Shown here: piece after piece, positions 1-64,000 of the stretch
Layout: every line of letters begins with the position of its first letter
How positions within the stretch are numbered: the first letter of the stretch is position 1
Origin: an uncultured bacterium
GTDB lineage: Bacteria > Babelota > Babeliae > Babelales > Babelaceae
Assembly: GCA_963819815.1 (NCBI GenBank)
Contig: CAWFXL010000001.1
Coordinates: 320,001-384,000, forward strand
Reading direction: 5' to 3'
DNA length: 64,000 nt
Translations under genes and position numbers: made by a program
Notes under the pieces: model-generated
What the model saw: only the letters and a program-made list of their open reading frames with translations
The model's database searches: none
What the model was told of the DNA's origin: nothing

Positions 1-747
1 GTCTACAGTCTCTATGGCAACCAAACGGTTGTGGACGCAGTTCCCGGATTCCTCTCAATTGCCTATAGCCCTGATAGCACTTGTGTACTCGCAGGTACAG
101 CCGATGGTCGAGCTCTCGAATTACATCCCAATACCGGCAAACTAGTGCGCGAGATTACCCATGACGACTTTAGACAAGTTTGGGTGGTAGGTTTTAGTCC
201 TGACAGTAAGCAACTACTTTCAGGAGGCGGTGATGGCATCGTTAAGCTTTGGGACCGAGAAACGGGTGAAGAAGGTATTAATCTAGTTCATCGGAATCGT
301 GTAACAGGACGAGCCGATGTAACATCAGCCTGTTATAGTCCCGATGGTAGCTATATTCTTACCGGATCAGTCAATAAAAAGGCAACGTTATGGAATGCAA
401 AAACGGGCGCCGAGATGCAAGCTTTTTCAATCGATGCGGTATTATATGATGTTGCATTTAGTAACGATGGAACAAAGATACTTGGAGGGTCGAGCGGTAC
501 AACCGCAACTCTCTGGGATCTCTTTATGGCGCAAGCAAATATCGACCAAGCTGAGTTACTTAAAGCATTTAGCGTAGCGTCATTTAATGAAGACTCTGAC
601 TCAGTTGGACGTATACATGCTAACCATGCGCAAGGGCGGACTTTTAACTCGTTTCCTACCTATTTGAAAGATAGATTACAGCGACGTATTAAGGCGCCCG
701 ATAAACGCTACCAAAAAGGCGTCCTCATCGATCAGCTTGAAGACTAA
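1..747 (+). CDS. WD40-repeat protein (5' part lies outside the window)
   Basis: Frame is open from base 1. Repeated WD40 motifs (FSPDSKQLLSGGGDGIVKLWD, YSPDGSYILTGSVNKKATLWN, FSNDGTKILGGSSGTTATLWD). Confidence 0.9.
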   Translation, partial: VYSLYGNQTVVDAVPGFLSIAYSPDSTCVLAGTADGRALELHPNTGKLVREITHDDFRQVWVVGFSPDSKQLLSGGGDGIVKLWDRETGEEGINLVHRNRVTGRADVTSACYSPDGSYILTGSVNKKATLWNAKTGAEMQAFSIDAVLYDVAFSNDGTKILGGSSGTTATLWDLFMAQANIDQAELLKAFSVASFNEDSDSVGRIHANHAQGRTFNSFPTYLKDRLQRRIKAPDKRYQKGVLIDQLED

Positions 748-782
748 TTTCCTTATTGGAGCATAGAGCTCAGATAGAGGGC

Positions 783-2064
783 CTAAAAGCTTTTTAAGCT
801 CGTTACATGTGAGAGAGCAAAGGTAAGTCTGGTCCCCAATATGCGCTGTATACCGGGCCCAAAGGTGAAATGTCGGTACGGATTAAAAAATTCATCTAGC
901 TCTGAACGGCCATCTAATAGCACATCTGCTGCATATGATCCTAGTGCCGCTGCCCAAGGAAGTCCCGCTGCCGCAGCAACATAATACCGAGATGCATCAT
1001 GAGTATCGCGTCCTGCAAGTGGCATAATATCTTTGCTTACTCCAATAAGACCTGGCCACATATACCTAAATTGAGGCTTCACTTGGGGAAATTTTGCCGC
1101 CCAGTAGGAGGTAAGCTTAGCATACATAGTGGTGTTATCATGATGAGCCTTAGATGCATACGTCTGTGTAAGTGTAGCGCCCCCCAGTAACATTCTATTA
1201 TCTCTGGTAATGCGATAATATTGGTAAAGAAGATCAGTGTCCCAGATCATATAGGGTTTCTGTGGAAAGATTGATGCTCTTTCTCGATCGGTGAGCTGAT
1301 CTGAGGCCATAAGAAACGTTTGTACATGGTAGATCTCTGTACTCAAAGCTCCAAGATCAGGCGTAAAACGATCCATGCACAACACGACATACTGTGCTTT
1401 AACCTGAGCATACGGAGTAATCACCAGCTGTTTCTTAAGCTCAAGAGCAGGCGTTTCTTCATAGATCATTACCGACTGGTCGGTGAGTGTCTTTTTGAGT
1501 GCTTGCAGATACTGGTAGCCATTGATCCCAAAGGTATCGCCATAGCTTATTCCACCGTGATAGTGTTCTGAATTAAGAACTCCAGAAAGATCGGGATAGA
1601 GGACGGTGTCATACCCTAAGTGCATGCGGGCAGTATATTCAGGCACGAGGATTTTTTCATAATCTTGCTTTGTCGAAGCAACAACCAACGTATCCTGGAC
1701 TGCATAATTGCATGCTATCTCGTAGTTTTCTATAGTATGCTTGATATGGGTAACTCCAGAAATTACAAACTCCCATAAGAGTCGTGCTTCTCACAGGGCC
1801 ATATCGTTCAACGAATGAGCCTAGGGAGAATTCAGAATCTGGAGTAATGAACCCAGAGCTTTTACCACTTGCTCCAGCTCCACAAAAGCTTTTTTCAAGT
1901 ACGATGACTGAGCAGCCCTTTTTTGCAAATGCTTGTGCAGCAGTAAGTCCGGCCATCCCACCACCAATAATTACAACGTCAGCAGATACATCAGATCGTA
2001 ACTGCTTAATGTGATGAGGAGGTAAATACCACAATACCTCATCTAAGGGTGAGTATAATCCCAT
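783..2064 (-). pseudogene. FAD-dependent oxidoreductase (DAO/PuuB-like family), split by a +1 frameshift near 1790
   Basis: N-terminal ORF has the Rossmann motif DVVIIGGGMAGLTAA and GASGKSSG. Removing one base near 1790 (ggc cct gtg [a] gaa gca cga ctc tta tgg) gives ...YGPVEARLLWEFVISGVTHIK..., in frame with ORF 783..1688 (WPGLIGVSKDIMPLAG). May be a sequencing error. Confidence 0.8.
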
Positions 2065-2305
2065 AGAGAACCTCTTAATCGATAGGAATCATCTTAATGA
2101 GCATATACGAAGCGCACGAGTAGGTGCAAGGATTTTGTGTGAGGCAATCTGGTGCTTACTATAAAAATAATGAAAAGTGTATAGATGCTTTAATTCATGT
2201 CCAAGCACAACCCTTATTCAATTCTCCAAGAGAGTATTGTGTTGCTGGCAAAAAAAAGCTATCATGTGTCCAAACTATCAAAAAATGACAGTTAAGGCAC
2301 ATGGC

Positions 2306-3109
2306 ATGTTTTCCGATTATCTTAAAAAAGTTCGTGCAAATGGGAGAGTGTATTTCACTCTCGAGCAAGCTTTTACGGATCTAAATGTAACTAAGGCTAG
2401 TCTATATGCTGCCGTTTCACGCTATAAAAAACGTGGAGAGCTTATCAGTCCCGCAAAGGGATTATACGTGATTATTCCGCCGGAATACAAAAGCTTAGGT
2501 TGCTTGCCAGCTGAGGAATTAGTTCCTATACTTATGGCGTACCTTAAAGTCACCTATTATGCAGGGCTCTTAACCGCCGCTTCCTACTATGGTGCATCTC
2601 ATCAGAAACCTGGAGCCTTTCAAGTTGTCTTAAGTAAGCGATTTAAGGATAATTTACATTTTGGGATGGTTCGTATAGATTTTATTTATAAAAAGATCCT
2701 TTCAAACCTACCCATCAAGAAAATTACTGTTACAACAGGATATCTATCTATCTCCTCACCGGAGGTAACCGCAATGGACCTATTTCTTTACCCGCACGAA
2801 AGTGGCGGTATCAATCATTCTGCTACCGTATTATCTGAGCTCGTTGAAGCACTTGACCCAAATGAACTTATTGTACTCGCAAAAAACTCGCGACAATATG
2901 CATGGGTGCAACGCTTGGGCTATGTGCTTGAGCATATTGATTCTCTCGTACCTGAGCATCAAAAAGTTATTATCGATACGTTAGCTCGATATATAGCATC
3001 AAAAGATTTTAAGTATATTCGTCTGGAATCAGGTTTACCAACAAAGGGATGCGCGCGATCTAAGAGGTGGAAAATTATTGAAAACACCACTGTAGAAAGT
3101 GACTTATGA
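2306..3109 (+). CDS. Type IV toxin-antitoxin AbiEi-family antitoxin
   Basis: GLYVIIPPEY, YYAGLLTAASYYGASHQ and SSPEVTAMDL motifs. ATGA overlap with the downstream nucleotidyltransferase. Start chosen at ATG 2306 (ORF is open from 2177). Confidence 0.85.
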   Translation: MFSDYLKKVRANGRVYFTLEQAFTDLNVTKASLYAAVSRYKKRGELISPAKGLYVIIPPEYKSLGCLPAEELVPILMAYLKVTYYAGLLTAASYYGASHQKPGAFQVVLSKRFKDNLHFGMVRIDFIYKKILSNLPIKKITVTTGYLSISSPEVTAMDLFLYPHESGGINHSATVLSELVEALDPNELIVLAKNSRQYAWVQRLGYVLEHIDSLVPEHQKVIIDTLARYIASKDFKYIRLESGLPTKGCARSKRWKIIENTTVESDL

Positions 3110-3894
3110 TTTCACAAAATTTTATTGAGTCATGGAAAGCGTATGCTCCATGGCAAGAATTAGCTATGGTCGAGCAGGACCTTATTATTAAAAGAGCTCT
3201 TATCGAAATGTACCAAACTACGATAGTTAATAAGGCCTTAGTATTTCGAGGTGGTACAGCTCTTAATACGCTATACCTATCTCCTGCACTTAGATATAGT
3301 GAAGACCTTGATTTCGTGCAACTCAGAGCCGAACCGATTGGGGATACTTTGAATGCTATTCGAGATAAGTTGGATACTTGGCTTGGAGAACCACTTTGGA
3401 AAAAGACTCCCCAGAGTGTTAAGCTTATCTATCGCTACACGTCGATCAACAATAAACCGATGCGACTTAAAATCGAGATAAATACACGCGAGCACTTCCA
3501 AGTGCAAGATCTTCATTACAAGATATTTTCAATGAATAACGAATGGTACAGTGGGTTTGCGACCATAACAACGTATTCATTGGAAGAGCTCATGGCCACA
3601 AAAATACGCGCGCTATTTCAACGAAGGAAAGCAAGGGATCTCTTTGATGTGCATCAAATTTTTAGTGAGGGTCAGGCTGATTTAGAGCTTAGTCTTGCCA
3701 TATTTCATAGATACTGCGCACATGAAGGTACCCAAATTAGCGGAAAAATATTTGAGCAAAATATGAAACAAAAGCGTGCCCATAAAGACTTTCAAACGGA
3801 CATGATAAAGCTGTTACCAGCAACAGCGAGTAACTGGGACTTTGAGGAAGCTTTTGAATTTGTACAAAAAAGTATTATTTCAAAAATTCCTTAA
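3106..3894 (+). CDS. AbiEii/AbiGii-family nucleotidyltransferase toxin
   Basis: VEQDL, LVFRGGTAL, RYSEDLDF, KIEIN and ATKIRALFQRRKARDLFD motifs. Confidence 0.92.
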   Translation: MISQNFIESWKAYAPWQELAMVEQDLIIKRALIEMYQTTIVNKALVFRGGTALNTLYLSPALRYSEDLDFVQLRAEPIGDTLNAIRDKLDTWLGEPLWKKTPQSVKLIYRYTSINNKPMRLKIEINTREHFQVQDLHYKIFSMNNEWYSGFATITTYSLEELMATKIRALFQRRKARDLFDVHQIFSEGQADLELSLAIFHRYCAHEGTQISGKIFEQNMKQKRAHKDFQTDMIKLLPATASNWDFEEAFEFVQKSIISKIP

Positions 3895-4008
3895 CTAATA
3901 CGACAATCTGAGAAGGTTTAGAATAAGGATCATAGTTACTGCCTAAGCTCATATGACCCCGATATTCTAACCTGCTTTCTCTATCTTAAGCGCCTATGAA
4001 ACAAACTT

Positions 4009-5007
4009 TCACTTCCAGAAAGCCTTATATATCATAGCTCCCTCAGCATTGTTGACATCCATAACAGATAGTTGCTTAATGCCCAATCCCTTCATAAATC
4101 CAAGAACCAGCAGGGCATTAGAAACTTCAATACAAGCATAATCACCACCACCTAATTCATCATCCTTCTTACCAATAAGTGAGTCAACGACTGACTCAAG
4201 CTCCTGGGTGGTGAATGAATCTTTTTTATTCATAAGAACAAAAAGACCTTTTCCAAGCACGCTGCCAACACCTACGAGGCTAGTGCCTGATTGGTACAAT
4301 TTATTTTTAAGAATAGGGTGAACCTTTGTGGAAAGCTTAGAAGCATGTTCTACCGCCGCATGAGCATGGACAGAAGATAGTGGATTAGGACTTTTACAAT
4401 CTTTTAGATCCTTCCTTTGGATGGATGAAATGATATGATCTCTAAATGGTCCCGATCCCTCATTACTTGCGTCGATTATATAGAACCCATCCTGAGTCGT
4501 TCCCACAAGTTGTGTACTTCCACCACCAATGTCCCACATAATAAGATGATTAGCGTCTACCTCTGCTTTTGCCAAAACTGAATGAAATGCTAACTTACCT
4601 TCAAGATCTTGATCTAAGATATGTACTGGCAAACCGGTTTCTTTCAGGATCTTGGAGGCAAACTCATTACCATTAATCGCATTACGAAATACCGATGTTC
4701 CGATGAGGACAATTCCTTCAGCTCCGTGGGATTTTGCTAAATCAATAGCATTCTTGATTGCCACGAGGCCTTTTAGCATGATTTCAGGGCTCAGCGTTCT
4801 GCTCTGGGCTATACTTTCGTAGAATATGACAGGGTACTGCTCACTGTGTACTAGCTTGACCTTGCTTATAGTCAAATCCACTTCCGCAACTCGAAGCTTC
4901 GGCCCTCCGGATCCTATATCGATAGCAGCACGAATTACCTGCGCTTCTTGCGCCTGTGAGAGAGAAAAGCAACTAATACACAGTAAGATTTTGATGAATA
5001 CATTCAT
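4009..5007 (-). CDS. Ppx/GppA (ASKHA) family phosphatase with predicted signal peptide
   Basis: AAIDIGSG, GTSVFRNAING, ILDQDLEG and DIGGGSTQ motifs. GGAG RBS before ATG 5007. N-terminus MNVFIKILLCISCFSLSQA. Confidence 0.85.
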   Translation of the reverse strand: MNVFIKILLCISCFSLSQAQEAQVIRAAIDIGSGGPKLRVAEVDLTISKVKLVHSEQYPVIFYESIAQSRTLSPEIMLKGLVAIKNAIDLAKSHGAEGIVLIGTSVFRNAINGNEFASKILKETGLPVHILDQDLEGKLAFHSVLAKAEVDANHLIMWDIGGGSTQLVGTTQDGFYIIDASNEGSGPFRDHIISSIQRKDLKDCKSPNPLSSVHAHAAVEHASKLSTKVHPILKNKLYQSGTSLVGVGSVLGKGLFVLMNKKDSFTTQELESVVDSLIGKKDDELGGGDYACIEVSNALLVLGFMKGLGIKQLSVMDVNNAEGAMIYKAFWK

Positions 5008-5079
5008 GGTTTCTCCAAGCTCGGAAGATTTTTTTTGCTCTAAGTGTACTTGATACAAGGCTGAGCTCAAGTATTTTTC

Positions 5080-5240
5080 GGCAAAAAAGCGATTTTTTTC
5101 CGCCCTTATCTCTGGATTTTGATGTGGCGAAATCTATTTTTAACCAGGGCATAATTTTAATTTGTTTGACTGGGAAGGCTAAACGCAGGCAAAAGATTCC
5201 GCCTCCATCTCCTCACTTTGATGCGGCGAAATCTTTCTAA
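5080..5240. repeat. Two imperfect direct copies of a ~50-60 bp hairpin-forming element
   Basis: ggcaaaa..gatt..tccgcc..atc..tttgatg(t/c)ggcgaaatct occurs at ~5080-5140 and ~5188-5240. Each copy has GATT(T)CCGCC/GGCGAAATC arms. Confidence 0.6.
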
Positions 5241-5389
5241 ATCGCAATCTTAAGTAGTCTACTTTGGTCCGCATGAATTGTTTTAAACCATCTAGAAATC
5301 AATCAACTTGTGCAAGCTAACTTGCATTTACCCAACTCTTTGGTACTCTTTCATGCACATCTTAACAACCTCTAAAAAAGGAGACTCTT

Positions 5390-6058
5390 ATGTTAGAAGC
5401 CTATCAACAACACATGCGAAAATATGTTACCGAAGCGTTGGGAACTTTTTTTCTTGTATTCACTATCGGTTGCTGCACAATGTTTGGAGCCTCTACCGGC
5501 ATTGCGGCTGCAGTTATCCTAGCTGCTTTTGTCTATGCTGGGGCACCCCTATCAGGTGGTCACTATAATCCAGCGGTATCTCTTGGTGTATGGATGCGAG
5601 GACAACTGAACACTCTATCGGTACTTCCCTATATGCTTGCTCAATCACTAGGCGCAGTTATAGCGGCAGTTCTTGTTCGCTTTCTGATCGCCCAAAATGA
5701 AATCATTCTTGAGCTTCTGCAAAGAAAGCTTCAATTTCCAAGCCCATTTTTGTCACATCATATGCTCTTGGTCGAATTTCTCTTTACCTTTGCATTGGTG
5801 TTTGTCGTCCTTCAAGTAGCAACAAGTCCAGCAAGCCGTGGTAACTCCTACTTTGGAGTAGCGATCGGGTTTACGCTCCTTGCAGGAATTCTTGCAGTAG
5901 GAGCTGTATCAGGAGCAGCACTCAATCCTGCTGTTGCCTTGAGTTTGCCAATTATGGGACTTACTGCATGGTCGAATTTATGGGTTTATTTTGTGGCTAA
6001 TTTTGCGGGGGGAGCTGCAGCAGCTTGGATGTACGATTATTTAAATCCCCAAGCATAA
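5390..6058 (+). CDS. Aquaporin / MIP-family channel
   Basis: Two NPA motifs (SGGHYNPAVS, GAALNPAVA), multiple hydrophobic segments, AGGAG RBS. Confidence 0.95.
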   Translation: MLEAYQQHMRKYVTEALGTFFLVFTIGCCTMFGASTGIAAAVILAAFVYAGAPLSGGHYNPAVSLGVWMRGQLNTLSVLPYMLAQSLGAVIAAVLVRFLIAQNEIILELLQRKLQFPSPFLSHHMLLVEFLFTFALVFVVLQVATSPASRGNSYFGVAIGFTLLAGILAVGAVSGAALNPAVALSLPIMGLTAWSNLWVYFVANFAGGAAAAWMYDYLNPQA

Positions 6059-6061
6059 ATT

Positions 6062-6490
6062 TCATTCTTCAAATTTCTTATGGCGGAGCCGTTTAATACT
6101 GCTCCGCTCTTTTTTTTCATGCATGCGGGATTCTTTTACGCTTTTTGAAACAGTCGATTTGAGGCGTTTTTTCGGTTTTTTTAACGCTGCTTTGATACGC
6201 TTTGCTAACTCTTTGAGAGCCTTCTCTTTGTTGATAAACTGACTGCGAGATTCACTTTGGTTTATAAGGATATCACCATGCTCAGTGATCTCACTTTTGA
6301 GGTTAGTCATTACCAGCCTCTTTTGCTCTTCAGTCAGTGCCTGAGTTTCCTTTACATTCCAACGCACCGTGATTCGAGAGCTCACTTTATTTACATTTTG
6401 ACCACCGGGACCACTGGCTCTACTAGCTGTTATTTCAAGCTCATTGCCAGGAATCGTAATGCCATCTTGTACTAGTACATCTTCTTTCAT
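6062..6490 (-). CDS. arfB: Alternative ribosome-rescue peptidyl-tRNA hydrolase ArfB
   Basis: SRASGPGGQNVNKV motif, RSQFINKE, and a long basic C-terminal tail. Confidence 0.92.
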   Translation of the reverse strand: MKEDVLVQDGITIPGNELEITASRASGPGGQNVNKVSSRITVRWNVKETQALTEEQKRLVMTNLKSEITEHGDILINQSESRSQFINKEKALKELAKRIKAALKKPKKRLKSTVSKSVKESRMHEKKERSSIKRLRHKKFEE

Positions 6491-6712
6491 CGTCTTCTTT
6501 CTGCCGCATGGTGTCTTCTGCTAGGATATCCCAAAGACACAAGCAATGACAATAGTTTATGGCTTATGCCTAGCGACTGAGTTACCCAAGGCCGATGATC
6601 TTAAGCTTTCAGGTGATAGTCTACCCTCCGAGTTAGATCCATTGCAATTTCGTTGGTAAGTATGGTAAAGATACATAGACGAATATACACACAAAAAGAA
6701 GTCAGGAAGACG

Positions 6713-7510
6713 ATGAGAGCTGGTGCACATCGGACAGGCATGATCATTCTCTATGCATTGGGATCTCTGCTTCTTGCATGGTTTCTCATAATCTTTTTTT
6801 ATCAGTATATTATCGCGATACAGAAGATTGATAAGATACTCCCCATATTTGCAAACCCACGAATATTGAGTGCCTTATGGATAAGTGTCTCATCCTCCTG
6901 TGTTACCGCACTGCTTTCAATTCTCTTTGGCGTTCCTCTTGCCTATATATTTGCCATAAAAAACATTAGGTACAAGTCTCTTCTTGAGACGTTAATGATT
7001 GACGTACCTCAGACATTCCCACCAGTCGCTGAAGGTATCATCCTCTTTATGATGCTTGGACCAGATTCACCGTTTGGGATTAATATCGCCTATACATACC
7101 TTGCAATTGTGCTCGCAAAAACGTTTGTCTGCACTCCCTTTGTCGTCTCTTTTGCTGCACGAAAATTTAGAGAGACACAAATTTCGGGGGTTGATATTAC
7201 CGCAAAATCCCTCGGTGCATCTGAATCACAGGTTTTTTGGACCATCTTTGTACCGATCGCGTTCAAAGATATTATTGCGGGAACGGCCTTATGCTGGGCC
7301 CGTGGGATGGGTGAACTAGGTGGGAGTCTTATCTTTGCAGGAATTATACCCTTTAAGACTGAAGATATTCCTACCTTCATTGCAGTGAATTCATCAGCAC
7401 TGTTTCCAGCACTTGCGGCTACGATTCTTGCAACGACTGCTTCTCTACTGGCATTATTATCATTTAAAGCTTTTACCAAGGAAAGAACCACATGGAAGGG
7501 CTTTTTCTAA
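6713..7510 (+). CDS. ABC transporter permease, molybdate/tungstate/sulfate (ModB-like) class
   Basis: GVPLAY, PQTFPPVAEG, AKSLGAS (EAA-loop) and WARGMGELG motifs. AGGA RBS before ATG 6713. Confidence 0.85.
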   Translation: MRAGAHRTGMIILYALGSLLLAWFLIIFFYQYIIAIQKIDKILPIFANPRILSALWISVSSSCVTALLSILFGVPLAYIFAIKNIRYKSLLETLMIDVPQTFPPVAEGIILFMMLGPDSPFGINIAYTYLAIVLAKTFVCTPFVVSFAARKFRETQISGVDITAKSLGASESQVFWTIFVPIAFKDIIAGTALCWARGMGELGGSLIFAGIIPFKTEDIPTFIAVNSSALFPALAATILATTASLLALLSFKAFTKERTTWKGFF

Positions 7511-8220
7511 GAAACATAACGGCAGGGTACGGCGATTATGACGTACTTACCAACTTGCAGCTGGAAGTTCCTGCTCGAACGACTCTTGTGTTGTTAGGCG
7601 TGTCAGGGAGCGGAAAAACCACCTTATTAAAAACGATCACGGGTATTATTAAGCCCAAGAAGGGCGACATCATACTTGCTGGAAAGACGATCACACAGCT
7701 TCCCATTGAGCAGCGCAACATAAGTTACCTCCCTCAAAACTACGGACTATTTCCGCACTTGAGCGTGGCAGGCAATATTGCCTATGGTCTGCGAGTGCGA
7801 GGAGTATCAGCAGAAGAGCAGAAAAAGACTGTCGCCGACTTACTTGAGTTCATGGAGCTTTCTGGTTATGAAAAAAGATCAGTAACAGAACTTTCTGGTG
7901 GCCAGCAGCAGCGCGTCGCCTTGGCGCGAGCGCTTGCAGTCAAGCCAAAGCTCATGCTTTTGGACGAGCCGCTTTCAAGCATAGATCAGGCAACGAAATT
8001 TGAGGTGGCAACTCACTTAAAAAATCTTTTTTCAGCGTTAGAGATTCCGATTATCCTCGTAACACACCAATATGAAGATGCTCAATTCTTTGGTGCACAC
8101 GTTGCCGTAATGGTACAGGGTGTGATTGAACAGGCAGGAAGCTATGACGAGCTTCGTGCACATCCTAAAACTCCCTTTATTAAGAAGCTTCTCATACCTT
8201 TCACAGCGGAAATCGAGTAA
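7492..8220 (+). CDS. ABC transporter ATP-binding protein
   Basis: Walker A GVSGSGKTT, signature LSGGQQQR, Walker B LMLLDEP, H-loop VTH. Overlaps the permease. Confidence 0.95.
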   Translation: MEGLFLRNITAGYGDYDVLTNLQLEVPARTTLVLLGVSGSGKTTLLKTITGIIKPKKGDIILAGKTITQLPIEQRNISYLPQNYGLFPHLSVAGNIAYGLRVRGVSAEEQKKTVADLLEFMELSGYEKRSVTELSGGQQQRVALARALAVKPKLMLLDEPLSSIDQATKFEVATHLKNLFSALEIPIILVTHQYEDAQFFGAHVAVMVQGVIEQAGSYDELRAHPKTPFIKKLLIPFTAEIE

Positions 8221-8225
8221 TATCC

Positions 8226-8254
8226 AAAAAAGAAGGCCCCCTTGCGGAGGCCTC
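8226..8254 (-). terminator. Rho-independent terminator
   Basis: Minus strand aggcctcc-gcaa-gggggcct followed by tctttttt, between convergent genes. Confidence 0.75.
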
Positions 8255-8269
8255 TTGTAAACGTTCTTT

Positions 8270-9022
8270 TTAAATAGGGTTTGATTCTAGTTCAACCCAC
8301 TTATTTTGTGCATCTTTATAACGTGCAGCTATTTTAAGCTTGCGCTGATATGCTCTACCTGTAAAGCGCAACTCGACGTCAGGAATGGCCTTGCGAGGAG
8401 CAGTCTGAATTTGTATCGGAACTGCTACTGGTGCGGAACCTTTGGGTGTCATTGCTACACTTATATGCGGCACCATCGAATAGCCGTAAAAGCTCCAACT
8501 ATTTGGATAGAGATCGAAAAATTCTCGGATAATGTCACCATATACTCTATAGAAAGCCTTCTTCCCTACGCGCTCATACATGGCAGCCAAGAACTTAGGC
8601 CCGATGGATGAAAGCTCTTTAAATTTGAACTGTACGCCGGTAAGCCGTGCAAGGTGTTTATTAATGATTGCTTCTAGCGCATCAAGAGCATTTTGTGCAT
8701 ACTGTGCTGAAAATCTGCCATTGGGAAATGGTACCGCCAAAATTATCACCGACAAATGCCAGTCTTTGGGGTCCACTTCAGAGGTATCGTATCCTGCAGC
8801 TCGTATAGCTCTTTGCTCAGCTTTTAGATGATCAGCCAGATTAGTATAACCTGTTGTGTCTTGCAATACTGCTAAAGTAAAGAAGGGCTGCTGTTGAAAT
8901 GCCTGTTGGTTTGCATCTGATTGGACTTGGTTTTGTCTTCCAACAGGAATCGCTGGTGCAGCTCCTTGTAGAGATACCGTGAGAAACGATAGTGCAATCA
9001 CTATCAAGTTACGTAATTTCAT
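8270..9022 (-). CDS. Secreted 2H-phosphoesterase superfamily protein
   Basis: Two Hx(S/T)-hydrophobic motifs (DWHLSV, VPHISV) about 95-100 aa apart. Signal-peptide-like N-terminus MKLRNLIVIALSFLTVSLQGA. Confidence 0.65.
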   Translation of the reverse strand: MKLRNLIVIALSFLTVSLQGAAPAIPVGRQNQVQSDANQQAFQQQPFFTLAVLQDTTGYTNLADHLKAEQRAIRAAGYDTSEVDPKDWHLSVIILAVPFPNGRFSAQYAQNALDALEAIINKHLARLTGVQFKFKELSSIGPKFLAAMYERVGKKAFYRVYGDIIREFFDLYPNSWSFYGYSMVPHISVAMTPKGSAPVAVPIQIQTAPRKAIPDVELRFTGRAYQRKLKIAARYKDAQNKWVELESNPI

Positions 9023-9739
9023 GGTTTATTTCCTTATGTTACGTTGTTATTATTATTCTTACTATACCATAGACCGGCCATTGTGTCAATTTTATCATAT
9101 TATAAATCTATTTTCTTTCATATCTGAAACATTTGCGGCCTTCATATCTCAGTGTACTAGCACTGATGCTCCTCGACAAAAGGGCCTATGAAATCGATAT
9201 AAACTGAAGAATCCCTGCACCACCGCCACATTCTTTTGGTGGTATTCGAGGCTAGGACGTATTTTGGCTATTCTCGGCAAGATAGAGCCCAAGAAGGTGA
9301 AACGAAGCCCACAGAGCCTCTTTTTGCAAGAAAGAGCTTGTTATATTTGAAAAGCAGCGATCAAAGCCGGAGAAGGTAGCTATAGAGCAATAACCTTGAA
9401 GCGGAAAAAAATTATCAATTGACAATTTTGTAAAAAGCGATATACTATAATCTCACATCATTGATGTAGACCTACCCCCTAAAATAGACCGCTATATAGG
9501 GAAAAATCAGACAAAAATAATTCTCGTGGGGTTTTTAACGGGATCGACTCTCTTTCTTCGACTGAGGTGGTACAACAAGTTGTACAGGAATATTTACAGC
9601 GGGCCAAACCGGGCAATACACCTCTAAAATTAAATCACCGAGCAAGGTAGCTTTCCAAGAAAAGTAGGCCATTGCGCTGTACATGCTCAGGTATAAGAAA
9701 AAAATAGTTTTTAACACTATACGATCTCAAGGAACTATT

Positions 9740-11137
9740 ATGAAAAAGCTTTGCATACTTCTTTTTCTTTGTGCACCCATGCTTACGGTTAAAGGGTATC
9801 ACCTTACACGAATTAACCTGAGTTCTCCTGTGATAAGAGAAATTATGACGATTGTTAACAATCTTGTTGCATTGCAGGAACATATTAATCGGGGGATCGA
9901 TGTAAATGCCTCTATTAATGAACAAGGTGTTACGCTTCTTCACGTTTTCTGCCTATCTAATGGAGATAGAAGACCATTTGTGCGACTGCTTCTTGAAAAT
10001 CGAGCTGATAGTAATGTTCGAGATACAAGTGGATGTACGCCTATGCATTATGCCAGTCAAGCCGGCAATATAGGTTGCATGCAAGAACTCTTGGCGGCGG
10101 GAGCACGGTATAATGAACCGGATGATAAGCGTCACAATCCCTTACATATAGCATGTCACAATAATCAAGCTTCAATTGTAGCATTACTATTAGATCAACC
10201 GAATATTGAGGTTGACCCAATTGATCAGGATAATGCCACGCCTCTTCATGTAGCATCTTCTAATGGGCATCTTGAGATAGTGAAGCTTCTTGTCGAAAAA
10301 AATGCTCAGGTAAACGCGCGTACCAAGAATCAATCAACTCCATTCTATTTAGCATGCCAAGAAGGTCATGTCGATGTAGCGCGATACCTTTTTGAAAAGG
10401 GTGCTCTTTTAGAGGCTCTCTATAATGATGGCAGCACAGCGCTTTATATCGCTGCTAACGAAGGGCATCAAGATGTGGTTAGTTTTCTGCTAGAGAACAA
10501 TGCACAGGTGATGGCCCGGGCTTCTAACGGCATGACTCCACTTCATGTAGCTGCTTACATCGGGAATTTAGGAGTCGTCAAGCTTCTGGTAGACAAGAAA
10601 GCAGATGTTAATGCTCAAGATAACAATCAATGTACTCCATTCTATTTAGCATGCCAGGAGGGACGTGAAGAAGTAGCTCGGTACCTTTTTGAAAAGGGTG
10701 CACTCTTAAAAACTCCGGGTGAGACAATTGCCAGACCTCACCTACACTTTGCAGCTATTAAAAATCATGCTGGGGTTGTTCAATTCTTATGCGAGAAAGG
10801 TGTTCCCGTCAATGGTATTATGGGAGATAGCGGTGCAACCGCACTTCATATGGCTGTTACACAAGGTCACGAAAAAGTTGTAAAAGTGCTGCTTGCCCAG
10901 GGAGCCAACCTAACAAAAAAAACAGTTAGTGGTGAGACAGCTCTAATGCTTGCTCAAGAATATGGGCATCAGCATCTTGTAAAAGTCCTTGAGGAGGCAC
11001 ACTATAGATGTGCTTTCTGTTATAAGATGCATAAAACTTTTCGTTGTGGGCGCTGTAAAGCAGTATATTACTGTGATGGAGAATGCCAAAGAAACCATTG
11101 GTCCACACACAAGCTTAGGTGCAAAGCAACAATCTAA
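9740..11137 (+). CDS. Ankyrin-repeat protein with C-terminal MYND zinc finger
   Basis: About 10 TPLH-type ankyrin repeats. C-terminus CAFC..CGRCKAVYYCDGECQRNHWSTHKLRC. Signal-like MKKL start with AGGA RBS. Confidence 0.92.
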   Translation: MKKLCILLFLCAPMLTVKGYHLTRINLSSPVIREIMTIVNNLVALQEHINRGIDVNASINEQGVTLLHVFCLSNGDRRPFVRLLLENRADSNVRDTSGCTPMHYASQAGNIGCMQELLAAGARYNEPDDKRHNPLHIACHNNQASIVALLLDQPNIEVDPIDQDNATPLHVASSNGHLEIVKLLVEKNAQVNARTKNQSTPFYLACQEGHVDVARYLFEKGALLEALYNDGSTALYIAANEGHQDVVSFLLENNAQVMARASNGMTPLHVAAYIGNLGVVKLLVDKKADVNAQDNNQCTPFYLACQEGREEVARYLFEKGALLKTPGETIARPHLHFAAIKNHAGVVQFLCEKGVPVNGIMGDSGATALHMAVTQGHEKVVKVLLAQGANLTKKTVSGETALMLAQEYGHQHLVKVLEEAHYRCAFCYKMHKTFRCGRCKAVYYCDGECQRNHWSTHKLRCKATI

Positions 11138-11408
11138 GTTTTATAAGCAGAAACAGCGGGCAACTAACTTGTACTAGCATGAGCATTTCGAAGCAGCTCA
11201 TATCCTTTTGTAAATCGTTCTCATTTCCAGTGCACCGCTACAATTGATCTTAGATAAAGATCTATTTTGCCTGTGATTACTCTATACAGTGTCACTGATA
11301 TCTCCGTGCTGGAGGTCTCGAGAAGCGCTCTCAACATTGACGAACTCGGAGCTTTGCCGTATATTCTTTTTCATGAGAAGGAATACAAAATAATGCAAAG
11401 GAAGTCTC

Positions 11409-12014
11409 ATGTTACACAAAATTCTCGCACTAGTTCTTGCGTGCTCTCTATCATCTATCAAAGCCCACGAAGTATTCTTTGCTCCCTATGAAGGTCCTTT
11501 CCCCGTTTCTATTGAATCACGATTTGATGGTTATGTATGGCATGATTTTGATTCTAGGCCAACTCATTTAGCTCACACCTCATTTGCTTTCAATGGCTAT
11601 GTACGTTACCCCGATACAAACTATCTGTTTAAATTCGGAACATTTATTGAAGGCTGGTCGCGCTCTGTTAGACGAGTAGGTATAGATCTTCAGTTTGGAA
11701 AGTATTGGGAAGATACAGGAGCACTTAGGATTGGATTGATGTATGATGGGATAGGAATTGGTGGGGACTATTGGCTCGTGTATAAAGATCGCTTTAAGTT
11801 GCTTACAACCCTTGAAGGAGGCACTCTTCTTCCTAATGATTGCGATTACTACTTTTACGGTCACCGTTTCAAGCCTTTTATTCGATGGTCGAATCGACTG
11901 TTTGTCTTTAGTACGCTTTATTTGTCGTTTGGCATTGATCACATTCATTGCTCAAGTGAGCATTCACCATTTTCATTTACCCAAGGGTTTATTGGGTTTG
12001 GAAGTACTATATAA
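11409..12014 (+). CDS. Hypothetical exported protein, aromatic/glycine-rich, possibly beta-barrel
   Basis: Signal peptide, AGGA RBS, alternating hydrophobic strands (GIDLQFGKYW, LRIGLMYDGIGIGGDYW). Confidence 0.6.
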   Translation: MLHKILALVLACSLSSIKAHEVFFAPYEGPFPVSIESRFDGYVWHDFDSRPTHLAHTSFAFNGYVRYPDTNYLFKFGTFIEGWSRSVRRVGIDLQFGKYWEDTGALRIGLMYDGIGIGGDYWLVYKDRFKLLTTLEGGTLLPNDCDYYFYGHRFKPFIRWSNRLFVFSTLYLSFGIDHIHCSSEHSPFSFTQGFIGFGSTI

Positions 12015-12447
12015 TATCAGTGCCGCAAAGTCTTTTGATTACTCCTATGATAGTGAGGATGGCTTCATTCTGAAGTGTTCGTTGCTTAACATGGCTGAGC
12101 AAGCTTCTGATACGTAATGCTTCTTCTTTGTAAGTGGCGCAGAAACTATCAGTGTCAGACGGTCGTTGCGAAGCTGCTTACTCAATGCCAAGAATGCCAC
12201 GGCTATTAAGCCGTTTGGATGAATTGAAATCAATTGAGTGAGCGGAGCTTTTTTTAATAGCGAAGCAAGACTTATGTTCAATAAACATTATATGCAAGCC
12301 GTTATATACCTCTTGGGAAGTTTTTCTTTGCATCATAGTATCTATATAAAGCAGCGAAATCTATAAGGCCAGAATCTTGCAGCTCTGTTGCCCATTTTGA
12401 TAGCCTACATGAGATGCCTTGCACTTAGGTAAGAGAAAGATACACCA

Positions 12448-13482
12448 ATGCCTAGAAAAAATGTCTTTGCAGATTGTTCGTCCCAAGAGCTACAAAAACG
12501 AAGAAAGCTGGCGGAGCCCTCTTTTGTTGATCCTATGCTCGCTACCCTAACGGATAAATATTTTTCAAGCGATGACTGGATATTTGAGCATAAGTTCGAT
12601 GGAGAAAGGTGCCTCGTATTTAAAAAAAATGGCAAAGTTACCCTCAAATCACGTAATAACAAAATTAAAAATATTGCATATCCTGAACTCGTGAAGGCTT
12701 TTGAAGAACAGGAATCTGATAATTTTATTATAGATGGCGAGATCATCTCAAAGAAGGCTGGTCTCTCAGATTTCCAGCTCCTACAGAAGCGCATTAATCT
12801 TACTAATGAGTCACAAATCAAAACGCTCGAGAAAACGATAAAAATCAGCTTCTGCATTTTTGATGTGATGTATGCTGAGGGCTATGATGTGCGCACTTTG
12901 CCCCTCCTTGCTCGCAAAAAAATACTCAAGCGACTTTTAGCTTTTAATACTATGCTTGTCTACACGGAGCATAAAACCGGTGATGGGCTATCTTTTTTTA
13001 AAGAAGCATGCAAAAAGGGGTGGGAGGGTCTCATCGCTAAAAAAAGCTCGAGCATCTATGTTGGGGTACGATCTCCCAATTGGCTCAAATTTAAGTGCAT
13101 TATGAAGCAAGAGCTCGTTATTGCAGGCTATACCGATCCTAAGGGCACAAGACAGGGCTTTGGTGCGCTCTTAGTTGGCTATTATAACGGCAATAAACTT
13201 ATGTTCGCAGGTAAAGTAGGTACCGGCTATACAGAAGACGTCCTCGCACTGCTCAGCAAAAAATTGTACCCTCTTGAAATCAAGAAGTGTCCATTTGCTG
13301 ATTATGATGATGCAACTCAAGGTATCCACTGGGTAAAGCCGCAACTTGTTGCTGAATTCCGTTTTGCTAACTGGACAAAAGCTGGTAGGCTGCGGGTAGG
13401 CCGCTATAAGGGATTACGCGATGACAAAGCTGCAAAAGATGTGGTCAGAGAAGTTCCCAAAGCGATCAGCGATAAAGACTAA
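12448..13482 (+). CDS. ATP-dependent DNA ligase, LigD ligase-domain type (stand-alone)
   Basis: Motif I EHKFDGER, IIDGEI, IFDVM, EGLIAK, WLKFK, and OB-fold GKVGTG..WVKPQLVAE..GLRDDK. Confidence 0.92.
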   Translation: MPRKNVFADCSSQELQKRRKLAEPSFVDPMLATLTDKYFSSDDWIFEHKFDGERCLVFKKNGKVTLKSRNNKIKNIAYPELVKAFEEQESDNFIIDGEIISKKAGLSDFQLLQKRINLTNESQIKTLEKTIKISFCIFDVMYAEGYDVRTLPLLARKKILKRLLAFNTMLVYTEHKTGDGLSFFKEACKKGWEGLIAKKSSSIYVGVRSPNWLKFKCIMKQELVIAGYTDPKGTRQGFGALLVGYYNGNKLMFAGKVGTGYTEDVLALLSKKLYPLEIKKCPFADYDDATQGIHWVKPQLVAEFRFANWTKAGRLRVGRYKGLRDDKAAKDVVREVPKAISDKD

Positions 13483-13530
13483 ACCACTTCGGCACTTCCA
13501 TGACGAGAGTCTATTTCTCTGCAGTTGTTA

Positions 13531-14577
13531 TTATTGTGCAAAATGAACTTTGCGCTCTCTTGCAGCTGCCAATTTTCCAGATCTTTCTATGAGACCTTCT
13601 CTCACGAGCTTTTCAAGCTTATGTGCGTCCTTAAGCAGTTCCTCACATGGTGCACAATAACTTAGATTGGCGATAATCTGCTTAAGCTTTGTTAGAAAAT
13701 AACGAACAGCGGCATCTTGTGCTCCTTTTAGTGCAATAGAAGCAGACTTTTTTCTTTCTTCAATCTGATCAAGAGAAAAAATTATCAGATCATCTTGAGT
13801 TTCTTCGTACCAGTTTAAATTTTCAAAATCTAAGGTTGCAGATACCAGGTCGGCAAGCAGCTGTTTATTGATTTCATCAGTAGGGACCAGCAAGTAGCTG
13901 TATTTTATAAGTACTTTTATGCAATCAATATGACCGCGTTGAAAGGCTTCGCCGAGAACATGAGGGGGAATAGGTGCCTTAACGCGTAGTACTACTTCAT
14001 CAACAATAGTCTGTAAGCAATCACTTTTGCCGTCTCTAGCGGCTATGTAAAGCAATGGCGTTAAGTCGTTAAAAACATTCTGCCCATTATTATAATCTTT
14101 TGCGGCAAGAAAAATCTTGACGCACTCATTGTGTCCCCTTGCAATGGCAAGTTGGAGAGGTACTTCGAGGTTAAAAGACATTGGTCTACCATTCTTACCA
14201 TTGTCAAGGCAAGCTTTTAAAAGCACCCTTACGCAATCACTATGACCATTTGCTGCAGCTTCATGGAGAGCACTGAGACCGGTTGCCGGACTTCCTGGAT
14301 TTATGTCAGCCTTCATATCAACAAGAGCCTGAACTGTACCGCTATGGCCATCACCAACTGCTAAATGAAGAGCTGTATAACCCTTATCATTGCGAGCGTT
14401 CATATCGGCACCTTCTTTGAGAAGATGGATCATTGCATTAGTTAAGCCTGCTTTTGCAGCATCAAGAAATCTTGCATTTAATGCAACTGTCTCATGTTGA
14501 TACTTTGCTTGAGGTCCTGCGGCAAAGCTACTTGAAAATGCCAGCGGTACGAGAATATAGGCGAATTTAGCGTTCAT
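13531..14577 (-). CDS. Ankyrin-repeat protein with signal peptide
   Basis: GYTALHLAV, GLSALHEAA and TPLLYIAA repeats. Confidence 0.85.
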   Translation of the reverse strand: MNAKFAYILVPLAFSSSFAAGPQAKYQHETVALNARFLDAAKAGLTNAMIHLLKEGADMNARNDKGYTALHLAVGDGHSGTVQALVDMKADINPGSPATGLSALHEAAANGHSDCVRVLLKACLDNGKNGRPMSFNLEVPLQLAIARGHNECVKIFLAAKDYNNGQNVFNDLTPLLYIAARDGKSDCLQTIVDEVVLRVKAPIPPHVLGEAFQRGHIDCIKVLIKYSYLLVPTDEINKQLLADLVSATLDFENLNWYEETQDDLIIFSLDQIEERKKSASIALKGAQDAAVRYFLTKLKQIIANLSYCAPCEELLKDAHKLEKLVREGLIERSGKLAAARERKVHFAQ

Positions 14578-15025
14578 GAGTCTTCCTTGTTGTATTTATT
14601 TGATGTCCAAATAACGATATTTATTTCTTAATTGTAACAAATTTCATAGATTTGTCAATTTTTGAGGACCTGCAACTAGGAAATCTCATTATGAGGGAGT
14701 ATAGGGAGAAAATGGTGATATTGGTATACTATTTTGACCTGAAGATAAGATGCATGAGGAGCTTCGCAATAACATCTGCCACAAATACCTTTGAGTGAAA
14801 AAATGGCTTTGCTCTAAAAACAGGTGATTTCGACTGTTTCTAGAATATCTCGTTCAGGGATAGTCGCTAGGTTAATGTAAAGACAACGCCAGGAGAAAAC
14901 TCAGGTAAATCGCTATGGAAGTAAGGAACTGAAAAGGGGGGCTAAGAGATCCCACAATGGTTGTGATTGCTACGCCCGTCCCATCAGCACTTCTTGATCT
15001 ACCAGTACTTAACAGAAGTAAGTAC

Positions 15026-15649
15026 TTACGCTAACTCATCTTCTGTCTGTCCAGCACTGAGAAGCTTTTCAAAGAGGACATAATCTTTTTGATCCAAGAG
15101 GACGAAACGAATCTCCGTTAGACTGGTCTCATTTTGGGCGACAAAATTGCGGGCTGCTGTAACTGCTGCCTCGGCTGCAAGCTGATGGTCAACATGGTAG
15201 ATACCGCTACTAATAAAAGGAAATGCTATAGTTTTAAAGGTACCATCGCTTGCTAATTTTAAACTGTTTGTATAGGCCGATTCAAGAAGAATGCGCTGTT
15301 GTGTGGGGTCTTTGATGACACGCGCATCTGGTCCTACCGCATGAACTATTTTTATGATACCTATTTTCGTTAGCTTAAAACTATCGGTAATGCGAGCGTC
15401 ACCCACAGGACAGCGGATCCCTTTTTTAAGAGGATATTGATTACATGCCTTTTGGAGCTGGGCTGCACCCGCGGCCCTGTAAATAGCACCACAGACACCA
15501 CCACCCATAACGAGCTGTGGATTTGCTGCATTTACGATAACATCAACCTTCTGGTCAGTAATACTCCCAAGCACTGCATCAATAGTGGTTACTGCATGCA
15601 TCTGATAGACTGAGAGAGTAAGCATAAGTATTAGCGTATTTTTCATCAT
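15026..15649 (-). CDS. Macrodomain (MacroD-type ADP-ribose binding/hydrolase) protein with signal peptide
   Basis: GSIT..VDVIVNAAN..GGGVCGAIYRAAG, IVHAVGP and IAFPFISSGIY motifs. N-terminus MMKNTLILMLTLSVYQMHA. Confidence 0.92.
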   Translation of the reverse strand: MMKNTLILMLTLSVYQMHAVTTIDAVLGSITDQKVDVIVNAANPQLVMGGGVCGAIYRAAGAAQLQKACNQYPLKKGIRCPVGDARITDSFKLTKIGIIKIVHAVGPDARVIKDPTQQRILLESAYTNSLKLASDGTFKTIAFPFISSGIYHVDHQLAAEAAVTAARNFVAQNETSLTEIRFVLLDQKDYVLFEKLLSAGQTEDELA

Positions 15650-15919
15650 AAGGTTCCTCTAAAATAGGTTGTTCAAATTTCTTACCTCAAACTACTTAAA
15701 TTTGGCATCATAAATCAAGGGTTTGGCGCTACTCATTGCCTAGGATCTTTGTTGTTGCATCTATGTGATTGATGTGGATGGTTTCTCAAGTTAGAAATCG
15801 ATGGCTACTGCTAATATGATGTACCGAATACAACTTTGCAAACAAGCTTAAAAGCTTGAAAAAGATCACATTTTTCACTGGTTGTTCCTGAGTTGCTAAC
15901 AACTTTTTTCCCTGCTAAG

Positions 15920-17303
15920 TTGACATACTCGCCCATACATTCCGGGGATTCTGGGATCAAACAGCGATAGCCAACAAAGTTGGGCTTACATCACCTACCC
16001 CAAGAGTTGATGCCCCAACTCTTTCGATATTTTTTGCAGCATTATAGTCTCTATCATGAGTGGTTCTACACAGAGCACAGGTCCATATTCGATCTTGTAA
16101 ACCAAGATCCTCATGAAGTTCAAAGCACCTATGACATTGTTTTGAACTTGGATAGAATCGGTCTATCATGATAAGCTTTGTTCCTGATTTTTCACAATGG
16201 TGCTTTACTATGCTTACAAACTTTGTGAAAGCAAGATCGGAGACCTTTCTCCCCCAAAGCCTTTTCATTCCTGCTATATTAAAGTCTTCAATACAGATTA
16301 CATCGTACTTTTCTGTAAGCTCTTTGGCTAACTTATGAAAGAAATCATGTCGCTGGTTGCTTACTTTCTTATACCTGCGACAAAGCGTGTAATAGGCCTT
16401 TTCTTTGTTATGAGAGCCCTTTTGCTTGGTCGAGAATTCCTTCCCAGCCTTTCTGAACTCCTGTAAGCCCTGTGTATAGTATAATGGTGCGGTATAGACT
16501 GTTCCATCACTCAGTGTTAAAAACGTTTTCAAGCCAAAATCAATGCCCACAATGTTACCTGATGTGACCGATTTTTTAGCAGGAGCGTCTTCCACTGTGC
16601 AGGTGATGAACAGATAAATATCACCAAGTTTATCACGCTTTATGGTTACTGTATTAATGTCTCCTTTTATTTCCCGAGATTTATGATACTGATATACTTT
16701 ATTACCGATCCGAATTTTATTACCCTCTAGAAGTTTATAACCAGCTTGCTTAAGAGTTAGTGACTTATATTTTTTAATCTTTTTAAAAGATGGGGGGGAG
16801 GCTTTCATTCCCTTTTTGCGTTTCAGAAAGAATTGACTATATGATAGGTATATCCTATCAGTTATATTCTGGATGGCTTGAGATCCAACCTGAGCCCAAT
16901 GCACGTAAGGTTCTTGTTTTTTTATCAGAGTGAGATGTCTTTGTAGATCATATTTAGAAATGAGCTTGTTGTGTTGCTCATAGTAATGATTAATATAGCC
17001 TATACAATAGTTCCATATCTCACCACACGTATCAACAGCGCGATGAAGAGTTTTATTTCTCGAAGCATTGTAGAGTTTAAAAACGTATGTTATTCTCATT
17101 GGGCTTTTAAATCACTTAGTACAAAGGAGAGACTCCTCTGACACTATTTTGATCATTAAAAACCACTACAATTCACATGTGATATTATCAGCAAATGAGA
17201 TACATGCAAGAGTTGTTAGAAGATAGTACCTAGATGAAATCAAGATAATATCTTGTGCTTCTCATCCCAATGAATAAATTTAGGGGCCTTCTCAGCGCAG
17301 AAG
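15920..17303 (-). mobile_element. IS200/IS605-family element carrying tnpB only (IS1341-like)
   Basis: On the minus strand TTAC (17304-17307) precedes the left end. Right end reads GAAT-ccccggaatgtat-gggcgagtatg-TCAA (ends 15920). Boundaries are supported by homology to the 45215-45569 copy. No tnpA. Confidence 0.88.
15957..17099 (-). CDS. tnpB: RNA-guided endonuclease TnpB
   Basis: RuvC-I GIDFG, RuvC-II IED, zinc finger CHRC..CALC, RuvC-III DRDYNAAKNI. D/E/D triad is intact. Confidence 0.95.
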   Translation of the reverse strand: MRITYVFKLYNASRNKTLHRAVDTCGEIWNYCIGYINHYYEQHNKLISKYDLQRHLTLIKKQEPYVHWAQVGSQAIQNITDRIYLSYSQFFLKRKKGMKASPPSFKKIKKYKSLTLKQAGYKLLEGNKIRIGNKVYQYHKSREIKGDINTVTIKRDKLGDIYLFITCTVEDAPAKKSVTSGNIVGIDFGLKTFLTLSDGTVYTAPLYYTQGLQEFRKAGKEFSTKQKGSHNKEKAYYTLCRRYKKVSNQRHDFFHKLAKELTEKYDVICIEDFNIAGMKRLWGRKVSDLAFTKFVSIVKHHCEKSGTKLIMIDRFYPSSKQCHRCFELHEDLGLQDRIWTCALCRTTHDRDYNAAKNIERVGASTLGVGDVSPTLLAIAV

Positions 17304-17349
17304 GTAAATTCCTGGCTAGAAGCGATACATATAAACAATGGAGCAAGCG

Positions 17350-20300
17350 ATGAGTTTTAAGTACTATCTTACCTTTTGTCTTATTTTTCAAATGCCTATT
17401 TTTGCAGCCTCAGTTTCGGTTAAATCAGCACCACTAGAAGCTGTTGGGATCATTCACTGTTTAAGCTCAGATTCTAAAAAGCAAAGGCTCGAGCTAGATG
17501 CGACGTGGCTGCAAGAATCGGGATTTATTCAAAGAGCATACTCTGAGAACAATGGTGGCAGGACGAAAGAAGCGGCAATTCAACTGCCACTGAAATTTCA
17601 AGAGATGGAGAAAATCATCAGACTATGTATGAGGAGTCAGGGTGGTGCCCAAGTCAAAATTGAGATGATGGATCTTGCAGGTAGCAATAACGATGCAGAG
17701 GATGATCTCGTAGAACTGGTAAAAACTATCGAAAAACTATTGAAATTCTGGAAAAGCGTTAAAGCAATGGAGATGCGAAAACTGGAACCTATTTTAAGGG
17801 ATAGCATTTTTGATCTCTTAAAGAGAGATCTCATTCTGACATCTTTCTTACAAGATCCACGATTTCTTGAAGCCCTACCCAAGGGTATTAAAGAATTATC
17901 ATTCCAGCTATCAAAGGAAGACCAACAGTTTCTTCGTACTCAGCTCCGAATGGTTATAAAAAGTAAGAAAACTCCCCAGTGTATAGATGTAAGTGGTAAT
18001 TATGCCGTAACCTGTGGTACCCAGAAAAACAGAGCTACCTTTGTGGTCTGGGATATCAAAAAATGTATAGAGGAACGTCGGGTTGAGACTCAGTATCCTG
18101 TTCATACAGTACAGTTTTATAATGGCAATAAAATCATCGCCTGGAGTGAAAAGACCATTGAGCTCTATGATTTATTAGGGAGTACAAATTGTACTCCTCT
18201 TCCCCTGCAAAACCTTCTTGAGGGTATTAATAAGGTCACATCAGTTGCGTATGGAGCTAAGCAAAATAAGCTCGCGATTGCAGCTGATGAAAAAATATTT
18301 ATGGTTGACTTGACTGCCCCTTATCACTATAAGACGCTTAAGGCTCCAACTTCTGAGAAAACGGATAAGAAAGAGAAGTCAAAAAAAAGGGCCGACTCAG
18401 TTGTTCTTTTTGCTGATGAGGATAGGAGTGTCGTTGAAGTGCGACTTAGTGGAGAACTCACGTTTTATCGTCTTGATTCAGATACTGCTATCGAAAAGAA
18501 CTTAGAGGACGTGATAAGCTATTTTTATGTAAATGGTTCAAATCTCGTTACCATTGTATCTAAAAGCAAAGCATGTAACTGGGATTGTCGCGATGGGAGT
18601 CCTTTGGGAGAAGGAAGGGAAGACCAGGTTTTTGTTCCACGCGGACAGCTTGTGGAAGTAACCAAAGATAAAACAATGATTTTTTGTGATATATCGGGTA
18701 AGGAGTTTATGAAAACCTATGAATTTTTAACAGGTAATCGCATGAAAAATGCGATTCAGGTTAAAAATGGTCTTTCTACGGTGATTCCGGATAGCTCCTT
18801 AGGCGAGGTAACTTCTTTCTACATGAGTCCCGATGGAGCATTCTTTATAGGCATAAGCAAGAAGGGATTTCATATTTGGCCCTATAATAGTGAATCGATC
18901 ATGGAGTTTCTTTCGTCTGAAATGTCTCTTGATGTGTGGCTCTGTATGCAACTTTTAATTAATCAGCTACGATCCGGCAAAATGAGCCTTAAGGATACTG
19001 CTTTTTTACAGCAGCCTCATATAGTAGATATTATCAAGGACCTTAGTTTGGATTTGCTTACTCCCTTATTAAACCTATTTCCCGGTTTTCGCAAGGCCGT
19101 TGGTAGTGAATACAACTCTTTTGTCGATGAGGTTTCCTATGAAGCTTCGGAAGACGTTGATTACATCCCGGCAGCAGCTTCAGCTAATCGTGTGCAGGCA
19201 ACATCCGCAGACAGCCCTTTGGGTCAACCAAGGAGTTTTGATCGCCGAAATTCTCTCAAGCGGACAGCGCTATCTGGTGAAGAAGCCAGCAGTAGAGTGG
19301 GAGCCACATCTTCGGGCAGTCCTCAGACTCAACCACGCAAAAGCTCTCTCAGGCAGGCAGCTCATGTGGGCGAAGGACTGTCTTCCCAGAATGGTAAAGC
19401 TGCAGTAACATCTTCAGATAGCCCAGCAACGCAATCCAGAGGCCTTAGTCGCCCAAGCTCTCTCAAACAAATTAATCAAGCAGGCCAAAAAACGGCTACT
19501 TCGGACGGTGATGATCCTCTGGTTTCTCATGATGCCAGCGCAAAAACGGATAAGGGGGTAGAGGTTACTTCAAAAGATAACTCTTTTGATAAGCCGAAGA
19601 GATACTCTTCCCAGCAAAGCTCCCCAAGACCTTTATCTGATAGTAATGGCGGAAGCTCTGCTGTTAGCACTAGTAAGGGTTCTCTGGCAACAAGTTCTTC
19701 TACAGAAAGTCGTCTGCGAAATTCTCCGGTGGTTGCGGCTAGACTTCATGCCGTGCAGGTGGCTGCTGTTAAGGCGGGTTGGAAAGGATCCTCCTCAAGC
19801 ACCAATGTGGGCGCAACTAGCAGTACTATTCAGACAACTTCCTTGAGCACGGAGATTGCGAGTACCTCCAAAGAACCTATAGTTAAGAACGATGTTCCAA
19901 AGAGAACTGCGAGCACTCCGCCCATATCCACAAATGTGTTGACTGCATCAAGTAGTTTAGCAGTGCCGGCTACAGAAAAAACACCAAAAGATCCTTCGGT
20001 TCCCAGCATGTTTGGCACACTCAGTAAAAGCACCTCTGCACTGCAAAGAAGCAGTTCTTCAATAAGTCCTCAAGATACCTCAGAACTGTTTCAAGCTATT
20101 GAATCTGGACTTGCATTGCATAGAGAACGAAATGATCAAGATGCTGAAGAAAGCCTCTTGACCAAAGCAAGTAAAGTTCAAAATGCATTATCAGCATACC
20201 TTCTTGGAGAACTATGCGTGCGAGGATATTGCGGTATTTTTGATCCAGCGGCAGCTGTTAAGCATTTTGAGAGAGCTATGCAGTCCAATATCAATCCAAA

Positions 20301-21402
20301 TTTTAAGGCAGCAGCCCTTTGCCGCCATGGTGAGCTCTACTATTATGGCCTTGGCGTAAAGCGCTCCCAACGGTGGATATTGGACTTAGATACAAAGAAA
20401 CCCGCCGGTAGTACAGGTCCTGAAATCTTCTTTTTACTGCGAGATGATGATGCAGAAGGGAGCAAAGCAGAACTTAGTGAGGTACTTAAGCTTATATGTA
20501 AAGATATGGCTAAAAAAGATGCTCTCTACTCGCTCCTGCAAGGTAGAATACTGTTAGCAACTGCTACTAGTGAGGCACATTATAAAGAGGTGGCCAAGCT
20601 CTTTACAAAAGCTGCTGATTCTGAAGATTTCTTTCTCAAGGCTGAAGCGTACTATAGGCTTGGATTACTCAACGAGCGTCATTTGAAATCAGCTGCAAAA
20701 GCTCAGGGATATCTAGAAAAGGCAGCCACACAAGACGATAATCTCTGGATTAAGGCTCTGGCGGAACTCCAACTTGGACATAGGTGCAGAGATAGGAAGA
20801 ATAAAGAAGGTACTGCACAAGCCAAAGTGCATTATAAAAAGGTAATGACTCAAGAGCACCATATGATTGCGAAAGCTGAAGCTGAGTTCCAATACAATCT
20901 ACTGCCTAAGGAAGATGATGCTCAAGACCTTGCAAACTTAGCCGTTGATTCCTGTTTTAATCTTGCCATGCAGTACTATAATGGAACTGATCCAAGTGTC
21001 CCTATAAACCTTCAGCGTGCATATACTTACTTTCAACGCGTCGCTCAAGAAAGTACGGTAGGTGCACAGCTCGATGAGTCATGGTTTCGTCTAGCACTTA
21101 TGGCAAAGAAAGGTGGCTCCGGTCTAAAAAGAAATACCAAATTTGCCATGGCCTGTTGTGAGCAGCTGAGACAGAGAGGACACGATGGAAAATATAGACA
21201 TAGAGCGCTTCTTATGCTGAGTGTTCAGGCATTACGTGATAAAGAAATCGCCCACGCAAAAGAGCTCATCGCCGAGGCCATAAAGCTTGATCATGATCCA
21301 GAATGTCAAAGAGAGGCTAGGATGCTGCGAGATGAAAAGCTCTCAACACTCGAGAAAAAAGAAGGCCAGGAAAGTGGATCTGAGGGTAACGATTCAGAGT
21401 AG
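17350..21402 (+). CDS. Large exported protein: Skp1/BTB-like N-domain, beta-propeller-like region, Ser-rich linker, Sel1-like repeats
   Basis: Signal peptide, HCLSSD..LELD..QESGFI..IQLPL, WD-like strands (VVWDI, CNWDC, MSPDG..HIW), and Sel1 motifs (HGELYYYGLGVKRS, LAMQYYNG). GGAG RBS before 17350. Confidence 0.8.
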   Translation: MSFKYYLTFCLIFQMPIFAASVSVKSAPLEAVGIIHCLSSDSKKQRLELDATWLQESGFIQRAYSENNGGRTKEAAIQLPLKFQEMEKIIRLCMRSQGGAQVKIEMMDLAGSNNDAEDDLVELVKTIEKLLKFWKSVKAMEMRKLEPILRDSIFDLLKRDLILTSFLQDPRFLEALPKGIKELSFQLSKEDQQFLRTQLRMVIKSKKTPQCIDVSGNYAVTCGTQKNRATFVVWDIKKCIEERRVETQYPVHTVQFYNGNKIIAWSEKTIELYDLLGSTNCTPLPLQNLLEGINKVTSVAYGAKQNKLAIAADEKIFMVDLTAPYHYKTLKAPTSEKTDKKEKSKKRADSVVLFADEDRSVVEVRLSGELTFYRLDSDTAIEKNLEDVISYFYVNGSNLVTIVSKSKACNWDCRDGSPLGEGREDQVFVPRGQLVEVTKDKTMIFCDISGKEFMKTYEFLTGNRMKNAIQVKNGLSTVIPDSSLGEVTSFYMSPDGAFFIGISKKGFHIWPYNSESIMEFLSSEMSLDVWLCMQLLINQLRSGKMSLKDTAFLQQPHIVDIIKDLSLDLLTPLLNLFPGFRKAVGSEYNSFVDEVSYEASEDVDYIPAAASANRVQATSADSPLGQPRSFDRRNSLKRTALSGEEASSRVGATSSGSPQTQPRKSSLRQAAHVGEGLSSQNGKAAVTSSDSPATQSRGLSRPSSLKQINQAGQKTATSDGDDPLVSHDASAKTDKGVEVTSKDNSFDKPKRYSSQQSSPRPLSDSNGGSSAVSTSKGSLATSSSTESRLRNSPVVAARLHAVQVAAVKAGWKGSSSSTNVGATSSTIQTTSLSTEIASTSKEPIVKNDVPKRTASTPPISTNVLTASSSLAVPATEKTPKDPSVPSMFGTLSKSTSALQRSSSSISPQDTSELFQAIESGLALHRERNDQDAEESLLTKASKVQNALSAYLLGELCVRGYCGIFDPAAAVKHFERAMQSNINPNFKAAALCRHGELYYYGLGVKRSQRWILDLDTKKPAGSTGPEIFFLLRDDDAEGSKAELSEVLKLICKDMAKKDALYSLLQGRILLATATSEAHYKEVAKLFTKAADSEDFFLKAEAYYRLGLLNERHLKSAAKAQGYLEKAATQDDNLWIKALAELQLGHRCRDRKNKEGTAQAKVHYKKVMTQEHHMIAKAEAEFQYNLLPKEDDAQDLANLAVDSCFNLAMQYYNGTDPSVPINLQRAYTYFQRVAQESTVGAQLDESWFRLALMAKKGGSGLKRNTKFAMACCEQLRQRGHDGKYRHRALLMLSVQALRDKEIAHAKELIAEAIKLDHDPECQREARMLRDEKLSTLEKKEGQESGSEGNDSE

Positions 21403-21435
21403 TTGTAGAAACATCTCTCATCATATTCAAAGTTT

Positions 21436-22215
21436 TTATGAGAACATAGATGCACGTGCTAAGCTATGATGAGAATCCCATTTTTTTTTCGAAATTCCGC
21501 CCAGGATGAGGTACATGCTACACCAAAAAAGAACTGAGAGAAGCGGCAAAGGCTGCATCAGGAGTAATGTAGGCAAGGTATAATTTACCAAATTTGAAGC
21601 TGCATGAAGAAGAAGGGTGAGCTCTATTCTTTGTGATTTGTACACAATGATACCTAACATGAAGCTGAACTGAAAATGTCCATTAACTAAGAGCGCATAG
21701 AGGGTTGGTGCTGGATTTTGAAAGCCTGCATGCATCAAAGTAAATGCGAGTGAGCTCACTAAATTGAAAATAATAAATCCCACCGAAGACAAAGAGTATT
21801 TAGCAAGGATAGATCGAGCAGCAAGCTCTTCTACACAGGCTGATGCACAGACGCCAAAAACCAAGCTATGTACTATAGGTGAAAAGTTCACCCCAAAAAA
21901 TCGTGAAGCTATGAAGTAAGCAGTGAGGATACAAAGGGTACCTGCTATGAGATATATCCAGCGTGGTATTGTTATCGGAATATCAAAAAGAAAGGGGTGC
22001 GTCTTTAAGGAACGCGCCATTAACGGCCTATAAAAATACCCTGCTGTGAGAGCAATAGCATAAGCATAGAGAGGAGCCTGCCGAAGGATATTCTTCCCCG
22101 GCCCAAATGAAAAGAACCAGATACATGCGCCCCAGAGCAGCTGAGCCATAGCCCAGAATACTATTTCTATATAGTCCTTTTTAGAACGAGCAGTTAGTGC
22201 CGTATTATTTTTCAT
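21436..22215 (-). CDS. CPBP (CAAX prenyl protease/Abi) family intramembrane metalloprotease
   Basis: EELAAR, FTLMH and HAASN motifs in a multi-TM protein. GGAGG RBS before ATG 22215. Confidence 0.85.
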   Translation of the reverse strand: MKNNTALTARSKKDYIEIVFWAMAQLLWGACIWFFSFGPGKNILRQAPLYAYAIALTAGYFYRPLMARSLKTHPFLFDIPITIPRWIYLIAGTLCILTAYFIASRFFGVNFSPIVHSLVFGVCASACVEELAARSILAKYSLSSVGFIIFNLVSSLAFTLMHAGFQNPAPTLYALLVNGHFQFSFMLGIIVYKSQRIELTLLLHAASNLVNYTLPTLLLMQPLPLLSVLFWCSMYLILGGISKKKWDSHHSLARASMFS

Positions 22216-22435
22216 TGCCACCTCCATCAAGACTACTCCAATCCTTAATCACTTCAAGACGGTCTGGATCTTGGCTTGCAAGCTCATATTCTCTACGCAA
22301 ATCCTTTATCTTCTGATCGAGTGCACTGTGTAAGGCTTGAGCAGCAAAAGCACTTAGCTTCCTTTTTCCAATGAGTCCATTCATAAGATCGACTGTCTCT
22401 TTAGGAAGAGATATGGTAACTTTTGCTTTCCTCAT
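22205..22435 (-). CDS. Small ribbon-helix-helix / antitoxin-like protein
   Basis: KVTISLP beta-strand, helical core, acidic tail (REYELASQD..IKDWSSLDG) typical of type II antitoxins. Overlaps the downstream gene. Confidence 0.65.
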   Translation of the reverse strand: MRKAKVTISLPKETVDLMNGLIGKRKLSAFAAQALHSALDQKIKDLRREYELASQDPDRLEVIKDWSSLDGGGNEK

Positions 22436-22714
22436 TCAGATAATCCTTTATCAAGGTTGATACTCTATGCTTTTACACGGTATTATGCTCCAGAAAAGAT
22501 AAAACCTCAAGCAAAAACCCTAGTTCATTCTGGTGTTTAAACGATAGTAAGGGTTGTTTGAGAAGCTAACAATAGCCAATTGTCACACTGGTTCTTCAAA
22601 CAACTGCTAACTGTTCATGTATGTCTAACCTTCGGGGGAGCTTTTGCGGTTATATTGGGTTCATATACATTTAATACATGACAAATAGGTAAACCAATAA
22701 CTCGGAGAAATATC

Positions 22715-23599
22715 ATGACGAGTACAACAGTACTACTGCCTATTCTTGCAGCACTTACGGTCGCACAGGAAAAATTCTTAGGATTCAAAGAGACGTGGCA
22801 GCCGACCAATAATGCGCAAACGCTCTTTTTAGAACGGTATTACGCTAAAGCAGATGAGCTTAAAAAGCTATCTCATGAGGAAATGCGTTCTTGTGCCTCC
22901 AAAGATATAGAGGTTGTTAACAAATTTTTGAGCGATAATGGTTTTACGATTCAGCTTGAACAAGCAAAAGGAGATTGCTTTGCAGTGGCATCCATCCTTG
23001 ATATTTTGTGTAAGTGGACAGTAAAAGGGCAGAAAGACTTTATTACTTTTGATAATGCAGGCAACTCAACAAAGAAAACCTACCCAGCTGTTCGCATGAA
23101 AGAAGGATATACCATCAGACAAACCGAAACAGATAATCCTCTACTTGTGATCGACACGGAAAATGGTGATAAAGTCTTTATGACGATCGCTGAAAAGCCG
23201 CTAGAAGGCTTTGAGCTTGTAGAAAGGGTACAGGAGCTCTCATCGACTTCCAATGAAGATATTACCTGTAGATTTGAGGACGTGCTTTTCCCGATGGTTG
23301 ATATCGATCAGAAAGGCTCTATTGACTGGCTCATTGGATTGAGGTTTGCACCAGACTGGTTTATTTCACAAGCACTTCAACAAACTCGTTTTCAGATGAA
23401 TGAAGAGGGTGCAGCTGCACAAAGCGCTGTGGCTATATCGATTGAAAAATGCATAAACCGACATAGGCCTCCGACGCTTCGGATAGATAAACCATTCTAT
23501 GTATGGATTGAACGACCAGGTATGACATTACCATTATTTGCTGCATATGTAGATTTTGCCGATTGGAAGGAGCCAGCACGTCTAGGCTGTTCAAAATAA
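22715..23599 (+). CDS. Short serpin-like protein
   Basis: C-terminal serpin hallmarks: FISQALQQTRFQMNEEGAAAQSA (hinge), LRIDKPF, PLFAAYV. GGAG RBS. Confidence 0.7.
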   Translation: MTSTTVLLPILAALTVAQEKFLGFKETWQPTNNAQTLFLERYYAKADELKKLSHEEMRSCASKDIEVVNKFLSDNGFTIQLEQAKGDCFAVASILDILCKWTVKGQKDFITFDNAGNSTKKTYPAVRMKEGYTIRQTETDNPLLVIDTENGDKVFMTIAEKPLEGFELVERVQELSSTSNEDITCRFEDVLFPMVDIDQKGSIDWLIGLRFAPDWFISQALQQTRFQMNEEGAAAQSAVAISIEKCINRHRPPTLRIDKPFYVWIERPGMTLPLFAAYVDFADWKEPARLGCSK

Positions 23600-23742
23600 C
23601 TAAAGCCTCACTGTAGCTGTTTGTACGCAACTATATATAATACAGATGCTGTCGCCGTGAGTATGCCCACAATGGTCCTAGAGGTGCTCGTATCTGCAGC
23701 ACAGAAGCCCTGTAAGGTTTATGCAGAAAAAGAATAAACAAA

Positions 23743-23772
23743 TTGACAGGCTGTATTGATTTGTGGTATAAT
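23743..23772 (+). promoter_or_regulatory. Sigma70-type promoter upstream of the NADAR gene
   Basis: TTGACA-18 nt-TATAAT with an extended TG. Confidence 0.7.
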
Positions 23773-23852
23773 GGCTCTATAAACAGTATAATGTTGGAAA
23801 ATTACGAAATCTCCAACAAACTATGTAACCACTACTAAGAAAGTGATAAATC

Positions 23853-24755
23853 ATGAAAAAACAGTTTACAGCCCTGTATGGCATTGCAATGATTCTGGGA
23901 ATCTTTGGATACACTGTATCTACAAGCGCAGCGAGTTCAAGTATGTCAGCCTCGGCAACGTCTGCAACTCGCCCTACGATTAAAAATACCTGGTTTGACC
24001 AGAGGATAAAAAATCGAGGATTCATATATTTTTATGAAAAACCCGATCCTTCTTTGTCAAATCAGGAAAAGAAAGAATATTATTATGAATTTACTAATTT
24101 TTTTGAGGCACCTATAACAATCGATAAAGACGGCCAAGGCAATGATCTTGTCTGGCCGACTACAGAACAATACTACCAAGCAGGAAAGTTTGATGTAGGA
24201 ACCCCTAAGAATCCCAACGTGGTGGGCAGGGCGATCAGAGGATTAATTAGAGAAGGACAAAGCAAAAACCCTCTCTTTAAAGGAGTTGTGAAGGGTTCAG
24301 GAAAAGACTGGGGTGCTTGGGCTTTTTATGTAGGGAATGAGTCCCAATTGCAGGAAAAAAGACCTGATCTCAATCTCGGAGCATACAGGAAACCTGCTTC
24401 AGTATGGACCAAACCGGACTCACATACGCAAGGTATGCCAACGAATATGTTTAGAATGCTGACGGCGCTGCGTGCAAAATTTAGGCAGAATCCCGCGCTT
24501 GGGAAGATGCTTCTTGCAACCTATCCAAAAGTGCTTGTTGAAGATTCACCAAAAGATGGAACTTTTGGGGCAAGCGATCCAGCGAAGGGTGTTGCACCAG
24601 GAAAAGGCCAAAACTTATTAGGACGCATGCTCATGCATGTCAGAAAAGAACTCTTCCTAGAGTTTGTACAGAAAGATCCAAATTTTGAAAGACCTTTTGA
24701 TGTGGATAAGAGTTTCAGTTTAGACTATCTTTTAGACCCAACTCATAAGATCTAA
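23853..24755 (+). CDS. NADAR (YbiA-like) family protein with N-terminal signal/TM segment
   Basis: FTNFF..WPTTEQYYQAGKF, MLTALRAKFRQNPALGKMLLAT..LVEDSPKD and GQNLLGRMLMHVR motifs. Confidence 0.88.
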   Translation: MKKQFTALYGIAMILGIFGYTVSTSAASSSMSASATSATRPTIKNTWFDQRIKNRGFIYFYEKPDPSLSNQEKKEYYYEFTNFFEAPITIDKDGQGNDLVWPTTEQYYQAGKFDVGTPKNPNVVGRAIRGLIREGQSKNPLFKGVVKGSGKDWGAWAFYVGNESQLQEKRPDLNLGAYRKPASVWTKPDSHTQGMPTNMFRMLTALRAKFRQNPALGKMLLATYPKVLVEDSPKDGTFGASDPAKGVAPGKGQNLLGRMLMHVRKELFLEFVQKDPNFERPFDVDKSFSLDYLLDPTHKI

Positions 24756-25038
24756 ATCGCACATAGTTAAAATAGGGCTCTTGGTAGAAAATTACCGAGA
24801 GCCCGCTTCTTTTTAGGACCTCATAATACAATGGCATCTTCAGAACGCTCTCATAGACTATCGCAAGAGACGCATGAAGGGCCATTTGTTGCTCCAAAAT
24901 GGCAACACCTTTTTTTTGCTATACTGTGTACGTGGTATACCTCTAAAAATGAGAGGATGCTTTTGCAATGTTAAACTACAGTCAACAAGTCGAAATTGGC
25001 ATGACTTTTTAACCCCTGAAACCCACCAGTGAGCAGGC

Positions 25039-25668
25039 ATGGCAAAACTATTCTTAAGTGCCCTTGTAGTATGTTTCGCTACATGCAAGCCTATGGATAA
25101 ACGCTTACATGCAGATGCTCAGGCATTAGATATAAAAGTTAAACTCGAAGAGCTACCTATTGAACCGGAATGGAAAACCGAGCATAATTTGGCGGAATCG
25201 TTGAGCGAGTTACAACGAATATGTACTCTTTTTCAACAAAGATTCGAGATCATAACCTATGGTTATACAGTAGCCGAAGAGAAAAGTCCTGAAATATATC
25301 TAACATTGTATATTGTGTGTTTTAATGAGATAAAGCTACTATGGGATACATTACAAAAGATGCATAACAAAAAGGCTACTCGAATACTCGGCGGTGCTAA
25401 AGAAACTCGTGCATTTCTTGAAAATCTGGTTTCACTTTTTGAGCAACTCCATAAACTGCTGATTTTGATACGCACTAAATTGACGCACACAAAAGCAACT
25501 TCCCTAGCTGAATATGTATTCATATCGAAAACCCATGAACGCTTTATGCAACGAGCAATGTACAAATTTGCTCCAGAGTGGTCCTTAGCAATTGTTTTCA
25601 ATCGTATGAGAAGGTTTGAGGCAAAAAGTTTCAGGTCACGCAATACTCAGATAGGAGCCGCAGAGTAG
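25039..25668 (+). CDS. Hypothetical exported helical protein
   Basis: 209-aa ORF with a signal-peptide-like N-terminus. Confidence 0.6.
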   Translation: MAKLFLSALVVCFATCKPMDKRLHADAQALDIKVKLEELPIEPEWKTEHNLAESLSELQRICTLFQQRFEIITYGYTVAEEKSPEIYLTLYIVCFNEIKLLWDTLQKMHNKKATRILGGAKETRAFLENLVSLFEQLHKLLILIRTKLTHTKATSLAEYVFISKTHERFMQRAMYKFAPEWSLAIVFNRMRRFEAKSFRSRNTQIGAAE

Positions 25669-25933
25669 GTTCTAGTCCCTATGCCTCTATTTTCTTTTGA
25701 TTGATCAAGGCTCATCCTTCAAAGCAACTCACTAGTGATACAACACGAACTATGACGCAAGGTGAATCTTTATCGGGCGCATTCAATTTGTCTACTCTGC
25801 TTTCTACATCTTGATACAAAAACGGTTCCCGATTGCATGAAAAGCTAACTATACAAAAGAGTTTAATTGTGGCTTACTAATAGCCGTAAGCAAAACATAT
25901 GAAGCATAAAGTTAAAATAAACGAGATAGATGT

Positions 25934-28900
25934 ATGAACATCATTATTCTTTTTCTCTGTTTGTTTTGTGCCATTCCTCTGCAAGTGATGAATGCAGCTT
26001 GCCTATCTAGTTCCACAGCAGAAAAAAGTAGTTCCCCAAAAGATCTGCTCAAAACAACATGCCGTACGATCCTGACCAATTTACAGGGTACTCCGGATTC
26101 GCAGGCTCTAGAGACAGCATTTTCGCTCATTAGATCATCTATGCAACAATTGTCTCCTAACTTCGCTATAGCTCTTTTTAATACATGTGGAATATGGTCA
26201 GCTCTTAAACCACTTGCTGATCAAGGAAACTGTGAGGCAAGCTATCTCCTTTGTTGTTTGCTTGAAGATAAACAAAACAATCAAGACAAGCTCCTTTCCT
26301 ACTTACGGATTGCAAGTAAAACTGAGCTTGCGGCCAGCATGTGGCTCCTTTCCCTGGAGAAAGATTCTGCTGCAGTAGTATCTGTTGTAGATTCTTGTAA
26401 ACAGCATGTTCAAAACATGACCACTGATCAGAAGAAAAAAGTCTTAACTGTCTTGGGCAACTTATGCACACAAGAACAACCTGGAACATTTCCTCGTCTC
26501 TTAGAATGGTCACTAAGCACCGACCAATCGGACGATTTAGTAACTGCGCTTGCTCCTTTTATCCAAAACCAGAGGGTTTTTCCTGAAGTGACGCAAGAAC
26601 TTCATCGCATGCATGATGAGCTAACTCCCTATTGTACACGTCACTCAGCCTTTGCCAATAGCCTTCTTGCTTACTTGCGAGTTGCAAGAAACGCTGACCT
26701 TGAAGCCTGTCTATGGCTTCTCTCCCTAGAGAAAGATTCTACTGCAGTAGTATCTGTTATAGATTCTTGTAAACAACGCACACAACAGATGACTCCTGAT
26801 CAGAAGAAGAAAATAGTAACTGTCTTGGGCAACTTATGCACACAAGAACAACCTGGAACATTTCCTCGACTAGTAGAATGGTCTTTAAGCACAGACCAAC
26901 CAGACGAGTTAGGTGCTGTGCTAGCTACCTTCACCAAAAAACAAAGAGCTTCCCATGAAGTGACGCAAGAACTTTATCGTACATACGATGAGCTTACTCC
27001 TTATTGCACACGTCACTCAGCTTTTGCCAATAGCCTCATTGCTTACTTACGCGTTGCAAGCAACACTGAGCTTGTAGCCTGCCTATGGCTCCTTTCCCTG
27101 GAGAAGGATTCTGCTGCACTAGTATCTGTTGTAGATTCTTGTAAACAACGCACACAACAGATGACTCCTGATCAGAAGAAGAAAATAGTAACTGCCTTAT
27201 GTACCTTATGCATACAAGAACATCCAGGAGCATTTCCTCGACTAGTAGAATGGTCTTTAAGCACAGACCAACCAGACGAGTTAGGTGCTGTGCTAGCTAC
27301 CTTCACCAAAAAACAAAGAGCTTCCCATGAAGTGACGCAAGAACTTTATCGTACATACGATGAGCTTACTCCGTATTGCGAACGTCATTCATCCACGGCT
27401 AAAGGCCTCATAGCTTACTTGCGGATTGCAAGTAAAAAGGAGCTTGAAGCTTGCCTATGGCTCCTTACATTGGAGAAAGATGCGGTAGCGGTGGTATCAG
27501 CAATAGATTTTTGTGAAAAGCATGCGGAACAGATGACCGCAGAACAGAGGAGAAAAGTCTTAGCTGCCTTACATACCTTGTGCATGCAAGAGCAACTGGG
27601 AGCATTTCCTCGTCTATTAGAATGGTCTTTGCGAGTACAGCAATCTGATGAGCTTGTTATGATGTTAGCTACCATCATGCAAAAAAATGATGTTCCTCAC
27701 GATGTTATGCAAGCACTTCATCGCATGCATACGAAGCTTATCCAGTTTAGTTTGCGCTACCCAGCTGTTGCCTATTACCTTGGCTGGCTCTATTTTAAAT
27801 ACTCTCGCACTAATCCCAAAACCGCGCGAAAGCTAAATGAGAGGGCGCTCGAATTTTGGAGAGCGGCACATACTCGTGGGTATACGTCCGGTACCTGGAG
27901 ATGTATTACACAAGGCGTACACGATGGCATACGGAACACTCACGACCATGTTGCCCGCTTTAAAGCAGCAGTAGAGAAGACACGAGAGCAGGTGAGTGGC
28001 AAAGAAAATGCAGCTGCGAGTAATCAGAATGGGCGCAACAAACTACACGAGCTTGCTCTTGTGACCGAAGCACGCGCAGGTATAGAAGCATTTGAAAAAA
28101 ACTCACGCACCTCTGAGGAACTGTTTGCAGTAGCAGATGTCTATCTAAAGGGCCTTCCAGGTGTTATCTCCGCAGATGAGCAGCGAGCGGCCTTATGTTT
28201 TAAAAATGGCTACACCCGTTCTTTCCTTGACACCCAAAAAAAGGGGGTCTCTTCGATGGTCGCTGCGTGCGGGATCTCTTTACAAACACTCGAAGGAGTT
28301 ACATCCGCGGATGCTGCCTGCAAACGAAAAGCCCTTATTTCGATGCTACAAGGTTGTAAGGCACGAAGCCTGGAAGCGGTAATTCTCCTAACCCGCATCT
28401 ATGCCTATGGACTGTATGGAATACCACAAGATACTAATGAACTGTTGAATGTCTGCAAGCTCTGGTACGGTCGATCGCCTCACATCGCCGACTTGCATGT
28501 ATTTTTGGCTGAGACGAAACTATACCAATTGCTTGATGACCAAGGTCCTCAAGTGTCACAGCAAGAAGGTACCGTTCTCAAGCCTCATTACCCCGTACAT
28601 TACTTCGTTATAGGCATTCTTCTAGCAACTGCTGAAATTGAACCTTCTTTGCTTGAAGAGCTTAAAAATGCGCTTGTTACGTTAGAAGAAACCTATGATA
28701 AGGATCCAGACTATGGCGAACTACTTCATCTTCTAGGTACCCTTGATTATGCAATACAGCGCATTGGCCACAACCCAGAGCAGGTTGACGTGGCGATGTT
28801 TTTTGCAAGCCTTGCTCTGAAGCATGTGGAAGATAACGGTATTGAGCAAGCAACAGAACTTCAAAGGAAGGGGGCTCGTTCCGCACTTGAAATGCTTTGC

Positions 28901-29854
28901 TCAGTGCTTACTCACCGATGCTTAGTGCACGACGTACCTTTTCTCTCATCTGATAGGTATGGCCAAGAACTCTATAGGTCCTTGAGAAGTATTGTTTTGC
29001 GGAGATCACAAGATTCTGACACAGAATTGCGCACTACCGTATTAAGAACATATGGACTATGTGAGCTCCTTGTAGATGCTGACTATCTATCAACAAGCTT
29101 TCGCCATGGACTTGAAGTACTTGGTCAGTTAGCATTGGAAGGTGACGAGATGAGCAGAACAGTCATAACCCACCTTCATAATAGTTTGGTAACACAGCTT
29201 TCTTTTTCTCCCTTGATGACGCAACCGTTGAAGAAATTGCAATGCTTGTTCTCTCTGATATTAGTCGACCTTCATAATGTCAATAGCCAGCGTGGAGCCA
29301 TCAATTATTTAAGGTTAGTGATGCAATATGTTCGGGAAAGACAGATTGATGAATATGAATCATTTTGTGAGAAGTATGACCCTCTTGAGCTGTTTGCACC
29401 CTATCTAAACATACCTACCGATGAAAATGAATTACTGCCGCTCCAACTGCGTTGTTTTGTGTATCTCGCTTTTCACTATACGTTACTGGTATCTCGGACA
29501 ACTGACAAAGAAAAGGCTAGAGTGATGGAAGGAAAAGCTAAAATACTCTTGCAGCGGGCATCTAACCTAAACGCCTATCTTCTGCACTATCTTCTCGCTC
29601 TTGAATATTTGCAAGGGATAGCGATCGGTAGGAATATAGCAGAGTGTGAACGCCATTTTACTGAAGTGATCAGGATAGCACAAGCCCAATCTACTGTGTT
29701 GAGACCATGTGAAGCTAAATTAGGGGATGATCTGAGGGCCCTCCTTTTACAGAAGATAGCATCCGGTATGGATGGATTGAGTGAACAGTTTATACAGGAA
29801 CTGAATCGTCCTCCAGAAAAAATTGTCGAGAATAGCTCAGGAGATTCTCAGTAA
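25934..29854 (+). CDS. Large exported alpha-helical protein with four 124-aa internal repeats and Sel1-like motifs
   Basis: 1306-aa ORF with signal peptide. Sel1-like segments (LTRIYAYGLYGIPQD, LALEYLQGIAIGRN). Confidence 0.85.
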   Translation: MNIIILFLCLFCAIPLQVMNAACLSSSTAEKSSSPKDLLKTTCRTILTNLQGTPDSQALETAFSLIRSSMQQLSPNFAIALFNTCGIWSALKPLADQGNCEASYLLCCLLEDKQNNQDKLLSYLRIASKTELAASMWLLSLEKDSAAVVSVVDSCKQHVQNMTTDQKKKVLTVLGNLCTQEQPGTFPRLLEWSLSTDQSDDLVTALAPFIQNQRVFPEVTQELHRMHDELTPYCTRHSAFANSLLAYLRVARNADLEACLWLLSLEKDSTAVVSVIDSCKQRTQQMTPDQKKKIVTVLGNLCTQEQPGTFPRLVEWSLSTDQPDELGAVLATFTKKQRASHEVTQELYRTYDELTPYCTRHSAFANSLIAYLRVASNTELVACLWLLSLEKDSAALVSVVDSCKQRTQQMTPDQKKKIVTALCTLCIQEHPGAFPRLVEWSLSTDQPDELGAVLATFTKKQRASHEVTQELYRTYDELTPYCERHSSTAKGLIAYLRIASKKELEACLWLLTLEKDAVAVVSAIDFCEKHAEQMTAEQRRKVLAALHTLCMQEQLGAFPRLLEWSLRVQQSDELVMMLATIMQKNDVPHDVMQALHRMHTKLIQFSLRYPAVAYYLGWLYFKYSRTNPKTARKLNERALEFWRAAHTRGYTSGTWRCITQGVHDGIRNTHDHVARFKAAVEKTREQVSGKENAAASNQNGRNKLHELALVTEARAGIEAFEKNSRTSEELFAVADVYLKGLPGVISADEQRAALCFKNGYTRSFLDTQKKGVSSMVAACGISLQTLEGVTSADAACKRKALISMLQGCKARSLEAVILLTRIYAYGLYGIPQDTNELLNVCKLWYGRSPHIADLHVFLAETKLYQLLDDQGPQVSQQEGTVLKPHYPVHYFVIGILLATAEIEPSLLEELKNALVTLEETYDKDPDYGELLHLLGTLDYAIQRIGHNPEQVDVAMFFASLALKHVEDNGIEQATELQRKGARSALEMLCSVLTHRCLVHDVPFLSSDRYGQELYRSLRSIVLRRSQDSDTELRTTVLRTYGLCELLVDADYLSTSFRHGLEVLGQLALEGDEMSRTVITHLHNSLVTQLSFSPLMTQPLKKLQCLFSLILVDLHNVNSQRGAINYLRLVMQYVRERQIDEYESFCEKYDPLELFAPYLNIPTDENELLPLQLRCFVYLAFHYTLLVSRTTDKEKARVMEGKAKILLQRASNLNAYLLHYLLALEYLQGIAIGRNIAECERHFTEVIRIAQAQSTVLRPCEAKLGDDLRALLLQKIASGMDGLSEQFIQELNRPPEKIVENSSGDSQ
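26290..27780 (+). repeat. Intragenic tandem repeat, 372-bp period, 4 copies
   Basis: The (a/g)tggct anchor of WLL(S/T)LEKD recurs at 26341, 26713, 27085 and 27457. Confidence 0.92.
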
Positions 29855-30001
29855 GCGTAATCAATGTTGTGCACTCGATACCATCATCTCTACGTCATTA
29901 TGCCCTCCAAAAAAGAATATACAGCAGTTTGCCAACTTTGTATTTTGCTGATATGGTACAATAATTGCTATCATTCAGATATTTTAGAAAGGAAGAATGC
30001 T

Positions 30002-33000
30002 TTGAAGATTCGAATAATTCTTATTTTATGTCTTTTGTTTTCAATGCCTGTCTCTGCATTATTCCACACAAAATCGGATGCGGTAGCATCTTCACAACTG
30101 TCTCCTGGCAGCAGATATGGCATGAGTGTTGACAATGAAGAGCTTATACTCGATGCCACTTGGATAAAAGAAGCCACATGGCTCAATGAAAAAGTTCAAG
30201 GAAACGATGCTGTAGGGCGGACAAAAAAGGAGTCGGTGCTCATTCCTATCACTAAAAATGAGTTTAATGATATCGCACCATTTTTGAAACTGCTTGGGAA
30301 GAAAGATTACTTGAGGCTAGACAAAGAACTGTTGGGTTTTGCTGGGTTGGTCGTGGACAAAGAGTCTGATCTTAAATCGTTGAAGCCTTCCGTTGAAAAG
30401 GTAAATGCACTGTACACAAATCTCAAAAAAATGGAAATTACAGGTTTGGAACCTTATGTTAAGAAGGTCTTTTTTGCCTTGCTAAAAAAGGAAGCTATTC
30501 TCGCCGAGTTTAGCCGTAACGAAAAGTTCCTCGATGCCTTTGAAATAGTAAAAGATATCGCCGGCCAGAACGCTCAGCTGGTGAGCCAGGAAGATCAGAA
30601 ATATCTGGCGGCACGTCTGCTGGTCGTAGCACAGCTTCATAAACAGCCAAGCTGTTATGACGTAAGCTCAAATGGACGCTACTTTGTGATTTGCACAGAA
30701 GAAGATGCGAAGAAGAGCAGCTTACTTGAGGTCTATGATCTTAAAACCGGTTTGCGCGGATGGAGCACAATGGTTGAATATCCTGTGCAGGGTGTACAGT
30801 TTTATAATGAGCGGCAGGTCATAACCTGGGGCAGAAGAGAGGTTCTTGGTGAACGTACTAGTAAGACGGCAACTCTCGATATGCTTGAGCTATCAGAAAA
30901 CTCTCAGACCCTTAAGAATGAGACCCCAAACTTGTGGAAAGAAATGCTCAAAGGAGCTAAGAAAATTTGGGGTGTTGTTTTGGGTGATTATAAGAATATC
31001 ATTGGGGTAGGCGTTGATGAACAAATTCTCTTAATAGATATGGCTTCAGATCGAACCTGTAAGACTATCCCCCTCGCACCAAGCGGTATTAAAAGAACAT
31101 CTAGTTTAGTATTGCAATTTGCTGATGAAGACAGAATCATTGTAGAACTCTCACTGCACGGAGTTCTCTGTTTCTATCAATGCGATACCGGAACATATAG
31201 TGGCCCTGAGCCAACAAGTAGGATAAGACAATATTACGTGAACGGTCCCCATCTTATTACTATTTCTGCTAATCATGACCTGTGTATCTGGGATTGTCGG
31301 CAGGGTAAATGTATCAGACAAGAGAAGGTTCCTCAAAATACAGCTTTGTTTGTCCCCCGAGGGAGGCACATCAAAGGCGCCCAAGCTCAAGAAGGAAGAG
31401 AAATAATTTTTTGCGATACTGCCGGCCAGGAGTTTATGAAAAGGCTTCCCGTCTTAGATGGCAGCACCATGCCTCATTGGATTAAATTAACGAGTGTTGG
31501 TACTGTTACCATACCCATAAAATCTGATATGTCCTATGAACCGATAGTGCTTGCACCAAAGGAAGCATTGACCTCCTTCTTTATGAGCAAAGATGAAGGC
31601 GTATTTGTTGCCCCCAGCACTACAGGTAAGGTATATGCATGCCATGCGAATAACTCTAACGTCAACGCTTTTCTTACATCTGATATGCCACTTGTAAATA
31701 ACCTATGGATACAGCTGTTAATTAACCAAATTAAGATGGGAAAAAAAAGAGGCCCCAACTTTGATTTTGCAAGCAAGCCCCATATGCAAAAAATATTTCA
31801 AACCTTTGAAGATGACGTGCGCATACTCTTACGCCATTCTTTTCCCGAATTGGACAAGCTGTTAACAGACCAGCCTACTGACGCTACTTCTTTTCGATCA
31901 GAAGGTTCTCAAGAAGCAGCAACGTCAAGCACAAGCGTTCGCGGGGGGACCCCCTTGAGTAATTCACCCAGGAGGGTTGTTGCCGAGGGAAAACCCTTAC
32001 GCTCGTCACCTAAACGTACGGTAAGCACTTCTAGTGCACACGCAGATGGAATAAGGAAAGAAACACAAGATGCTCTCATGACTCTTGGACTTTTAAGAGG
32101 CTCCTCCAATGAAGGTCCCACAGACCCAAGCCTGGGTTTCGGGCTTTTACGGGGCATCTCCCATGAAGAGAGAAATTCCCCAAGGGATCATGCAAAAAGC
32201 ATATTACCGGCAGGTATGCTTGTAAGCAGTCAAGAATTAAGGACACCAAGGAACGACATTGCCGGTTCATACGATTACGCGATATCACTCTTTAAAGAGG
32301 GGAAATTCCAATCTGCGTATGAAACTTTCTTAACGTGCTACAAACAAAATACAAGCGTACTTCACCAAGTATCGTCAGCCTATTGGCTCGGCTTGATTCT
32401 TTTGCGAGCATCTCACTCGGACTTACGAAGAGGATCAGGCACCATGAGTTTGAAAGGCTCAGGGGTGAGCTATGATCCAAACGCTGCACTTCATTTCTTT
32501 GAAAAAGCTGCACTGCACGATGAAAAACAAAAGTTTGATCCTGCAATACGGGCGGCAGCTTTGGTGCGTCTTGGTGAGATGTACTATTATGGTCTTGGAG
32601 TAAAACAATCATATGAGCAAGCATTTGAATATCTAAAGCGGGTGCTTACCATCCCTGAAGTTACACCACATAATCTTGTGCCTGCTCTTTTTCTTCTGTA
32701 TCGCGCAAAAAGAACGAAAGCTCTCAACAAAGAAGAAACTCATCTGCAGGAAGTGAATAGTTGGCGGGAAACCGCCTTAGAGCTCTGCAAAAAAAACGCT
32801 GACAAGTCCCCATTATTAGCCTTGTACGAAGGCAGGTTTCTCCTGCTTGATGCTACTGATGAGGCAACCTATACTCAGGTAGAACAGTGCTTTTTTAACG
32901 CTGCAGGCTCTACAGATCCTTTTATCAAAGCTGAGGCAACGTATAGACGCGGCAAGCTCTATCTGAGCATGACCAATAAAGTAGGCGCTGCACATGAGGA

Positions 33001-33766
33001 GCTTGCAAGAGCAGCAAAAGAAACTCTTGAGAGAGCCTTTGAGCAAGAATCCAATGGTTGGGTAAAAGCTATGGCGGAGTTGTATCTAGGTCATCTACAT
33101 CGCGATGAAAAGAGCGGTAAGCAAAAGAACACTAGGAAAGATGCCCTGAACTATTATGAGAAAGTCGCAGCACAAAACTATAACCGTTTTGCACAATCTG
33201 AAGCAGCTTATGAGTGTGCTCGGATCTATGAGAAAGAATCCGATGATGTTCCTGCAGATGCAGCAAAAGCAATTTTTTATCAAACACAAGCACTAGAGAT
33301 CGCCGATAGAGCCGGGCTCAAAAATATAAAAGCTCATTTACTACGAGAACATTTTTCACAAGCCATGCGCTACCTTGATTCTGATCCCCTGAAGGCATAT
33401 AGTCACTTTGAGGCAGTTTTAGAATCAGAAGACCAAACCCATCTTGATGAAGCCTGGTTCAGGCTCGCTGAGATATATAGAAAAGGCGGATCAGGTATTA
33501 AGAAACAGCCTGCTCTTGCACTAGAATATTATGAAAAGCTTCTAAAATATGGAAAAAATGGAAGCTATGTGCATAGGGCACTGTATGTATTAGGAAAGGA
33601 AGCCTTTAGTAAATATGATTTTAAAAGGGCAGAAGATTTGCTGGCGCAAGCAAAAAGCCGTTCAGATGATCCTAAGATAACGAAAAAGGCTGCGCGGGAA
33701 TTTGCAAAGCTCCCTTGTGCACAATCAAGCAAAGACAAGAAGCAGGAAGATGATGACTCAGAATGA
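30002..33766 (+). CDS. Paralog of the 17350-21402 protein (BTB-like, propeller-like, Sel1 repeats)
   Basis: Shared motifs LDATW, GRTK, YPV..VQFYN, FADEDR, WDCR, FVPRG, IFCD..G.EFMK, GE.YYYGLGVK, LDE.WFRLA, KGGSG. Likely TTG start at 30002 (ORF is open from 29864). Confidence 0.85.
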   Translation: MKIRIILILCLLFSMPVSALFHTKSDAVASSQLSPGSRYGMSVDNEELILDATWIKEATWLNEKVQGNDAVGRTKKESVLIPITKNEFNDIAPFLKLLGKKDYLRLDKELLGFAGLVVDKESDLKSLKPSVEKVNALYTNLKKMEITGLEPYVKKVFFALLKKEAILAEFSRNEKFLDAFEIVKDIAGQNAQLVSQEDQKYLAARLLVVAQLHKQPSCYDVSSNGRYFVICTEEDAKKSSLLEVYDLKTGLRGWSTMVEYPVQGVQFYNERQVITWGRREVLGERTSKTATLDMLELSENSQTLKNETPNLWKEMLKGAKKIWGVVLGDYKNIIGVGVDEQILLIDMASDRTCKTIPLAPSGIKRTSSLVLQFADEDRIIVELSLHGVLCFYQCDTGTYSGPEPTSRIRQYYVNGPHLITISANHDLCIWDCRQGKCIRQEKVPQNTALFVPRGRHIKGAQAQEGREIIFCDTAGQEFMKRLPVLDGSTMPHWIKLTSVGTVTIPIKSDMSYEPIVLAPKEALTSFFMSKDEGVFVAPSTTGKVYACHANNSNVNAFLTSDMPLVNNLWIQLLINQIKMGKKRGPNFDFASKPHMQKIFQTFEDDVRILLRHSFPELDKLLTDQPTDATSFRSEGSQEAATSSTSVRGGTPLSNSPRRVVAEGKPLRSSPKRTVSTSSAHADGIRKETQDALMTLGLLRGSSNEGPTDPSLGFGLLRGISHEERNSPRDHAKSILPAGMLVSSQELRTPRNDIAGSYDYAISLFKEGKFQSAYETFLTCYKQNTSVLHQVSSAYWLGLILLRASHSDLRRGSGTMSLKGSGVSYDPNAALHFFEKAALHDEKQKFDPAIRAAALVRLGEMYYYGLGVKQSYEQAFEYLKRVLTIPEVTPHNLVPALFLLYRAKRTKALNKEETHLQEVNSWRETALELCKKNADKSPLLALYEGRFLLLDATDEATYTQVEQCFFNAAGSTDPFIKAEATYRRGKLYLSMTNKVGAAHEELARAAKETLERAFEQESNGWVKAMAELYLGHLHRDEKSGKQKNTRKDALNYYEKVAAQNYNRFAQSEAAYECARIYEKESDDVPADAAKAIFYQTQALEIADRAGLKNIKAHLLREHFSQAMRYLDSDPLKAYSHFEAVLESEDQTHLDEAWFRLAEIYRKGGSGIKKQPALALEYYEKLLKYGKNGSYVHRALYVLGKEAFSKYDFKRAEDLLAQAKSRSDDPKITKKAAREFAKLPCAQSSKDKKQEDDDSE

Positions 33767-33896
33767 GCCCAGGTTCGGGTACTAAAAATGCTCTGTGGAG
33801 AATTCCTGCCTAGGCCTTAGAGATACATAGCAGCATCCTGTCAGTGCCCAAGAATCATAGCTTTTAAAAAGATTCTAAGATCAGATATAAGCCAAC

Positions 33897-33925
33897 AAAT
33901 CAAACCATAAGTAATGGTTTGATTT
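33897..33925. terminator. Inverted repeat between convergent genes
   Basis: AAATCAAACCAT-aagta-ATGGTTTGATTT. Confidence 0.6.
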
Positions 33926-33952
33926 CAAATGTGCTCTAGAGCGCTCTCAAAT

Positions 33953-34969
33953 TTAGAAGTTTGAGAGCGCTTTTATATTCCATATATTAGCAGTGCAATC
34001 CATAGAGCCAGTCACGGTAATAATCTCAGTGCCTTCAGGGTTGAAAGCCACTGAAAAGACTGGATCGTTATGAGAATATGTCTCTATAAGATCTCCTGTT
34101 ACAACATTCCAAAGTTTTGCTGTGCAGTCCTGGGATCCAGTAAGAATGAGAGAATCATCGGGACTGAAGGCTACTGCCCATATATCCATAGCATGGTTAA
34201 AGGTATGGATGAGACTGCCTGTTTGCACATCCCAAAGTTTCACGCTATGGTCCCTCGAGCCAGTAATAACCAACTTGCCCGTATGGCTAAAAGCTACTGC
34301 TGTTACAAAATGATCATGCTTAAAAGTATGCAAAAGTTTACCCGAAAGGGTATCCCAAAGCTTTGCTGTGTTATCAAGAGATCCGGTAATAAGCTTTGAG
34401 CCATCCGCACTAAACGCTACTGACTGAACCATATCCTCATGAGTAAAAGTATGGAGGAGCTTGCCTGACTGAATGCTCCAAAGCTTGGCCAAGAATTCCT
34501 GAGATCCGGTAAGAACCAGTTTGTCTTGTGGGGTGATGGCTGTTGCCCAAATTCCTATTGTATCTGGTAAGGTGTGTACAAGTTCACCCGTGAACTTATC
34601 CCAAAGATGAACCGATTCGTCCTCAGTTGAAATCATAATCTGTAACCCATCGGGACTAAACTCTACTTGAAACACAGCTTGCGTAAGGTTGAATGTGGCT
34701 ACGAGAGCACCAGTATGCGCACTCCAGAGCTTGACGGTAGTGTCAGTTGATCCGGTAAGAATCTGAGAACCATCGGGACTGAAGGCCCACGAACCACATA
34801 CATCATCATGGTTGAACGTGGCTATACAAGTACCTGATATAACTTCCCAGAGCTTAATATGATCATGACCACCGCCGGTAATCAGCTGAGTGCTATCGGG
34901 ACTCAATGATGAGATAATCCAGGAACCAAGATGGAAAGTTTTTAAAGGAGTCGTGGAAGTAGATGACAT
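33953..34969 (-). CDS. WD40-repeat protein
   Basis: About 8 canonical repeats (H..V.SVAFSPDG..LTGS.D.TAKLW). GAGGA RBS before ATG 34969. Confidence 0.93.
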   Translation of the reverse strand: MSSTSTTPLKTFHLGSWIISSLSPDSTQLITGGGHDHIKLWEVISGTCIATFNHDDVCGSWAFSPDGSQILTGSTDTTVKLWSAHTGALVATFNLTQAVFQVEFSPDGLQIMISTEDESVHLWDKFTGELVHTLPDTIGIWATAITPQDKLVLTGSQEFLAKLWSIQSGKLLHTFTHEDMVQSVAFSADGSKLITGSLDNTAKLWDTLSGKLLHTFKHDHFVTAVAFSHTGKLVITGSRDHSVKLWDVQTGSLIHTFNHAMDIWAVAFSPDDSLILTGSQDCTAKLWNVVTGDLIETYSHNDPVFSVAFNPEGTEIITVTGSMDCTANIWNIKALSNF

Positions 34970-35326
34970 GCTATTCCTCACTAAGTAGTATCATGGCAAG
35001 GAATCTAGCAAGAGTTGCACCTGAATTCCTTATATCAATACCATTCTAAAAGATAAATCTAAAGTAATCCACTGGTTGAGGATACTTCTCTTTTAATCAG
35101 AATTCAAAACGCTATCCCACTCCTCAGCAGTAATATCGTATATGGTATCCGCAGATCTTTTCTTTTTTTGAATGGGTACTCGTTGAGTATGGGTGCGTTC
35201 AATCTGAAGCTGAATGCTTAAGTAGAACTATTTCCATTGGATAGGTAGTACTGCATCCCATACTTGCTAGAATGCATGCTATGATACATTTAGTATTCAT
35301 ACGCTCCATACATCATTTTCCGATAC

Positions 35327-37003
35327 TTATTTTACAGATTTTCTAGATTTGAAAAAAGTTTCATTGTTCGCTGAGTTATCAAAGGTAAGCAAGGGCACAT
35401 TCGTATACTTTTCAATCAACTTCGCAAATGAGGCTCTCTGCGCAGGATCGCCAACATACTCTAACGCAGTTTTCCCTCTATCATCCACGAGCATACTATC
35501 GGCACCATGATCTAAGAGCTCATCGAAGGCTTCATAGCAGAGATTCTGAGCTGCTAGATGCAACGGTGTTTGGTTCATATCGTTGCGATCATTTATAGCT
35601 ACTGAAGCGATTAACCCCCTAACTATTTCCATGACGCCACTCGATGCTGCAATATGTAATGGAGTGTTACCAGAAGCATCCCGGGCTTTTACATCCGCAC
35701 CACGCATAATAAGCAAGTTAACTAGAGATTTGTGTTTAGAGCCAATTGCCAAATGAAGAGCCCTAGAGGTCAGTGTATCATCGCTGGCATCAACCTGTGC
35801 TCCATCGTTGAGAAGCTTTATCGCATCTGCTAGTACTACCGTTGAAGGACTAGTACACATTGTGATTAACCTTTTATTAAATTGCCAGACCTCATTGCTT
35901 ATTAAATGAGCGCCGGTATATCCATGCCCAATTTTTGGGTCCTTATTTTTCAGGGTTAAAGCTGGTCTGTTTGGAATTGCAACTTGAGCTGGCGTTATCG
36001 AAAGCTGTTTAGGTAGTAGAAAGCCCTGAGCATCTTTAGTTTGCAGTAGAACAGGTTTTAACTGAAGACTAGTTTCATCAGAATCGAAAACTGTTTGCAC
36101 AGAGCCCAGAGTAGGATTTTTTGATTTTGACATAAGGTCAATAAGTTTTCTTGACGCTTGAGTTACTTCTTCTTTCGTGTTTTCTTTGTAACTTGCAGAT
36201 ACTGCGGCATAACTACGCTTTTTTTGTGCATCTTTAGAGGTTTTGGAAGAAGATTTCTTTGCCACGGTAGCATCGGGTTCTGAAAATAAATCTGATGCTT
36301 GTTGATCAGGTTGCGTCTGTTCTGTTAGTTGAACAGCAGCTACCGTATTTGGGAGTCCTTGACGATCTGAACTTTGGACATCTACTGCCTTATCGGCCTC
36401 ATCCTTATAATGTCTGCTTAAGAGCAATCTCTTTAGAGATGGAACTGTAGCAGTAGAAGATGCTGCGTTAGCTGCTCCAATGGAATCAGAATTATTCTGT
36501 ACTAAGGATGACAAGCTAGAGAGGGTTTCAGCTCGCACTGCCTCATCAGCTGACACGCCATTAATTTTTCTCTTTCTAGTATCTTGCGAGGATGACGAAG
36601 ATGTTTTGAGGCCTTCCTTAACCCCATTGGCAGGTCTTTTCATAGATCGTGGTCTGAGAGATCTTTGATTTTTCGATGAAAGTTCCTTCGCGTCCACTTG
36701 TTTTAATTGCTCTTGTGCATTTTGGAGTGCTTCCTGGGGAATCGTAATGACCGTACTCCTTTGTCCCGAACTCGTTGATCTTTCGGACGCTCCGAGCGAT
36801 TCTTGACTTCTTTTCACCGAAGATGCCTTCGCTTTCGATTTTTTTAACTTTTGCTTTATTACCGCATCGAAAACTTTCTCTGGGATCGTAATGACAGTGG
36901 TATGTGGTCTCATTGAAGGTCTTGGTTTATCTAAAACTTTATCCATAGCACCTAAAGTATTTAGCAATCCGCACATTAAGATTATTATAAGTATTTTTTG
37001 CAT
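35327..37003 (-). CDS. Exported protein with low-complexity basic/Ser-rich N-half and C-terminal ankyrin repeats
   Basis: Signal peptide. RALHLAI, GNTPLHIAA, QTPLHLAA and GKTAL motifs. Confidence 0.85.
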   Translation of the reverse strand: MQKILIIILMCGLLNTLGAMDKVLDKPRPSMRPHTTVITIPEKVFDAVIKQKLKKSKAKASSVKRSQESLGASERSTSSGQRSTVITIPQEALQNAQEQLKQVDAKELSSKNQRSLRPRSMKRPANGVKEGLKTSSSSSQDTRKRKINGVSADEAVRAETLSSLSSLVQNNSDSIGAANAASSTATVPSLKRLLLSRHYKDEADKAVDVQSSDRQGLPNTVAAVQLTEQTQPDQQASDLFSEPDATVAKKSSSKTSKDAQKKRSYAAVSASYKENTKEEVTQASRKLIDLMSKSKNPTLGSVQTVFDSDETSLQLKPVLLQTKDAQGFLLPKQLSITPAQVAIPNRPALTLKNKDPKIGHGYTGAHLISNEVWQFNKRLITMCTSPSTVVLADAIKLLNDGAQVDASDDTLTSRALHLAIGSKHKSLVNLLIMRGADVKARDASGNTPLHIAASSGVMEIVRGLIASVAINDRNDMNQTPLHLAAQNLCYEAFDELLDHGADSMLVDDRGKTALEYVGDPAQRASFAKLIEKYTNVPLLTFDNSANNETFFKSRKSVK

Positions 37004-37664
37004 GTTATTCTCGCTATCTTATTCAATTACCTAATATCACTCTATTTGTTACTTTTGGCACTCACGACTAAGTCCCCTATACACATATAACTAGTTACAG
37101 AGAGCGGTATGCCAAGCAACGGTGCACGCAAGAGGTGGTACACAAAGCAACACTATCTGTCGTTTTATTTTATTAGCACGCGGCCACGTTGTTCAAATTG
37201 TAATGAAAAATAGAAGATTTGTCAACTGCCCCCACCTTACGCATAGAGACGACCTATGGAATCGCCCAAGTAACGAATAGATGGAACATAACGGTTAGGG
37301 CGGCTCAGACAAGCAAATCTACTTTGAACAAATGCTGCGGAATGCCCCCAAAATCACTTGCAGATCACAGAAAAAAGGCCGGTGGGGGTAAAGCCCTCAT
37401 CCAACAGCTCCTACTCGCCTAACTTTAGGAAATTGCTGTAAGACGTGCTCAAATTATCCTTCGTGATGAAGAATCATCAAGCATTTTTGATAGGCTTGGT
37501 CCTCTTGAGAAAGCAGCGAAGCGAAAAAGGTAGAACCCTGGCCTTGCTTGAGGACCTCACAAAAGCACAAGATGGCAGATGTTTTCACTTTTGAACTTCT
37601 TGATATCTTACGTGCTTGAATTCTAAAGATCAGCGTTGTATAGTTATATTGTATACCAAACGAG

Positions 37665-39230
37665 ATGATTATGAACTTCACCTATCAGCTAGCTCTTGTA
37701 AGCATGTGTCTAATCCTAAGTGATGTAAGCGCCTCCGAGAGTGCTACCAAAAAAAGAAAAGATAACTCTGGTGCTGCTCGTTTTGATGAAAGAATGAAAC
37801 AAGAGGCTCTAGCACTGGCAAGTGAACGGCTGCGCAAGGTATGTCAAAATAGAATCTTAGGCAGCGTGGAAAGCTTAGTTAAAGCTGGTGCCGATGCCAA
37901 TGATCTGGACGCAAGCACACATAAAAGTGCACTGCATTTGGCCGCTGAGAATGGTGACTATACCATTGTTAAGCGCCTCCTTGCATGCGGCGGCAACCCC
38001 CAGATTACCGATGGAGGAGGTCGAACTTCGCTCCATTGGGCAGCTATGGCAGGTGACGGAGACGTAATTTCCCTTCTTCTAAGAGATCTTTCAAGAGAAA
38101 GCGTGAATCAAATTCTTCAGGCAAAGAACCTTAGAGGCGAAATGGCTCTTCATGCAGCCGCTGCAGCTGGTCAGCTTGAATCATGTAAGGTTCTCCTAGA
38201 CATGGGCTGTAGCGTTAATGCACTTACAAGCGCAAATCGCACTCCTCTTCATCTAGCAGCATATTATGGACATACCCACTTAGCTACCTATCTTATAGGA
38301 AGAGGAGCTTCCCTTACCTTGGTAACAGCCGGTGGATTTACTGCTTTACATGAAGCAGCTTTTCGAGGACATGCTAAAACGGCAGCTGCTCTTATTGAAC
38401 GTGATATTAATAAAGAAACAGTTGATAGCAATGGACTAACAGCTCTCCATGTAGGCATACAGCAGGGGCACAAAGAGGTGGTTGCACTCCTTCTTGGAAG
38501 CAAATGCAATGCGAATGCTCAGCTACCAAATGGAGACTTTCTTGTACATATGGCAGCACGCCTTGAAGCAACGGATCTATTTGAACTATTAATCCAGTAT
38601 GGAGCTCAGAAAGATGCTCTCAATAAAGAAAAGTATACTCCCTTAAATCTCGCATTACATGAAGGTCTTACTCGTGTTACTAGCCTTATGCAAGAACCTG
38701 ATAAAACCGATATTGATAAGAAGTTGACCGCACTTCATAAGGACATACACTACGTGGTTGCATCCCTTCTTGAACAAGGATGCAAGAAAAATTTTCCTTT
38801 ACCAAATGGAGACTATACATTGCATACAGCAGTACGTATAAGATCTCAAAACTTATGTGATCTACTCATCAAGCATGGAGCTCAGAAAGATGCTCTTAAT
38901 AAAGAAGGGTATACTCCCGTCCATGTTGCCGTACAAGAAGAGCTTGACCTTCTTGCATTACACTTAGTCGAACTGGGAGCAGATCCTGAGATCAGAACAC
39001 CACAAGGGAAAACGGCGAGTGCTATCGTTTTTCATAGAGAACTTAAAGGTACCGTATCTCCGGAGCAACGTAGCCGGTTTAGTTCAGCTAATACAGCCCT
39101 CGCAGTAGCACTCTTTAATAAAAGAAAAGAGTATCAAGAAAAGCATGCCTCTACAGGTGCAGTGGCATCAACCTCAACACAGGCAGCCCAGCCGAGCACT
39201 TCTTTAAGGCAAGAAGATTTAAAACAATGA
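37665..39230 (+). CDS. Ankyrin-repeat protein with signal peptide
   Basis: About 10 ankyrin repeats, including a duplicated LPNGD..GAQKDALNKE.YTP unit. Confidence 0.9.
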   Translation: MIMNFTYQLALVSMCLILSDVSASESATKKRKDNSGAARFDERMKQEALALASERLRKVCQNRILGSVESLVKAGADANDLDASTHKSALHLAAENGDYTIVKRLLACGGNPQITDGGGRTSLHWAAMAGDGDVISLLLRDLSRESVNQILQAKNLRGEMALHAAAAAGQLESCKVLLDMGCSVNALTSANRTPLHLAAYYGHTHLATYLIGRGASLTLVTAGGFTALHEAAFRGHAKTAAALIERDINKETVDSNGLTALHVGIQQGHKEVVALLLGSKCNANAQLPNGDFLVHMAARLEATDLFELLIQYGAQKDALNKEKYTPLNLALHEGLTRVTSLMQEPDKTDIDKKLTALHKDIHYVVASLLEQGCKKNFPLPNGDYTLHTAVRIRSQNLCDLLIKHGAQKDALNKEGYTPVHVAVQEELDLLALHLVELGADPEIRTPQGKTASAIVFHRELKGTVSPEQRSRFSSANTALAVALFNKRKEYQEKHASTGAVASTSTQAAQPSTSLRQEDLKQ

Positions 39231-39506
39231 GACTCCTCGGTAGTTTGAGACTATAAGTTTCATGTTGTATGGCAGATTCCGCAAGAAGATTGCACTTTTC
39301 TTATGCTCCTAAAGGGCTCTATGGAATACATATTATCCATATCGGGCCTACTTATCACCCATCTTCGGCGCTACACAAATAGAAATATTTGTCGAGATAA
39401 AATAGAAAAATATTGACTTTCCTTGGCTGTATATGCTAGTTTTTAGAGTAGTAGAAGCAACGACTGCTATACGGTTTCATCACAAAAATAATAAAAAGGA
39501 GCCTCC

Positions 39507-39911
39507 ATGAATACCAATTGTTTAAGCCCCAAAAGCTTTTTTTCAAAAAAAATGTGTCTCAGCATTCTTGCATCATTATTTGTTCAAAGTTACCTATCTG
39601 CGGCAACTATTCACGTCGACAATAAGTTGGCTGATCAAAATGTCATGATCAACCTCTATGCTGCCGATAATGCTACGTATTCAAAAACGATCAAACCAGG
39701 AGCGAGCGAATTCTTTAATACAGGTTTCTCACCTATCGCAAATCTTGAATGGACGATTAATGGTGTACGATGGACTGGTAACTCCTTAACGGTTAAAGCT
39801 CTAGAGACAGAAGGGCGTCTTATCATAGAAAAAGATGGTAAGTACTCGTTCAAACCGTGCCTATTCTGTAACGAAGTAACCGGTCAAGCAATCAAGATGA
39901 CCCGCAATTGA
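39507..39911 (+). CDS. Hypothetical small exported beta-rich protein
   Basis: AGGAG RBS, signal-like segment, downstream terminator. Confidence 0.7.
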   Translation: MNTNCLSPKSFFSKKMCLSILASLFVQSYLSAATIHVDNKLADQNVMINLYAADNATYSKTIKPGASEFFNTGFSPIANLEWTINGVRWTGNSLTVKALETEGRLIIEKDGKYSFKPCLFCNEVTGQAIKMTRN

Positions 39912-39947
39912 TCGTACAGATCATCGCAAGTGCACTAGTAAAGGTAT

Positions 39948-39987
39948 ACTATCCTCGCTCGCACTATTACGAGCGAGGATAGTTTTT
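39948..39987 (+). terminator. Rho-independent terminator
   Basis: ACTATCCTCGCTCG-loop-CGAGCGAGGATAGT followed by a T-run. Confidence 0.8.
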
Positions 39988-40079
39988 ATCTTATTTTCTA
40001 TTGAGAACAACCCATTGCCAATTCACATGTACGTTGGTGAGAGTAGCAAGCCGATTAAAGGATCTTCCAGACCAACTCT

Positions 40080-41162
40080 TTAATGAGCGGTAGACGTATA
40101 AGGCTTCTCGCAGCATGGCTTACATGGATTACAAGGTGGTACGCAGGGCTTGCAAATAACTGAGCGAATCTCATCAAGAAGTACCAAATCCGCTTGGAAA
40201 CACTCACGCGGCAAGGGAACAAGATTGAGACATCGTGCAAATTTTTGTCCCTCAGTAAGCACAAAGTAGATAAACTGGGCAAGATTGCACGCAATAAATT
40301 CAGAAGGTTGATTCGCGTAGACGATCAGGTATTCTTTAAAGGTCAGAGGATAGGCGCAAGGGATTTTAGGTTTTGTAACTGATTCGTCACACAATCCTTC
40401 TGCAGCTTTCCGTATGCTCTCAAGACATGGCTCAACAAATTGCGTGCAATCATAGATGCTTTCTATTTCAGCACTTCTTGCACAACATTCTTGAGCTTGA
40501 GCAAATGTCGTATAGCCAATCGTACCGTGAGTCGCCTTAACACGAGCAGCAACGTTGTTTGACGTACATTGATTTTCTCCTTTGCAGTTCCAAGGCCAAC
40601 AAAGAAGGTAAGCAAGAACGGTCGACAATTCACTCGCGGCGCACGGGTAAATGGCTTGTATGTAAGCATCACCTTTATAGCATATGTTATTGTATGGTCT
40701 ACGTAAGAGTGAAGCCCAGGATACACATTTCTTCCTAAAGAAAATATCGATTATGTCCTCTTCAGTAAGACGCAGGGTGAAATTGCGCGGGAACTTACAG
40801 CAGGGATCGTCAGTAGGAAGATTGTATACCACGGAGATTGCGGAGAATACGATTGGAATACTTAAGATGCAATCAGGTTGCCTATCCTGTTCTGAACGGG
40901 TGGCAGCAATATCTGATCCGGCAAAAGAAACTCTATAGGAATAGAGCGCTTCTCTTCCATCCTCAGAACCGAAACAACTCTTGTCAGATTTATAGGTAAA
41001 ACAGGGGCAAGGATAAATTTTGTTATAGCGTGCAATGTTTCTATCAATAAAAGGTTTAAGGTCAAATGAACCCGCCCCTTTAATCACGCTTAAAAACTGC
41101 TCATCACCAGCAGAGATATTTACCGACATACCGAAAATAAAAAATGTATAGAGTAACTTCAT
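40080..41162 (-). CDS. Divergent, very Cys-rich PstS-fold paralog (copy A)
   Basis: IKGAGS, FAGSD, IPIVFSAISVVYNLP, GTIGY, YPLT and FIYFVLTEGQ motifs. The RxDxSGT phosphate motif is degenerate (YPCAASELS). Cys-Pro tail. AGGAG RBS before ATG 41162. Confidence 0.8.
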   Translation of the reverse strand: MKLLYTFFIFGMSVNISAGDEQFLSVIKGAGSFDLKPFIDRNIARYNKIYPCPCFTYKSDKSCFGSEDGREALYSYRVSFAGSDIAATRSEQDRQPDCILSIPIVFSAISVVYNLPTDDPCCKFPRNFTLRLTEEDIIDIFFRKKCVSWASLLRRPYNNICYKGDAYIQAIYPCAASELSTVLAYLLCWPWNCKGENQCTSNNVAARVKATHGTIGYTTFAQAQECCARSAEIESIYDCTQFVEPCLESIRKAAEGLCDESVTKPKIPCAYPLTFKEYLIVYANQPSEFIACNLAQFIYFVLTEGQKFARCLNLVPLPRECFQADLVLLDEIRSVICKPCVPPCNPCKPCCEKPYTSTAH

Positions 41163-41343
41163 CACTTTCTCCTTTATGCAACTTAAAGACTTCCACATTC
41201 TAGCGCATTGAATTCTTAATTTTCAAGAGTTTTGAAAAAATATTTTTTTGAACGGGTAAATTTAGTCATAAGATGATGAAATATCTTCATAGCAGGGCTT
41301 TTTTATGCCTTTTTTTAGGGATATGTAGGTAGACTTAAAAAGG

Positions 41344-41370
41344 ACATGCCGAGCACGAAGCTCGGCATGT
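41344..41370 (-). terminator. Conserved terminator of the PstS-like family (1)
   Basis: ACATGCCGAGC-loop-GCTCGGCATGT, followed on the minus strand by ccttttt. Confidence 0.85.
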
Positions 41371-41402
41371 ATAAAGAACGAATTACTGAGTGCTAAAGTA
41401 CC

Positions 41403-42644
41403 TTAGTTGCCGCAGGTTGGGCAGGCCACTTCACAAAACTCAGGTGTTCTGCAAGGTATGCAAGGTTCAACGCATGGTTTGCAAATTGCAGGAGCAATGC
41501 TATCAAGCAAGATCTTACTTGCATTTAAGCAATCTTGGGTCATTGGAACGAATCCTCGAACACCAAGCTTTTGACCTTGGGTAAGAAGGAATACAATGAA
41601 CTGGGTAAGATTGCATGCAATCCATTCTATTGGCTGAGTACCAAAGAGATCAAAGTATTCAGCGGTAACGATAGGATATACATGTCCTGGATTTGAATGA
41701 GGAGCAAACTGACATATTAAGTCGTTACATACCTGGTTATTAATGACAGAATCGATCTGAGCGTTCTGTATCGCTTCATCATCAGTTGGTGAAATGAAAT
41801 CATTTTGGTGGAGGTTGTCTGTAGGTGGCATTAATCCACCTTGAAGCAAGAGTGCTGCTGGAACTGTTGGAAGGCTGATGAGATTGGCACCCGTTCCTAC
41901 ATAACCGATTGAACCACCTGTTTTTCGTATTTCTTCGATCATTTCTGCAGAGCTATACACCTTATCTGCGGTAGTAACATTAAGAAAATGTGGTTTTGGA
42001 TCACCAGCATTAACCGCTGTGCAGTTTCCACAGTCATTTAAATACGTTGTGAAAGCTTGGTTAGTACCAGATGCATCACCACGAGCAAATGGGGTTATAC
42101 GATTAGTACTTGAAAAGCTTACGTTACAGTTATAAGGCTTTGCAAGATAGGTTTCCCAAAGTGTGTCTGCATTAGTCGCACCCGTATAGATACGACAAAG
42201 ATCTTCACCTGTTAATCTCAATACACCAGCCGGAGTGAGGCATGTTGCAGGATTGTATGTTGACCCATTACTTTGAGTTACACTGGCTGGCAGGTTATAA
42301 ATAACCGATACTGAAGATAGAATGAAAGGAATTTGCAAGAAGCAATCTGGCAAATTACGCGTTTCAGTTGCAGGTGCTAGAAAGTCTGAAACTGAAGCAT
42401 CGAGCAATCCATTGTATACATCGTAGCGTCCTCGGAACGAATCTGAGAATTCTGCTGTTTGCTTATACACAAACGTTGGGCAGGGGAAAATAGTATTATA
42501 GAGCGAAATTGCAGCATCCATATAGTTTTCTGCAAGCGTTGATCCGCCAATGCTAATCGTGCTTCCGTAACTTGGAGCATATTTTGCTGAAACAGAAACG
42601 CTGGTTAATAATGCTAACGATAAGATAGCTAATTTTTTCATCAT
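41403..42644 (-). CDS. Cys-rich PstS-fold periplasmic binding protein paralog (copy B, intact)
   Basis: IGGST, ASVSD, ARGDASGTNQAFTTYL, GSIGYV and YPIV motifs. 18 Cys, of which 7 are in the last 26 aa. Confidence 0.88.
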   Translation of the reverse strand: MMKKLAILSLALLTSVSVSAKYAPSYGSTISIGGSTLAENYMDAAISLYNTIFPCPTFVYKQTAEFSDSFRGRYDVYNGLLDASVSDFLAPATETRNLPDCFLQIPFILSSVSVIYNLPASVTQSNGSTYNPATCLTPAGVLRLTGEDLCRIYTGATNADTLWETYLAKPYNCNVSFSSTNRITPFARGDASGTNQAFTTYLNDCGNCTAVNAGDPKPHFLNVTTADKVYSSAEMIEEIRKTGGSIGYVGTGANLISLPTVPAALLLQGGLMPPTDNLHQNDFISPTDDEAIQNAQIDSVINNQVCNDLICQFAPHSNPGHVYPIVTAEYFDLFGTQPIEWIACNLTQFIVFLLTQGQKLGVRGFVPMTQDCLNASKILLDSIAPAICKPCVEPCIPCRTPEFCEVACPTCGN

Positions 42645-42699
42645 GAGATAAATCCTTTTTTGTTGTTTGTTTGTTTGTTTATTAAAAATTTATTGCCAA

Positions 42700-42796
42700 A
42701 ACGGCACGTGCGGGTCCCCCAACCTGCGAAATGAATTGTTATACTGATAGTAACTCTTCGATATTCACTATAACCTAATATTTTTTATAAAATCAA
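42700..42796 (-). promoter_or_regulatory. Conserved promoter and 5' leader hairpin (copy B)
   Basis: TTGATT-N18-TATAGT, then GAAGAGTTA.. and hairpin GCAGGT-TGGGGG-ACCCGC. Confidence 0.7.
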
Positions 42797-43446
42797 TAAT
42801 TCGTAAAAGAATTTTTGTCATCAAATGTTTTAATCTATATTAATCAGTTTGATATTATAATAAGCGGTGTTACTTAGGTTGCGAGGGTAGATTGTGGTAA
42901 AAGATGATCAAACCAAGATATCTATGAATAGTGAGATAAGGGGAAGGGTCCTTTGATAATAGATGCGTGAAGAATAAGTGATTTTGATACCAGGAAATAG
43001 TTAATAGACTTAGTGAATATAATGATCGGGAATTATTAAGCGTAGGCATGTACAATCTGGATGATCTTTAAGATGGAACCACTAATCCCTAACTGTTTTG
43101 AAATAAAGCCTTAGATGTCTTGGACAAAAAGGCATACCTCATGAACAAAAATATGCCGAGTGGTCTGCATGATAAAAAATTACGGTGGCTGATACGTTTG
43201 AGAAAAGCCAGAATTAAGGATCGAGGGAGGGATAGTATTTGAGACATAGAAGACTGTATCGTATTTTCGTAACTGGGCAATTGATCTCGTGAAGAGGTCT
43301 GTAAATGAAGCTCATTTATCTAGAAATCTAAAGGCCATTCAGCTGAAAAAAGCGGATTGTTATGTTCCACTCTGATCTTTCACTCTATGAAATGCCTCAT
43401 GCCCGGCAAACGATCTGAAGAGATAATATCAATCTTAGAAATGTCC

Positions 43447-43505
43447 TTAGCATGTGCAGGTTGGACAAGTCTGAGGGGCTATCATAAGGTGTGCAGGGAT
43501 ATGTT
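43447..43505 (-). pseudogene. Tiny remnant of a PstS-like Cys-rich tail
   Basis: Encodes PCTPYDSP / QTCPTCTC-stop. Similar to 45983-46050 and to the tail of copy E. Confidence 0.5.
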
Positions 43506-43520
43506 GGTAGATGTAAAAGG

Positions 43521-43547
43521 ACATGCCGAGCATGAGGCTCGGCATGT
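43521..43547 (-). terminator. Conserved terminator of the PstS-like family (2)
   Basis: ACATGCCGAGC-atgag-GCTCGGCATGT, followed on the minus strand by cctttt. Confidence 0.85.
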
Positions 43548-43576
43548 AAAGAACGAATAATTGAGTACTAAAGTGC

Positions 43577-44825
43577 TTAGTTGCCGCAGGTTGGGCAGGC
43601 CACTTCACAGAACTCAGGTGTTCTGCAAGGTATGCAAGGTTCAACGCATGGTTTGCAAATTGCAGGAGCAATGCTATCAAGCATGATCTTACTTGCATTT
43701 AAGCAATCTTGGGTCATTGGAACGAATCCTCGAACACCAAGCTTTTGACCTTGGGTAAGAAGGAATACAATGAACTGGGTAAGATTGCATGAAATCCATT
43801 CTATTGGCTGAGTACCAAAGAGATCAAAGTATTCAGCGGTAACGATAGGATATACATGTCCTGGATTTGAAAGAGGAGCAAACTGACATATTAAGTCGTT
43901 ACAAACCTGGTTATTAATGACAGAATCGATCTGAGCGTTCTGTATCGCTTCATCATCAGTTGGTGAAATGAAATCATCTTGGTGGAGGTTGGTCTGTAGG
44001 TGGGAGCAATCCACCTTGAAGCAAGAGTGCTGCTGGAACGGTTGGAAGGTTAATGAGATTGGCACCCGTTCCTACATAACCTATTGAACCACCCGTTTTT
44101 CGAACCGCTTCAATCATTTCTGCAGAGCTATACACTAGATCTGAGGGGTTGGTACTAACATTAGGAAAAGTTGGTTTTGGATCACCAGCATTAACCGCTG
44201 TGCAGTTTCCACAGTCATTTAAATACGTTGTGAAAGCTTGGTTAGTACCAGATGCATCACCACGAGCAAATGGGGTTATACGATTAGTACTTGAAAAGCT
44301 TACGTTACAGTTATAAGGCTTTGCAAGATAGGTTTCCCAAAGTGTGTCTGCACTAGTCGCACCCGTATAGATACGACAAAGATCTTCACCTGTTAATCTC
44401 AATACACCAGCCGGAGTGAGGCATGTTGCAGGATTGTATGTTGTCCCATTACTTTGAGTTACACTGGCTGGCAGGTTATAAATAACCGATACTGAAGATA
44501 GAATGAAAGGAATTTGCAAGAAGCAATCTGGCAAATTACGAGTTTCACTTGCAGGTGCTAGAAAGTCTGCAACAGAAGCATCGAGTGATCCATTGTACAC
44601 GTCATAACGTCCTCGGAACGAATCTGAGAATTCTGCTGTTTGCTTATACACAAACGTTGGGCAGGGGAAAATAGTATTATAGAGCGAAATTGCAGCATCC
44701 ATGTAGTTTTCTGCAAGCGTCGAACCACCAACTCTAATGGTACTTCCAAAGGCTGGTCTGAATTGTGCTGAAACAGAAACGCAGGTGAGTAATGCTACCG
44801 ACAAGATAGCTAATTTTTTCATCAT
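43577..44825 (-). pseudogene. Cys-rich PstS-fold paralog (copy C), frameshifted at ~43991
   Basis: Near-identical to copy B. Plus strand reads gaggttGgtctgtagg versus gaggttgtctgtagg in copy B (one extra G). Joins ORFs 43974..44933 and 43577..44065. Confidence 0.85.
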
Positions 44826-44874
44826 AATAATCCTCTTTTGTTTTTTTGTATGTTTTTTGTATAGTTTATTAAAA

Positions 44875-44968
44875 TGGCACTTGCAGGTCCCCCAACCTTC
44901 GGTATAGCCGTTAAACTGATAGTAACTCTTCATTACTTACTATAATTAATTTTCTATTATGAAATCAA
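44875..44968 (-). promoter_or_regulatory. Conserved promoter and 5' leader hairpin (copy C)
   Basis: TTGATT-N18-TATAGT and hairpin GAAGGT-TGGGGG-ACCTGC. Confidence 0.7.
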
Positions 44969-45214
44969 TGATTTAAAATGAATAATATTTATAAATATTT
45001 GTATATAATGTGGCTCTTTTTTCTAGACTGTCATATCTGTTAGAAATGGGTGTCATTGTAATCGTTAATAACTCGTGCCAAACACACGTTTTAGTCAAAA
45101 AAATAACATCGTTCATACGGCACATCTGTTCGCTCACTATGAGGGAATGCCCTAAGGCATAGACTTTTATGATCCTTCTCATTTCAGCCGCTATACCTAA
45201 ACTACAGTGCTTAC

Positions 45215-45569
45215 CCTCTGCGCTGGGAAGGCCCCTAAATGTATGTGTGGGGATGAGAAGCACAAGATAGTATCTCGAGATCATCGAGGTGATATCTTCT
45301 AACAACTCTTGCATGTATCTCATTTGCTGATACTATCACATGTGAACTGTAGCGGTTTTTAATAATCAAAATAGTGCCAGAGCAGCCTCGCCTTTGTACT
45401 GAGTGATGTATCGGCGTAGAACCACTCATGATAGAGACTATAATGCTGCGAAAAATATCGAACGAGTTGGGGCATCAACTCTTGGGTTAGGCGATGTAAG
45501 ACCAACTTTGTTGGCTATCGCTGTCTGATCCCAGAATCCCCGGAATGTATTCCTGGACGAGTATGTCAA
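45215..45569 (+). mobile_element. Non-autonomous, internally deleted IS200/IS605 derivative (355 bp) related to the tnpB element
   Basis: Preceded by TTAC (45211-45214). 45215-45407 aligns to the left end of the 15920-17303 element. 45416-45569 aligns to the 3' end of tnpB plus the right end, finishing in TCAA. Confidence 0.9.
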
Positions 45570-45589
45570 TAATAAGCATCTCAGCATCG
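45416..45589 (+). ncRNA. Putative TnpB omegaRNA (scaffold ~45416-45569 plus flanking guide TAATAAGCATCTCAGC...)
   Basis: TnpB omegaRNAs are known to overlap the tnpB 3' end and right end, with the guide taken from the 3' flank. Exactly this part is retained here. Expression is not demonstrated. Confidence 0.55.
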
Positions 45590-45982
45590 GGGGGAACTTT
45601 CAAGATCCATTTTCCAAATTCGATACCAAGAAAAACCTCAATGCATCCTGCTAATCAAGATTACCACGTAGGCATCAGACTAGGAGCATCTGTTTTGTAA
45701 GCAACTGTAAGATCCTCTTGCCTTCCAAATGAGCTTTCCCTTTGTGTCGAAGCCTTCGATCTGGCCAGCTTTATATTTGCGGCACTGGCTAACCTTCATA
45801 GTCCATCATCAGAAGGGATTCCCTCTATCTTTTGGAGAGAGTGTGTCACCAGAGACTTGAAGCCATCTTGTAAAAAAGTAATGAAATGCTGCTGATAAAC
45901 TCTTTATAAAGGAGAAAATAATAGTGAACAAATTGCATGACGAGCAAGGGGCCCAACATGAGAGCCTATCAATGAAATGATC

Positions 45983-46295
45983 TTAGCATGCACAGGTGGA
46001 CAAGTCTGCATACGCCATGCAGGGCTATCGCAAGGTGTGCAAGGAGGAATGTAAGCATTGCAAAGTACTCCAGAGATACTATCTAGGAAGATCTTGCTAG
46101 AGCATAAACCTCATTGGATCAATGAAACTAGCCAGAGACACCACCGTTGATTTTGGATAAGACTGAGCAAAATAAAATTGTAAGATGAAAGCGATCCTTT
46201 CGATGGGCTAAGTTCTGCGATAACGACAGGATATATTAATGCCTTAGCAGGGTGATTCTGACAAGACAAGTTTGTAGAGAGAATTGCCTGATAGA
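45983..46295 (-). pseudogene. Decayed 3' remnant of another PstS-like paralog
   Basis: Minus-strand translations STNLSCQNHPAKALIYPVVIAE and SSKIFLDSISGVLCNAYIPPCTPCDSPA match TNLICQP..YPLVIAE and LDSISAVICEPCIEPCIPCDSPA of copy E. Confidence 0.75.
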
Positions 46296-46591
46296 TTAAG
46301 TTTGTTCAATTTAGATTAACCCAGTTAATCTAAATTCAAAACCCGTGAGGTCATACGTGTCGGTACCATCTTCCACAGTGGCTGGTAAGTAATGAGAAAG
46401 GATCTTTTAAGCTCGGTTACCCAGGTAACTTTGACCTTACATCTAGTTTCTGTACGTCAGACCCAAAGTTTTGACCTTCAGATCTCACCTCGCAATGGGA
46501 AACTCTTGCCTACAGCTTACGATTCTGGTTGCTACGAGCCCGCTGGGGACTTGAACCTCTTTGAAATTTTACCAAACCCAGCGCACAGGAA

Positions 46592-46618
46592 ACATGCCGA
46601 GCACGGGGCTCGGCATGT
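46592..46618 (-). terminator. Conserved terminator of the PstS-like family (3)
   Basis: ACATGCCGAGC-acggg-GCTCGGCATGT. Weak U-tract. Confidence 0.75.
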
Positions 46619-46662
46619 AAAAAGTTACTATCTAGTATACTAGCTGAGGAGAGTACTTCCCC

Positions 46663-47931
46663 TTAGTTGTTGCAGGTTGGGCAAGCCTCAGGGCACGTTG
46701 CAACGGTTGCGCAAGGTATGCATGGTTCAATGCAAGGCTGGCAAATTGCAGACCCGATATCATCAAGGAGAGCCTTACTCGCTGCTATACAGTCTTGCGA
46801 CATTGGGAAGTATCCTGGAACCTGACTTGCAAACTTTTGCCCTTGGGTAAGAAGGAACAAAATAAACTGTTTAACGTTGCATGCAATAAAGTCTGTTGGC
46901 TGTGTACCAAAGACTTCAAAAAGCTCAACAGTAACAATCGGATATGCACCTGGAACGCAGGTTAAGCTCGTGCAGTTTCCACTGCTTACTGCAGCCTGTA
47001 CGTTCGCCGCAGTTGGTGCTAGGAAGTCAGCATTCACAGTTGAGCTGCCGCCTGCTTCGAGTATCAAAGCAACAGGGATGTTAGGATTATTTGATACCGC
47101 AATATCACCTAACCCAGCATAGCCAAGAGTGCCAGGATTAGCTGCTACATAGTTAACCAAGGCTATACCACCTGATACGCGAACTACTAAGCTTGTAAAT
47201 TGGCTATCGGTGAATAATGGCGGCGTTCCAGCTGGAAGTGGATTGTTAGGCGTTATTCCTGGGCAATTTCCACAGTTAGCTAGATAGGTTGTGAATACTT
47301 GCGAAGTACCACTGCTATCTAGTCGAGCAACTGGAATTAATGGATAGTTGTGAGTGTTAACCGGAGCAATACACCCCGTAGGTTGTCCACCTAAGTTATA
47401 GGGCCTTGAAAGAAAATCTTCCCAGAATTCGGTTGTCGGATTTGTATAGATGCTACAAAGATCGCTACCTGTTAATCTCAATCCACCATTTGCAGCCAAA
47501 TCAGCAGCGAGAGCGGCAGTCGTAGTATAAATCTTAGCTACGCCACCCTTACATACCGTAAACATCCCTCCCGCAAAAGTGATATTTGGTAGATGATAAG
47601 GGATAGCAACTGCAGAAACTAGGAATGGAATTTCCAGGAGACAATCTGGCAAAAACTGTGTTTCAGTTGCAGGCGCTGGAGCATCTGACACTGCACCAGT
47701 AAGTGTTCCGTTATAAACACCAGCACGCCCAGCACCTGAGTCTGAGGTTGCATAGGTGAATGTTGGACACGGGTAAATTGAGTTTTAAAGACTAACAACC
47801 GCAGTCATGTAAGGTGCTGCGAGTGAAGATCCACCAAGTTTAATGTTAGCACCAAAACCAGGTGCAAATTTTGCCGAAGCAGAAACGCATGTGAGTAATG
47901 CTATCGACAAGATAGCTAATTTTTTCATCAT
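46663..47931 (-). pseudogene. Cys-rich PstS-fold paralog (copy D) with an in-frame TAA at 47785-47787
   Basis: MMKKLAILSIALLTC...IKLGGSSLAAPYMTAVVSL*NSIYPCPTF; the stop replaces a conserved Tyr. Continues in frame into ORF 46663..47691 (SDSGAG, ARLDSSGTSQVFTTYL). This is the most canonical PstS motif set in the array. Confidence 0.85.
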
Positions 47932-47977
47932 AATAATCCTCTTTTATTTTTGTTTTGTTTATATTTTGCTTACTGAG

Positions 47978-48067
47978 CAATTGTAGGTTCCCCTGCCTAC
48001 ATGTAGCTGTTATACTGCTAATAACTCTTCACTATTAACTATAAATAATTTTCTATTATAAAATCAA
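47978..48067 (-). promoter_or_regulatory. Conserved promoter and 5' leader hairpin (copy D)
   Basis: TTGATT-N18-TATAGT and hairpin GTAGG-CAGGGGAA-CCTAC. Confidence 0.7.
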
Positions 48068-48623
48068 GAGATAAAAAAGAATATTTACCGCATGATTTTG
48101 AAAACAAATCTTTCCATTGGCAAGCTTCTTGAAAGCAATAAGCTTTGGAAGCAGTTCCCAATTTCATGATGCAACAAGCTCCCGTTTGGCGCGATCACAT
48201 GCTTATGCTCTACATCGAGTTACACAAAGACACGCCCCCTCCTATTTCCAGGCTACTACGCCGCCTCATAGCCTCTACATGACCAACTTGCTCTCTCCTA
48301 GTCATATAGATCTCCCGAGCATAGCGACCAGAATAATCTCGTCGCTTTACTACTTTTTTATATCGATACGGCCTGGTATATATAGGCATATGGCTGCACA
48401 GCCGTGCTCATGTATAAAAGTGTAATAAAGCAGCAATCAGTTTTTGAAATCTTTTCAGAAAATTATGTGCGAGTAACTAAAAAAGTCCTGTCATCTCTTA
48501 TCATGCAGGCAGGGCGATGAGGATCTTCTTACTACTAAGCGATTGCACTTTCATGAGCAGTATGATAGTTTTCAAGCTACCTAATAAGTAGGTATTAAGG
48601 AACGTTACCAGGGAGATTTCTTC

Positions 48624-49190
48624 ATGAAAAAACTCATGCTTCTTACATCGTTAGCAATTTCAAGTTACTCGTACGGAATTCCAGATAAGATACTAAAGGA
48701 AGTTGCAACTGCTCATTCTCTGAGCGAGCTGAGTCAAGAAGCGCAAGAGGCAATTACTTCCAAAGAGCTTCCCAGGGAAGCTCTCAGTACTGAGCTCAGG
48801 AAAGAAGTAGAGGCTCTCGACTTTTACTGGGAGATACTCCTTGCTATCATTACCCAAAACACGGATGCTATCGCCCATCAAGTAGCCCAAGGTATTGATC
48901 TTAACGCAAAGACCAATTTTAACTATACCTTTCTCACCTTTGCAGTCGATAATAATGTTGTTGAAAGTGTGCGCGAATTGATTAAACAAGGTGCTCAGGT
49001 CTCAATTCCCGATGAGTTCGGGAGAAGCCCACTTCACTATGCAATTATTCGTAGAAACAAATCTATGGTAACACTGCTTCTTGAAGCTGGGGCCGATCCT
49101 AATCTGCCTGATCACAAAGGTAATACACCACTAATGTGCACATCAAACGAAGGCATTATTGCCTTACTACGTCTTTTTGGGGCACACTAG
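48624..49190 (+). CDS. Ankyrin-repeat protein with signal peptide
   Basis: GRSPLHYAI and GADPNLPDHKGNTPL motifs. GGGAG RBS. Confidence 0.9.
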   Translation: MKKLMLLTSLAISSYSYGIPDKILKEVATAHSLSELSQEAQEAITSKELPREALSTELRKEVEALDFYWEILLAIITQNTDAIAHQVAQGIDLNAKTNFNYTFLTFAVDNNVVESVRELIKQGAQVSIPDEFGRSPLHYAIIRRNKSMVTLLLEAGADPNLPDHKGNTPLMCTSNEGIIALLRLFGAH

Positions 49191-49288
49191 AGAGGAAATT
49201 CGGCTACAACAAACTTACTGACTGCACCAGCATAGGAAAGTTGAGCTTTTCAGAGCGTAACAACCTTAAATGATAGAGAAAGGAATCT

Positions 49289-49897
49289 ATGGATCACCAA
49301 CTTATAGCAATACTCAGCATACCCTGTCTTGGATATCTCAGTTATTGCATCGCTTTGTACAGCGAAATATATCGCCTAAAAATGTATGGAAAGCATGTTG
49401 TCACAGAAGAAGAAGACCTTGATCCTATTCTGAGGGCACCGATTACCACCAGATCCTGGTTCAATCTTTCACAAGCAGCAACATGGCTCATACTTGGAGG
49501 ATTACTCCTTGGCGGCTACGCCTACGGAGAATATCTAATCAGGTTTAACCCTATAGAAAAATATCTCGATAGGTTTATCACCCTAAACTGGATTCTTGAG
49601 TATAGTATTGGACTTTTACTCACGCAAACGTTACTGATCCTCGGCTATGCACTAGAATTGTTGCTTATTTTTCGATTTGCAGATCGGAATCGGAGCTCAC
49701 TCATAGGGGAAGTACGTATGTCAAGCGATATAGTCAATCACAAAAGACTCTATCATTTCATTCCATTTAGCATAATTTTGCTAGCTGTGTATGCCTATAA
49801 TCCAAGTGCATTTACTTTGGGATGCGCAATCGCGCCCTTTATCTCTATGTTATCGATGTGGCAACGTATTAGGCGCGCAAGGAAAACAGCTTCTTAA
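49289..49897 (+). CDS. Hypothetical membrane protein
   Basis: About 5 hydrophobic segments. AGGA RBS. Confidence 0.7.
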   Translation: MDHQLIAILSIPCLGYLSYCIALYSEIYRLKMYGKHVVTEEEDLDPILRAPITTRSWFNLSQAATWLILGGLLLGGYAYGEYLIRFNPIEKYLDRFITLNWILEYSIGLLLTQTLLILGYALELLLIFRFADRNRSSLIGEVRMSSDIVNHKRLYHFIPFSIILLAVYAYNPSAFTLGCAIAPFISMLSMWQRIRRARKTAS

Positions 49898-49983
49898 TGT
49901 GCTGCTTTGCCAGAGAGTACCTAGGTGAACTTATCTTCCCAGGAGTTCTTTGTGACGAAGAGCCCTAGCCCTTAGAGAATGTC

Positions 49984-52077
49984 TCAGTGTTTGTGGTACC
50001 CATTTTTTTTCAACTGAGGTGGATGGCAGTCTTTAAGATGTTTTGTACGATCCGCCTCCACACACGTAGCATCACAGTAGCGAGCTTCTTTACAGTTCTG
50101 ACAGATAAGCGAAGCTGATCCCTCATGACAATACCTGCAGACTGTTGGCAGATCCAGCATTTCAAGCTGCCTAATTTTAGGCGTGAGAAAGAGCGGAATA
50201 AGAGAAAGAACTGCCTGGTGAGGAAGTTCAGCACCAAGCTCCTTTAAATAACTAACGACGAGATCATGGCCATATGAATGGGCGCATATGAGAGGTGTTA
50301 TGCCATCTTTATTAGGAGTTGCTGGTTCAGCTCCATGTCTCACAAGAGTTTTAACGACCTTCAGACGACCAGTTTGGCACGCAAGGAGTAAGGGAGTACT
50401 ATTGCGTGGTCCGCACTCATCGACGGGCGCGCCATTCCGTATAAGAAGATCGACAAGCCGACTATGGCCACACCAACTTGCAAAGTGAAGAGCCGTAAAG
50501 CCTTCAATGGTTTTTGCTGAGCGGTCTGCACCTCGTGCTAACAGAAGTTCCACACAATCAAAGGCTCCAGATTGACATGCTACTAAGAGGGCTGTTTGAA
50601 GACGATCATTAACACAGTTGACCTGTGCTCCATGATCAAGCAAAAGCCTCGCAAGCTCTTTCCTATTATTAAGGCAACAGATCATAAGAGCAGTCATTCC
50701 CTTGTATCCTTTTGTATCTACCTGTGCTTGTGCCTCTAAGAGAGCTGTCACTAATTCTTCAGTACCTTGGTTGCATGCAATAGAGAGCGCCGTACCATGC
50801 TCTGCACTTACCGCCTCAAGATCTGCCCCCAGCTCTTTTAACAAGGGAACAAGACGACGTCTCTCTTCAAAGCACGCATAGTGCAGAGCCGTTACCCCAT
50901 GTTTGTTAGCATACGTAACGACACCTCTTTTTTTGGCAGTCAGCCATTCAATTAGTGCTGGGTCTTCGAATGAACATGCGGCCATGAGGGGCGTGATCCC
51001 ATCTGTATCTTCTGACTGTACATCGGCACCGGCAGCTATAAGGGCTCCGATTATGCGCCGCAACCCTTTTTGGCACGCAGCGATAAGGCCAGTTGTGAGG
51101 TCCTTTTGACGATCTTTCTTCAGAGATAGAAGCCGTATAACGAGATGATAATGACCGTTCTCAACAGCATATATGAGGGGGGTTTTTCCTGCGCTATCAG
51201 CCTGTGTTAACTGTGCGCCATGCCTCAGAAACAGATCAACAAGCTCAGCGTCTCCCTCCTCACATGCTTGATGCAGCGCTGTTCTTCCCTTATTATCAGG
51301 AATATCGCACGGCACGCCTTTATCAATAAGAAAGACCACCATGCCATAGCGGCCCCGTTCTTTATGCATCATTGCCTGCAGTAGCAGGTTTCTGTTATTT
51401 TCATCAGATTCAGTAAAAGCAACTCCATGCTCATGAAGACGTTGTGCAATAGAAGTCCTAAAATAGATACAGGCCAAGGACAAGGCATTAGTGCCTCTAT
51501 CAGTTTTAAGGGAAGGATCCGCTCCATGAGTCAGCAAAAAGTCGACCCACCAATACTTACCTCTGATCACAGAAAACGCTAAGGGAGTCATATTTCCCGC
51601 CATCTGCAGATTAACATTACATGCGTGGTTTTTTACCAAGAGTGCAGCAATTTCACGCTTATCAAGCTGACAGGCAATGATGAGTGGACTTGCACCTCCA
51701 TCATCCTGAGCATTAACATTAGCTTCGCATACCAAAAGAAACCTAACAACGCGAATATTACCTGCAGCAACGGCACTATGAAGAGCGGTGCTTCCGTCTG
51801 CAGCTCGTGCATTAACGTCTGCGCCATGTTTTAAGAGTTGGCGAACTTTAGTTGAAAATCCATTTTCAACGGCAATGATGAGGGGAGTGCGTCCGGAAGT
51901 ATCTCGAGCATTAGGGGAAGCTCCTCGATGTACAAGGTCTGCTATAGTGTCTTTGTCATCGGCCATACATGAGTTAAGGAGCAGTCGATCTTCTTTCGTA
52001 AGGTTGATAGATGCCCCATAGAGCATACCTGGTAGTATACTGATACTCAACAAAGCGATGGTGATTATCTTGTTCAT
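49984..52077 (-). CDS. Ankyrin-repeat protein with C-terminal MYND zinc finger
   Basis: About 17 ankyrin repeats. CRYC..CQNCKEARYCDATC..H..C at the C-terminus. Signal peptide. Confidence 0.92.
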   Translation of the reverse strand: MNKIITIALLSISILPGMLYGASINLTKEDRLLLNSCMADDKDTIADLVHRGASPNARDTSGRTPLIIAVENGFSTKVRQLLKHGADVNARAADGSTALHSAVAAGNIRVVRFLLVCEANVNAQDDGGASPLIIACQLDKREIAALLVKNHACNVNLQMAGNMTPLAFSVIRGKYWWVDFLLTHGADPSLKTDRGTNALSLACIYFRTSIAQRLHEHGVAFTESDENNRNLLLQAMMHKERGRYGMVVFLIDKGVPCDIPDNKGRTALHQACEEGDAELVDLFLRHGAQLTQADSAGKTPLIYAVENGHYHLVIRLLSLKKDRQKDLTTGLIAACQKGLRRIIGALIAAGADVQSEDTDGITPLMAACSFEDPALIEWLTAKKRGVVTYANKHGVTALHYACFEERRRLVPLLKELGADLEAVSAEHGTALSIACNQGTEELVTALLEAQAQVDTKGYKGMTALMICCLNNRKELARLLLDHGAQVNCVNDRLQTALLVACQSGAFDCVELLLARGADRSAKTIEGFTALHFASWCGHSRLVDLLIRNGAPVDECGPRNSTPLLLACQTGRLKVVKTLVRHGAEPATPNKDGITPLICAHSYGHDLVVSYLKELGAELPHQAVLSLIPLFLTPKIRQLEMLDLPTVCRYCHEGSASLICQNCKEARYCDATCVEADRTKHLKDCHPPQLKKNGYHKH

Positions 52078-52301
52078 GCTTGCCCTTACAAAGTGTACTT
52101 ATTTTTTCTTAATGATAGTGGCTGCTAGTAGTATAGCCCAGTTTTATTTCATGTCCCATGCTTTTTTTAGCGACCTTCAAGAACTTTTTTACAAAATTGT
52201 GCACCAAAAAGTAACATTCTCATCAAAATTCCAGGCCCGGCGCATTACAATAATTTGATAGCAGGTACTTCATTGGCCACACTTTCAGAAACCTTAAAAG
52301 G

Positions 52302-52327
52302 ACATGCCGAGCAGAGGCTCGGCATGT
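52302..52327 (-). terminator. Conserved terminator of the PstS-like family (4)
   Basis: ACATGCCGAGC-agag-GCTCGGCATGT, followed on the minus strand by cctttt. Confidence 0.85.
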
Positions 52328-52357
52328 GAAGAGCTAATATCTTAGTAATAAAGAATC

Positions 52358-53599
52358 TTAGCAGGTTGTGCAGGTTGGACAATTCGGAGTGCAAATTGCA
52401 GGGCTGTCGCAAGGTATGCAAGGTTCAATGCATGGCTCGCAAATGACAGCAGAGATGCTATCAAGAGATTCTCTACTTGCACTTAAGCAAGATTGGGTCA
52501 TTGGAACGAATCCTGGGACGCTAATCTTTTGACCGTCCATAAGTAGGAACTGAATAAACTGACTAAGATTGCACGCAAACCACTCTGTTACCTGTGGACC
52601 AAAGAGGTCTATATATTCAGCGATAACAAGAGGATAGGTTACAATAGCACCAGGAGTTACGTTAGGGTCTTCACTTGGCTGACAGATTAAGTTTGTGCAA
52701 TTTGGATTGTTAATTTGGGCAGCCTGGACGTTGGCGAAATTTGGCCCTACGAAGTGGTTGAGGTTGAAACCATCAGTTAAACCTCCTCCAAGCAAGAAAG
52801 CTGCTGGTAGGGGAAGATTTGGAAACGCAGCTAGGTTAGAACCTGTCCCTATATACCCAATTGAGTCACCCGCTGTTGCTACTCCAGAAATCATGTCTGC
52901 TGAGCTGGATGCCCCGGCGTCAAATTCAAAAAGAGTATTTGGGTTGTTTGTCGGGTTTGGATCGTTAGCAATTACCCTTGAACAATTTCCACAATCATGT
53001 AAATAGGTTGTGAATGCTTGGTTGGTACCGTTGGCATCCGTGCGGGCAAACCTAAACATTTGCGTATTGAGAAGCAAAGTACTGTCAGACACGTTATAGG
53101 GTTTTGCAAGATAGGTTTCCCAATATACAGTCACACCACTCGTATAGATCTGGCAAAGATCAGAAGCTGTTAACCTCAAAACACCATCAACTAGATCAGC
53201 TGGGAGGTGATACACAAAACCAGATGCATTTGTCACTGTAGGGGGTATATTGTAAATGATAGATACCGAAGAAAGAATAAAGGGAATTTGCAAGAAACAA
53301 TCGGGCAAATTCGCAGTTTCACTTGAAGGTGCTTTAAAGTCTGACACGGAAGCATCGAGCATGCCGTTGTACACATCCTTGCGCCCCACAAAATCATCTG
53401 TGAATAATGGCCCTTGTTTATATACAAACGTTGGGCAGGGGAAGATATCATTATAGAGAGCAATTACAGCATCCATATACGCGTTTGCGTTTGAAGAACC
53501 ACCAAGTTTAATGGTGCTTCCAAAACTAGGAGTGAATTTTGCAGAAGCAGAAACGCACGTTAATAATGCTACCGACAAGATAGCTAATTTTTTCATCAT
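52358..53599 (-). CDS. Cys-rich PstS-fold paralog (copy E, intact)
   Basis: IKLGGSS, ASVSD, ARTDANGTNQAFTTYL, SIGYI and YPLV motifs. Cys-Pro tail. Confidence 0.88.
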   Translation of the reverse strand: MMKKLAILSVALLTCVSASAKFTPSFGSTIKLGGSSNANAYMDAVIALYNDIFPCPTFVYKQGPLFTDDFVGRKDVYNGMLDASVSDFKAPSSETANLPDCFLQIPFILSSVSIIYNIPPTVTNASGFVYHLPADLVDGVLRLTASDLCQIYTSGVTVYWETYLAKPYNVSDSTLLLNTQMFRFARTDANGTNQAFTTYLHDCGNCSRVIANDPNPTNNPNTLFEFDAGASSSADMISGVATAGDSIGYIGTGSNLAAFPNLPLPAAFLLGGGLTDGFNLNHFVGPNFANVQAAQINNPNCTNLICQPSEDPNVTPGAIVTYPLVIAEYIDLFGPQVTEWFACNLSQFIQFLLMDGQKISVPGFVPMTQSCLSASRESLDSISAVICEPCIEPCIPCDSPAICTPNCPTCTTC

Positions 53600-53638
53600 A
53601 ATAATCCTTTTTTATTTTTGTGTTTTTTTACTATTTAC

Positions 53639-54871
53639 TTAGCTTACGCATGTTGGGCACGTTGGCACGCAAACTTTTGGGCTATCGCATGGTACGCAAG
53701 GTTCAATGCACGGCTTGCAAATTCCCGTAGAGATGCTATCAAGTTGTTCCTTGCTTGCACATAGACAGTCTTGAGTCATCGGAACGAATCCTGGAACGCC
53801 TAGCCTTTGCCCTTGGCTAAGCAGGAACAGGGTAAACTGTGAAAGATTGCATGCAATCCCTTTTGTTGACTGTGTACCAAAGAGGTCAATAAATTCAGCG
53901 GTAACAAGAGGATAGGTTACAATAGCACCAGGAGTTACTCTAGGGTCTGCACTTGGCTGACAGAGTAAGTTTGTACAATTCGGGTTACCGATTTGTGCAG
54001 CCTGTACGCTAGCATCATTTGGCCCTACGAAGTCTTCGAGGAAAGTACTAAGACCTGCTCCTTGCAAGAAAGCTGCTGGAAGATTTGGAAACGAAGCTAG
54101 GTTAGCCCCTGTTATTACATAACCAAGTGAGTGAGGCGTTATCGCTACGTCAGAAATCATGTCTGCCGAGCTGGATGCTCCGCCGGCAGATGTAAATAAA
54201 GTATTTGGGTTGTTTGCTGGGTTTGGATCGTTAGCAATTACACCTGAACAGTTTCCACAATCATGTAAATAGGTTGTGAATGCTTGGTTGATACCAGAGG
54301 CATCATTGCGAGCAAACTGAAATAACCGAGTTGACGATGATGACCCGCCCGTGAAACTATCGTTTAAGTTATAGGGTCTTGCAAGATAGGTTTCCCATGT
54401 ATTAAAAACATTCGTATAGATCTCACAAAGATCTGCAGCAGTTAACCTTAAAACACCATCAGTAAGATCAGCTGGGAGGTGATACACAAAACCAGATGCA
54501 TCCGTCACCGTAGCTGGTAAAGTATAGATAATAGACACTGAAGAAAGAATAAAGGGAATTTGCAAGAAACAATCGGGCAAATTCGCAGTTTCACTTGAAG
54601 GTGCTTTAAAGTCTGAAACGGAAGCGTTGAGCAATCCATTGTACACGGCCTGGCGCCCCACTATATCATCTGAGAATAGTGTCCCTTGCTTATACACAAA
54701 CGTTGGGCAGGGGAAAATTGAGTTATAGAGAGCAATAGCAGCATCCATGTATCCTTCTGCGGCCTCAGAACCACCAAGTTTAATGGTGCTTCCAAAACTA
54801 GGCGCAAATTTTGCTGAAGTTGAAACACACGTTAATAACGCTACCGACAAGATAGCTAATTTTTTCATCAT
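53639..54871 (-). CDS. Cys-rich PstS-fold paralog (copy F, intact; likely co-transcribed with E)
   Basis: ARNDASGINQAFTTYL motif. Only a 39-bp gap to copy E, with no terminator between them. Confidence 0.88.
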   Translation of the reverse strand: MMKKLAILSVALLTCVSTSAKFAPSFGSTIKLGGSEAAEGYMDAAIALYNSIFPCPTFVYKQGTLFSDDIVGRQAVYNGLLNASVSDFKAPSSETANLPDCFLQIPFILSSVSIIYTLPATVTDASGFVYHLPADLTDGVLRLTAADLCEIYTNVFNTWETYLARPYNLNDSFTGGSSSSTRLFQFARNDASGINQAFTTYLHDCGNCSGVIANDPNPANNPNTLFTSAGGASSSADMISDVAITPHSLGYVITGANLASFPNLPAAFLQGAGLSTFLEDFVGPNDASVQAAQIGNPNCTNLLCQPSADPRVTPGAIVTYPLVTAEFIDLFGTQSTKGIACNLSQFTLFLLSQGQRLGVPGFVPMTQDCLCASKEQLDSISTGICKPCIEPCVPCDSPKVCVPTCPTCVS

Positions 54872-54914
54872 AATAATCCTTTTTTGTTTTATTTTGTTCT
54901 TATAGTTTATGTAC

Positions 54915-55008
54915 AGGTAATTGCAGGTCCTCCCACCTACGTTCTAATTGTAATACAGATAATTACTCTTCATTATTTACTATAAACAATTAGCTAGTAT
55001 AAAATCAA
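54915..55008 (-). promoter_or_regulatory. Conserved promoter and 5' leader hairpin (copy F)
   Basis: TTGATT-N18-TATAGT and hairpin GTAGGT-GGGAGG-ACCTGC. Confidence 0.7.
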
Positions 55009-55474
55009 TAAACTATGTTGAATTTTTTTTAAATAAACACCCTAGTAGAAATTTTCAATAAGCAACTGACTTTGTTGCAATAAGCAGTGATAGAAAGAGT
55101 ACGGAGATAGTGGAAATACGTGGATGAGAGCATGAGCGAAGCACAATCTTGGAAAGCGCATACCTAAGATGGCTTTCACGAATGGCTCGTTCAGGCAAGA
55201 TCATAGAGTCCTATCGGGAGAGCACGAAGAGAAACTCGATAAAGTATCTTCTTAGACGCGTAATATCTGCTCAATGTTTTCTAATAGAATGCCTTTCAAT
55301 AATAACTTGCTAGCTAGTTTGCTCACTTATTCCTTATCTATAATAACTCACGAGGTTCCCTGGTCCAATTAAGGTCTGTTTCGGCACACCTGGTATCATG
55401 GTGTAAGAACATGCCGTCTCTCTTCCTCCAAAGAGATCTTAAAAAGAGTGGTCTCAAGCGATTACACCAAGAGA

Positions 55475-56893
55475 TCATTCGAAGTATGCCTTCCATAGCA
55501 TATTTTTAAAGCGACGACCTGGATCATAGGTATCCTTAAGCTCTCGAAAGCGCTGAGTATTCTTATACACTCTATGAAACTGCTCAGGGGTTGCACATAT
55601 CACATAGGGTAGATAATAGGTTCCATCAAGTGCGAGAATCTTATCGATGACCTCTTGAGTCCAGCGACAGAGTTTTTTCTTGCCAGCTTCCGAGTTACGT
55701 ACGTTAATATAGAGAACAAAAGCAAAGGAGTCCTCGGGAGCATAGGATAACAGGGCTTCAGAGTCCTTAGGTACATACCGTATTGACAGATTAAGGACAT
55801 TCACCTGGTGCTTATTGAGTACTTCAGTTAAAGCCGCAAGAGCTTCTTGATAGCGTTCCACGGGAACAAAGTACTCTTGTAACGTCATAGTTGTTGGGTA
55901 ATGGAGCGACATTGCTAATTGCTTAATGCTATAACTCATTTCATAATTCCGTAATACAACTTCCTTCTTAACGTGAGAAAACTTGCTAACCAAGGAGCGC
56001 ACCTTATGCAAAAAGGGTAACCGTCTAATCAGAACCTCAAGGGTTCTTTTTGGTGCATAATTGATCGGATCACTTTGTAATCGTGCTTGTATGGTAAGAG
56101 GATGAGTGCTCTTCCGCCAGGTAATACTTACAGCTTCGTTAAAGCTCATAGGAAATATATCAGCATTCTGAAATACCACTGTCGTATCCTTCTTAAGCTG
56201 TGAAAACACCCCTGGATACTGTACTGGATCAACTGGGCTCACCAATCTTTCAAGCCGTACGTTATCGGTCAAGGATAGGGTAGCGGTGACGATTACTCCC
56301 ATTAATCCATATCCACCAACCGCAGCAAAGAAAAGGTCGGAATTTTCAGAGCGGCTTGCTTGAACCATACTGCCATCTGCTAGGAGAAGGGTGATCGATT
56401 CGACCGTACTCAATAACGATCCATAGTGCATATCGCGTGCATGAACATTTACACTTAAGCTGCCGCCCACAGAAAAGTCATCAAATGATTGCATGACTTT
56501 CACCGAAAGATCGTATGGATCTAAATATTCCAAAATTGAGCGCCATGTTGCCCCAGCTTCAACGGTTACCAGTTTTCTCCCTACGTCAAGATCGATTATG
56601 CGTGACAGAGCTGACATGTCGAGTACTATTGCCCCAGGATATGCTGTTTGACCACCTTGGGACCAACGAGCGCCTGCTATAGATAGAGTTTTCTTAGTTC
56701 CTGTGACCAGCTTTCTCAATTCCTCAATAGTAGTTGGTCGCTCAATACTCGCAACTTCAATTGCAGTAAGATCAGATCGATCAATGAACCTGATAGACTT
56801 ATTTCTCAGGTATAGATAACCAGCAGCTATCAGACAACAAAGTCCGACGATGAGCACGGCAAAAAATCTTTTAGTGTGAGAAAGGGTAACCAT
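55475..56893 (-). CDS. FAD-binding (PCMH-type) oxidoreductase with N-terminal membrane anchor
   Basis: SIAGARWSQGGQ, VTVEAGATW, FSVGGSLSVNVH, GGYGLMGVI, QEYFVP and YDP motifs (ALO/DprE1-like superfamily). Confidence 0.88.
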   Translation of the reverse strand: MVTLSHTKRFFAVLIVGLCCLIAAGYLYLRNKSIRFIDRSDLTAIEVASIERPTTIEELRKLVTGTKKTLSIAGARWSQGGQTAYPGAIVLDMSALSRIIDLDVGRKLVTVEAGATWRSILEYLDPYDLSVKVMQSFDDFSVGGSLSVNVHARDMHYGSLLSTVESITLLLADGSMVQASRSENSDLFFAAVGGYGLMGVIVTATLSLTDNVRLERLVSPVDPVQYPGVFSQLKKDTTVVFQNADIFPMSFNEAVSITWRKSTHPLTIQARLQSDPINYAPKRTLEVLIRRLPFLHKVRSLVSKFSHVKKEVVLRNYEMSYSIKQLAMSLHYPTTMTLQEYFVPVERYQEALAALTEVLNKHQVNVLNLSIRYVPKDSEALLSYAPEDSFAFVLYINVRNSEAGKKKLCRWTQEVIDKILALDGTYYLPYVICATPEQFHRVYKNTQRFRELKDTYDPGRRFKNMLWKAYFE

Positions 56894-57385
56894 GTTTCTT
56901 AATTCCTAGTTGGACATATAGAGAGTCTGACACGTCTCCTAGAAGGCGTTTTCATAGAATGAAACCTAGCATTAACGGAAGTTTCTTGCAAGAAACTCTT
57001 AAAGATGCCCTCAGATCTATCTAGCTTAGGCAGCATACGTCATCTGAAGACCTACTGTCTCACTATCCAGAACTTCCCAATCATAATGGCTCATATTACG
57101 ATTGCAGGTCCTAAGAATGTGAAAAGTAGATAAGGCAAGAAAAGAACTTTTCTTAATTAAAGAGGATCCATTTCACTTTTGCTATGGTGATAACTAGTAG
57201 ATCAACACCGAAGAAGCAGCATAGCACCAATATTTCTATCTTGTGCACATCCCTGCTTTACAAAAAGAGCGCTAACAGCTGACAATTTGGGGACCTGGTT
57301 GCTGTTTGAGTATTCTTTAGTATAATCAGTATAGTAGATCAACCGATAAGTCCAATCTCAAGATTAATCTATAGAGGAGCACACT

Positions 57386-57907
57386 ATGATCACGAAGACC
57401 TTACTTAACAGTATAGTTTGTACTGCCCTTATGATGGGTAGTTCGATTTTTGCCGACCAAGCTACTGAAAAGCTCAATAAGCTTGAAGCCGAAGCCAATG
57501 CACGCTTAGACAAACTTTCAATTACCGACGCAAAAGACGGCAAGAGAAGGCTTATAACCATCGCTGGCTTTGAAAAACTAAGCAAAAATGATATTGGAGA
57601 AATAGTAAAGAGAGGCGATTTTTGGTATGGCTCAATAAACCAAGAGGCTGCTTCGGTTGGAATCGAGTTCGTCATCCATCCGCTAGGAATGATACTTAAG
57701 TACGAGACTACCTTGATGGATAAAGACACCAATACTAACTATTCATTTACCAGAACAAGTACGATAACATGGCCCTTTTTTACGTATCAAGTACTATTAG
57801 ATACCTTAAAGTTTGATAGTTATAATGCACATTCACTAACATTAAGCTTTGAAGAAGTAGATACACCTAAGACCCAACAGCTTCTTTCGGTACCAGCTAC
57901 TCATTAA
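57386..57907 (+). CDS. Hypothetical exported protein
   Basis: GAGGAG RBS, signal peptide, downstream hairpin. Confidence 0.75.
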   Translation: MITKTLLNSIVCTALMMGSSIFADQATEKLNKLEAEANARLDKLSITDAKDGKRRLITIAGFEKLSKNDIGEIVKRGDFWYGSINQEAASVGIEFVIHPLGMILKYETTLMDKDTNTNYSFTRTSTITWPFFTYQVLLDTLKFDSYNAHSLTLSFEEVDTPKTQQLLSVPATH

Positions 57908-57930
57908 TACTTAGTTCTCATGATGATTTC

Positions 57931-57956
57931 ATACAGCTGGGTTAGCCCAGCTGTAT
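57931..57956 (+). terminator. Terminator-like hairpin
   Basis: ATACAGCTGGG-ttag-CCCAGCTGTAT. Confidence 0.7.
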
Positions 57957-58096
57957 TGTTATGAACGGTATTTTCAGCATAATTTTGTTGCTCCTGATTC
58001 ATAGGCACATCCAGAAGACCGTTTCCAACCAGGTATCTGATATACACTGATCATTTCTTATGATCAGTGTATATGCTAGTTCTTTCCGGGGTGATT

Positions 58097-58222
58097 ATAA
58101 GTTCAATATATAACATCTTTATAAGTTGTACGTATACCATTATTGACTTCATATAAGTACAAGTTATACTATCTTTATAGATTGAACATATAGAAAAAAG
58201 AAATCACATAAGTACAACTTAT
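58097..58222 (+). promoter_or_regulatory. Promoter overlapped by five palindromic operator-like sites
   Basis: ATAAGT-N3-ACTTAT-like sites at 58097, 58121, 58153, 58177 and 58208. TTGACT (58143) -N16- TATACT (58165). Confidence 0.7.
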
Positions 58223-58238
58223 AATGGGATCAAGGTAA

Positions 58239-59681
58239 ATGATTATTGGTAGAAAGAAAGAACAGAAGCAACTAGAACGAGTTTATAAATCAAAAGAGGC
58301 AGAGTTTATCACTATTTATGGGCGACGCCGTGTTGGAAAAACTTATCTAATTAGGGAATTCTTTGCCAAAAAAGATTGTGTGTTTTTTCATACCACAGGT
58401 ATGCAAAATGGGAGCTTTAAGGACCAGCTTAAAAAATTTGCAGAAGCATTATCGTCAACATTTTTTAATAAGGCCTCCATAAAACCCCCAAACAACTGGG
58501 GGGATCTTTTTGCTCTATTGCATAGTGAAATACTGAAAACGGATAAAAAGATTGTCATATTTTTAGATGAGCTTCCTTGGATGGCGACCAGGAAATCGAA
58601 GCTTATGCAGGAAATTTCGTATTACTGGAATCAATATTGGGCCATGATGCCACGTGTTATCCTCATTGTGTGCGGCTCTTCCGCATCTTGGCTTATAAAG
58701 AAAGTTATTTACAATAAAGGAGGGTTGCATAATCGCACAACGCTGCAGATAAGATTATTACCCTTTAATCTTGCTGAAACAAATGATTATCTAAACTCAA
58801 GAGGTATACACCTTACCCATCAACATGTTCTTTCAATATATATGACCTTTGGGGGCACTCCCTATTATCTTAAATACATCGAGTCTGGTCTTACCGCGCA
58901 ACAAAATATTCAAAAGCTTATTTTTGACAAGAATGCTCCGCTACATGATGAATTTAACGTGTTATTCGATTCCTTGTTTGACGGTGCAGATGCCTATAAA
59001 GAAATCATTGAACTTATAGCTCAAAAAAAAGAAGGGATGTCCAGGGCTGAATTAAGTTCTGTGGTTAAGCTTACAACACATGGGGGTAGTCTATCACAAA
59101 GAATTAAAGATCTTTGCGATGCTGGATTTATTGAAGAGTATATTCCTTGGAGCCGAATACGAGGAGAGTACTACAAAGTAATCGATGAATTTTGCCTTTT
59201 TTATGTTCAGTGGATCCAATCTGCTCAAGGAAAAAGACGCGAGAAAAATTTCTGGATTCACCAAAGTCAGCGTCCTTCGTACTATGCATGGAGTGGATAT
59301 GCTTTTGAGGCAGTATGTATGAAGCACATTGATCAAATAATTGATGCCCTAAAAATTCCAATGGTTCGCTCTATAGGATCATGGCGCTATATCCCTAGAA
59401 GCCGAAAAGAAAATGGTGCTCAAATTGACCTCATTATAGACAGGTTTGATAACGCGATAACTGTTTGCGAGATTAAGTATACCGATCAGCCTTTTATTCT
59501 TGACAAACAATATGCTTCAAAAATACAACGGATACTCAAAATTTTTAAGCAGAAAGCACACATTGATAAACCCATTTTCTTGGCATTTGTTTCGGCAAGT
59601 GGACTTAAAGAGACTATCTACAGCGAAGAAATGGTAACAGGGATTGCTACGCTTGAAAATCTATTTGAAGAAGCTGATTAA
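58239..59681 (+). CDS. AAA+ ATPase (archaeal-type ATPase_2) with wHTH and C-terminal DUF234/PD-(D/E)xK nuclease-like domain
   Basis: IIGRKKE, Walker A YGRRRVGKT, Walker B IFLDELPW, CGSSAS, GGTPYYL, GYAFEAVC, and QIDLIIDR..VCEIKY. Confidence 0.9.
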   Translation: MIIGRKKEQKQLERVYKSKEAEFITIYGRRRVGKTYLIREFFAKKDCVFFHTTGMQNGSFKDQLKKFAEALSSTFFNKASIKPPNNWGDLFALLHSEILKTDKKIVIFLDELPWMATRKSKLMQEISYYWNQYWAMMPRVILIVCGSSASWLIKKVIYNKGGLHNRTTLQIRLLPFNLAETNDYLNSRGIHLTHQHVLSIYMTFGGTPYYLKYIESGLTAQQNIQKLIFDKNAPLHDEFNVLFDSLFDGADAYKEIIELIAQKKEGMSRAELSSVVKLTTHGGSLSQRIKDLCDAGFIEEYIPWSRIRGEYYKVIDEFCLFYVQWIQSAQGKRREKNFWIHQSQRPSYYAWSGYAFEAVCMKHIDQIIDALKIPMVRSIGSWRYIPRSRKENGAQIDLIIDRFDNAITVCEIKYTDQPFILDKQYASKIQRILKIFKQKAHIDKPIFLAFVSASGLKETIYSEEMVTGIATLENLFEEAD

Positions 59682-59833
59682 ATGTATAGTGCGAAGTGAA
59701 TCCTCTTTAACTCCGTAGGATTCTACGAACTTTGGGCTGAATCCAGGTTGTGCTATAGTCTCTAATCAATCACGGTTTCGCCGTCCATAATTTCCCATAT
59801 AGCTACCTAATAACAGTCCGAAACCACAATTCC

Positions 59834-60283
59834 TCAAGAATCTACGTCTAGTCCCATATGTTTTGCAATAAGCTTAAAGTCTTCTTCAGATAAGGAAAAA
59901 ACTCCGCGCCTAAAAGGCATTCCCCAATATTTTTTGTTGGCAATACAAGAAAGAAGGGGGATAAGCTCTTTGATAGCAACCTCTCTAACAGGTGTATATA
60001 TCACATGTCTGCGCCAAGGAGCCTGTTCACCAAACTCATTCTCCTGGTAAGGAGGATCTGGTTGTATAGTTCCAAGAGCAGTAAACTTTTGATAAGGCTT
60101 TTTCTCGCCATAGATTCTTGTAGGAGAGTAATAAATGATTTTATCGTCTGGCTTCATAGCTTTTAGGGGAGCTACTTTCCCATGACAGATTTGAGCGAAC
60201 TCCTCTTGCATTCCTAACTGAACATGCTCCTGGCTTGCAACAGCCATCCAGTATTTTCGTGCCGCAGGTGCTGTAGACTTCAT
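59834..60283 (-). CDS. EVE-domain (PUA-like) protein
   Basis: YWMAVASQEHVQLG..QICHGK..PLKAMKPDD.IIYYSP..FTALG motif pattern. Confidence 0.85.
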   Translation of the reverse strand: MKSTAPAARKYWMAVASQEHVQLGMQEEFAQICHGKVAPLKAMKPDDKIIYYSPTRIYGEKKPYQKFTALGTIQPDPPYQENEFGEQAPWRRHVIYTPVREVAIKELIPLLSCIANKKYWGMPFRRGVFSLSEEDFKLIAKHMGLDVDS

Positions 60284-60614
60284 CGCTTGCTCAATTCAAT
60301 AAAAATGATCCTAGTGTTTTTCTCTGTCGCTTCTTACTCATCTGGGGGCAATTTTCTAGCACATCTACTCCAAAGACGTTTACGTATCCTCATCTTATCT
60401 TTTTAAACTGTTTTTATACCTCCGTCCATACGGAAACTGTAGCACGTTCATATCGTCTTGTTAATTTTTTTATTGGCAAGGGTAAGAGCTTCGTCTCGAA
60501 CTCATATTTTTGGTCGTTAATCTTGATTTGCAGAAAGAAATAGGTTAGCATTCCTTAGATGGGGCGTACCTTATGGCCCCTAAGATAATTCCAATCAAAA
60601 CATTTTAAGGAGAA

Positions 60615-60779
60615 ATGATGACGTTAGATTGGGTAATAATTTTTTTTATTCTTGCTATAGTAGCAGCTGCGCTGGGCTTCACAGGAATAGCAGGCGATCT
60701 TGCTTGGGTAGCAAAAATTCTTTTCATTGTTTTCTTAGTACTGTTATTACTCTCATTTTTGAGAGGCCGCAGTCTTTGA
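60615..60779 (+). CDS. DUF1328 (YtjA/UPF0391) small membrane protein, 54 aa, absent from the ORF track
   Basis: AAGGAG RBS. Translation [54 protein letters not shown]. Confidence 0.9.
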
Positions 60780-61434
60780 GAAATAGGATCACCAAAGAGA
60801 AGAAGGGTGCTCACTAAATCTTCCCAGAGCGTTGCTCATTTGCCCAGGCTGGCACTAATCTTAAAATATCATCTGGCCGGGGGAGATCCCAGCTAACTGA
60901 AAACTATTAGTGTTATTTCTTCGATGATGTTTAGCGAATCATACGAGTAACTTCTTCACCACAACTTTTCAGTGCATGTTCTAACATTATCGATAACTTC
61001 TCTTTTTGAGACTGGCTTCCTGCTAAGCGGTTGAATTCATGGCTATCATGGCTTCTATAGGTACTGAGACACTAAACAGTGGAGTGAGAATTATTATCTT
61101 TGGGTCTATGGGCCTCCTTATGCTGTTTTTTTATGAAACTACTGAGCCCAATCTTTGCCATCGCAGTCTTGTTAATTTGCTCAAACGTTATCACGTAATG
61201 GGACATAGCAATTCCTAGTAATTATATCCATTGTCCATAATTCTTATGGGATACCTTCTCACGAACCAGTTATAGATAGGGGACTCGAGCGCTTTAGCTT
61301 GAGATCTTTTTAATCAAGAGAAAAGCACATCCATACGGAAATATTGAAAAACAACTGGACAAATAGCCATAAAAGTGCATACTTATTTATAACTAACATA
61401 CAAAATCGTCATCTGGCTTAAGGAATAAATTCCC

Positions 61435-61635
61435 ATGAAAAGGCTCGCACTCAATCTTTTGATCTTTGGGCTCTTGATGCCACAAGCTCTTCATGCTATG
61501 ACAAACTCAGCTGCCCTGCCTCAAGCAAGGAGAACTAAATCTGAAGCTATTTTGGAGCTTGGACTGGCATACTTAGCGATGAAATATGTGGAAGGGTTAT
61601 TTGAGGATAGAATTCAGAATTTAATTGAAAAGTAA
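61435..61635 (+). CDS. Small exported protein (possibly a truncated remnant)
   Basis: AAGGA RBS. Signal peptide MKRLALNLLIFGLLMPQALHAM. Confidence 0.55.
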   Translation: MKRLALNLLIFGLLMPQALHAMTNSAALPQARRTKSEAILELGLAYLAMKYVEGLFEDRIQNLIEK

Positions 61636-61702
61636 TACTCTGTCATTATGTATGATACATACTACAAAGTTAAAAAATATAGTTTAGAAGGTAGGACTTA
61701 TC

Positions 61703-63952
61703 ATGAAAAAACTTATACTCCTCATTCTTGGGCTCTGTATGTCTCGCATCGATGCAATGGTGACCCCATCAGCCATCCATATTGATGCCCCCCTTAAACA
61801 GTACCTCGACTCCGGTGATCATGCAAAGATTCGGGAATATTTTGCACAGGGAAAAAACTCAGACAAAATAAATATGGCTCTTGATAGCGATGAGAATACG
61901 CTTCTTCACCACGCAGCTATGATATCAATGGAAGATGACACTCTGGTGGAATTCTTACATAAGCACGGTGCCGATCTCAACAAAAGAAATAAAAGCGGTA
62001 ATACACCACTCCATACAGCAAGCGTGTGCAAAAATGAGGGAATAATTAAGCAGCTCATTGCCTGTGGGGCAAACGTTAATCTGGGTAATATGCAAAACAG
62101 AACGCCCTTGTTCATTGCATGCATTACCAACAATATTCGACTGGCACAGTGCCTTATGGTACCCCGTATAAACCCTAATATTGGAGATATTAAAGGGAAT
62201 ACACCTCTTCATATTGCATGTACGTTAGGTAACATGTCTATAGTACGGCTGCTTATAACCCCTCCCCAAGGATATACTGATCATTCTATTTCTATCGCCC
62301 AAAAGTCTAAGCTTGGACATTCAGCTCTATTTTACGCATGCCTTAAAGGACACTATCAGCTAGCGCAGCTGCTCATCGACTGTGGTATCGATATACAAAG
62401 TGAAGAACATAATCTTAACGGAACTGTGCTTCATGCTGCAGTTGCCTCAGGGAGCCTTCCTCTTGTACGATTCATTGTTGAGAAAGGAGCAAACATTAAT
62501 GCCAGAAAACAGGATGGAGCTACACCTGTATGGTTTGCTACCGAAGCAGATCAGACGACAATAGTCGAATACCTTATTAAAGAAGGAGCAGATATCTCTC
62601 TTGCCACACATGAAGACGGCCTCACACCTCTACATCTTGCGGCAGCAAAAGGGAATGAATATCTTGTTGATCTACTGGCAACCTCTCAAAAAGTTCCTAT
62701 AGACGTCCGTGCAAGCATAAGCGAAGGTATCCAGGACCTAACACCGCTTCATCTTGCTATTTTACGCCGACAGAAAGACAGCATGATTAGATTGCTTCTT
62801 AAGCATGGAGCTTCTATAGATGCTCGGGCAGAGCATCAGCTTACCCCATTAGCTCTACATTTTATAGGTATGCAAGATGCTGCTTCACCCACTCATGAAA
62901 AGGTCCTGCATACGTTACTCAAGGCAGGAGCGGATCTTCAAGCGAAGTCTGACACAGGTGACACTCCTCTTCAATTCGCTAAAAAAGCCGGCTCTACAGT
63001 AGGAATAAAAGTCATTACAGATGCACTTTCCAAAGCAGTACCATGCAACTACTGCAAAAAGGTTGCGCTTACCAAAAGATGTAGCAGCTGCTCAAAAGCC
63101 TTTTATTGTACCGTAGGCTGCCAAAAAGCTGACTGGGCTACCCATAAAGTTACCTGCAAAAAAGTGTCTTCGCTAACCTCATCAAAAACCTCAGAGGATA
63201 AGTCAGGAAGCCCACAAGAAAAGGAATCACCTTTGAAACAGATTTTTACCGCAATCACCAACTCAATGACTTCTCACGTTAGCAGCGACTCTAGTTCGAG
63301 TAAGCATGAGGCGGTCAATGGCTGCCAATCAAGACCCGTTACCTCTGATGGTCAAACAAAGCATCATGAGTCAGTAAAAACTGATGATCTACAGGAGGCT
63401 GCATGTGAAGAAGACGACCTTGAAGAGCCTAATCCTTTCGATCTCAATGAGGATGAATTCTTCGAGCTTCCTGCAAGTGCTAAAGCAAAGCTCCTCTGCG
63501 TTACTCTCGATCAAGGTCACTTTGACTGCGCAAAAACTCTTGTGGACCAATGGATTAAAAGTTCAAAGGAACACTCGGGTATAAAAATAACTGCGCTCCA
63601 TTATGCCGCAGGAATAGATTCCCTGCCTTTTGTAAGATATTTAGTGGGTATTGGTGAGAAAATAGATGCGCAAACAATCCATGGAAAGACGCCATTGATG
63701 TTTGCTATTGAAGAAGGGTATGAAGATATAGTTGCATTTTTACTTGAGCAGGGAGCAAGCCTCTCAACGAGCTACCTTGACCACGCTACTATGAAGAAAT
63801 ATACTCCGCTTGAAGTTGCCTGTCATAAGGGTAATGAGGGTATTGTGCAACTTATCTTAAAACGGTCTCAGGTCTATCAAAGTCTTTTAGAAAGGGCTCT
63901 TTCTCGCTCAACTGACATACGTCAGCTTGCGAAGGCTGTAAAAAATGTTTAG
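61703..63952 (+). CDS. Ankyrin-MYND-ankyrin protein with signal peptide
   Basis: About 11 N-terminal ankyrin repeats, internal CNYC..CSSCSKAFYCTVGCQKADWATHKVTC, an acidic/Ser linker, then further ankyrin repeats. Confidence 0.92.
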   Translation: MKKLILLILGLCMSRIDAMVTPSAIHIDAPLKQYLDSGDHAKIREYFAQGKNSDKINMALDSDENTLLHHAAMISMEDDTLVEFLHKHGADLNKRNKSGNTPLHTASVCKNEGIIKQLIACGANVNLGNMQNRTPLFIACITNNIRLAQCLMVPRINPNIGDIKGNTPLHIACTLGNMSIVRLLITPPQGYTDHSISIAQKSKLGHSALFYACLKGHYQLAQLLIDCGIDIQSEEHNLNGTVLHAAVASGSLPLVRFIVEKGANINARKQDGATPVWFATEADQTTIVEYLIKEGADISLATHEDGLTPLHLAAAKGNEYLVDLLATSQKVPIDVRASISEGIQDLTPLHLAILRRQKDSMIRLLLKHGASIDARAEHQLTPLALHFIGMQDAASPTHEKVLHTLLKAGADLQAKSDTGDTPLQFAKKAGSTVGIKVITDALSKAVPCNYCKKVALTKRCSSCSKAFYCTVGCQKADWATHKVTCKKVSSLTSSKTSEDKSGSPQEKESPLKQIFTAITNSMTSHVSSDSSSSKHEAVNGCQSRPVTSDGQTKHHESVKTDDLQEAACEEDDLEEPNPFDLNEDEFFELPASAKAKLLCVTLDQGHFDCAKTLVDQWIKSSKEHSGIKITALHYAAGIDSLPFVRYLVGIGEKIDAQTIHGKTPLMFAIEEGYEDIVAFLLEQGASLSTSYLDHATMKKYTPLEVACHKGNEGIVQLILKRSQVYQSLLERALSRSTDIRQLAKAVKNV

Positions 63953-64000
63953 AACTCGAACCGCAAAAAGCATTAACTCTCACTCCTCAGCCCAAAGGCC

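Follow-up and report, generated by a model that had tools for sequence, protein, structure and literature searches.

A cysteine-rich array of exported proteins related to the phosphate-binding protein PstS in a Dependentiae genome

Known relatives and the array

The described proteins closest to the family treated here belong to the PstS superfamily. Besides PstS of the PstSCAB transporter (Pfam PBP_like_2, TIGR00975), they include the DING/HPBP proteins, phosphate binders that likewise have no adjacent transporter; DING proteins are extracellular, some of them are disulfide-bonded, and their N-terminal motif is DINGGG. PstS-1 of Mycobacterium tuberculosis (the 38-kDa antigen) belongs, as a lipoprotein, to a functional Pst system and is Cys-poor and tailless. 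This protein also provides a precedent for host contact, its PstS fold acting as a surface adhesin according to two reports (PMC11422057, PMC12298959). As an analogy only, one may add OmcA and OmcB of the chlamydial outer-membrane complex, which like the present family are exported, Cys-rich and found in an intracellular bacterium of protists, although of a different phylum.

The genome examined belongs to the Dependentiae (Babeliales), not to the Chlamydiae, and is estimated to be 88% complete, in 2 contigs. Positions 40080-54871 of the 64-kb window (the whole stretch of DNA that was analysed) hold a minus-strand array of PstS-like genes, of which four are intact (A, B, E and F), one is frameshifted (C) and one is interrupted by a stop codon (D), together with two remnants. 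The ORF listing and a tblastn search of copy B against the 64-kb window, from which the copies were counted, agree with the preliminary description in this inventory. The features are as follows.

40080..41198, minus strand: copy A (the A-type paralog), 372 aa in the longest ORF, 27-28 Cys; tail CKPCVPPCNPCKPCCEKPYTSTAH, related to the tail of B-F
41162, minus strand: ATG, the likely start of copy A, giving a protein shorter than the longest ORF
41344..41370, minus strand: terminator-like hairpin after copy B, with an 11-bp stem and a trailing T run
41403..42644, minus strand: copy B, intact, 413 aa, 18 Cys; tail CKPCVEPCIPCRTPEFCEVACPTCGN
43447..43475, minus strand: remnant 2, a 29-nt relic of a tail end with its stop codon
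43521-43547: near-identical terminator-like hairpin after copy C
43577..44825, minus strand: copy C, in two frames, split near 43992
43974-44933 and 43577-44065, minus strand: the ORFs of copy C, with a +1 frameshift between them
45997..46254, minus strand: remnant 1, the decayed C-terminal third of a copy, in which a tail relic (CNAYIPPCTPCDSP...) and one internal TGA are recognisable
46663..47931, minus strand: copy D, full length, with a single in-frame TAA
52358..53599, minus strand: copy E, intact, 413 aa, 18 Cys
53639..54871, minus strand: copy F, intact, 410 aa, 18 Cys

Judging by sequence, copy C is a recent duplicate of B (91.6% nucleotide identity over 1506 nt), and the duplication takes in the 3' flank (95.8% over 381 nt). 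Its frameshift consists of one extra C (GACCAA, versus GA-CAA in B). In D, an early-branching paralog, the stop reads TAA (47785-47787) in place of the TAT that encodes the conserved Tyr of LYN. Since rpoB of the same assembly is also frame-broken, at a T5 homopolymer run, both pseudogene calls are uncertain, and the frameshift in C, at least, may be an assembly error. Remnant 1 has 32% identity to residues 316-409 of B (tblastn E 5e-7), whereas remnant 2 most resembles E, matching its last 32 nt including the stop codon with a score of 39, as against a mean of 18.5 (sd 2.4, maximum 26) in 200 shuffles. Both remnants sit among mobile-element debris. Each copy begins with what looks, by eye, like a signal peptide (MMKKLAILS.ALLT.VS.SA|K). 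Here as in L027, the array is interspersed with and flanked by ankyrin/MYND genes that carry signal peptides.

By consensus match, a promoter-like element (TTGATT-18-TATAGT) lies at 42767..42796 on the minus strand, about 125 nt upstream of B, and the same element recurs upstream of C (44939-44968), D (48038-48067) and F (54979-55008); after it come a conserved leader, about 100 nt long, and an A-rich ribosome-binding region; promoter-like sites in the region as a whole are not in excess (32, versus 34.7 in shuffles). Another such site, at 41226-41197, ends at the ATG of the longer ORF of copy A, which would favour the start at 41162. E starts only 39 nt after the end of F, and the two are therefore probably co-transcribed.

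Fold, phosphate pocket and the missing transporter

The PstS-like core proposed in the preliminary description is borne out by both profile and structure comparisons. AlphaFold2 models of copy B (pLDDT 79.8, pTM 0.79) and copy A (pLDDT 82.5) match solved PstS structures in Foldseek with TM 0.75-0.86 and E of about 1e-19 to 1e-21 (for B, E about 1e-19 and TMt 0.78-0.86; for A, TMt 0.75-0.80), while the tail is modelled at low confidence in both (pLDDT <50; residues 391-413 in B). A profile of the family aligns over its full length with the sequences of PstS structures (E 7e-22), and the best match in both sequence and structure is mycobacterial PstS-1 (7dm1, 1pc3). The Pfam model PF12849 (PBP_like_2, cut-off 27 bits) is exceeded by A (44.2), the N-terminal part of C (41.5) and B (39.0), with D (21.1), E (23.3) and F (23.4) falling below it. 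At the level of fold, then, the array copies belong to the PstS/PBP_like_2 superfamily, and they share the two-lobe architecture of PstS. They differ from the PstS of PstSCAB in having some 45 additional residues in loops and a tail rich in Cys and Pro, and they lie far below the TIGR00975 equivalog cut-off of 205 bits (A 85.8, B 54.3, D 49.1, E 30.6, F 27.4), as do the subfamily II copies (109.8 and 89.1). DING identity was considered and rejected: the profile match is weaker (E 1e-8, versus 7e-22 for PstS), as is the structural one (TMt 0.60-0.65, versus 0.78-0.86), the mature N-terminus of the array family is KYAPSYGSTISIGGST rather than DINGGG, and DING proteins, unlike this family, have no Cys-rich tail.

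The family is rare, amounting to 13 proteins among 5.8 billion. Within the phylum it is present in only six of 261 genomes, the same number in which the broad profile A2 detects PstS-like genes. Two subfamilies (I and II) can be told apart, and two further copies lie 1.16 Mb from the array. The A-type forms a conserved orthologous pair and occupies the 3' end of the array here as in L027; P0017, the ortholog of copy A, shows the same pocket losses. Between paralogs dN/dS is 0.28-0.43, indicating purifying rather than diversifying selection over the whole gene, with few 30-codon windows where pN is close to pS.

We take the phosphate-contact residues to be T10, S38, D56, R135, D137, S139, G140 and T141 (E. 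coli PstS numbering), in agreement with the profile alignment. As PstS does, B, C and D keep the full canonical set, and so do most relatives, namely P0005-P0008, P0016 and all eight subfamily II proteins. The drift of the binding motif noted earlier is confirmed (RGDASGT in B and C, RLDSSGT in D, RTDANGT in E, RNDASGI in F, absent in A); the full R-x-D-x-S-G-[TS] motif is present in only 10/16 subfamily I members, and the pocket is altered in 6/16. Alterations affect E (S38>D, S139>N), F (T10>E, S38>D, T141>I), P0009, P0018, P0019 and P0023, and in both A-types the pocket is lost, copy A lacking R135 and D137. Given fully intact pockets in B, C, D, 10/16 subfamily I and 8/8 subfamily II members, the fold was not simply repurposed, as the preliminary description had it; with B and all of subfamily II intact, a plain phosphate-binding role would fit equally.

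The lack of pstC, pstA, pstB and phoU-like genes within the 64-kb window, already reported in the preliminary description, extends in the case of pstC to the genome (88% complete), where the best match has 15 bits. The phylum set likewise contains no pstCAB, pstC reaching the cut-off in 0/261 genomes. For pstB the best match in the genome has 166.5 bits (cut-off 343.2), and members of the Pit and NptA types (PHO4, Na/Pi families) were not found in this genome. It thus contains no known phosphate importer; three matches to TLC nucleotide transporters provide another route to phosphate.

One may nevertheless consider that the copies with intact pockets are working phosphate (oxyanion) receptors that hand their ligand to an unlinked importer. 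An orphan ABC importer, comprising a permease and an ATPase, is encoded at 6653-8220 of the window beside a Ppx/GppA-like gene; its permease resembles ModB, CysT and WtpB, with matches to Mo_ABC_porter (127.6 bits) and ModB (116.5 bits) that both stay below the cut-offs. SBP_bac_11 proteins are missing from this genome and the permease/ATPase pair adjoins no binding-protein gene at the seven loci examined; the intact pockets of B and of the eight subfamily II proteins would suit such an importer. The pair is present in three of the six genomes carrying the PstS-like family, but these three belong to one genus and are therefore not independent, and the permease is absent from the other three (G007, 70% complete; G034, 91%; G128, 93%). 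Moreover, in 6/9 genomes with the permease neither PBP_like_2 nor SBP_bac_11 has a match above the cut-off, so the importer does not need the PstS-like family. With 32 kb separating importer and array, and with no explanation of the Cys-rich tail, of the lost pockets of A, E and F or of the expansion itself, we regard this arrangement as rather improbable.

Cysteines, the tail and the envelope

The unusual Cys richness stressed in the preliminary description is real: array copies contain 4.4-7.5% Cys, versus 0-1.1% in eight ordinary PstS-like proteins, with 18 residues in B and 28 in the longest ORF of A (27 from its likely start). The tail is Pro-rich and has seven Cys, spaced as C-x2-C-x3-C-x2-C-x5-C-x3-C-x2-C in copies B-F, with a related form in A. 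Its conservation, also claimed earlier, can now be quantified: among 16 conserved Cys columns, nine in the core and seven in the tail, the tail columns are kept in 12-16 of the 16 subfamily I members, at least as well as the pocket, and core and tail cysteines alike persist across relatives with only 36-60% identity. Cys-rich C- or N-terminal extensions are also found on subfamily II and on several more distant relatives; subfamily II tails carry vicinal CC runs, and the array tail has repeated CxxC pairs.

The compartment to which these proteins would be exported may well be oxidising. The genome encodes a VKOR homologue (87.6 bits, with the loop Cys pair and a CLIC motif), and a DsbA-type partner was not found in it with PF01323 or PF13462. 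Other small exported proteins are rich in Cys and Pro (20 Cys in 146 aa, 14 in 129 aa), and the OMP-like proteins of this genome have Cys-rich N-termini, the family to which they belong occurring in 256/261 genomes of the phylum. In a crude set of exported proteins we saw no excess of even Cys numbers (149 even, 219 odd). A disulfide-rich envelope is plausible on this sequence evidence.

The preliminary description went further and proposed a disulfide-linked coat for a supposed extracellular infectious stage. According to this proposal the PstS fold would be a structural block, the tails being joined by intermolecular disulfides into an envelope lattice by analogy with OmcA, OmcB and MOMP. 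The further Cys-rich envelope proteins of the same genome speak for this proposal, as do the VKOR homologue and the wide occurrence of the OMP-like family, and it would also account for tail cysteines conserved at least as well as the pocket, for an odd number of Cys (by count) in mature E, F and A, and for repeated pocket loss while fold and tail were retained. However, the number of conserved Cys, 16, is even, and purely intramolecular disulfides, all pairing within one chain, fit as well as cross-linking; most members have an intact pocket; and a family present in 6/261 genomes is too restricted to be a general part of the phylum's envelope. Homology to OmcA/OmcB is rejected, as Pfam and NCBIfam give PstS-type families (in Pfam, PBP_like_2 and otherwise only weak matches at the level of signal peptides) and Foldseek gives binding proteins only. 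The Cys-rich envelope stands as plausible, but the coat itself we consider unlikely.

The CxxC pairs and vicinal CC runs raise a different question, namely whether the tails bind Zn, Cu or another soft metal, making these proteins periplasmic metal buffers or chaperones. The Cys spacing of the array tail is, we presume, metallothionein-like, and predictions leave the tails disordered when no partner is present. Sec export into a compartment with a VKOR oxidase, on the other hand, speaks for disulfides rather than free thiolates, the neighbouring genes include none for metal transport, and neither Pfam nor NCBIfam yields a metal-binding domain family. Metal handling by the tail is accordingly very unlikely.

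Finally, the copies could be what remains of a lost Pst system or of a transfer, without present function and on the way to becoming pseudogenes. Two of six copies are interrupted, two remnants lie amid mobile-element debris, and A, E and F have degraded pockets. Yet the dN/dS values are those of constrained genes, four copies are intact with conserved promoter-like, leader and terminator elements, core and tail cysteines are held at 36-60% identity, a second genome retains an A-type ortholog, and the frameshift at least may not be genuine. Decay without function therefore appears highly improbable.

A proposed role for the family

The best explanation is that of a lineage-restricted family derived from the phosphate-binding protein PstS and no longer serving a Pst transporter. 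More specifically, and tentatively, we favour exported, disulfide-locked binding proteins whose transport role is gone and whose tail would be a disulfide knot or a cross-linking handle in a Cys-rich envelope, a reading that we rate as a serious possibility somewhat short of probable. Once exported through Sec, such proteins would undergo periplasmic oxidation by a VKOR-type system, about four intradomain disulfides would lock the two-lobe core, and the C-terminal Cys/Pro module would fold into a small disulfide knot. The knot could give robustness outside the cytoplasm, or disulfide exchange could tie the protein to other Cys-rich envelope proteins. Where the pocket is intact (B, perhaps C and D, and the two subfamily II proteins), phosphate or a phosphate-like group may still be clamped, whereas acidic or hydrophobic substitutions (A, E, F and several relatives) may have brought other ligands or a non-binding role.

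As to what is bound, tandem expansion, variable loops and exported ankyrin neighbours lead us to prefer a host-facing, adhesin-like binding family, which would fit better than a nutrient receptor; the adhesin idea is drawn solely from the analogy with mycobacterial PstS-1, relative to which adhesion by the array family is only surmised, and from the genomic neighbourhood. It is conceivable, if doubtful, that in a few Dependentiae lineages the PstS fold has become a modular surface protein, bolted into a Cys-rich envelope by disulfide exchange through its tail, with the old phosphate cleft and the variable loops reshaped for host binding in one paralog after another. If this were true, a transporter subunit would have given rise to an adhesin coat held together by cross-links, in convergence with the outer-membrane complex of chlamydiae. 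In any case, we have here a PstS-derived, Cys-rich exported family that is limited to a few Dependentiae lineages, in a phylum set without a Pst pump.

The array and its surroundings

The run of PstS-like genes claimed in the preliminary description was recovered as such, with six full-length homologous genes (copies A to F) and two remnants, all of them on the minus strand.

Components of the PstS-like array
40080-41198, minus: copy A, intact
41403-42644, minus: copy B, intact
42645-42770, minus: conserved leader of B
43447-43475, minus: remnant, a 29-nt relic of the tail end including the stop codon (score 39; the best of 200 shuffles reached 26)
43577-44825, minus: copy C, split near 43992 by an additional C (GACCAA; GA-CAA in B)
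44826-44942, minus: conserved leader of C
45997-46254, minus: remnant, the decayed C-terminal third of a copy
46663-47931, minus: copy D, interrupted at 47785-47787, where one substitution turns TAT of the conserved LYN motif into TAA
47932-48041, minus: conserved leader of D
48624-49190: ankyrin gene, signal-peptide-like N-terminus
49984-52077: ankyrin gene with a MYND zinc finger (Pfam), signal-peptide-like N-terminus
52358-53599, minus: copy E, intact
53639-54871, minus: copy F, intact
54872-54982, minus: conserved leader of F

Copies B and C, which share 91.6% identity over 1506 nt with both flanks included, are recent duplicates; E and F are 80.5% identical, and in older pairs likeness at the DNA level is recognisable only at the 5' and 3' ends. 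The break in C may be an assembly error, since rpoB of the same genome (G000:C1:764731-768601) is broken too: its coding sequence passes from one frame to another at a T5 run, and a TGA marks the break. An assembly indel probably lies behind this damage to an essential gene, and frameshift calls elsewhere in the assembly become doubtful. Decay, to which broken copies and remnants might be ascribed, is a very improbable account of the family as a whole; dN/dS between paralogs over the whole gene is 0.28-0.43, so that the PstS-like genes are under purifying selection.

Upstream of B, C, D and F, matching to a consensus revealed one shared promoter-like element (TTGATT-18-TATAGT, some 125 nt from the gene), followed by the conserved leader, which covers about 100 nt from this element to the start codon, and by an A-rich ribosome-binding region. 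The end of F is separated from E by 39 nt, and strong hairpin terminators are predicted 3' of B and C. A search of 39900-55500 against Rfam returned no family at the leaders, whose consensus fold is weak (-7.7 kcal/mol, 12 pairs).

Besides the two ankyrin genes, the array includes one unknown ORF, and the interval between C and D holds mobile-element debris. A 200-nt inverted repeat (88% identity) links this gap (45211-45410) with the flank (17108-17307) of a TnpB gene, and between the larger remnant and D (46421-46499, minus) there is a fragment-like match to RF02001 (group II intron D1-D4), at 31.7 bits, just short of the gathering score (32).

Other features of the window
2177-3894, plus: AbiEi/AbiEii toxin-antitoxin pair (type IV; Pfam E 2.5e-36 and 4.5e-38)
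4009-5070, minus: Ppx/GppA-like gene
5390-6058, plus: MIP channel gene
6653-8220, plus: ABC importer pair
9683-11137: ankyrin-repeat protein
15957-17099, minus: TnpB gene (IS200/IS605-type)
25934-29854, plus: ORF of about 1300 aa
29864-33766, plus: adjacent ORF of about 1300 aa
37665-39230: ankyrin-repeat protein
61703-63952: ankyrin-repeat protein with a MYND zinc finger (Pfam)

Judging by the C-terminal half of RpoB, the nearest relatives are Candidatus Dependentiae / Babeliales / TM6 (98, 79, 78, 73 and 72% identity). Dependentiae are widespread intracellular parasites of protists, hardly any of them in culture, and knowledge of their envelope and of their contact with the host is scant. 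The genome (1.64 Mb in two contigs) fits this lifestyle in its many ankyrin, WD40 and MYND proteins and its three matches to TLC nucleotide transporters. Within the window the four ankyrin proteins that were read have signal-peptide-like N-termini. Neither of the two long ORFs had an NCBIfam match at E 1e-10, and the first (1306 aa) also lacked relatives in the genome collection; it had been considered as RpoB and was rejected once rpoB was found with TIGR02013.

Fold, cysteines and phosphate pocket

The claim of a PstS-like core was borne out by profile matches and by structural models. Copies A, B and C exceed the cut-off of the Pfam family PBP_like_2, with D, E and F slightly under it, and the family scores far under the cut-off of the NCBIfam PstS equivalog. 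Since B alone, as a phmmer query, had no match among PDB sequences, a family profile was required; this matched PstS chains over their full length (E 7e-22), whereas the DING proteins were much weaker relatives (E 1e-8). AlphaFold2 models of B and A (pLDDT 79.8 and 82.5) superposed on solved PstS structures with TMt of 0.75-0.86.

Every copy begins with what, by eye, is a typical export signal, and ends in a Pro-rich tail with seven cysteines that AlphaFold2 left unplaced (pLDDT <50). The cysteine-richness previously noted also stands, with 18-28 Cys per protein (4.4-7.5%) as opposed to 0-1.1% in eight ordinary PstS-like proteins. Among array-type members (subfamily I) 16 cysteines are conserved, nine in the core and seven in the tail. 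A complex prediction with two copies of B scored 0.00 against a mark of 0.42, which is no answer and counts as evidence neither way, and the ESM Atlas returned no usable match to the tail. A scan of 2003 ORFs found 32 with Cys-rich C-termini. Because those outside the PstS-like family are mostly MYND zinc fingers, the tail was rejected as a general sorting tag in this genome; several more Cys-rich, MYND-like C-termini were seen elsewhere in the genome. A CaaX-like prenylation box was dismissed as well, the C-terminal ends being inconsistent by eye. That the tail binds metal, as its many cysteines could also be read, we consider improbable.

The phosphate pocket was mapped with the E. coli contact residues, whose numbering agrees with the alignment of the family to PstS. 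The drift of this pocket, as first described, holds for some members only. Copies B, C and D keep every mapped contact, as do the related proteins P0005-P0008 and P0016 and all eight proteins of subfamily II, the second branch of the family. Copy E has S38>D and S139>N, copy F has T10>E, S38>D and T141>I, and four further relatives (P0009, P0018, P0019 and P0023) carry other replacements, often acidic; R135 and D137 are absent from both A-type proteins (copy A and its ortholog). The motif R-x-D-x-S-G-[TS] is intact in 10 of the 16 members of subfamily I, as compared with 12-16 of 16 for the tail Cys columns, so that the tail and the disulfide framework appear to have been kept at least as well as phosphate binding.

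A binding protein without its transporter

The absence of transporter genes, at first claimed for the window, extends to the genome, in which neither pstC nor pstB was found at cut-off, nor any member of the PHO4 (Pit) or Na/Pi cotransporter families. It extends further to the order, with 261 genomes that make up our sample of the whole phylum as well: none has pstC at cut-off, and the 22 weak matches are generic permeases. Only six of these genomes have any PstS-like gene, and the family is thus an orphan in a phylum without a Pst system.

The proteins might still act as phosphate receptors for an unlinked importer, for which the ABC importer pair, adjoined by the Ppx/GppA-like gene and the MIP channel, is the candidate. 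Its permease is most like ModB, CysT and WtpB, all under cut-off; no binding-protein gene lies beside the pair, and the genome has no SBP_bac_11 protein. The pair is a conserved two-gene unit in nine of the 261 genomes, but it coincides with the PstS-like family in only three of the nine, members of a single genus; in the remaining six neither a PBP_like_2 nor an SBP_bac_11 protein exceeds the cut-off. The link is therefore weak, and a receptor role of this kind is rather unlikely. An ABC-2 pair adjoining the array at the related locus of a second genome (L027) was rejected as a partner, being of exporter type and a weak match.

Relatives, envelope context and possible role

The family is a narrow one. 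With B as query, 13 proteins were found in 5.8 billion clusters, and this window contributes four of the 13. In a profile search of 1.84 billion representatives about ten family clusters reached E <1e-78, after which the matches dropped abruptly to ordinary PstS. No relative was present in the JGI metagenome contigs or viral contigs searched. Two subfamily II copies (G000:C1:1522878-1524209 and 1524376-1525725; 443 and 449 aa) lie 1.16 Mb from the array. They have the same layout, intact pockets and a distinct Cys/Lys/Asp-rich tail (…CPCCVDKTTGLNSCCTGGTCPS…KCKDKCR), with orthologs in four other Dependentiae genomes (G001, G007, G034 and G128). In a tree of 40 rows, from which two fragments had been dropped, subfamily I and the A-type proteins (support 100/99) stand apart from subfamily II with its relatives. 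The A-type, which has an ortholog in a second genome, is an old paralog; in this array and in L027 alike it occupies the 3' end. Five more distant PstS-like relatives (P0032, P0034, P0036, P0038 and P0043) have no signal peptide and a Cys/Lys/Pro-rich N-terminus (e.g. MTKYNKKCCKKQKKCQKKCEKVCW…); each is a singleton on a short metagenome contig. The tandem-PstS giants P0020-P0025 were rejected as members, being ordinary Cys-poor PstS fusions.

The only disulfide-forming enzyme found in the genome is a VKOR homologue (G000:C1:534646-535014; 141 aa, 87.6 bits), in which the loop Cys pair and a CLIC motif are present; the DsbB, DSBA and Thioredoxin_4 families were not found there. A crude screen of exported proteins placed the PstS-like family among the most Cys-rich large proteins, and also brought up small Cys/Pro-rich proteins (20 Cys in 146 aa, 13.7%; 14 Cys in 129 aa, 10.9%) and OMP-like proteins (about 600 aa, Cys-rich at the N-terminus), some ending in Phe.

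Other very Cys-rich exported proteins, two small and the rest OMP-like (G000, contig C1)
68565-69053
836637-837074
1603552-1604637
153113-154594
1599015-1600925
141088-143031

Pfam, searched with five such proteins, gave no family for any of them. Members of the OMP-like family are present in 256 of the 261 genomes, usually in several copies, and with the VKOR homologue and the Cys-rich exported proteins this makes an oxidised, Cys-rich envelope plausible.

Such an envelope is the strongest support for a genuine cross-linked coat, yet it is context, short of proof, and we regard the coat as unlikely. The preliminary description had proposed that a PstS fold was repurposed as a multigene, disulfide-linked coat or adhesin family. 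What stands of this, as far as sequence can tell, is that the family appears to be PstS-derived, exported and disulfide-rich, and to have parted with its transporter, several members having lost the phosphate pocket as well; the cross-linked coat is only plausible from the envelope context. The reading we tentatively prefer is that these are disulfide-locked binding proteins, the tail of which may be a disulfide knot or a cross-linking handle, diversifying as a host-facing family. A precedent is PstS-1, reportedly a PstS protein that is also an adhesin. We found no account in the literature searched of such a Cys-rich PstS-like family in Dependentiae, and passages of PMC6744442 have no bearing on it.

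Thus, a binding-protein fold has survived, multiplied and diversified in a phylum without the matching transporter, always with a Cys-rich appendage, and a transport receptor has apparently been freed for another role. Together with the small Cys/Pro proteins, the Cys-rich OMP-like proteins of this genome and the VKOR homologue, it points to a Cys-rich envelope proteome in the phylum.

Follow-up and report, generated by a model that had tools for sequence, protein, structure and literature searches.

Gene-less relatives of the IS200/IS605 transposons have been described as PATEs, multi-copy elements in which both ends carry subterminal hairpins, no gene remains and TnpA is supplied in trans. 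According to the sections of Meers et al. (2023, PMC10055086) that deal with them, PATEs often encode omegaRNAs on which TnpB made elsewhere must act in trans, and PATE-like minimal elements are found in Geobacillus stearothermophilus. An experiment reported by Zedaveinyte et al. (10.1101/2023.11.20.567912, fig. S10C) indicates that TnpB is equally active with an omegaRNA provided in cis or in trans from a mini-IS, and processing of the tnpB mRNA into omegaRNA by TnpB is reported by Nety et al. (PMC10278001). For ISDra2, the 116-nt scaffold is stated to be necessary and sufficient for cleavage in the relevant section of PMC11844463. The idea that a mini-element might donate guides to TnpB in trans, raised for the present locus in an earlier note, is itself not new (Meers et al. 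2023, PMC10055086). Gene-less IS200/IS605 minis that carry omegaRNAs and depend on TnpB in trans are already published, and the locus described below adds little that is new in principle. Stand-alone omegaRNA loci were reportedly also mentioned by Altae-Tran et al. in 2021.

Here we describe miniA, a clear-cut case from nature whose host, a Dependentiae-like endosymbiont, is an unusual one. The element lies in a stretch of 64,000 nucleotides (the window; G000:C1:320001-384000) of a 1.64-Mb genome, G000, which is assembled in 2 contigs, has a G+C content of 42.7% and is 88% complete by marker genes. We consider it likely that miniA is a non-autonomous, PATE/MITE-type deletion derivative of an IS608-like element that specifies a predicted complete omegaRNA usable in trans, and that it is stranded today.

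With the PATEs as described in PMC10055086, miniA shares a left and a right end, the lack of a gene, the presence of several copies, a presumed need for TnpA in trans and a predicted omegaRNA for TnpB made elsewhere; of the subterminal hairpins, the right one folds in miniA and the left one is reduced to a clamp. It differs from those of G. stearothermophilus in that its host is a Dependentiae-like intracellular bacterium, that no TnpA was found in the genome and that its copies are old (3-15% diverged) and partly decayed. As in the account of IS608 from Helicobacter pylori given by He et al. (2011, PMC3201880), insertion occurs 3' of TTAC without target duplication and right cleavage falls after TCAA; the distance from TTAC to the foot of the left hairpin is given there as 19 nt compared with 17 nt here, and that from the foot of the right hairpin to TCAA as 10 nt compared with 8 nt here. 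Unlike in IS608, no tnpA was found in the full-length copy or elsewhere in the genome. With the ISDra2 omegaRNA (reRNA), as presented in the structural sections of Nakagawa et al. (2023, PMC10097598), miniA shares a 116-nt scaffold that occupies the 3' end of tnpB up to the transposon boundary, four stems, a guide taken from the flank and a pseudoknot in which the loop of stem 1 pairs with the bases that immediately precede the guide. No sequence identity is detectable between the two RNAs, the TAM would be TTAC here as against TTGAT in ISDra2, and the correspondence of the stems was mapped from covariation and not from a structure.

Anatomy of a protein-less IS608-like element

When positions 45151-45650 were compared with the window by blastn, two segments matched the minus strand of a full-length tnpB element, one on the left (45211-45410 against 17307-17108; 200 bp, 88.0% identity, E 1e-69) and one on the right (45416-45569 against 16069-15920; 154 bp, 92.9%, E 5e-62). 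Together they make up miniA, a protein-less IS200/IS605 derivative of 355 bp (45215-45569) with the IS608-like arrangement of TTAC immediately before the element and TCAA as its last bases (Table 1). The earlier note had drawn the same boundaries. It had also held that the mini descends from a diverged relative and is not a fresh copy, a reading that is supported, and its division into 193, 8 and 154 bp is accurate to 3 bp or better. The '8-bp junction' proved to be a diverged direct fusion: in fragE, a right-end fragment with an undiverged junction, left-end sequence abuts the tnpB 3' sequence directly, and miniA differs from it by three substitutions. Foreign filler at this position is thereby ruled out.

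Table 1. Positions of the features of miniA and of the full-length element (window coordinates), and filled and empty sites in G000 and its sister genome G001.
Feature	Position	Strand	Basis or remark
TTAC target tetranucleotide, inferred TnpB TAM, outside miniA	45211-45214	+	Before 6/6 left ends; same motif given as IS608 target in PMC3201880
Left-end-derived part, including 5' untranslated region of the lost tnpB	45215-45410	+	88% identity to 17108-17307; junction set by comparison with fragE
Left subterminal hairpin (IPL), decayed in miniA	45232-45252	+	DNA fold
Promoter-like TTGCAT-N16-TACTAT, TG one base before second hexamer; presumed former tnpB promoter	45309-45336	+	Sequence reading; presumptive function
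Right-end-derived part: last 37 tnpB codons and right end	45411-45569	+	92.9% identity to 15920-16069
omegaRNA scaffold, 116 nt	45454-45569	+	Covariation, covariance model, minimum-free-energy fold
Scaffold stem 1	45464-45481	+	
Scaffold pseudoknot	45471-45475 pairs with 45563-45567	+	
Scaffold stem 2	45483-45486 pairs with 45530-45533	+	
Scaffold stem 3	45490-45522	+	
Right subterminal hairpin (IPR) with bulged T, also RNA stem 4	45537-45560	+	DNA fold
TCAA right cleavage motif, final bases of miniA	45566-45569	+	IS608 right cleavage site
Predicted 16-nt guide (right flank)	45570-45585	+	Position relative to scaffold
Full-length tnpB-only element including TTAC, 1388 bp	15920-17307	-	Only long ORF is tnpB
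tnpB, intact, 380 aa	15957-17099	-	Pfam OrfB_IS605 3.6e-23; Cas12f1-like_TNB 1.8e-18
G001 mini	Filled in G001; empty in G000 (C1 about 1341850)		Empty-site motif TTAC
miniD	Filled in G000 (C1:1402600); empty in G001 (C2 around 48427, L163)		Empty-site motif TTAT
Full copy	Filled in G000 (C1:337304); empty in G001 (C4 around 5324, L158)		Empty-site motif TCAC

The coding content of miniA is just the 37-codon tail of tnpB, which corresponds to amino acids 344-380 of TnpB (92% identity). Among open reading frames of at least 50 aa, one of 64 aa lies wholly inside the element on the opposite strand, and two overlap its ends (116 aa on the opposite strand and 51 aa on the same strand). Insertion of miniA into a gene was considered and rejected, the nearest PstS-like pseudogene remnant (45997-46317, minus strand) being outside the element.

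DNA folding reduced the left hairpin of miniA to a 4-bp CCCC/GGGG clamp, as in miniB, while miniD forms a 7-bp stem with a bulged T. The right hairpin of miniA, with its bulged T, does fold, and one pair near the base of stem 4 is C.A (columns 90-108).

Copies of the family and their past mobility

A search of the genome for further mini-copies, as proposed in the earlier note, was successful. Both blastn and the covariance model identify one full copy, four minis (miniA-miniD), the right-end fragments E, F, G and H, and a left-end fragment, I. MiniB (C1:499307-499665) is 95% identical to miniA, and the left hairpin of miniC has been deleted. One deletion junction is common to miniA, miniB, miniC and fragE, which occupy four loci with unrelated flanks; the mini form itself has therefore transposed. 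Segmental duplication was rejected as the source of the same-junction copies, the flanks having been checked and found not to be duplicates of one another. MiniD has a second junction and keeps 116 nt of the right end, and a third junction, with about 147 nt of the right end kept, is found in a mini of genome G001 (L036, G001:C2:107400-107720). These three deletions (that shared by miniA, miniB, miniC and fragE, that of miniD and that of the G001 mini) arose independently. TTAC precedes all six left ends examined, namely those of the full copy, the four minis and the G001 mini, and TCAA closes eight of the nine right ends in the genome, fragE ending in TTAA.

G001 is a close sister, with 96% nucleotide identity to G000 in recA, and its relatedness accounts for the similar mini there; transfer between species was rejected as its source. 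Comparison of the two genomes yielded three filled/empty pairs (Table 1), all with exact boundaries and without target duplication, and TnpA therefore acted on the family after the two species split. Both of the empty sites found in G001 carry an altered TTAC, for which arithmetic from the flank identities (96-97% and 93-94%) gives a chance of ~0.03, with n=2 and the changes unpolarised for want of an outgroup. Chance could account for the alterations, as could escape either from cutting by TnpB or from renewed insertion. For the empty site of miniA, the flanks were not found in 20 relatives, and an exact 30-nt scan of metagenome contigs with the right flank returned 0 matches. Likewise, the flanks of miniB, miniC, fragE, fragF and fragG were not found in G001 (67% complete), and a search of the 8 remaining genomes of the genus did not find those of miniC, fragE, fragF and fragG either.

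The mini-element keeps an entire covarying RNA scaffold

In the full copy, the homologue of the scaffold overlaps tnpB at its 3' end and runs no further than the boundary of the transposon. This right end is strongly conserved in TnpB relatives of only 43-54% protein identity, and its terminal motif is present at 23 of 24 loci, two truncated matches (L028 and L032) having been excluded beforehand. Structure was assessed on an alignment of 29 sequences, 7 of this lineage and 22 relatives, from which L023 (a duplicate of L018) and L026 (with a variant end) had been dropped. Under a five-helix structure, 92.7% of the cells are paired and 21 of the 27 pairs have changed on both sides, a result reached by 0/500 shuffles, and slid controls paired at most 53% of cells. 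With the pseudoknot added, a trimmed alignment of 23 sequences (the full copy, L029 and five insertion-bearing loci of Negativicutes having been left out) gave 96.3% paired cells and compensatory changes in 20 of 31 pairs, again matched by 0/500 shuffles. In the pseudoknot, 5 bp join the loop of stem 1 to the bases that lie 3-7 nt ahead of the guide, and their covariation comes mainly from one divergent sequence, L024. MiniA keeps every helix, scores 126.7 bits against the covariance model, and has a minimum-free-energy fold that reproduces the stems. The covariation strongly supports a real structured RNA of four stems and a pseudoknot, all of which miniA is predicted to form.

Retention of the omegaRNA region, which had been claimed in the earlier note, thus extends to the entire covariation-supported scaffold. 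One substitution singled out there as pairing-compatible, ggTgat to ggCgat, indeed converts U.G to C-G in stem 3a, a covariation-supported helix in which UG occurs 7 times and CG 2 times. The guide was likewise placed correctly, as the 16 nt after TCAA.

Rfam 15, searched at its gathering thresholds, returned 0 matches in the whole window, full copy included, which shows that no curated model covers this clade and not that an RNA is absent. At the other end of the transposon, a left-end pattern search matched 0/20 relative loci, and TTAC followed by a hairpin was seen by eye in four cyanobacterial loci (L011, L017, L018 and L019).

The evidence that the RNA of the minis has itself been under constraint is weak to moderate. 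The whole scaffold was kept in 3/3 independent deletions, each with at least 116 nt of the right end. Under a crude geometric model of breakpoints, the chance that a deletion leaves 105 nt or more of the right end as well as the promoter region is 0.29, and that of three such events about 0.025 (the cube). In 15/15 copy pairs the scaffold shows higher conservation than the left end (means of 94.1% and 89.3% in the 10 pairs that exclude the full copy), whereas for the three minis with the shared junction (A, B and C) the differences number 24/348 in the scaffold and 45/459 in the left end, only a slight gap. The copies have diverged by 3-15% from one another. A G-C pair of stem 1 was replaced in miniB by A-U, a compensatory change that postdates the deletion common to these copies. 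Within this lineage as a whole (10 copies, 9 from this genome and the G001 mini), one compensatory pair and 7 broken paired cells were counted, and covariation was not significant, 52/500 shuffles reaching the observed value.

Lone omegaRNA-like scaffolds of related but distinct elements, scoring 51-77 bits, were seen in other genera of the family: L148 (G011), L150 (G026), L151 (G012) and L149 (G028). The first three have no adjacent tnpB, and L150 and L151 resemble minis of 200-230 bp with a short left end.

The single intact TnpB lies next to the most deviant scaffold

The full copy resembles miniA in having TTAC before it and TCAA at its end. Its TnpB, encoded by the one intact TnpB gene in the genome, is 43-54% identical to relatives from cyanobacteria, Firmicutes and other bacteria and aligns over its full length to ISDra2 TnpB (8bf8) with E 3.8e-41. 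In this alignment the protein has an Asp, a Glu and an Asp (the RuvC residues D/E/D) at the positions that we take to be the catalytic triad of ISDra2, and the two CxxC pairs (the zinc-finger cysteines) are kept. Compared with pseudogene remnants, the gene shows a dN/dS of 0.27 over 70 codons, with mostly synonymous changes, in a stretch that overlaps the RNA and so confounds the two constraints.

The sole intact tnpB carries the most deviant scaffold. In the full copy (15920-15960, minus strand) stem 4, which doubles as the right TnpA hairpin, has lost 4 nt (TTCC) from its 3' arm. No other sequence has this loss, whether among the 9 right ends of this genome or in the alignment of 29, and the 22 relatives all keep the arm. 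A base kept in 27/29 sequences is also changed, and stems 2-4 are lost from the minimum-free-energy fold. The model score of 118.1 bits, against 121-129 for the others, is not evidence on this point, as the training alignment held the minis and not the full copy. By DNA folding, both TnpA hairpins of the full copy have decayed.

Elsewhere in G000, a short piece of a TnpB from another lineage (41% identity, E 9.7e-7; C1:532818-532985) and a weak extra match to the scaffold model (26 bits; C1:1340222-1340308) were observed.

Candidate promoter, predicted guide and TnpA in the present genome

According to the earlier note, the deletion had kept what is needed both for mobilization and for expression of a guide RNA. 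The whole scaffold and the past movement of the mini form agree with this, but the left hairpin of miniA has decayed and the search for tnpA, suggested in the same note, found none in the genome. Y1 TnpA was not found with Pfam PF01797 (0 candidates) or by tblastn with 6 TnpA proteins from relatives (best E 0.57), in a genome that is only 88% complete by marker genes although assembled in 2 contigs. Without TnpA, empty sites that the guide could cut are not expected to form. recA is present. Among the other genomes of the genus, 6 of 9 encode TnpA. One of these relatives, G005, has 10 TnpA matches and carries a 512-aa open frame (L054; G005:C1:1012572-1015925) that begins with a complete Y1 TnpA domain and extends well beyond it, a possible TnpA fusion.

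The promoter proposed for miniA, TTGCAT-N16-TACTAT, is present where it was said to be, and its location is also kept in other left ends; its strength is another matter, as it matches 7/12 consensus positions and falls below the threshold of a sigma-70 consensus scan, which did not list it. No terminator-like site lies between it and the scaffold, both same-strand terminator-like sites being upstream of it. The neighbouring genes are on the opposite strand, so read-through cannot supply miniA RNA.

Nor did the genome hold a second target for the guide, as the earlier note had thought worth looking for: the sole perfect match to the miniA guide is the guide itself, which follows TCAA and not TTAC. 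For none of the nine guides was a second TTAC-flanked match within 2 mismatches found in the genome, which argues against an exapted targeting role. As judged from these features of the genome, miniA can probably in principle supply a trans guide and is probably stranded today.

Origin and present role of the mini-elements

According to the model that we favour, a single deletion in an ancestor would have brought the terminus of the left-end untranslated region directly up against the final ~160 nt of tnpB together with the right end. The nuclease gene would have been lost in this way, while the ends recognized by TnpA, the region of the former tnpB promoter and all 116 nt of the scaffold stayed. 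The resulting mini would have spread by means of TnpA supplied in trans. Its RNA, if transcribed, would be a complete omegaRNA, with the first 16 nt beyond the right boundary of the mini as guide. TnpB from the full copy could load this RNA and cut the empty site (TTAC plus the right flank) after excision, and the cut would lead to restoration of the mini by homologous recombination. With one intact TnpB and recA, no TnpA and a decayed left hairpin in miniA, the system would be stranded in the present genome.

That miniA acts as a trans guide gene now, with an RNA made from its own promoter, loaded into the single TnpB and directed to empty sites, for example on an incoming or sister chromosome, seems unlikely. 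The complete scaffold, the intact TnpB and the path from the promoter-like site to the scaffold, clear of terminator-like sites, all speak for it, but in a genome without TnpA such empty sites are not expected, and no guide has another TTAC-flanked target within 2 mismatches. The compensatory stem-1 change of miniB, which postdates the shared deletion, would fit continued use of the RNA, although it stands against copies that have drifted by 3-15% and 7 paired cells that are broken. Trans supply of omegaRNA does work experimentally, in the assay cited from 10.1101/2023.11.20.567912, and the altered motifs at 2/2 empty sites in G001 (TTAT and TCAC) are what escape from TnpB cutting would leave; yet the latter observation has n=2, a chance of ~0.03 and no outgroup to polarize it. 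A further step, which we regard as improbable, would be that the TnpB, its own scaffold damaged, is served by six near-intact dispersed omegaRNA genes including miniA, and that the altered TTACs of G001 are scars of its cutting. If true, a TnpB served by dispersed omegaRNAs would represent a natural 'one nuclease, many trans guides' state.

Conversely, the minis may be pure relics, in which the RNA never mattered, the right end was kept by chance or for the cis needs of TnpA, and decay has been neutral. We consider this unlikely too. It would sit well with the non-significant within-lineage structure test, the hairpins decayed in several copies and the lack of TnpA. The breakpoint model gives a chance of 0.29 for one deletion but only about 0.025 for three, and 3/3 independent deletions keep the whole scaffold, which is also more conserved than the left end in 15/15 pairs. 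Lone minis of related elements that bear a scaffold are known, too, from three further genera of this family (L148, L150 and L151). A cis requirement of TnpA would demand less, given that 45-56 nt of the IS608 right end are reported to suffice for complex formation in the relevant experiments of PMC3201880. Very improbable, in our estimation, is domestication in the manner of TldR, with TnpB and its dispersed omegaRNAs exapted for host gene control or defence and no longer serving the transposon. A reduced genome that lacks TnpA and retains one intact tnpB, within a transposon whose own hairpins have decayed, could be read in this way. TldRs, however, are nuclease-dead TnpB-derived repressors, whereas all three catalytic residues are present here (RuvC D/E/D) and the TnpB is not nuclease-dead; moreover, the guides match their own flanks only and show no targets conserved across strains, and the absence of the full copy from this site in the sister species means that it is not a fixed host gene.

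For the stranded deletion derivative that we prefer, the locus has several useful features: three independent deletions spare the scaffold, the sister genome provides exact filled and empty sites, and the only nuclease gene has the worst scaffold. They make it possible to test whether minis need their omegaRNA to persist and whether a TnpB can live on trans guides alone.

Host and genomic neighbourhood

The nearest named relatives of the host RecA belong to Candidatus Babeliales genomes (65-66% identity), and the window is dense in ankyrin-repeat, WD40, Sel1 and PstS-like paralogues; these relatives and this repertoire of repeat proteins fit a Dependentiae-type intracellular bacterium. MiniA sits in a degraded spacer between two PstS-like paralogues. 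There are six such (PBP_like_2) paralogues on the minus strand, at 40080-47691 and 52358-54871, together with the C-terminal pseudogene remnant at 45997-46317. Regions with ankyrin, WD40 or Sel1 repeats were observed at 9683-11137, 35327-39230, 48624-52077 and 61703-63952, and also at 33953-34981 and 17338-21402. The ankyrin-repeat proteins are many, and none comes close to the cut-off of any named Dot/Icm effector family. One WD40 propeller and a 1354-aa Sel1-repeat protein are also encoded in the window, a repertoire typical of an intracellular lifestyle. Two adjacent same-strand open reading frames of about 1300 aa each occupy 25934-29854 and 29864-33766.
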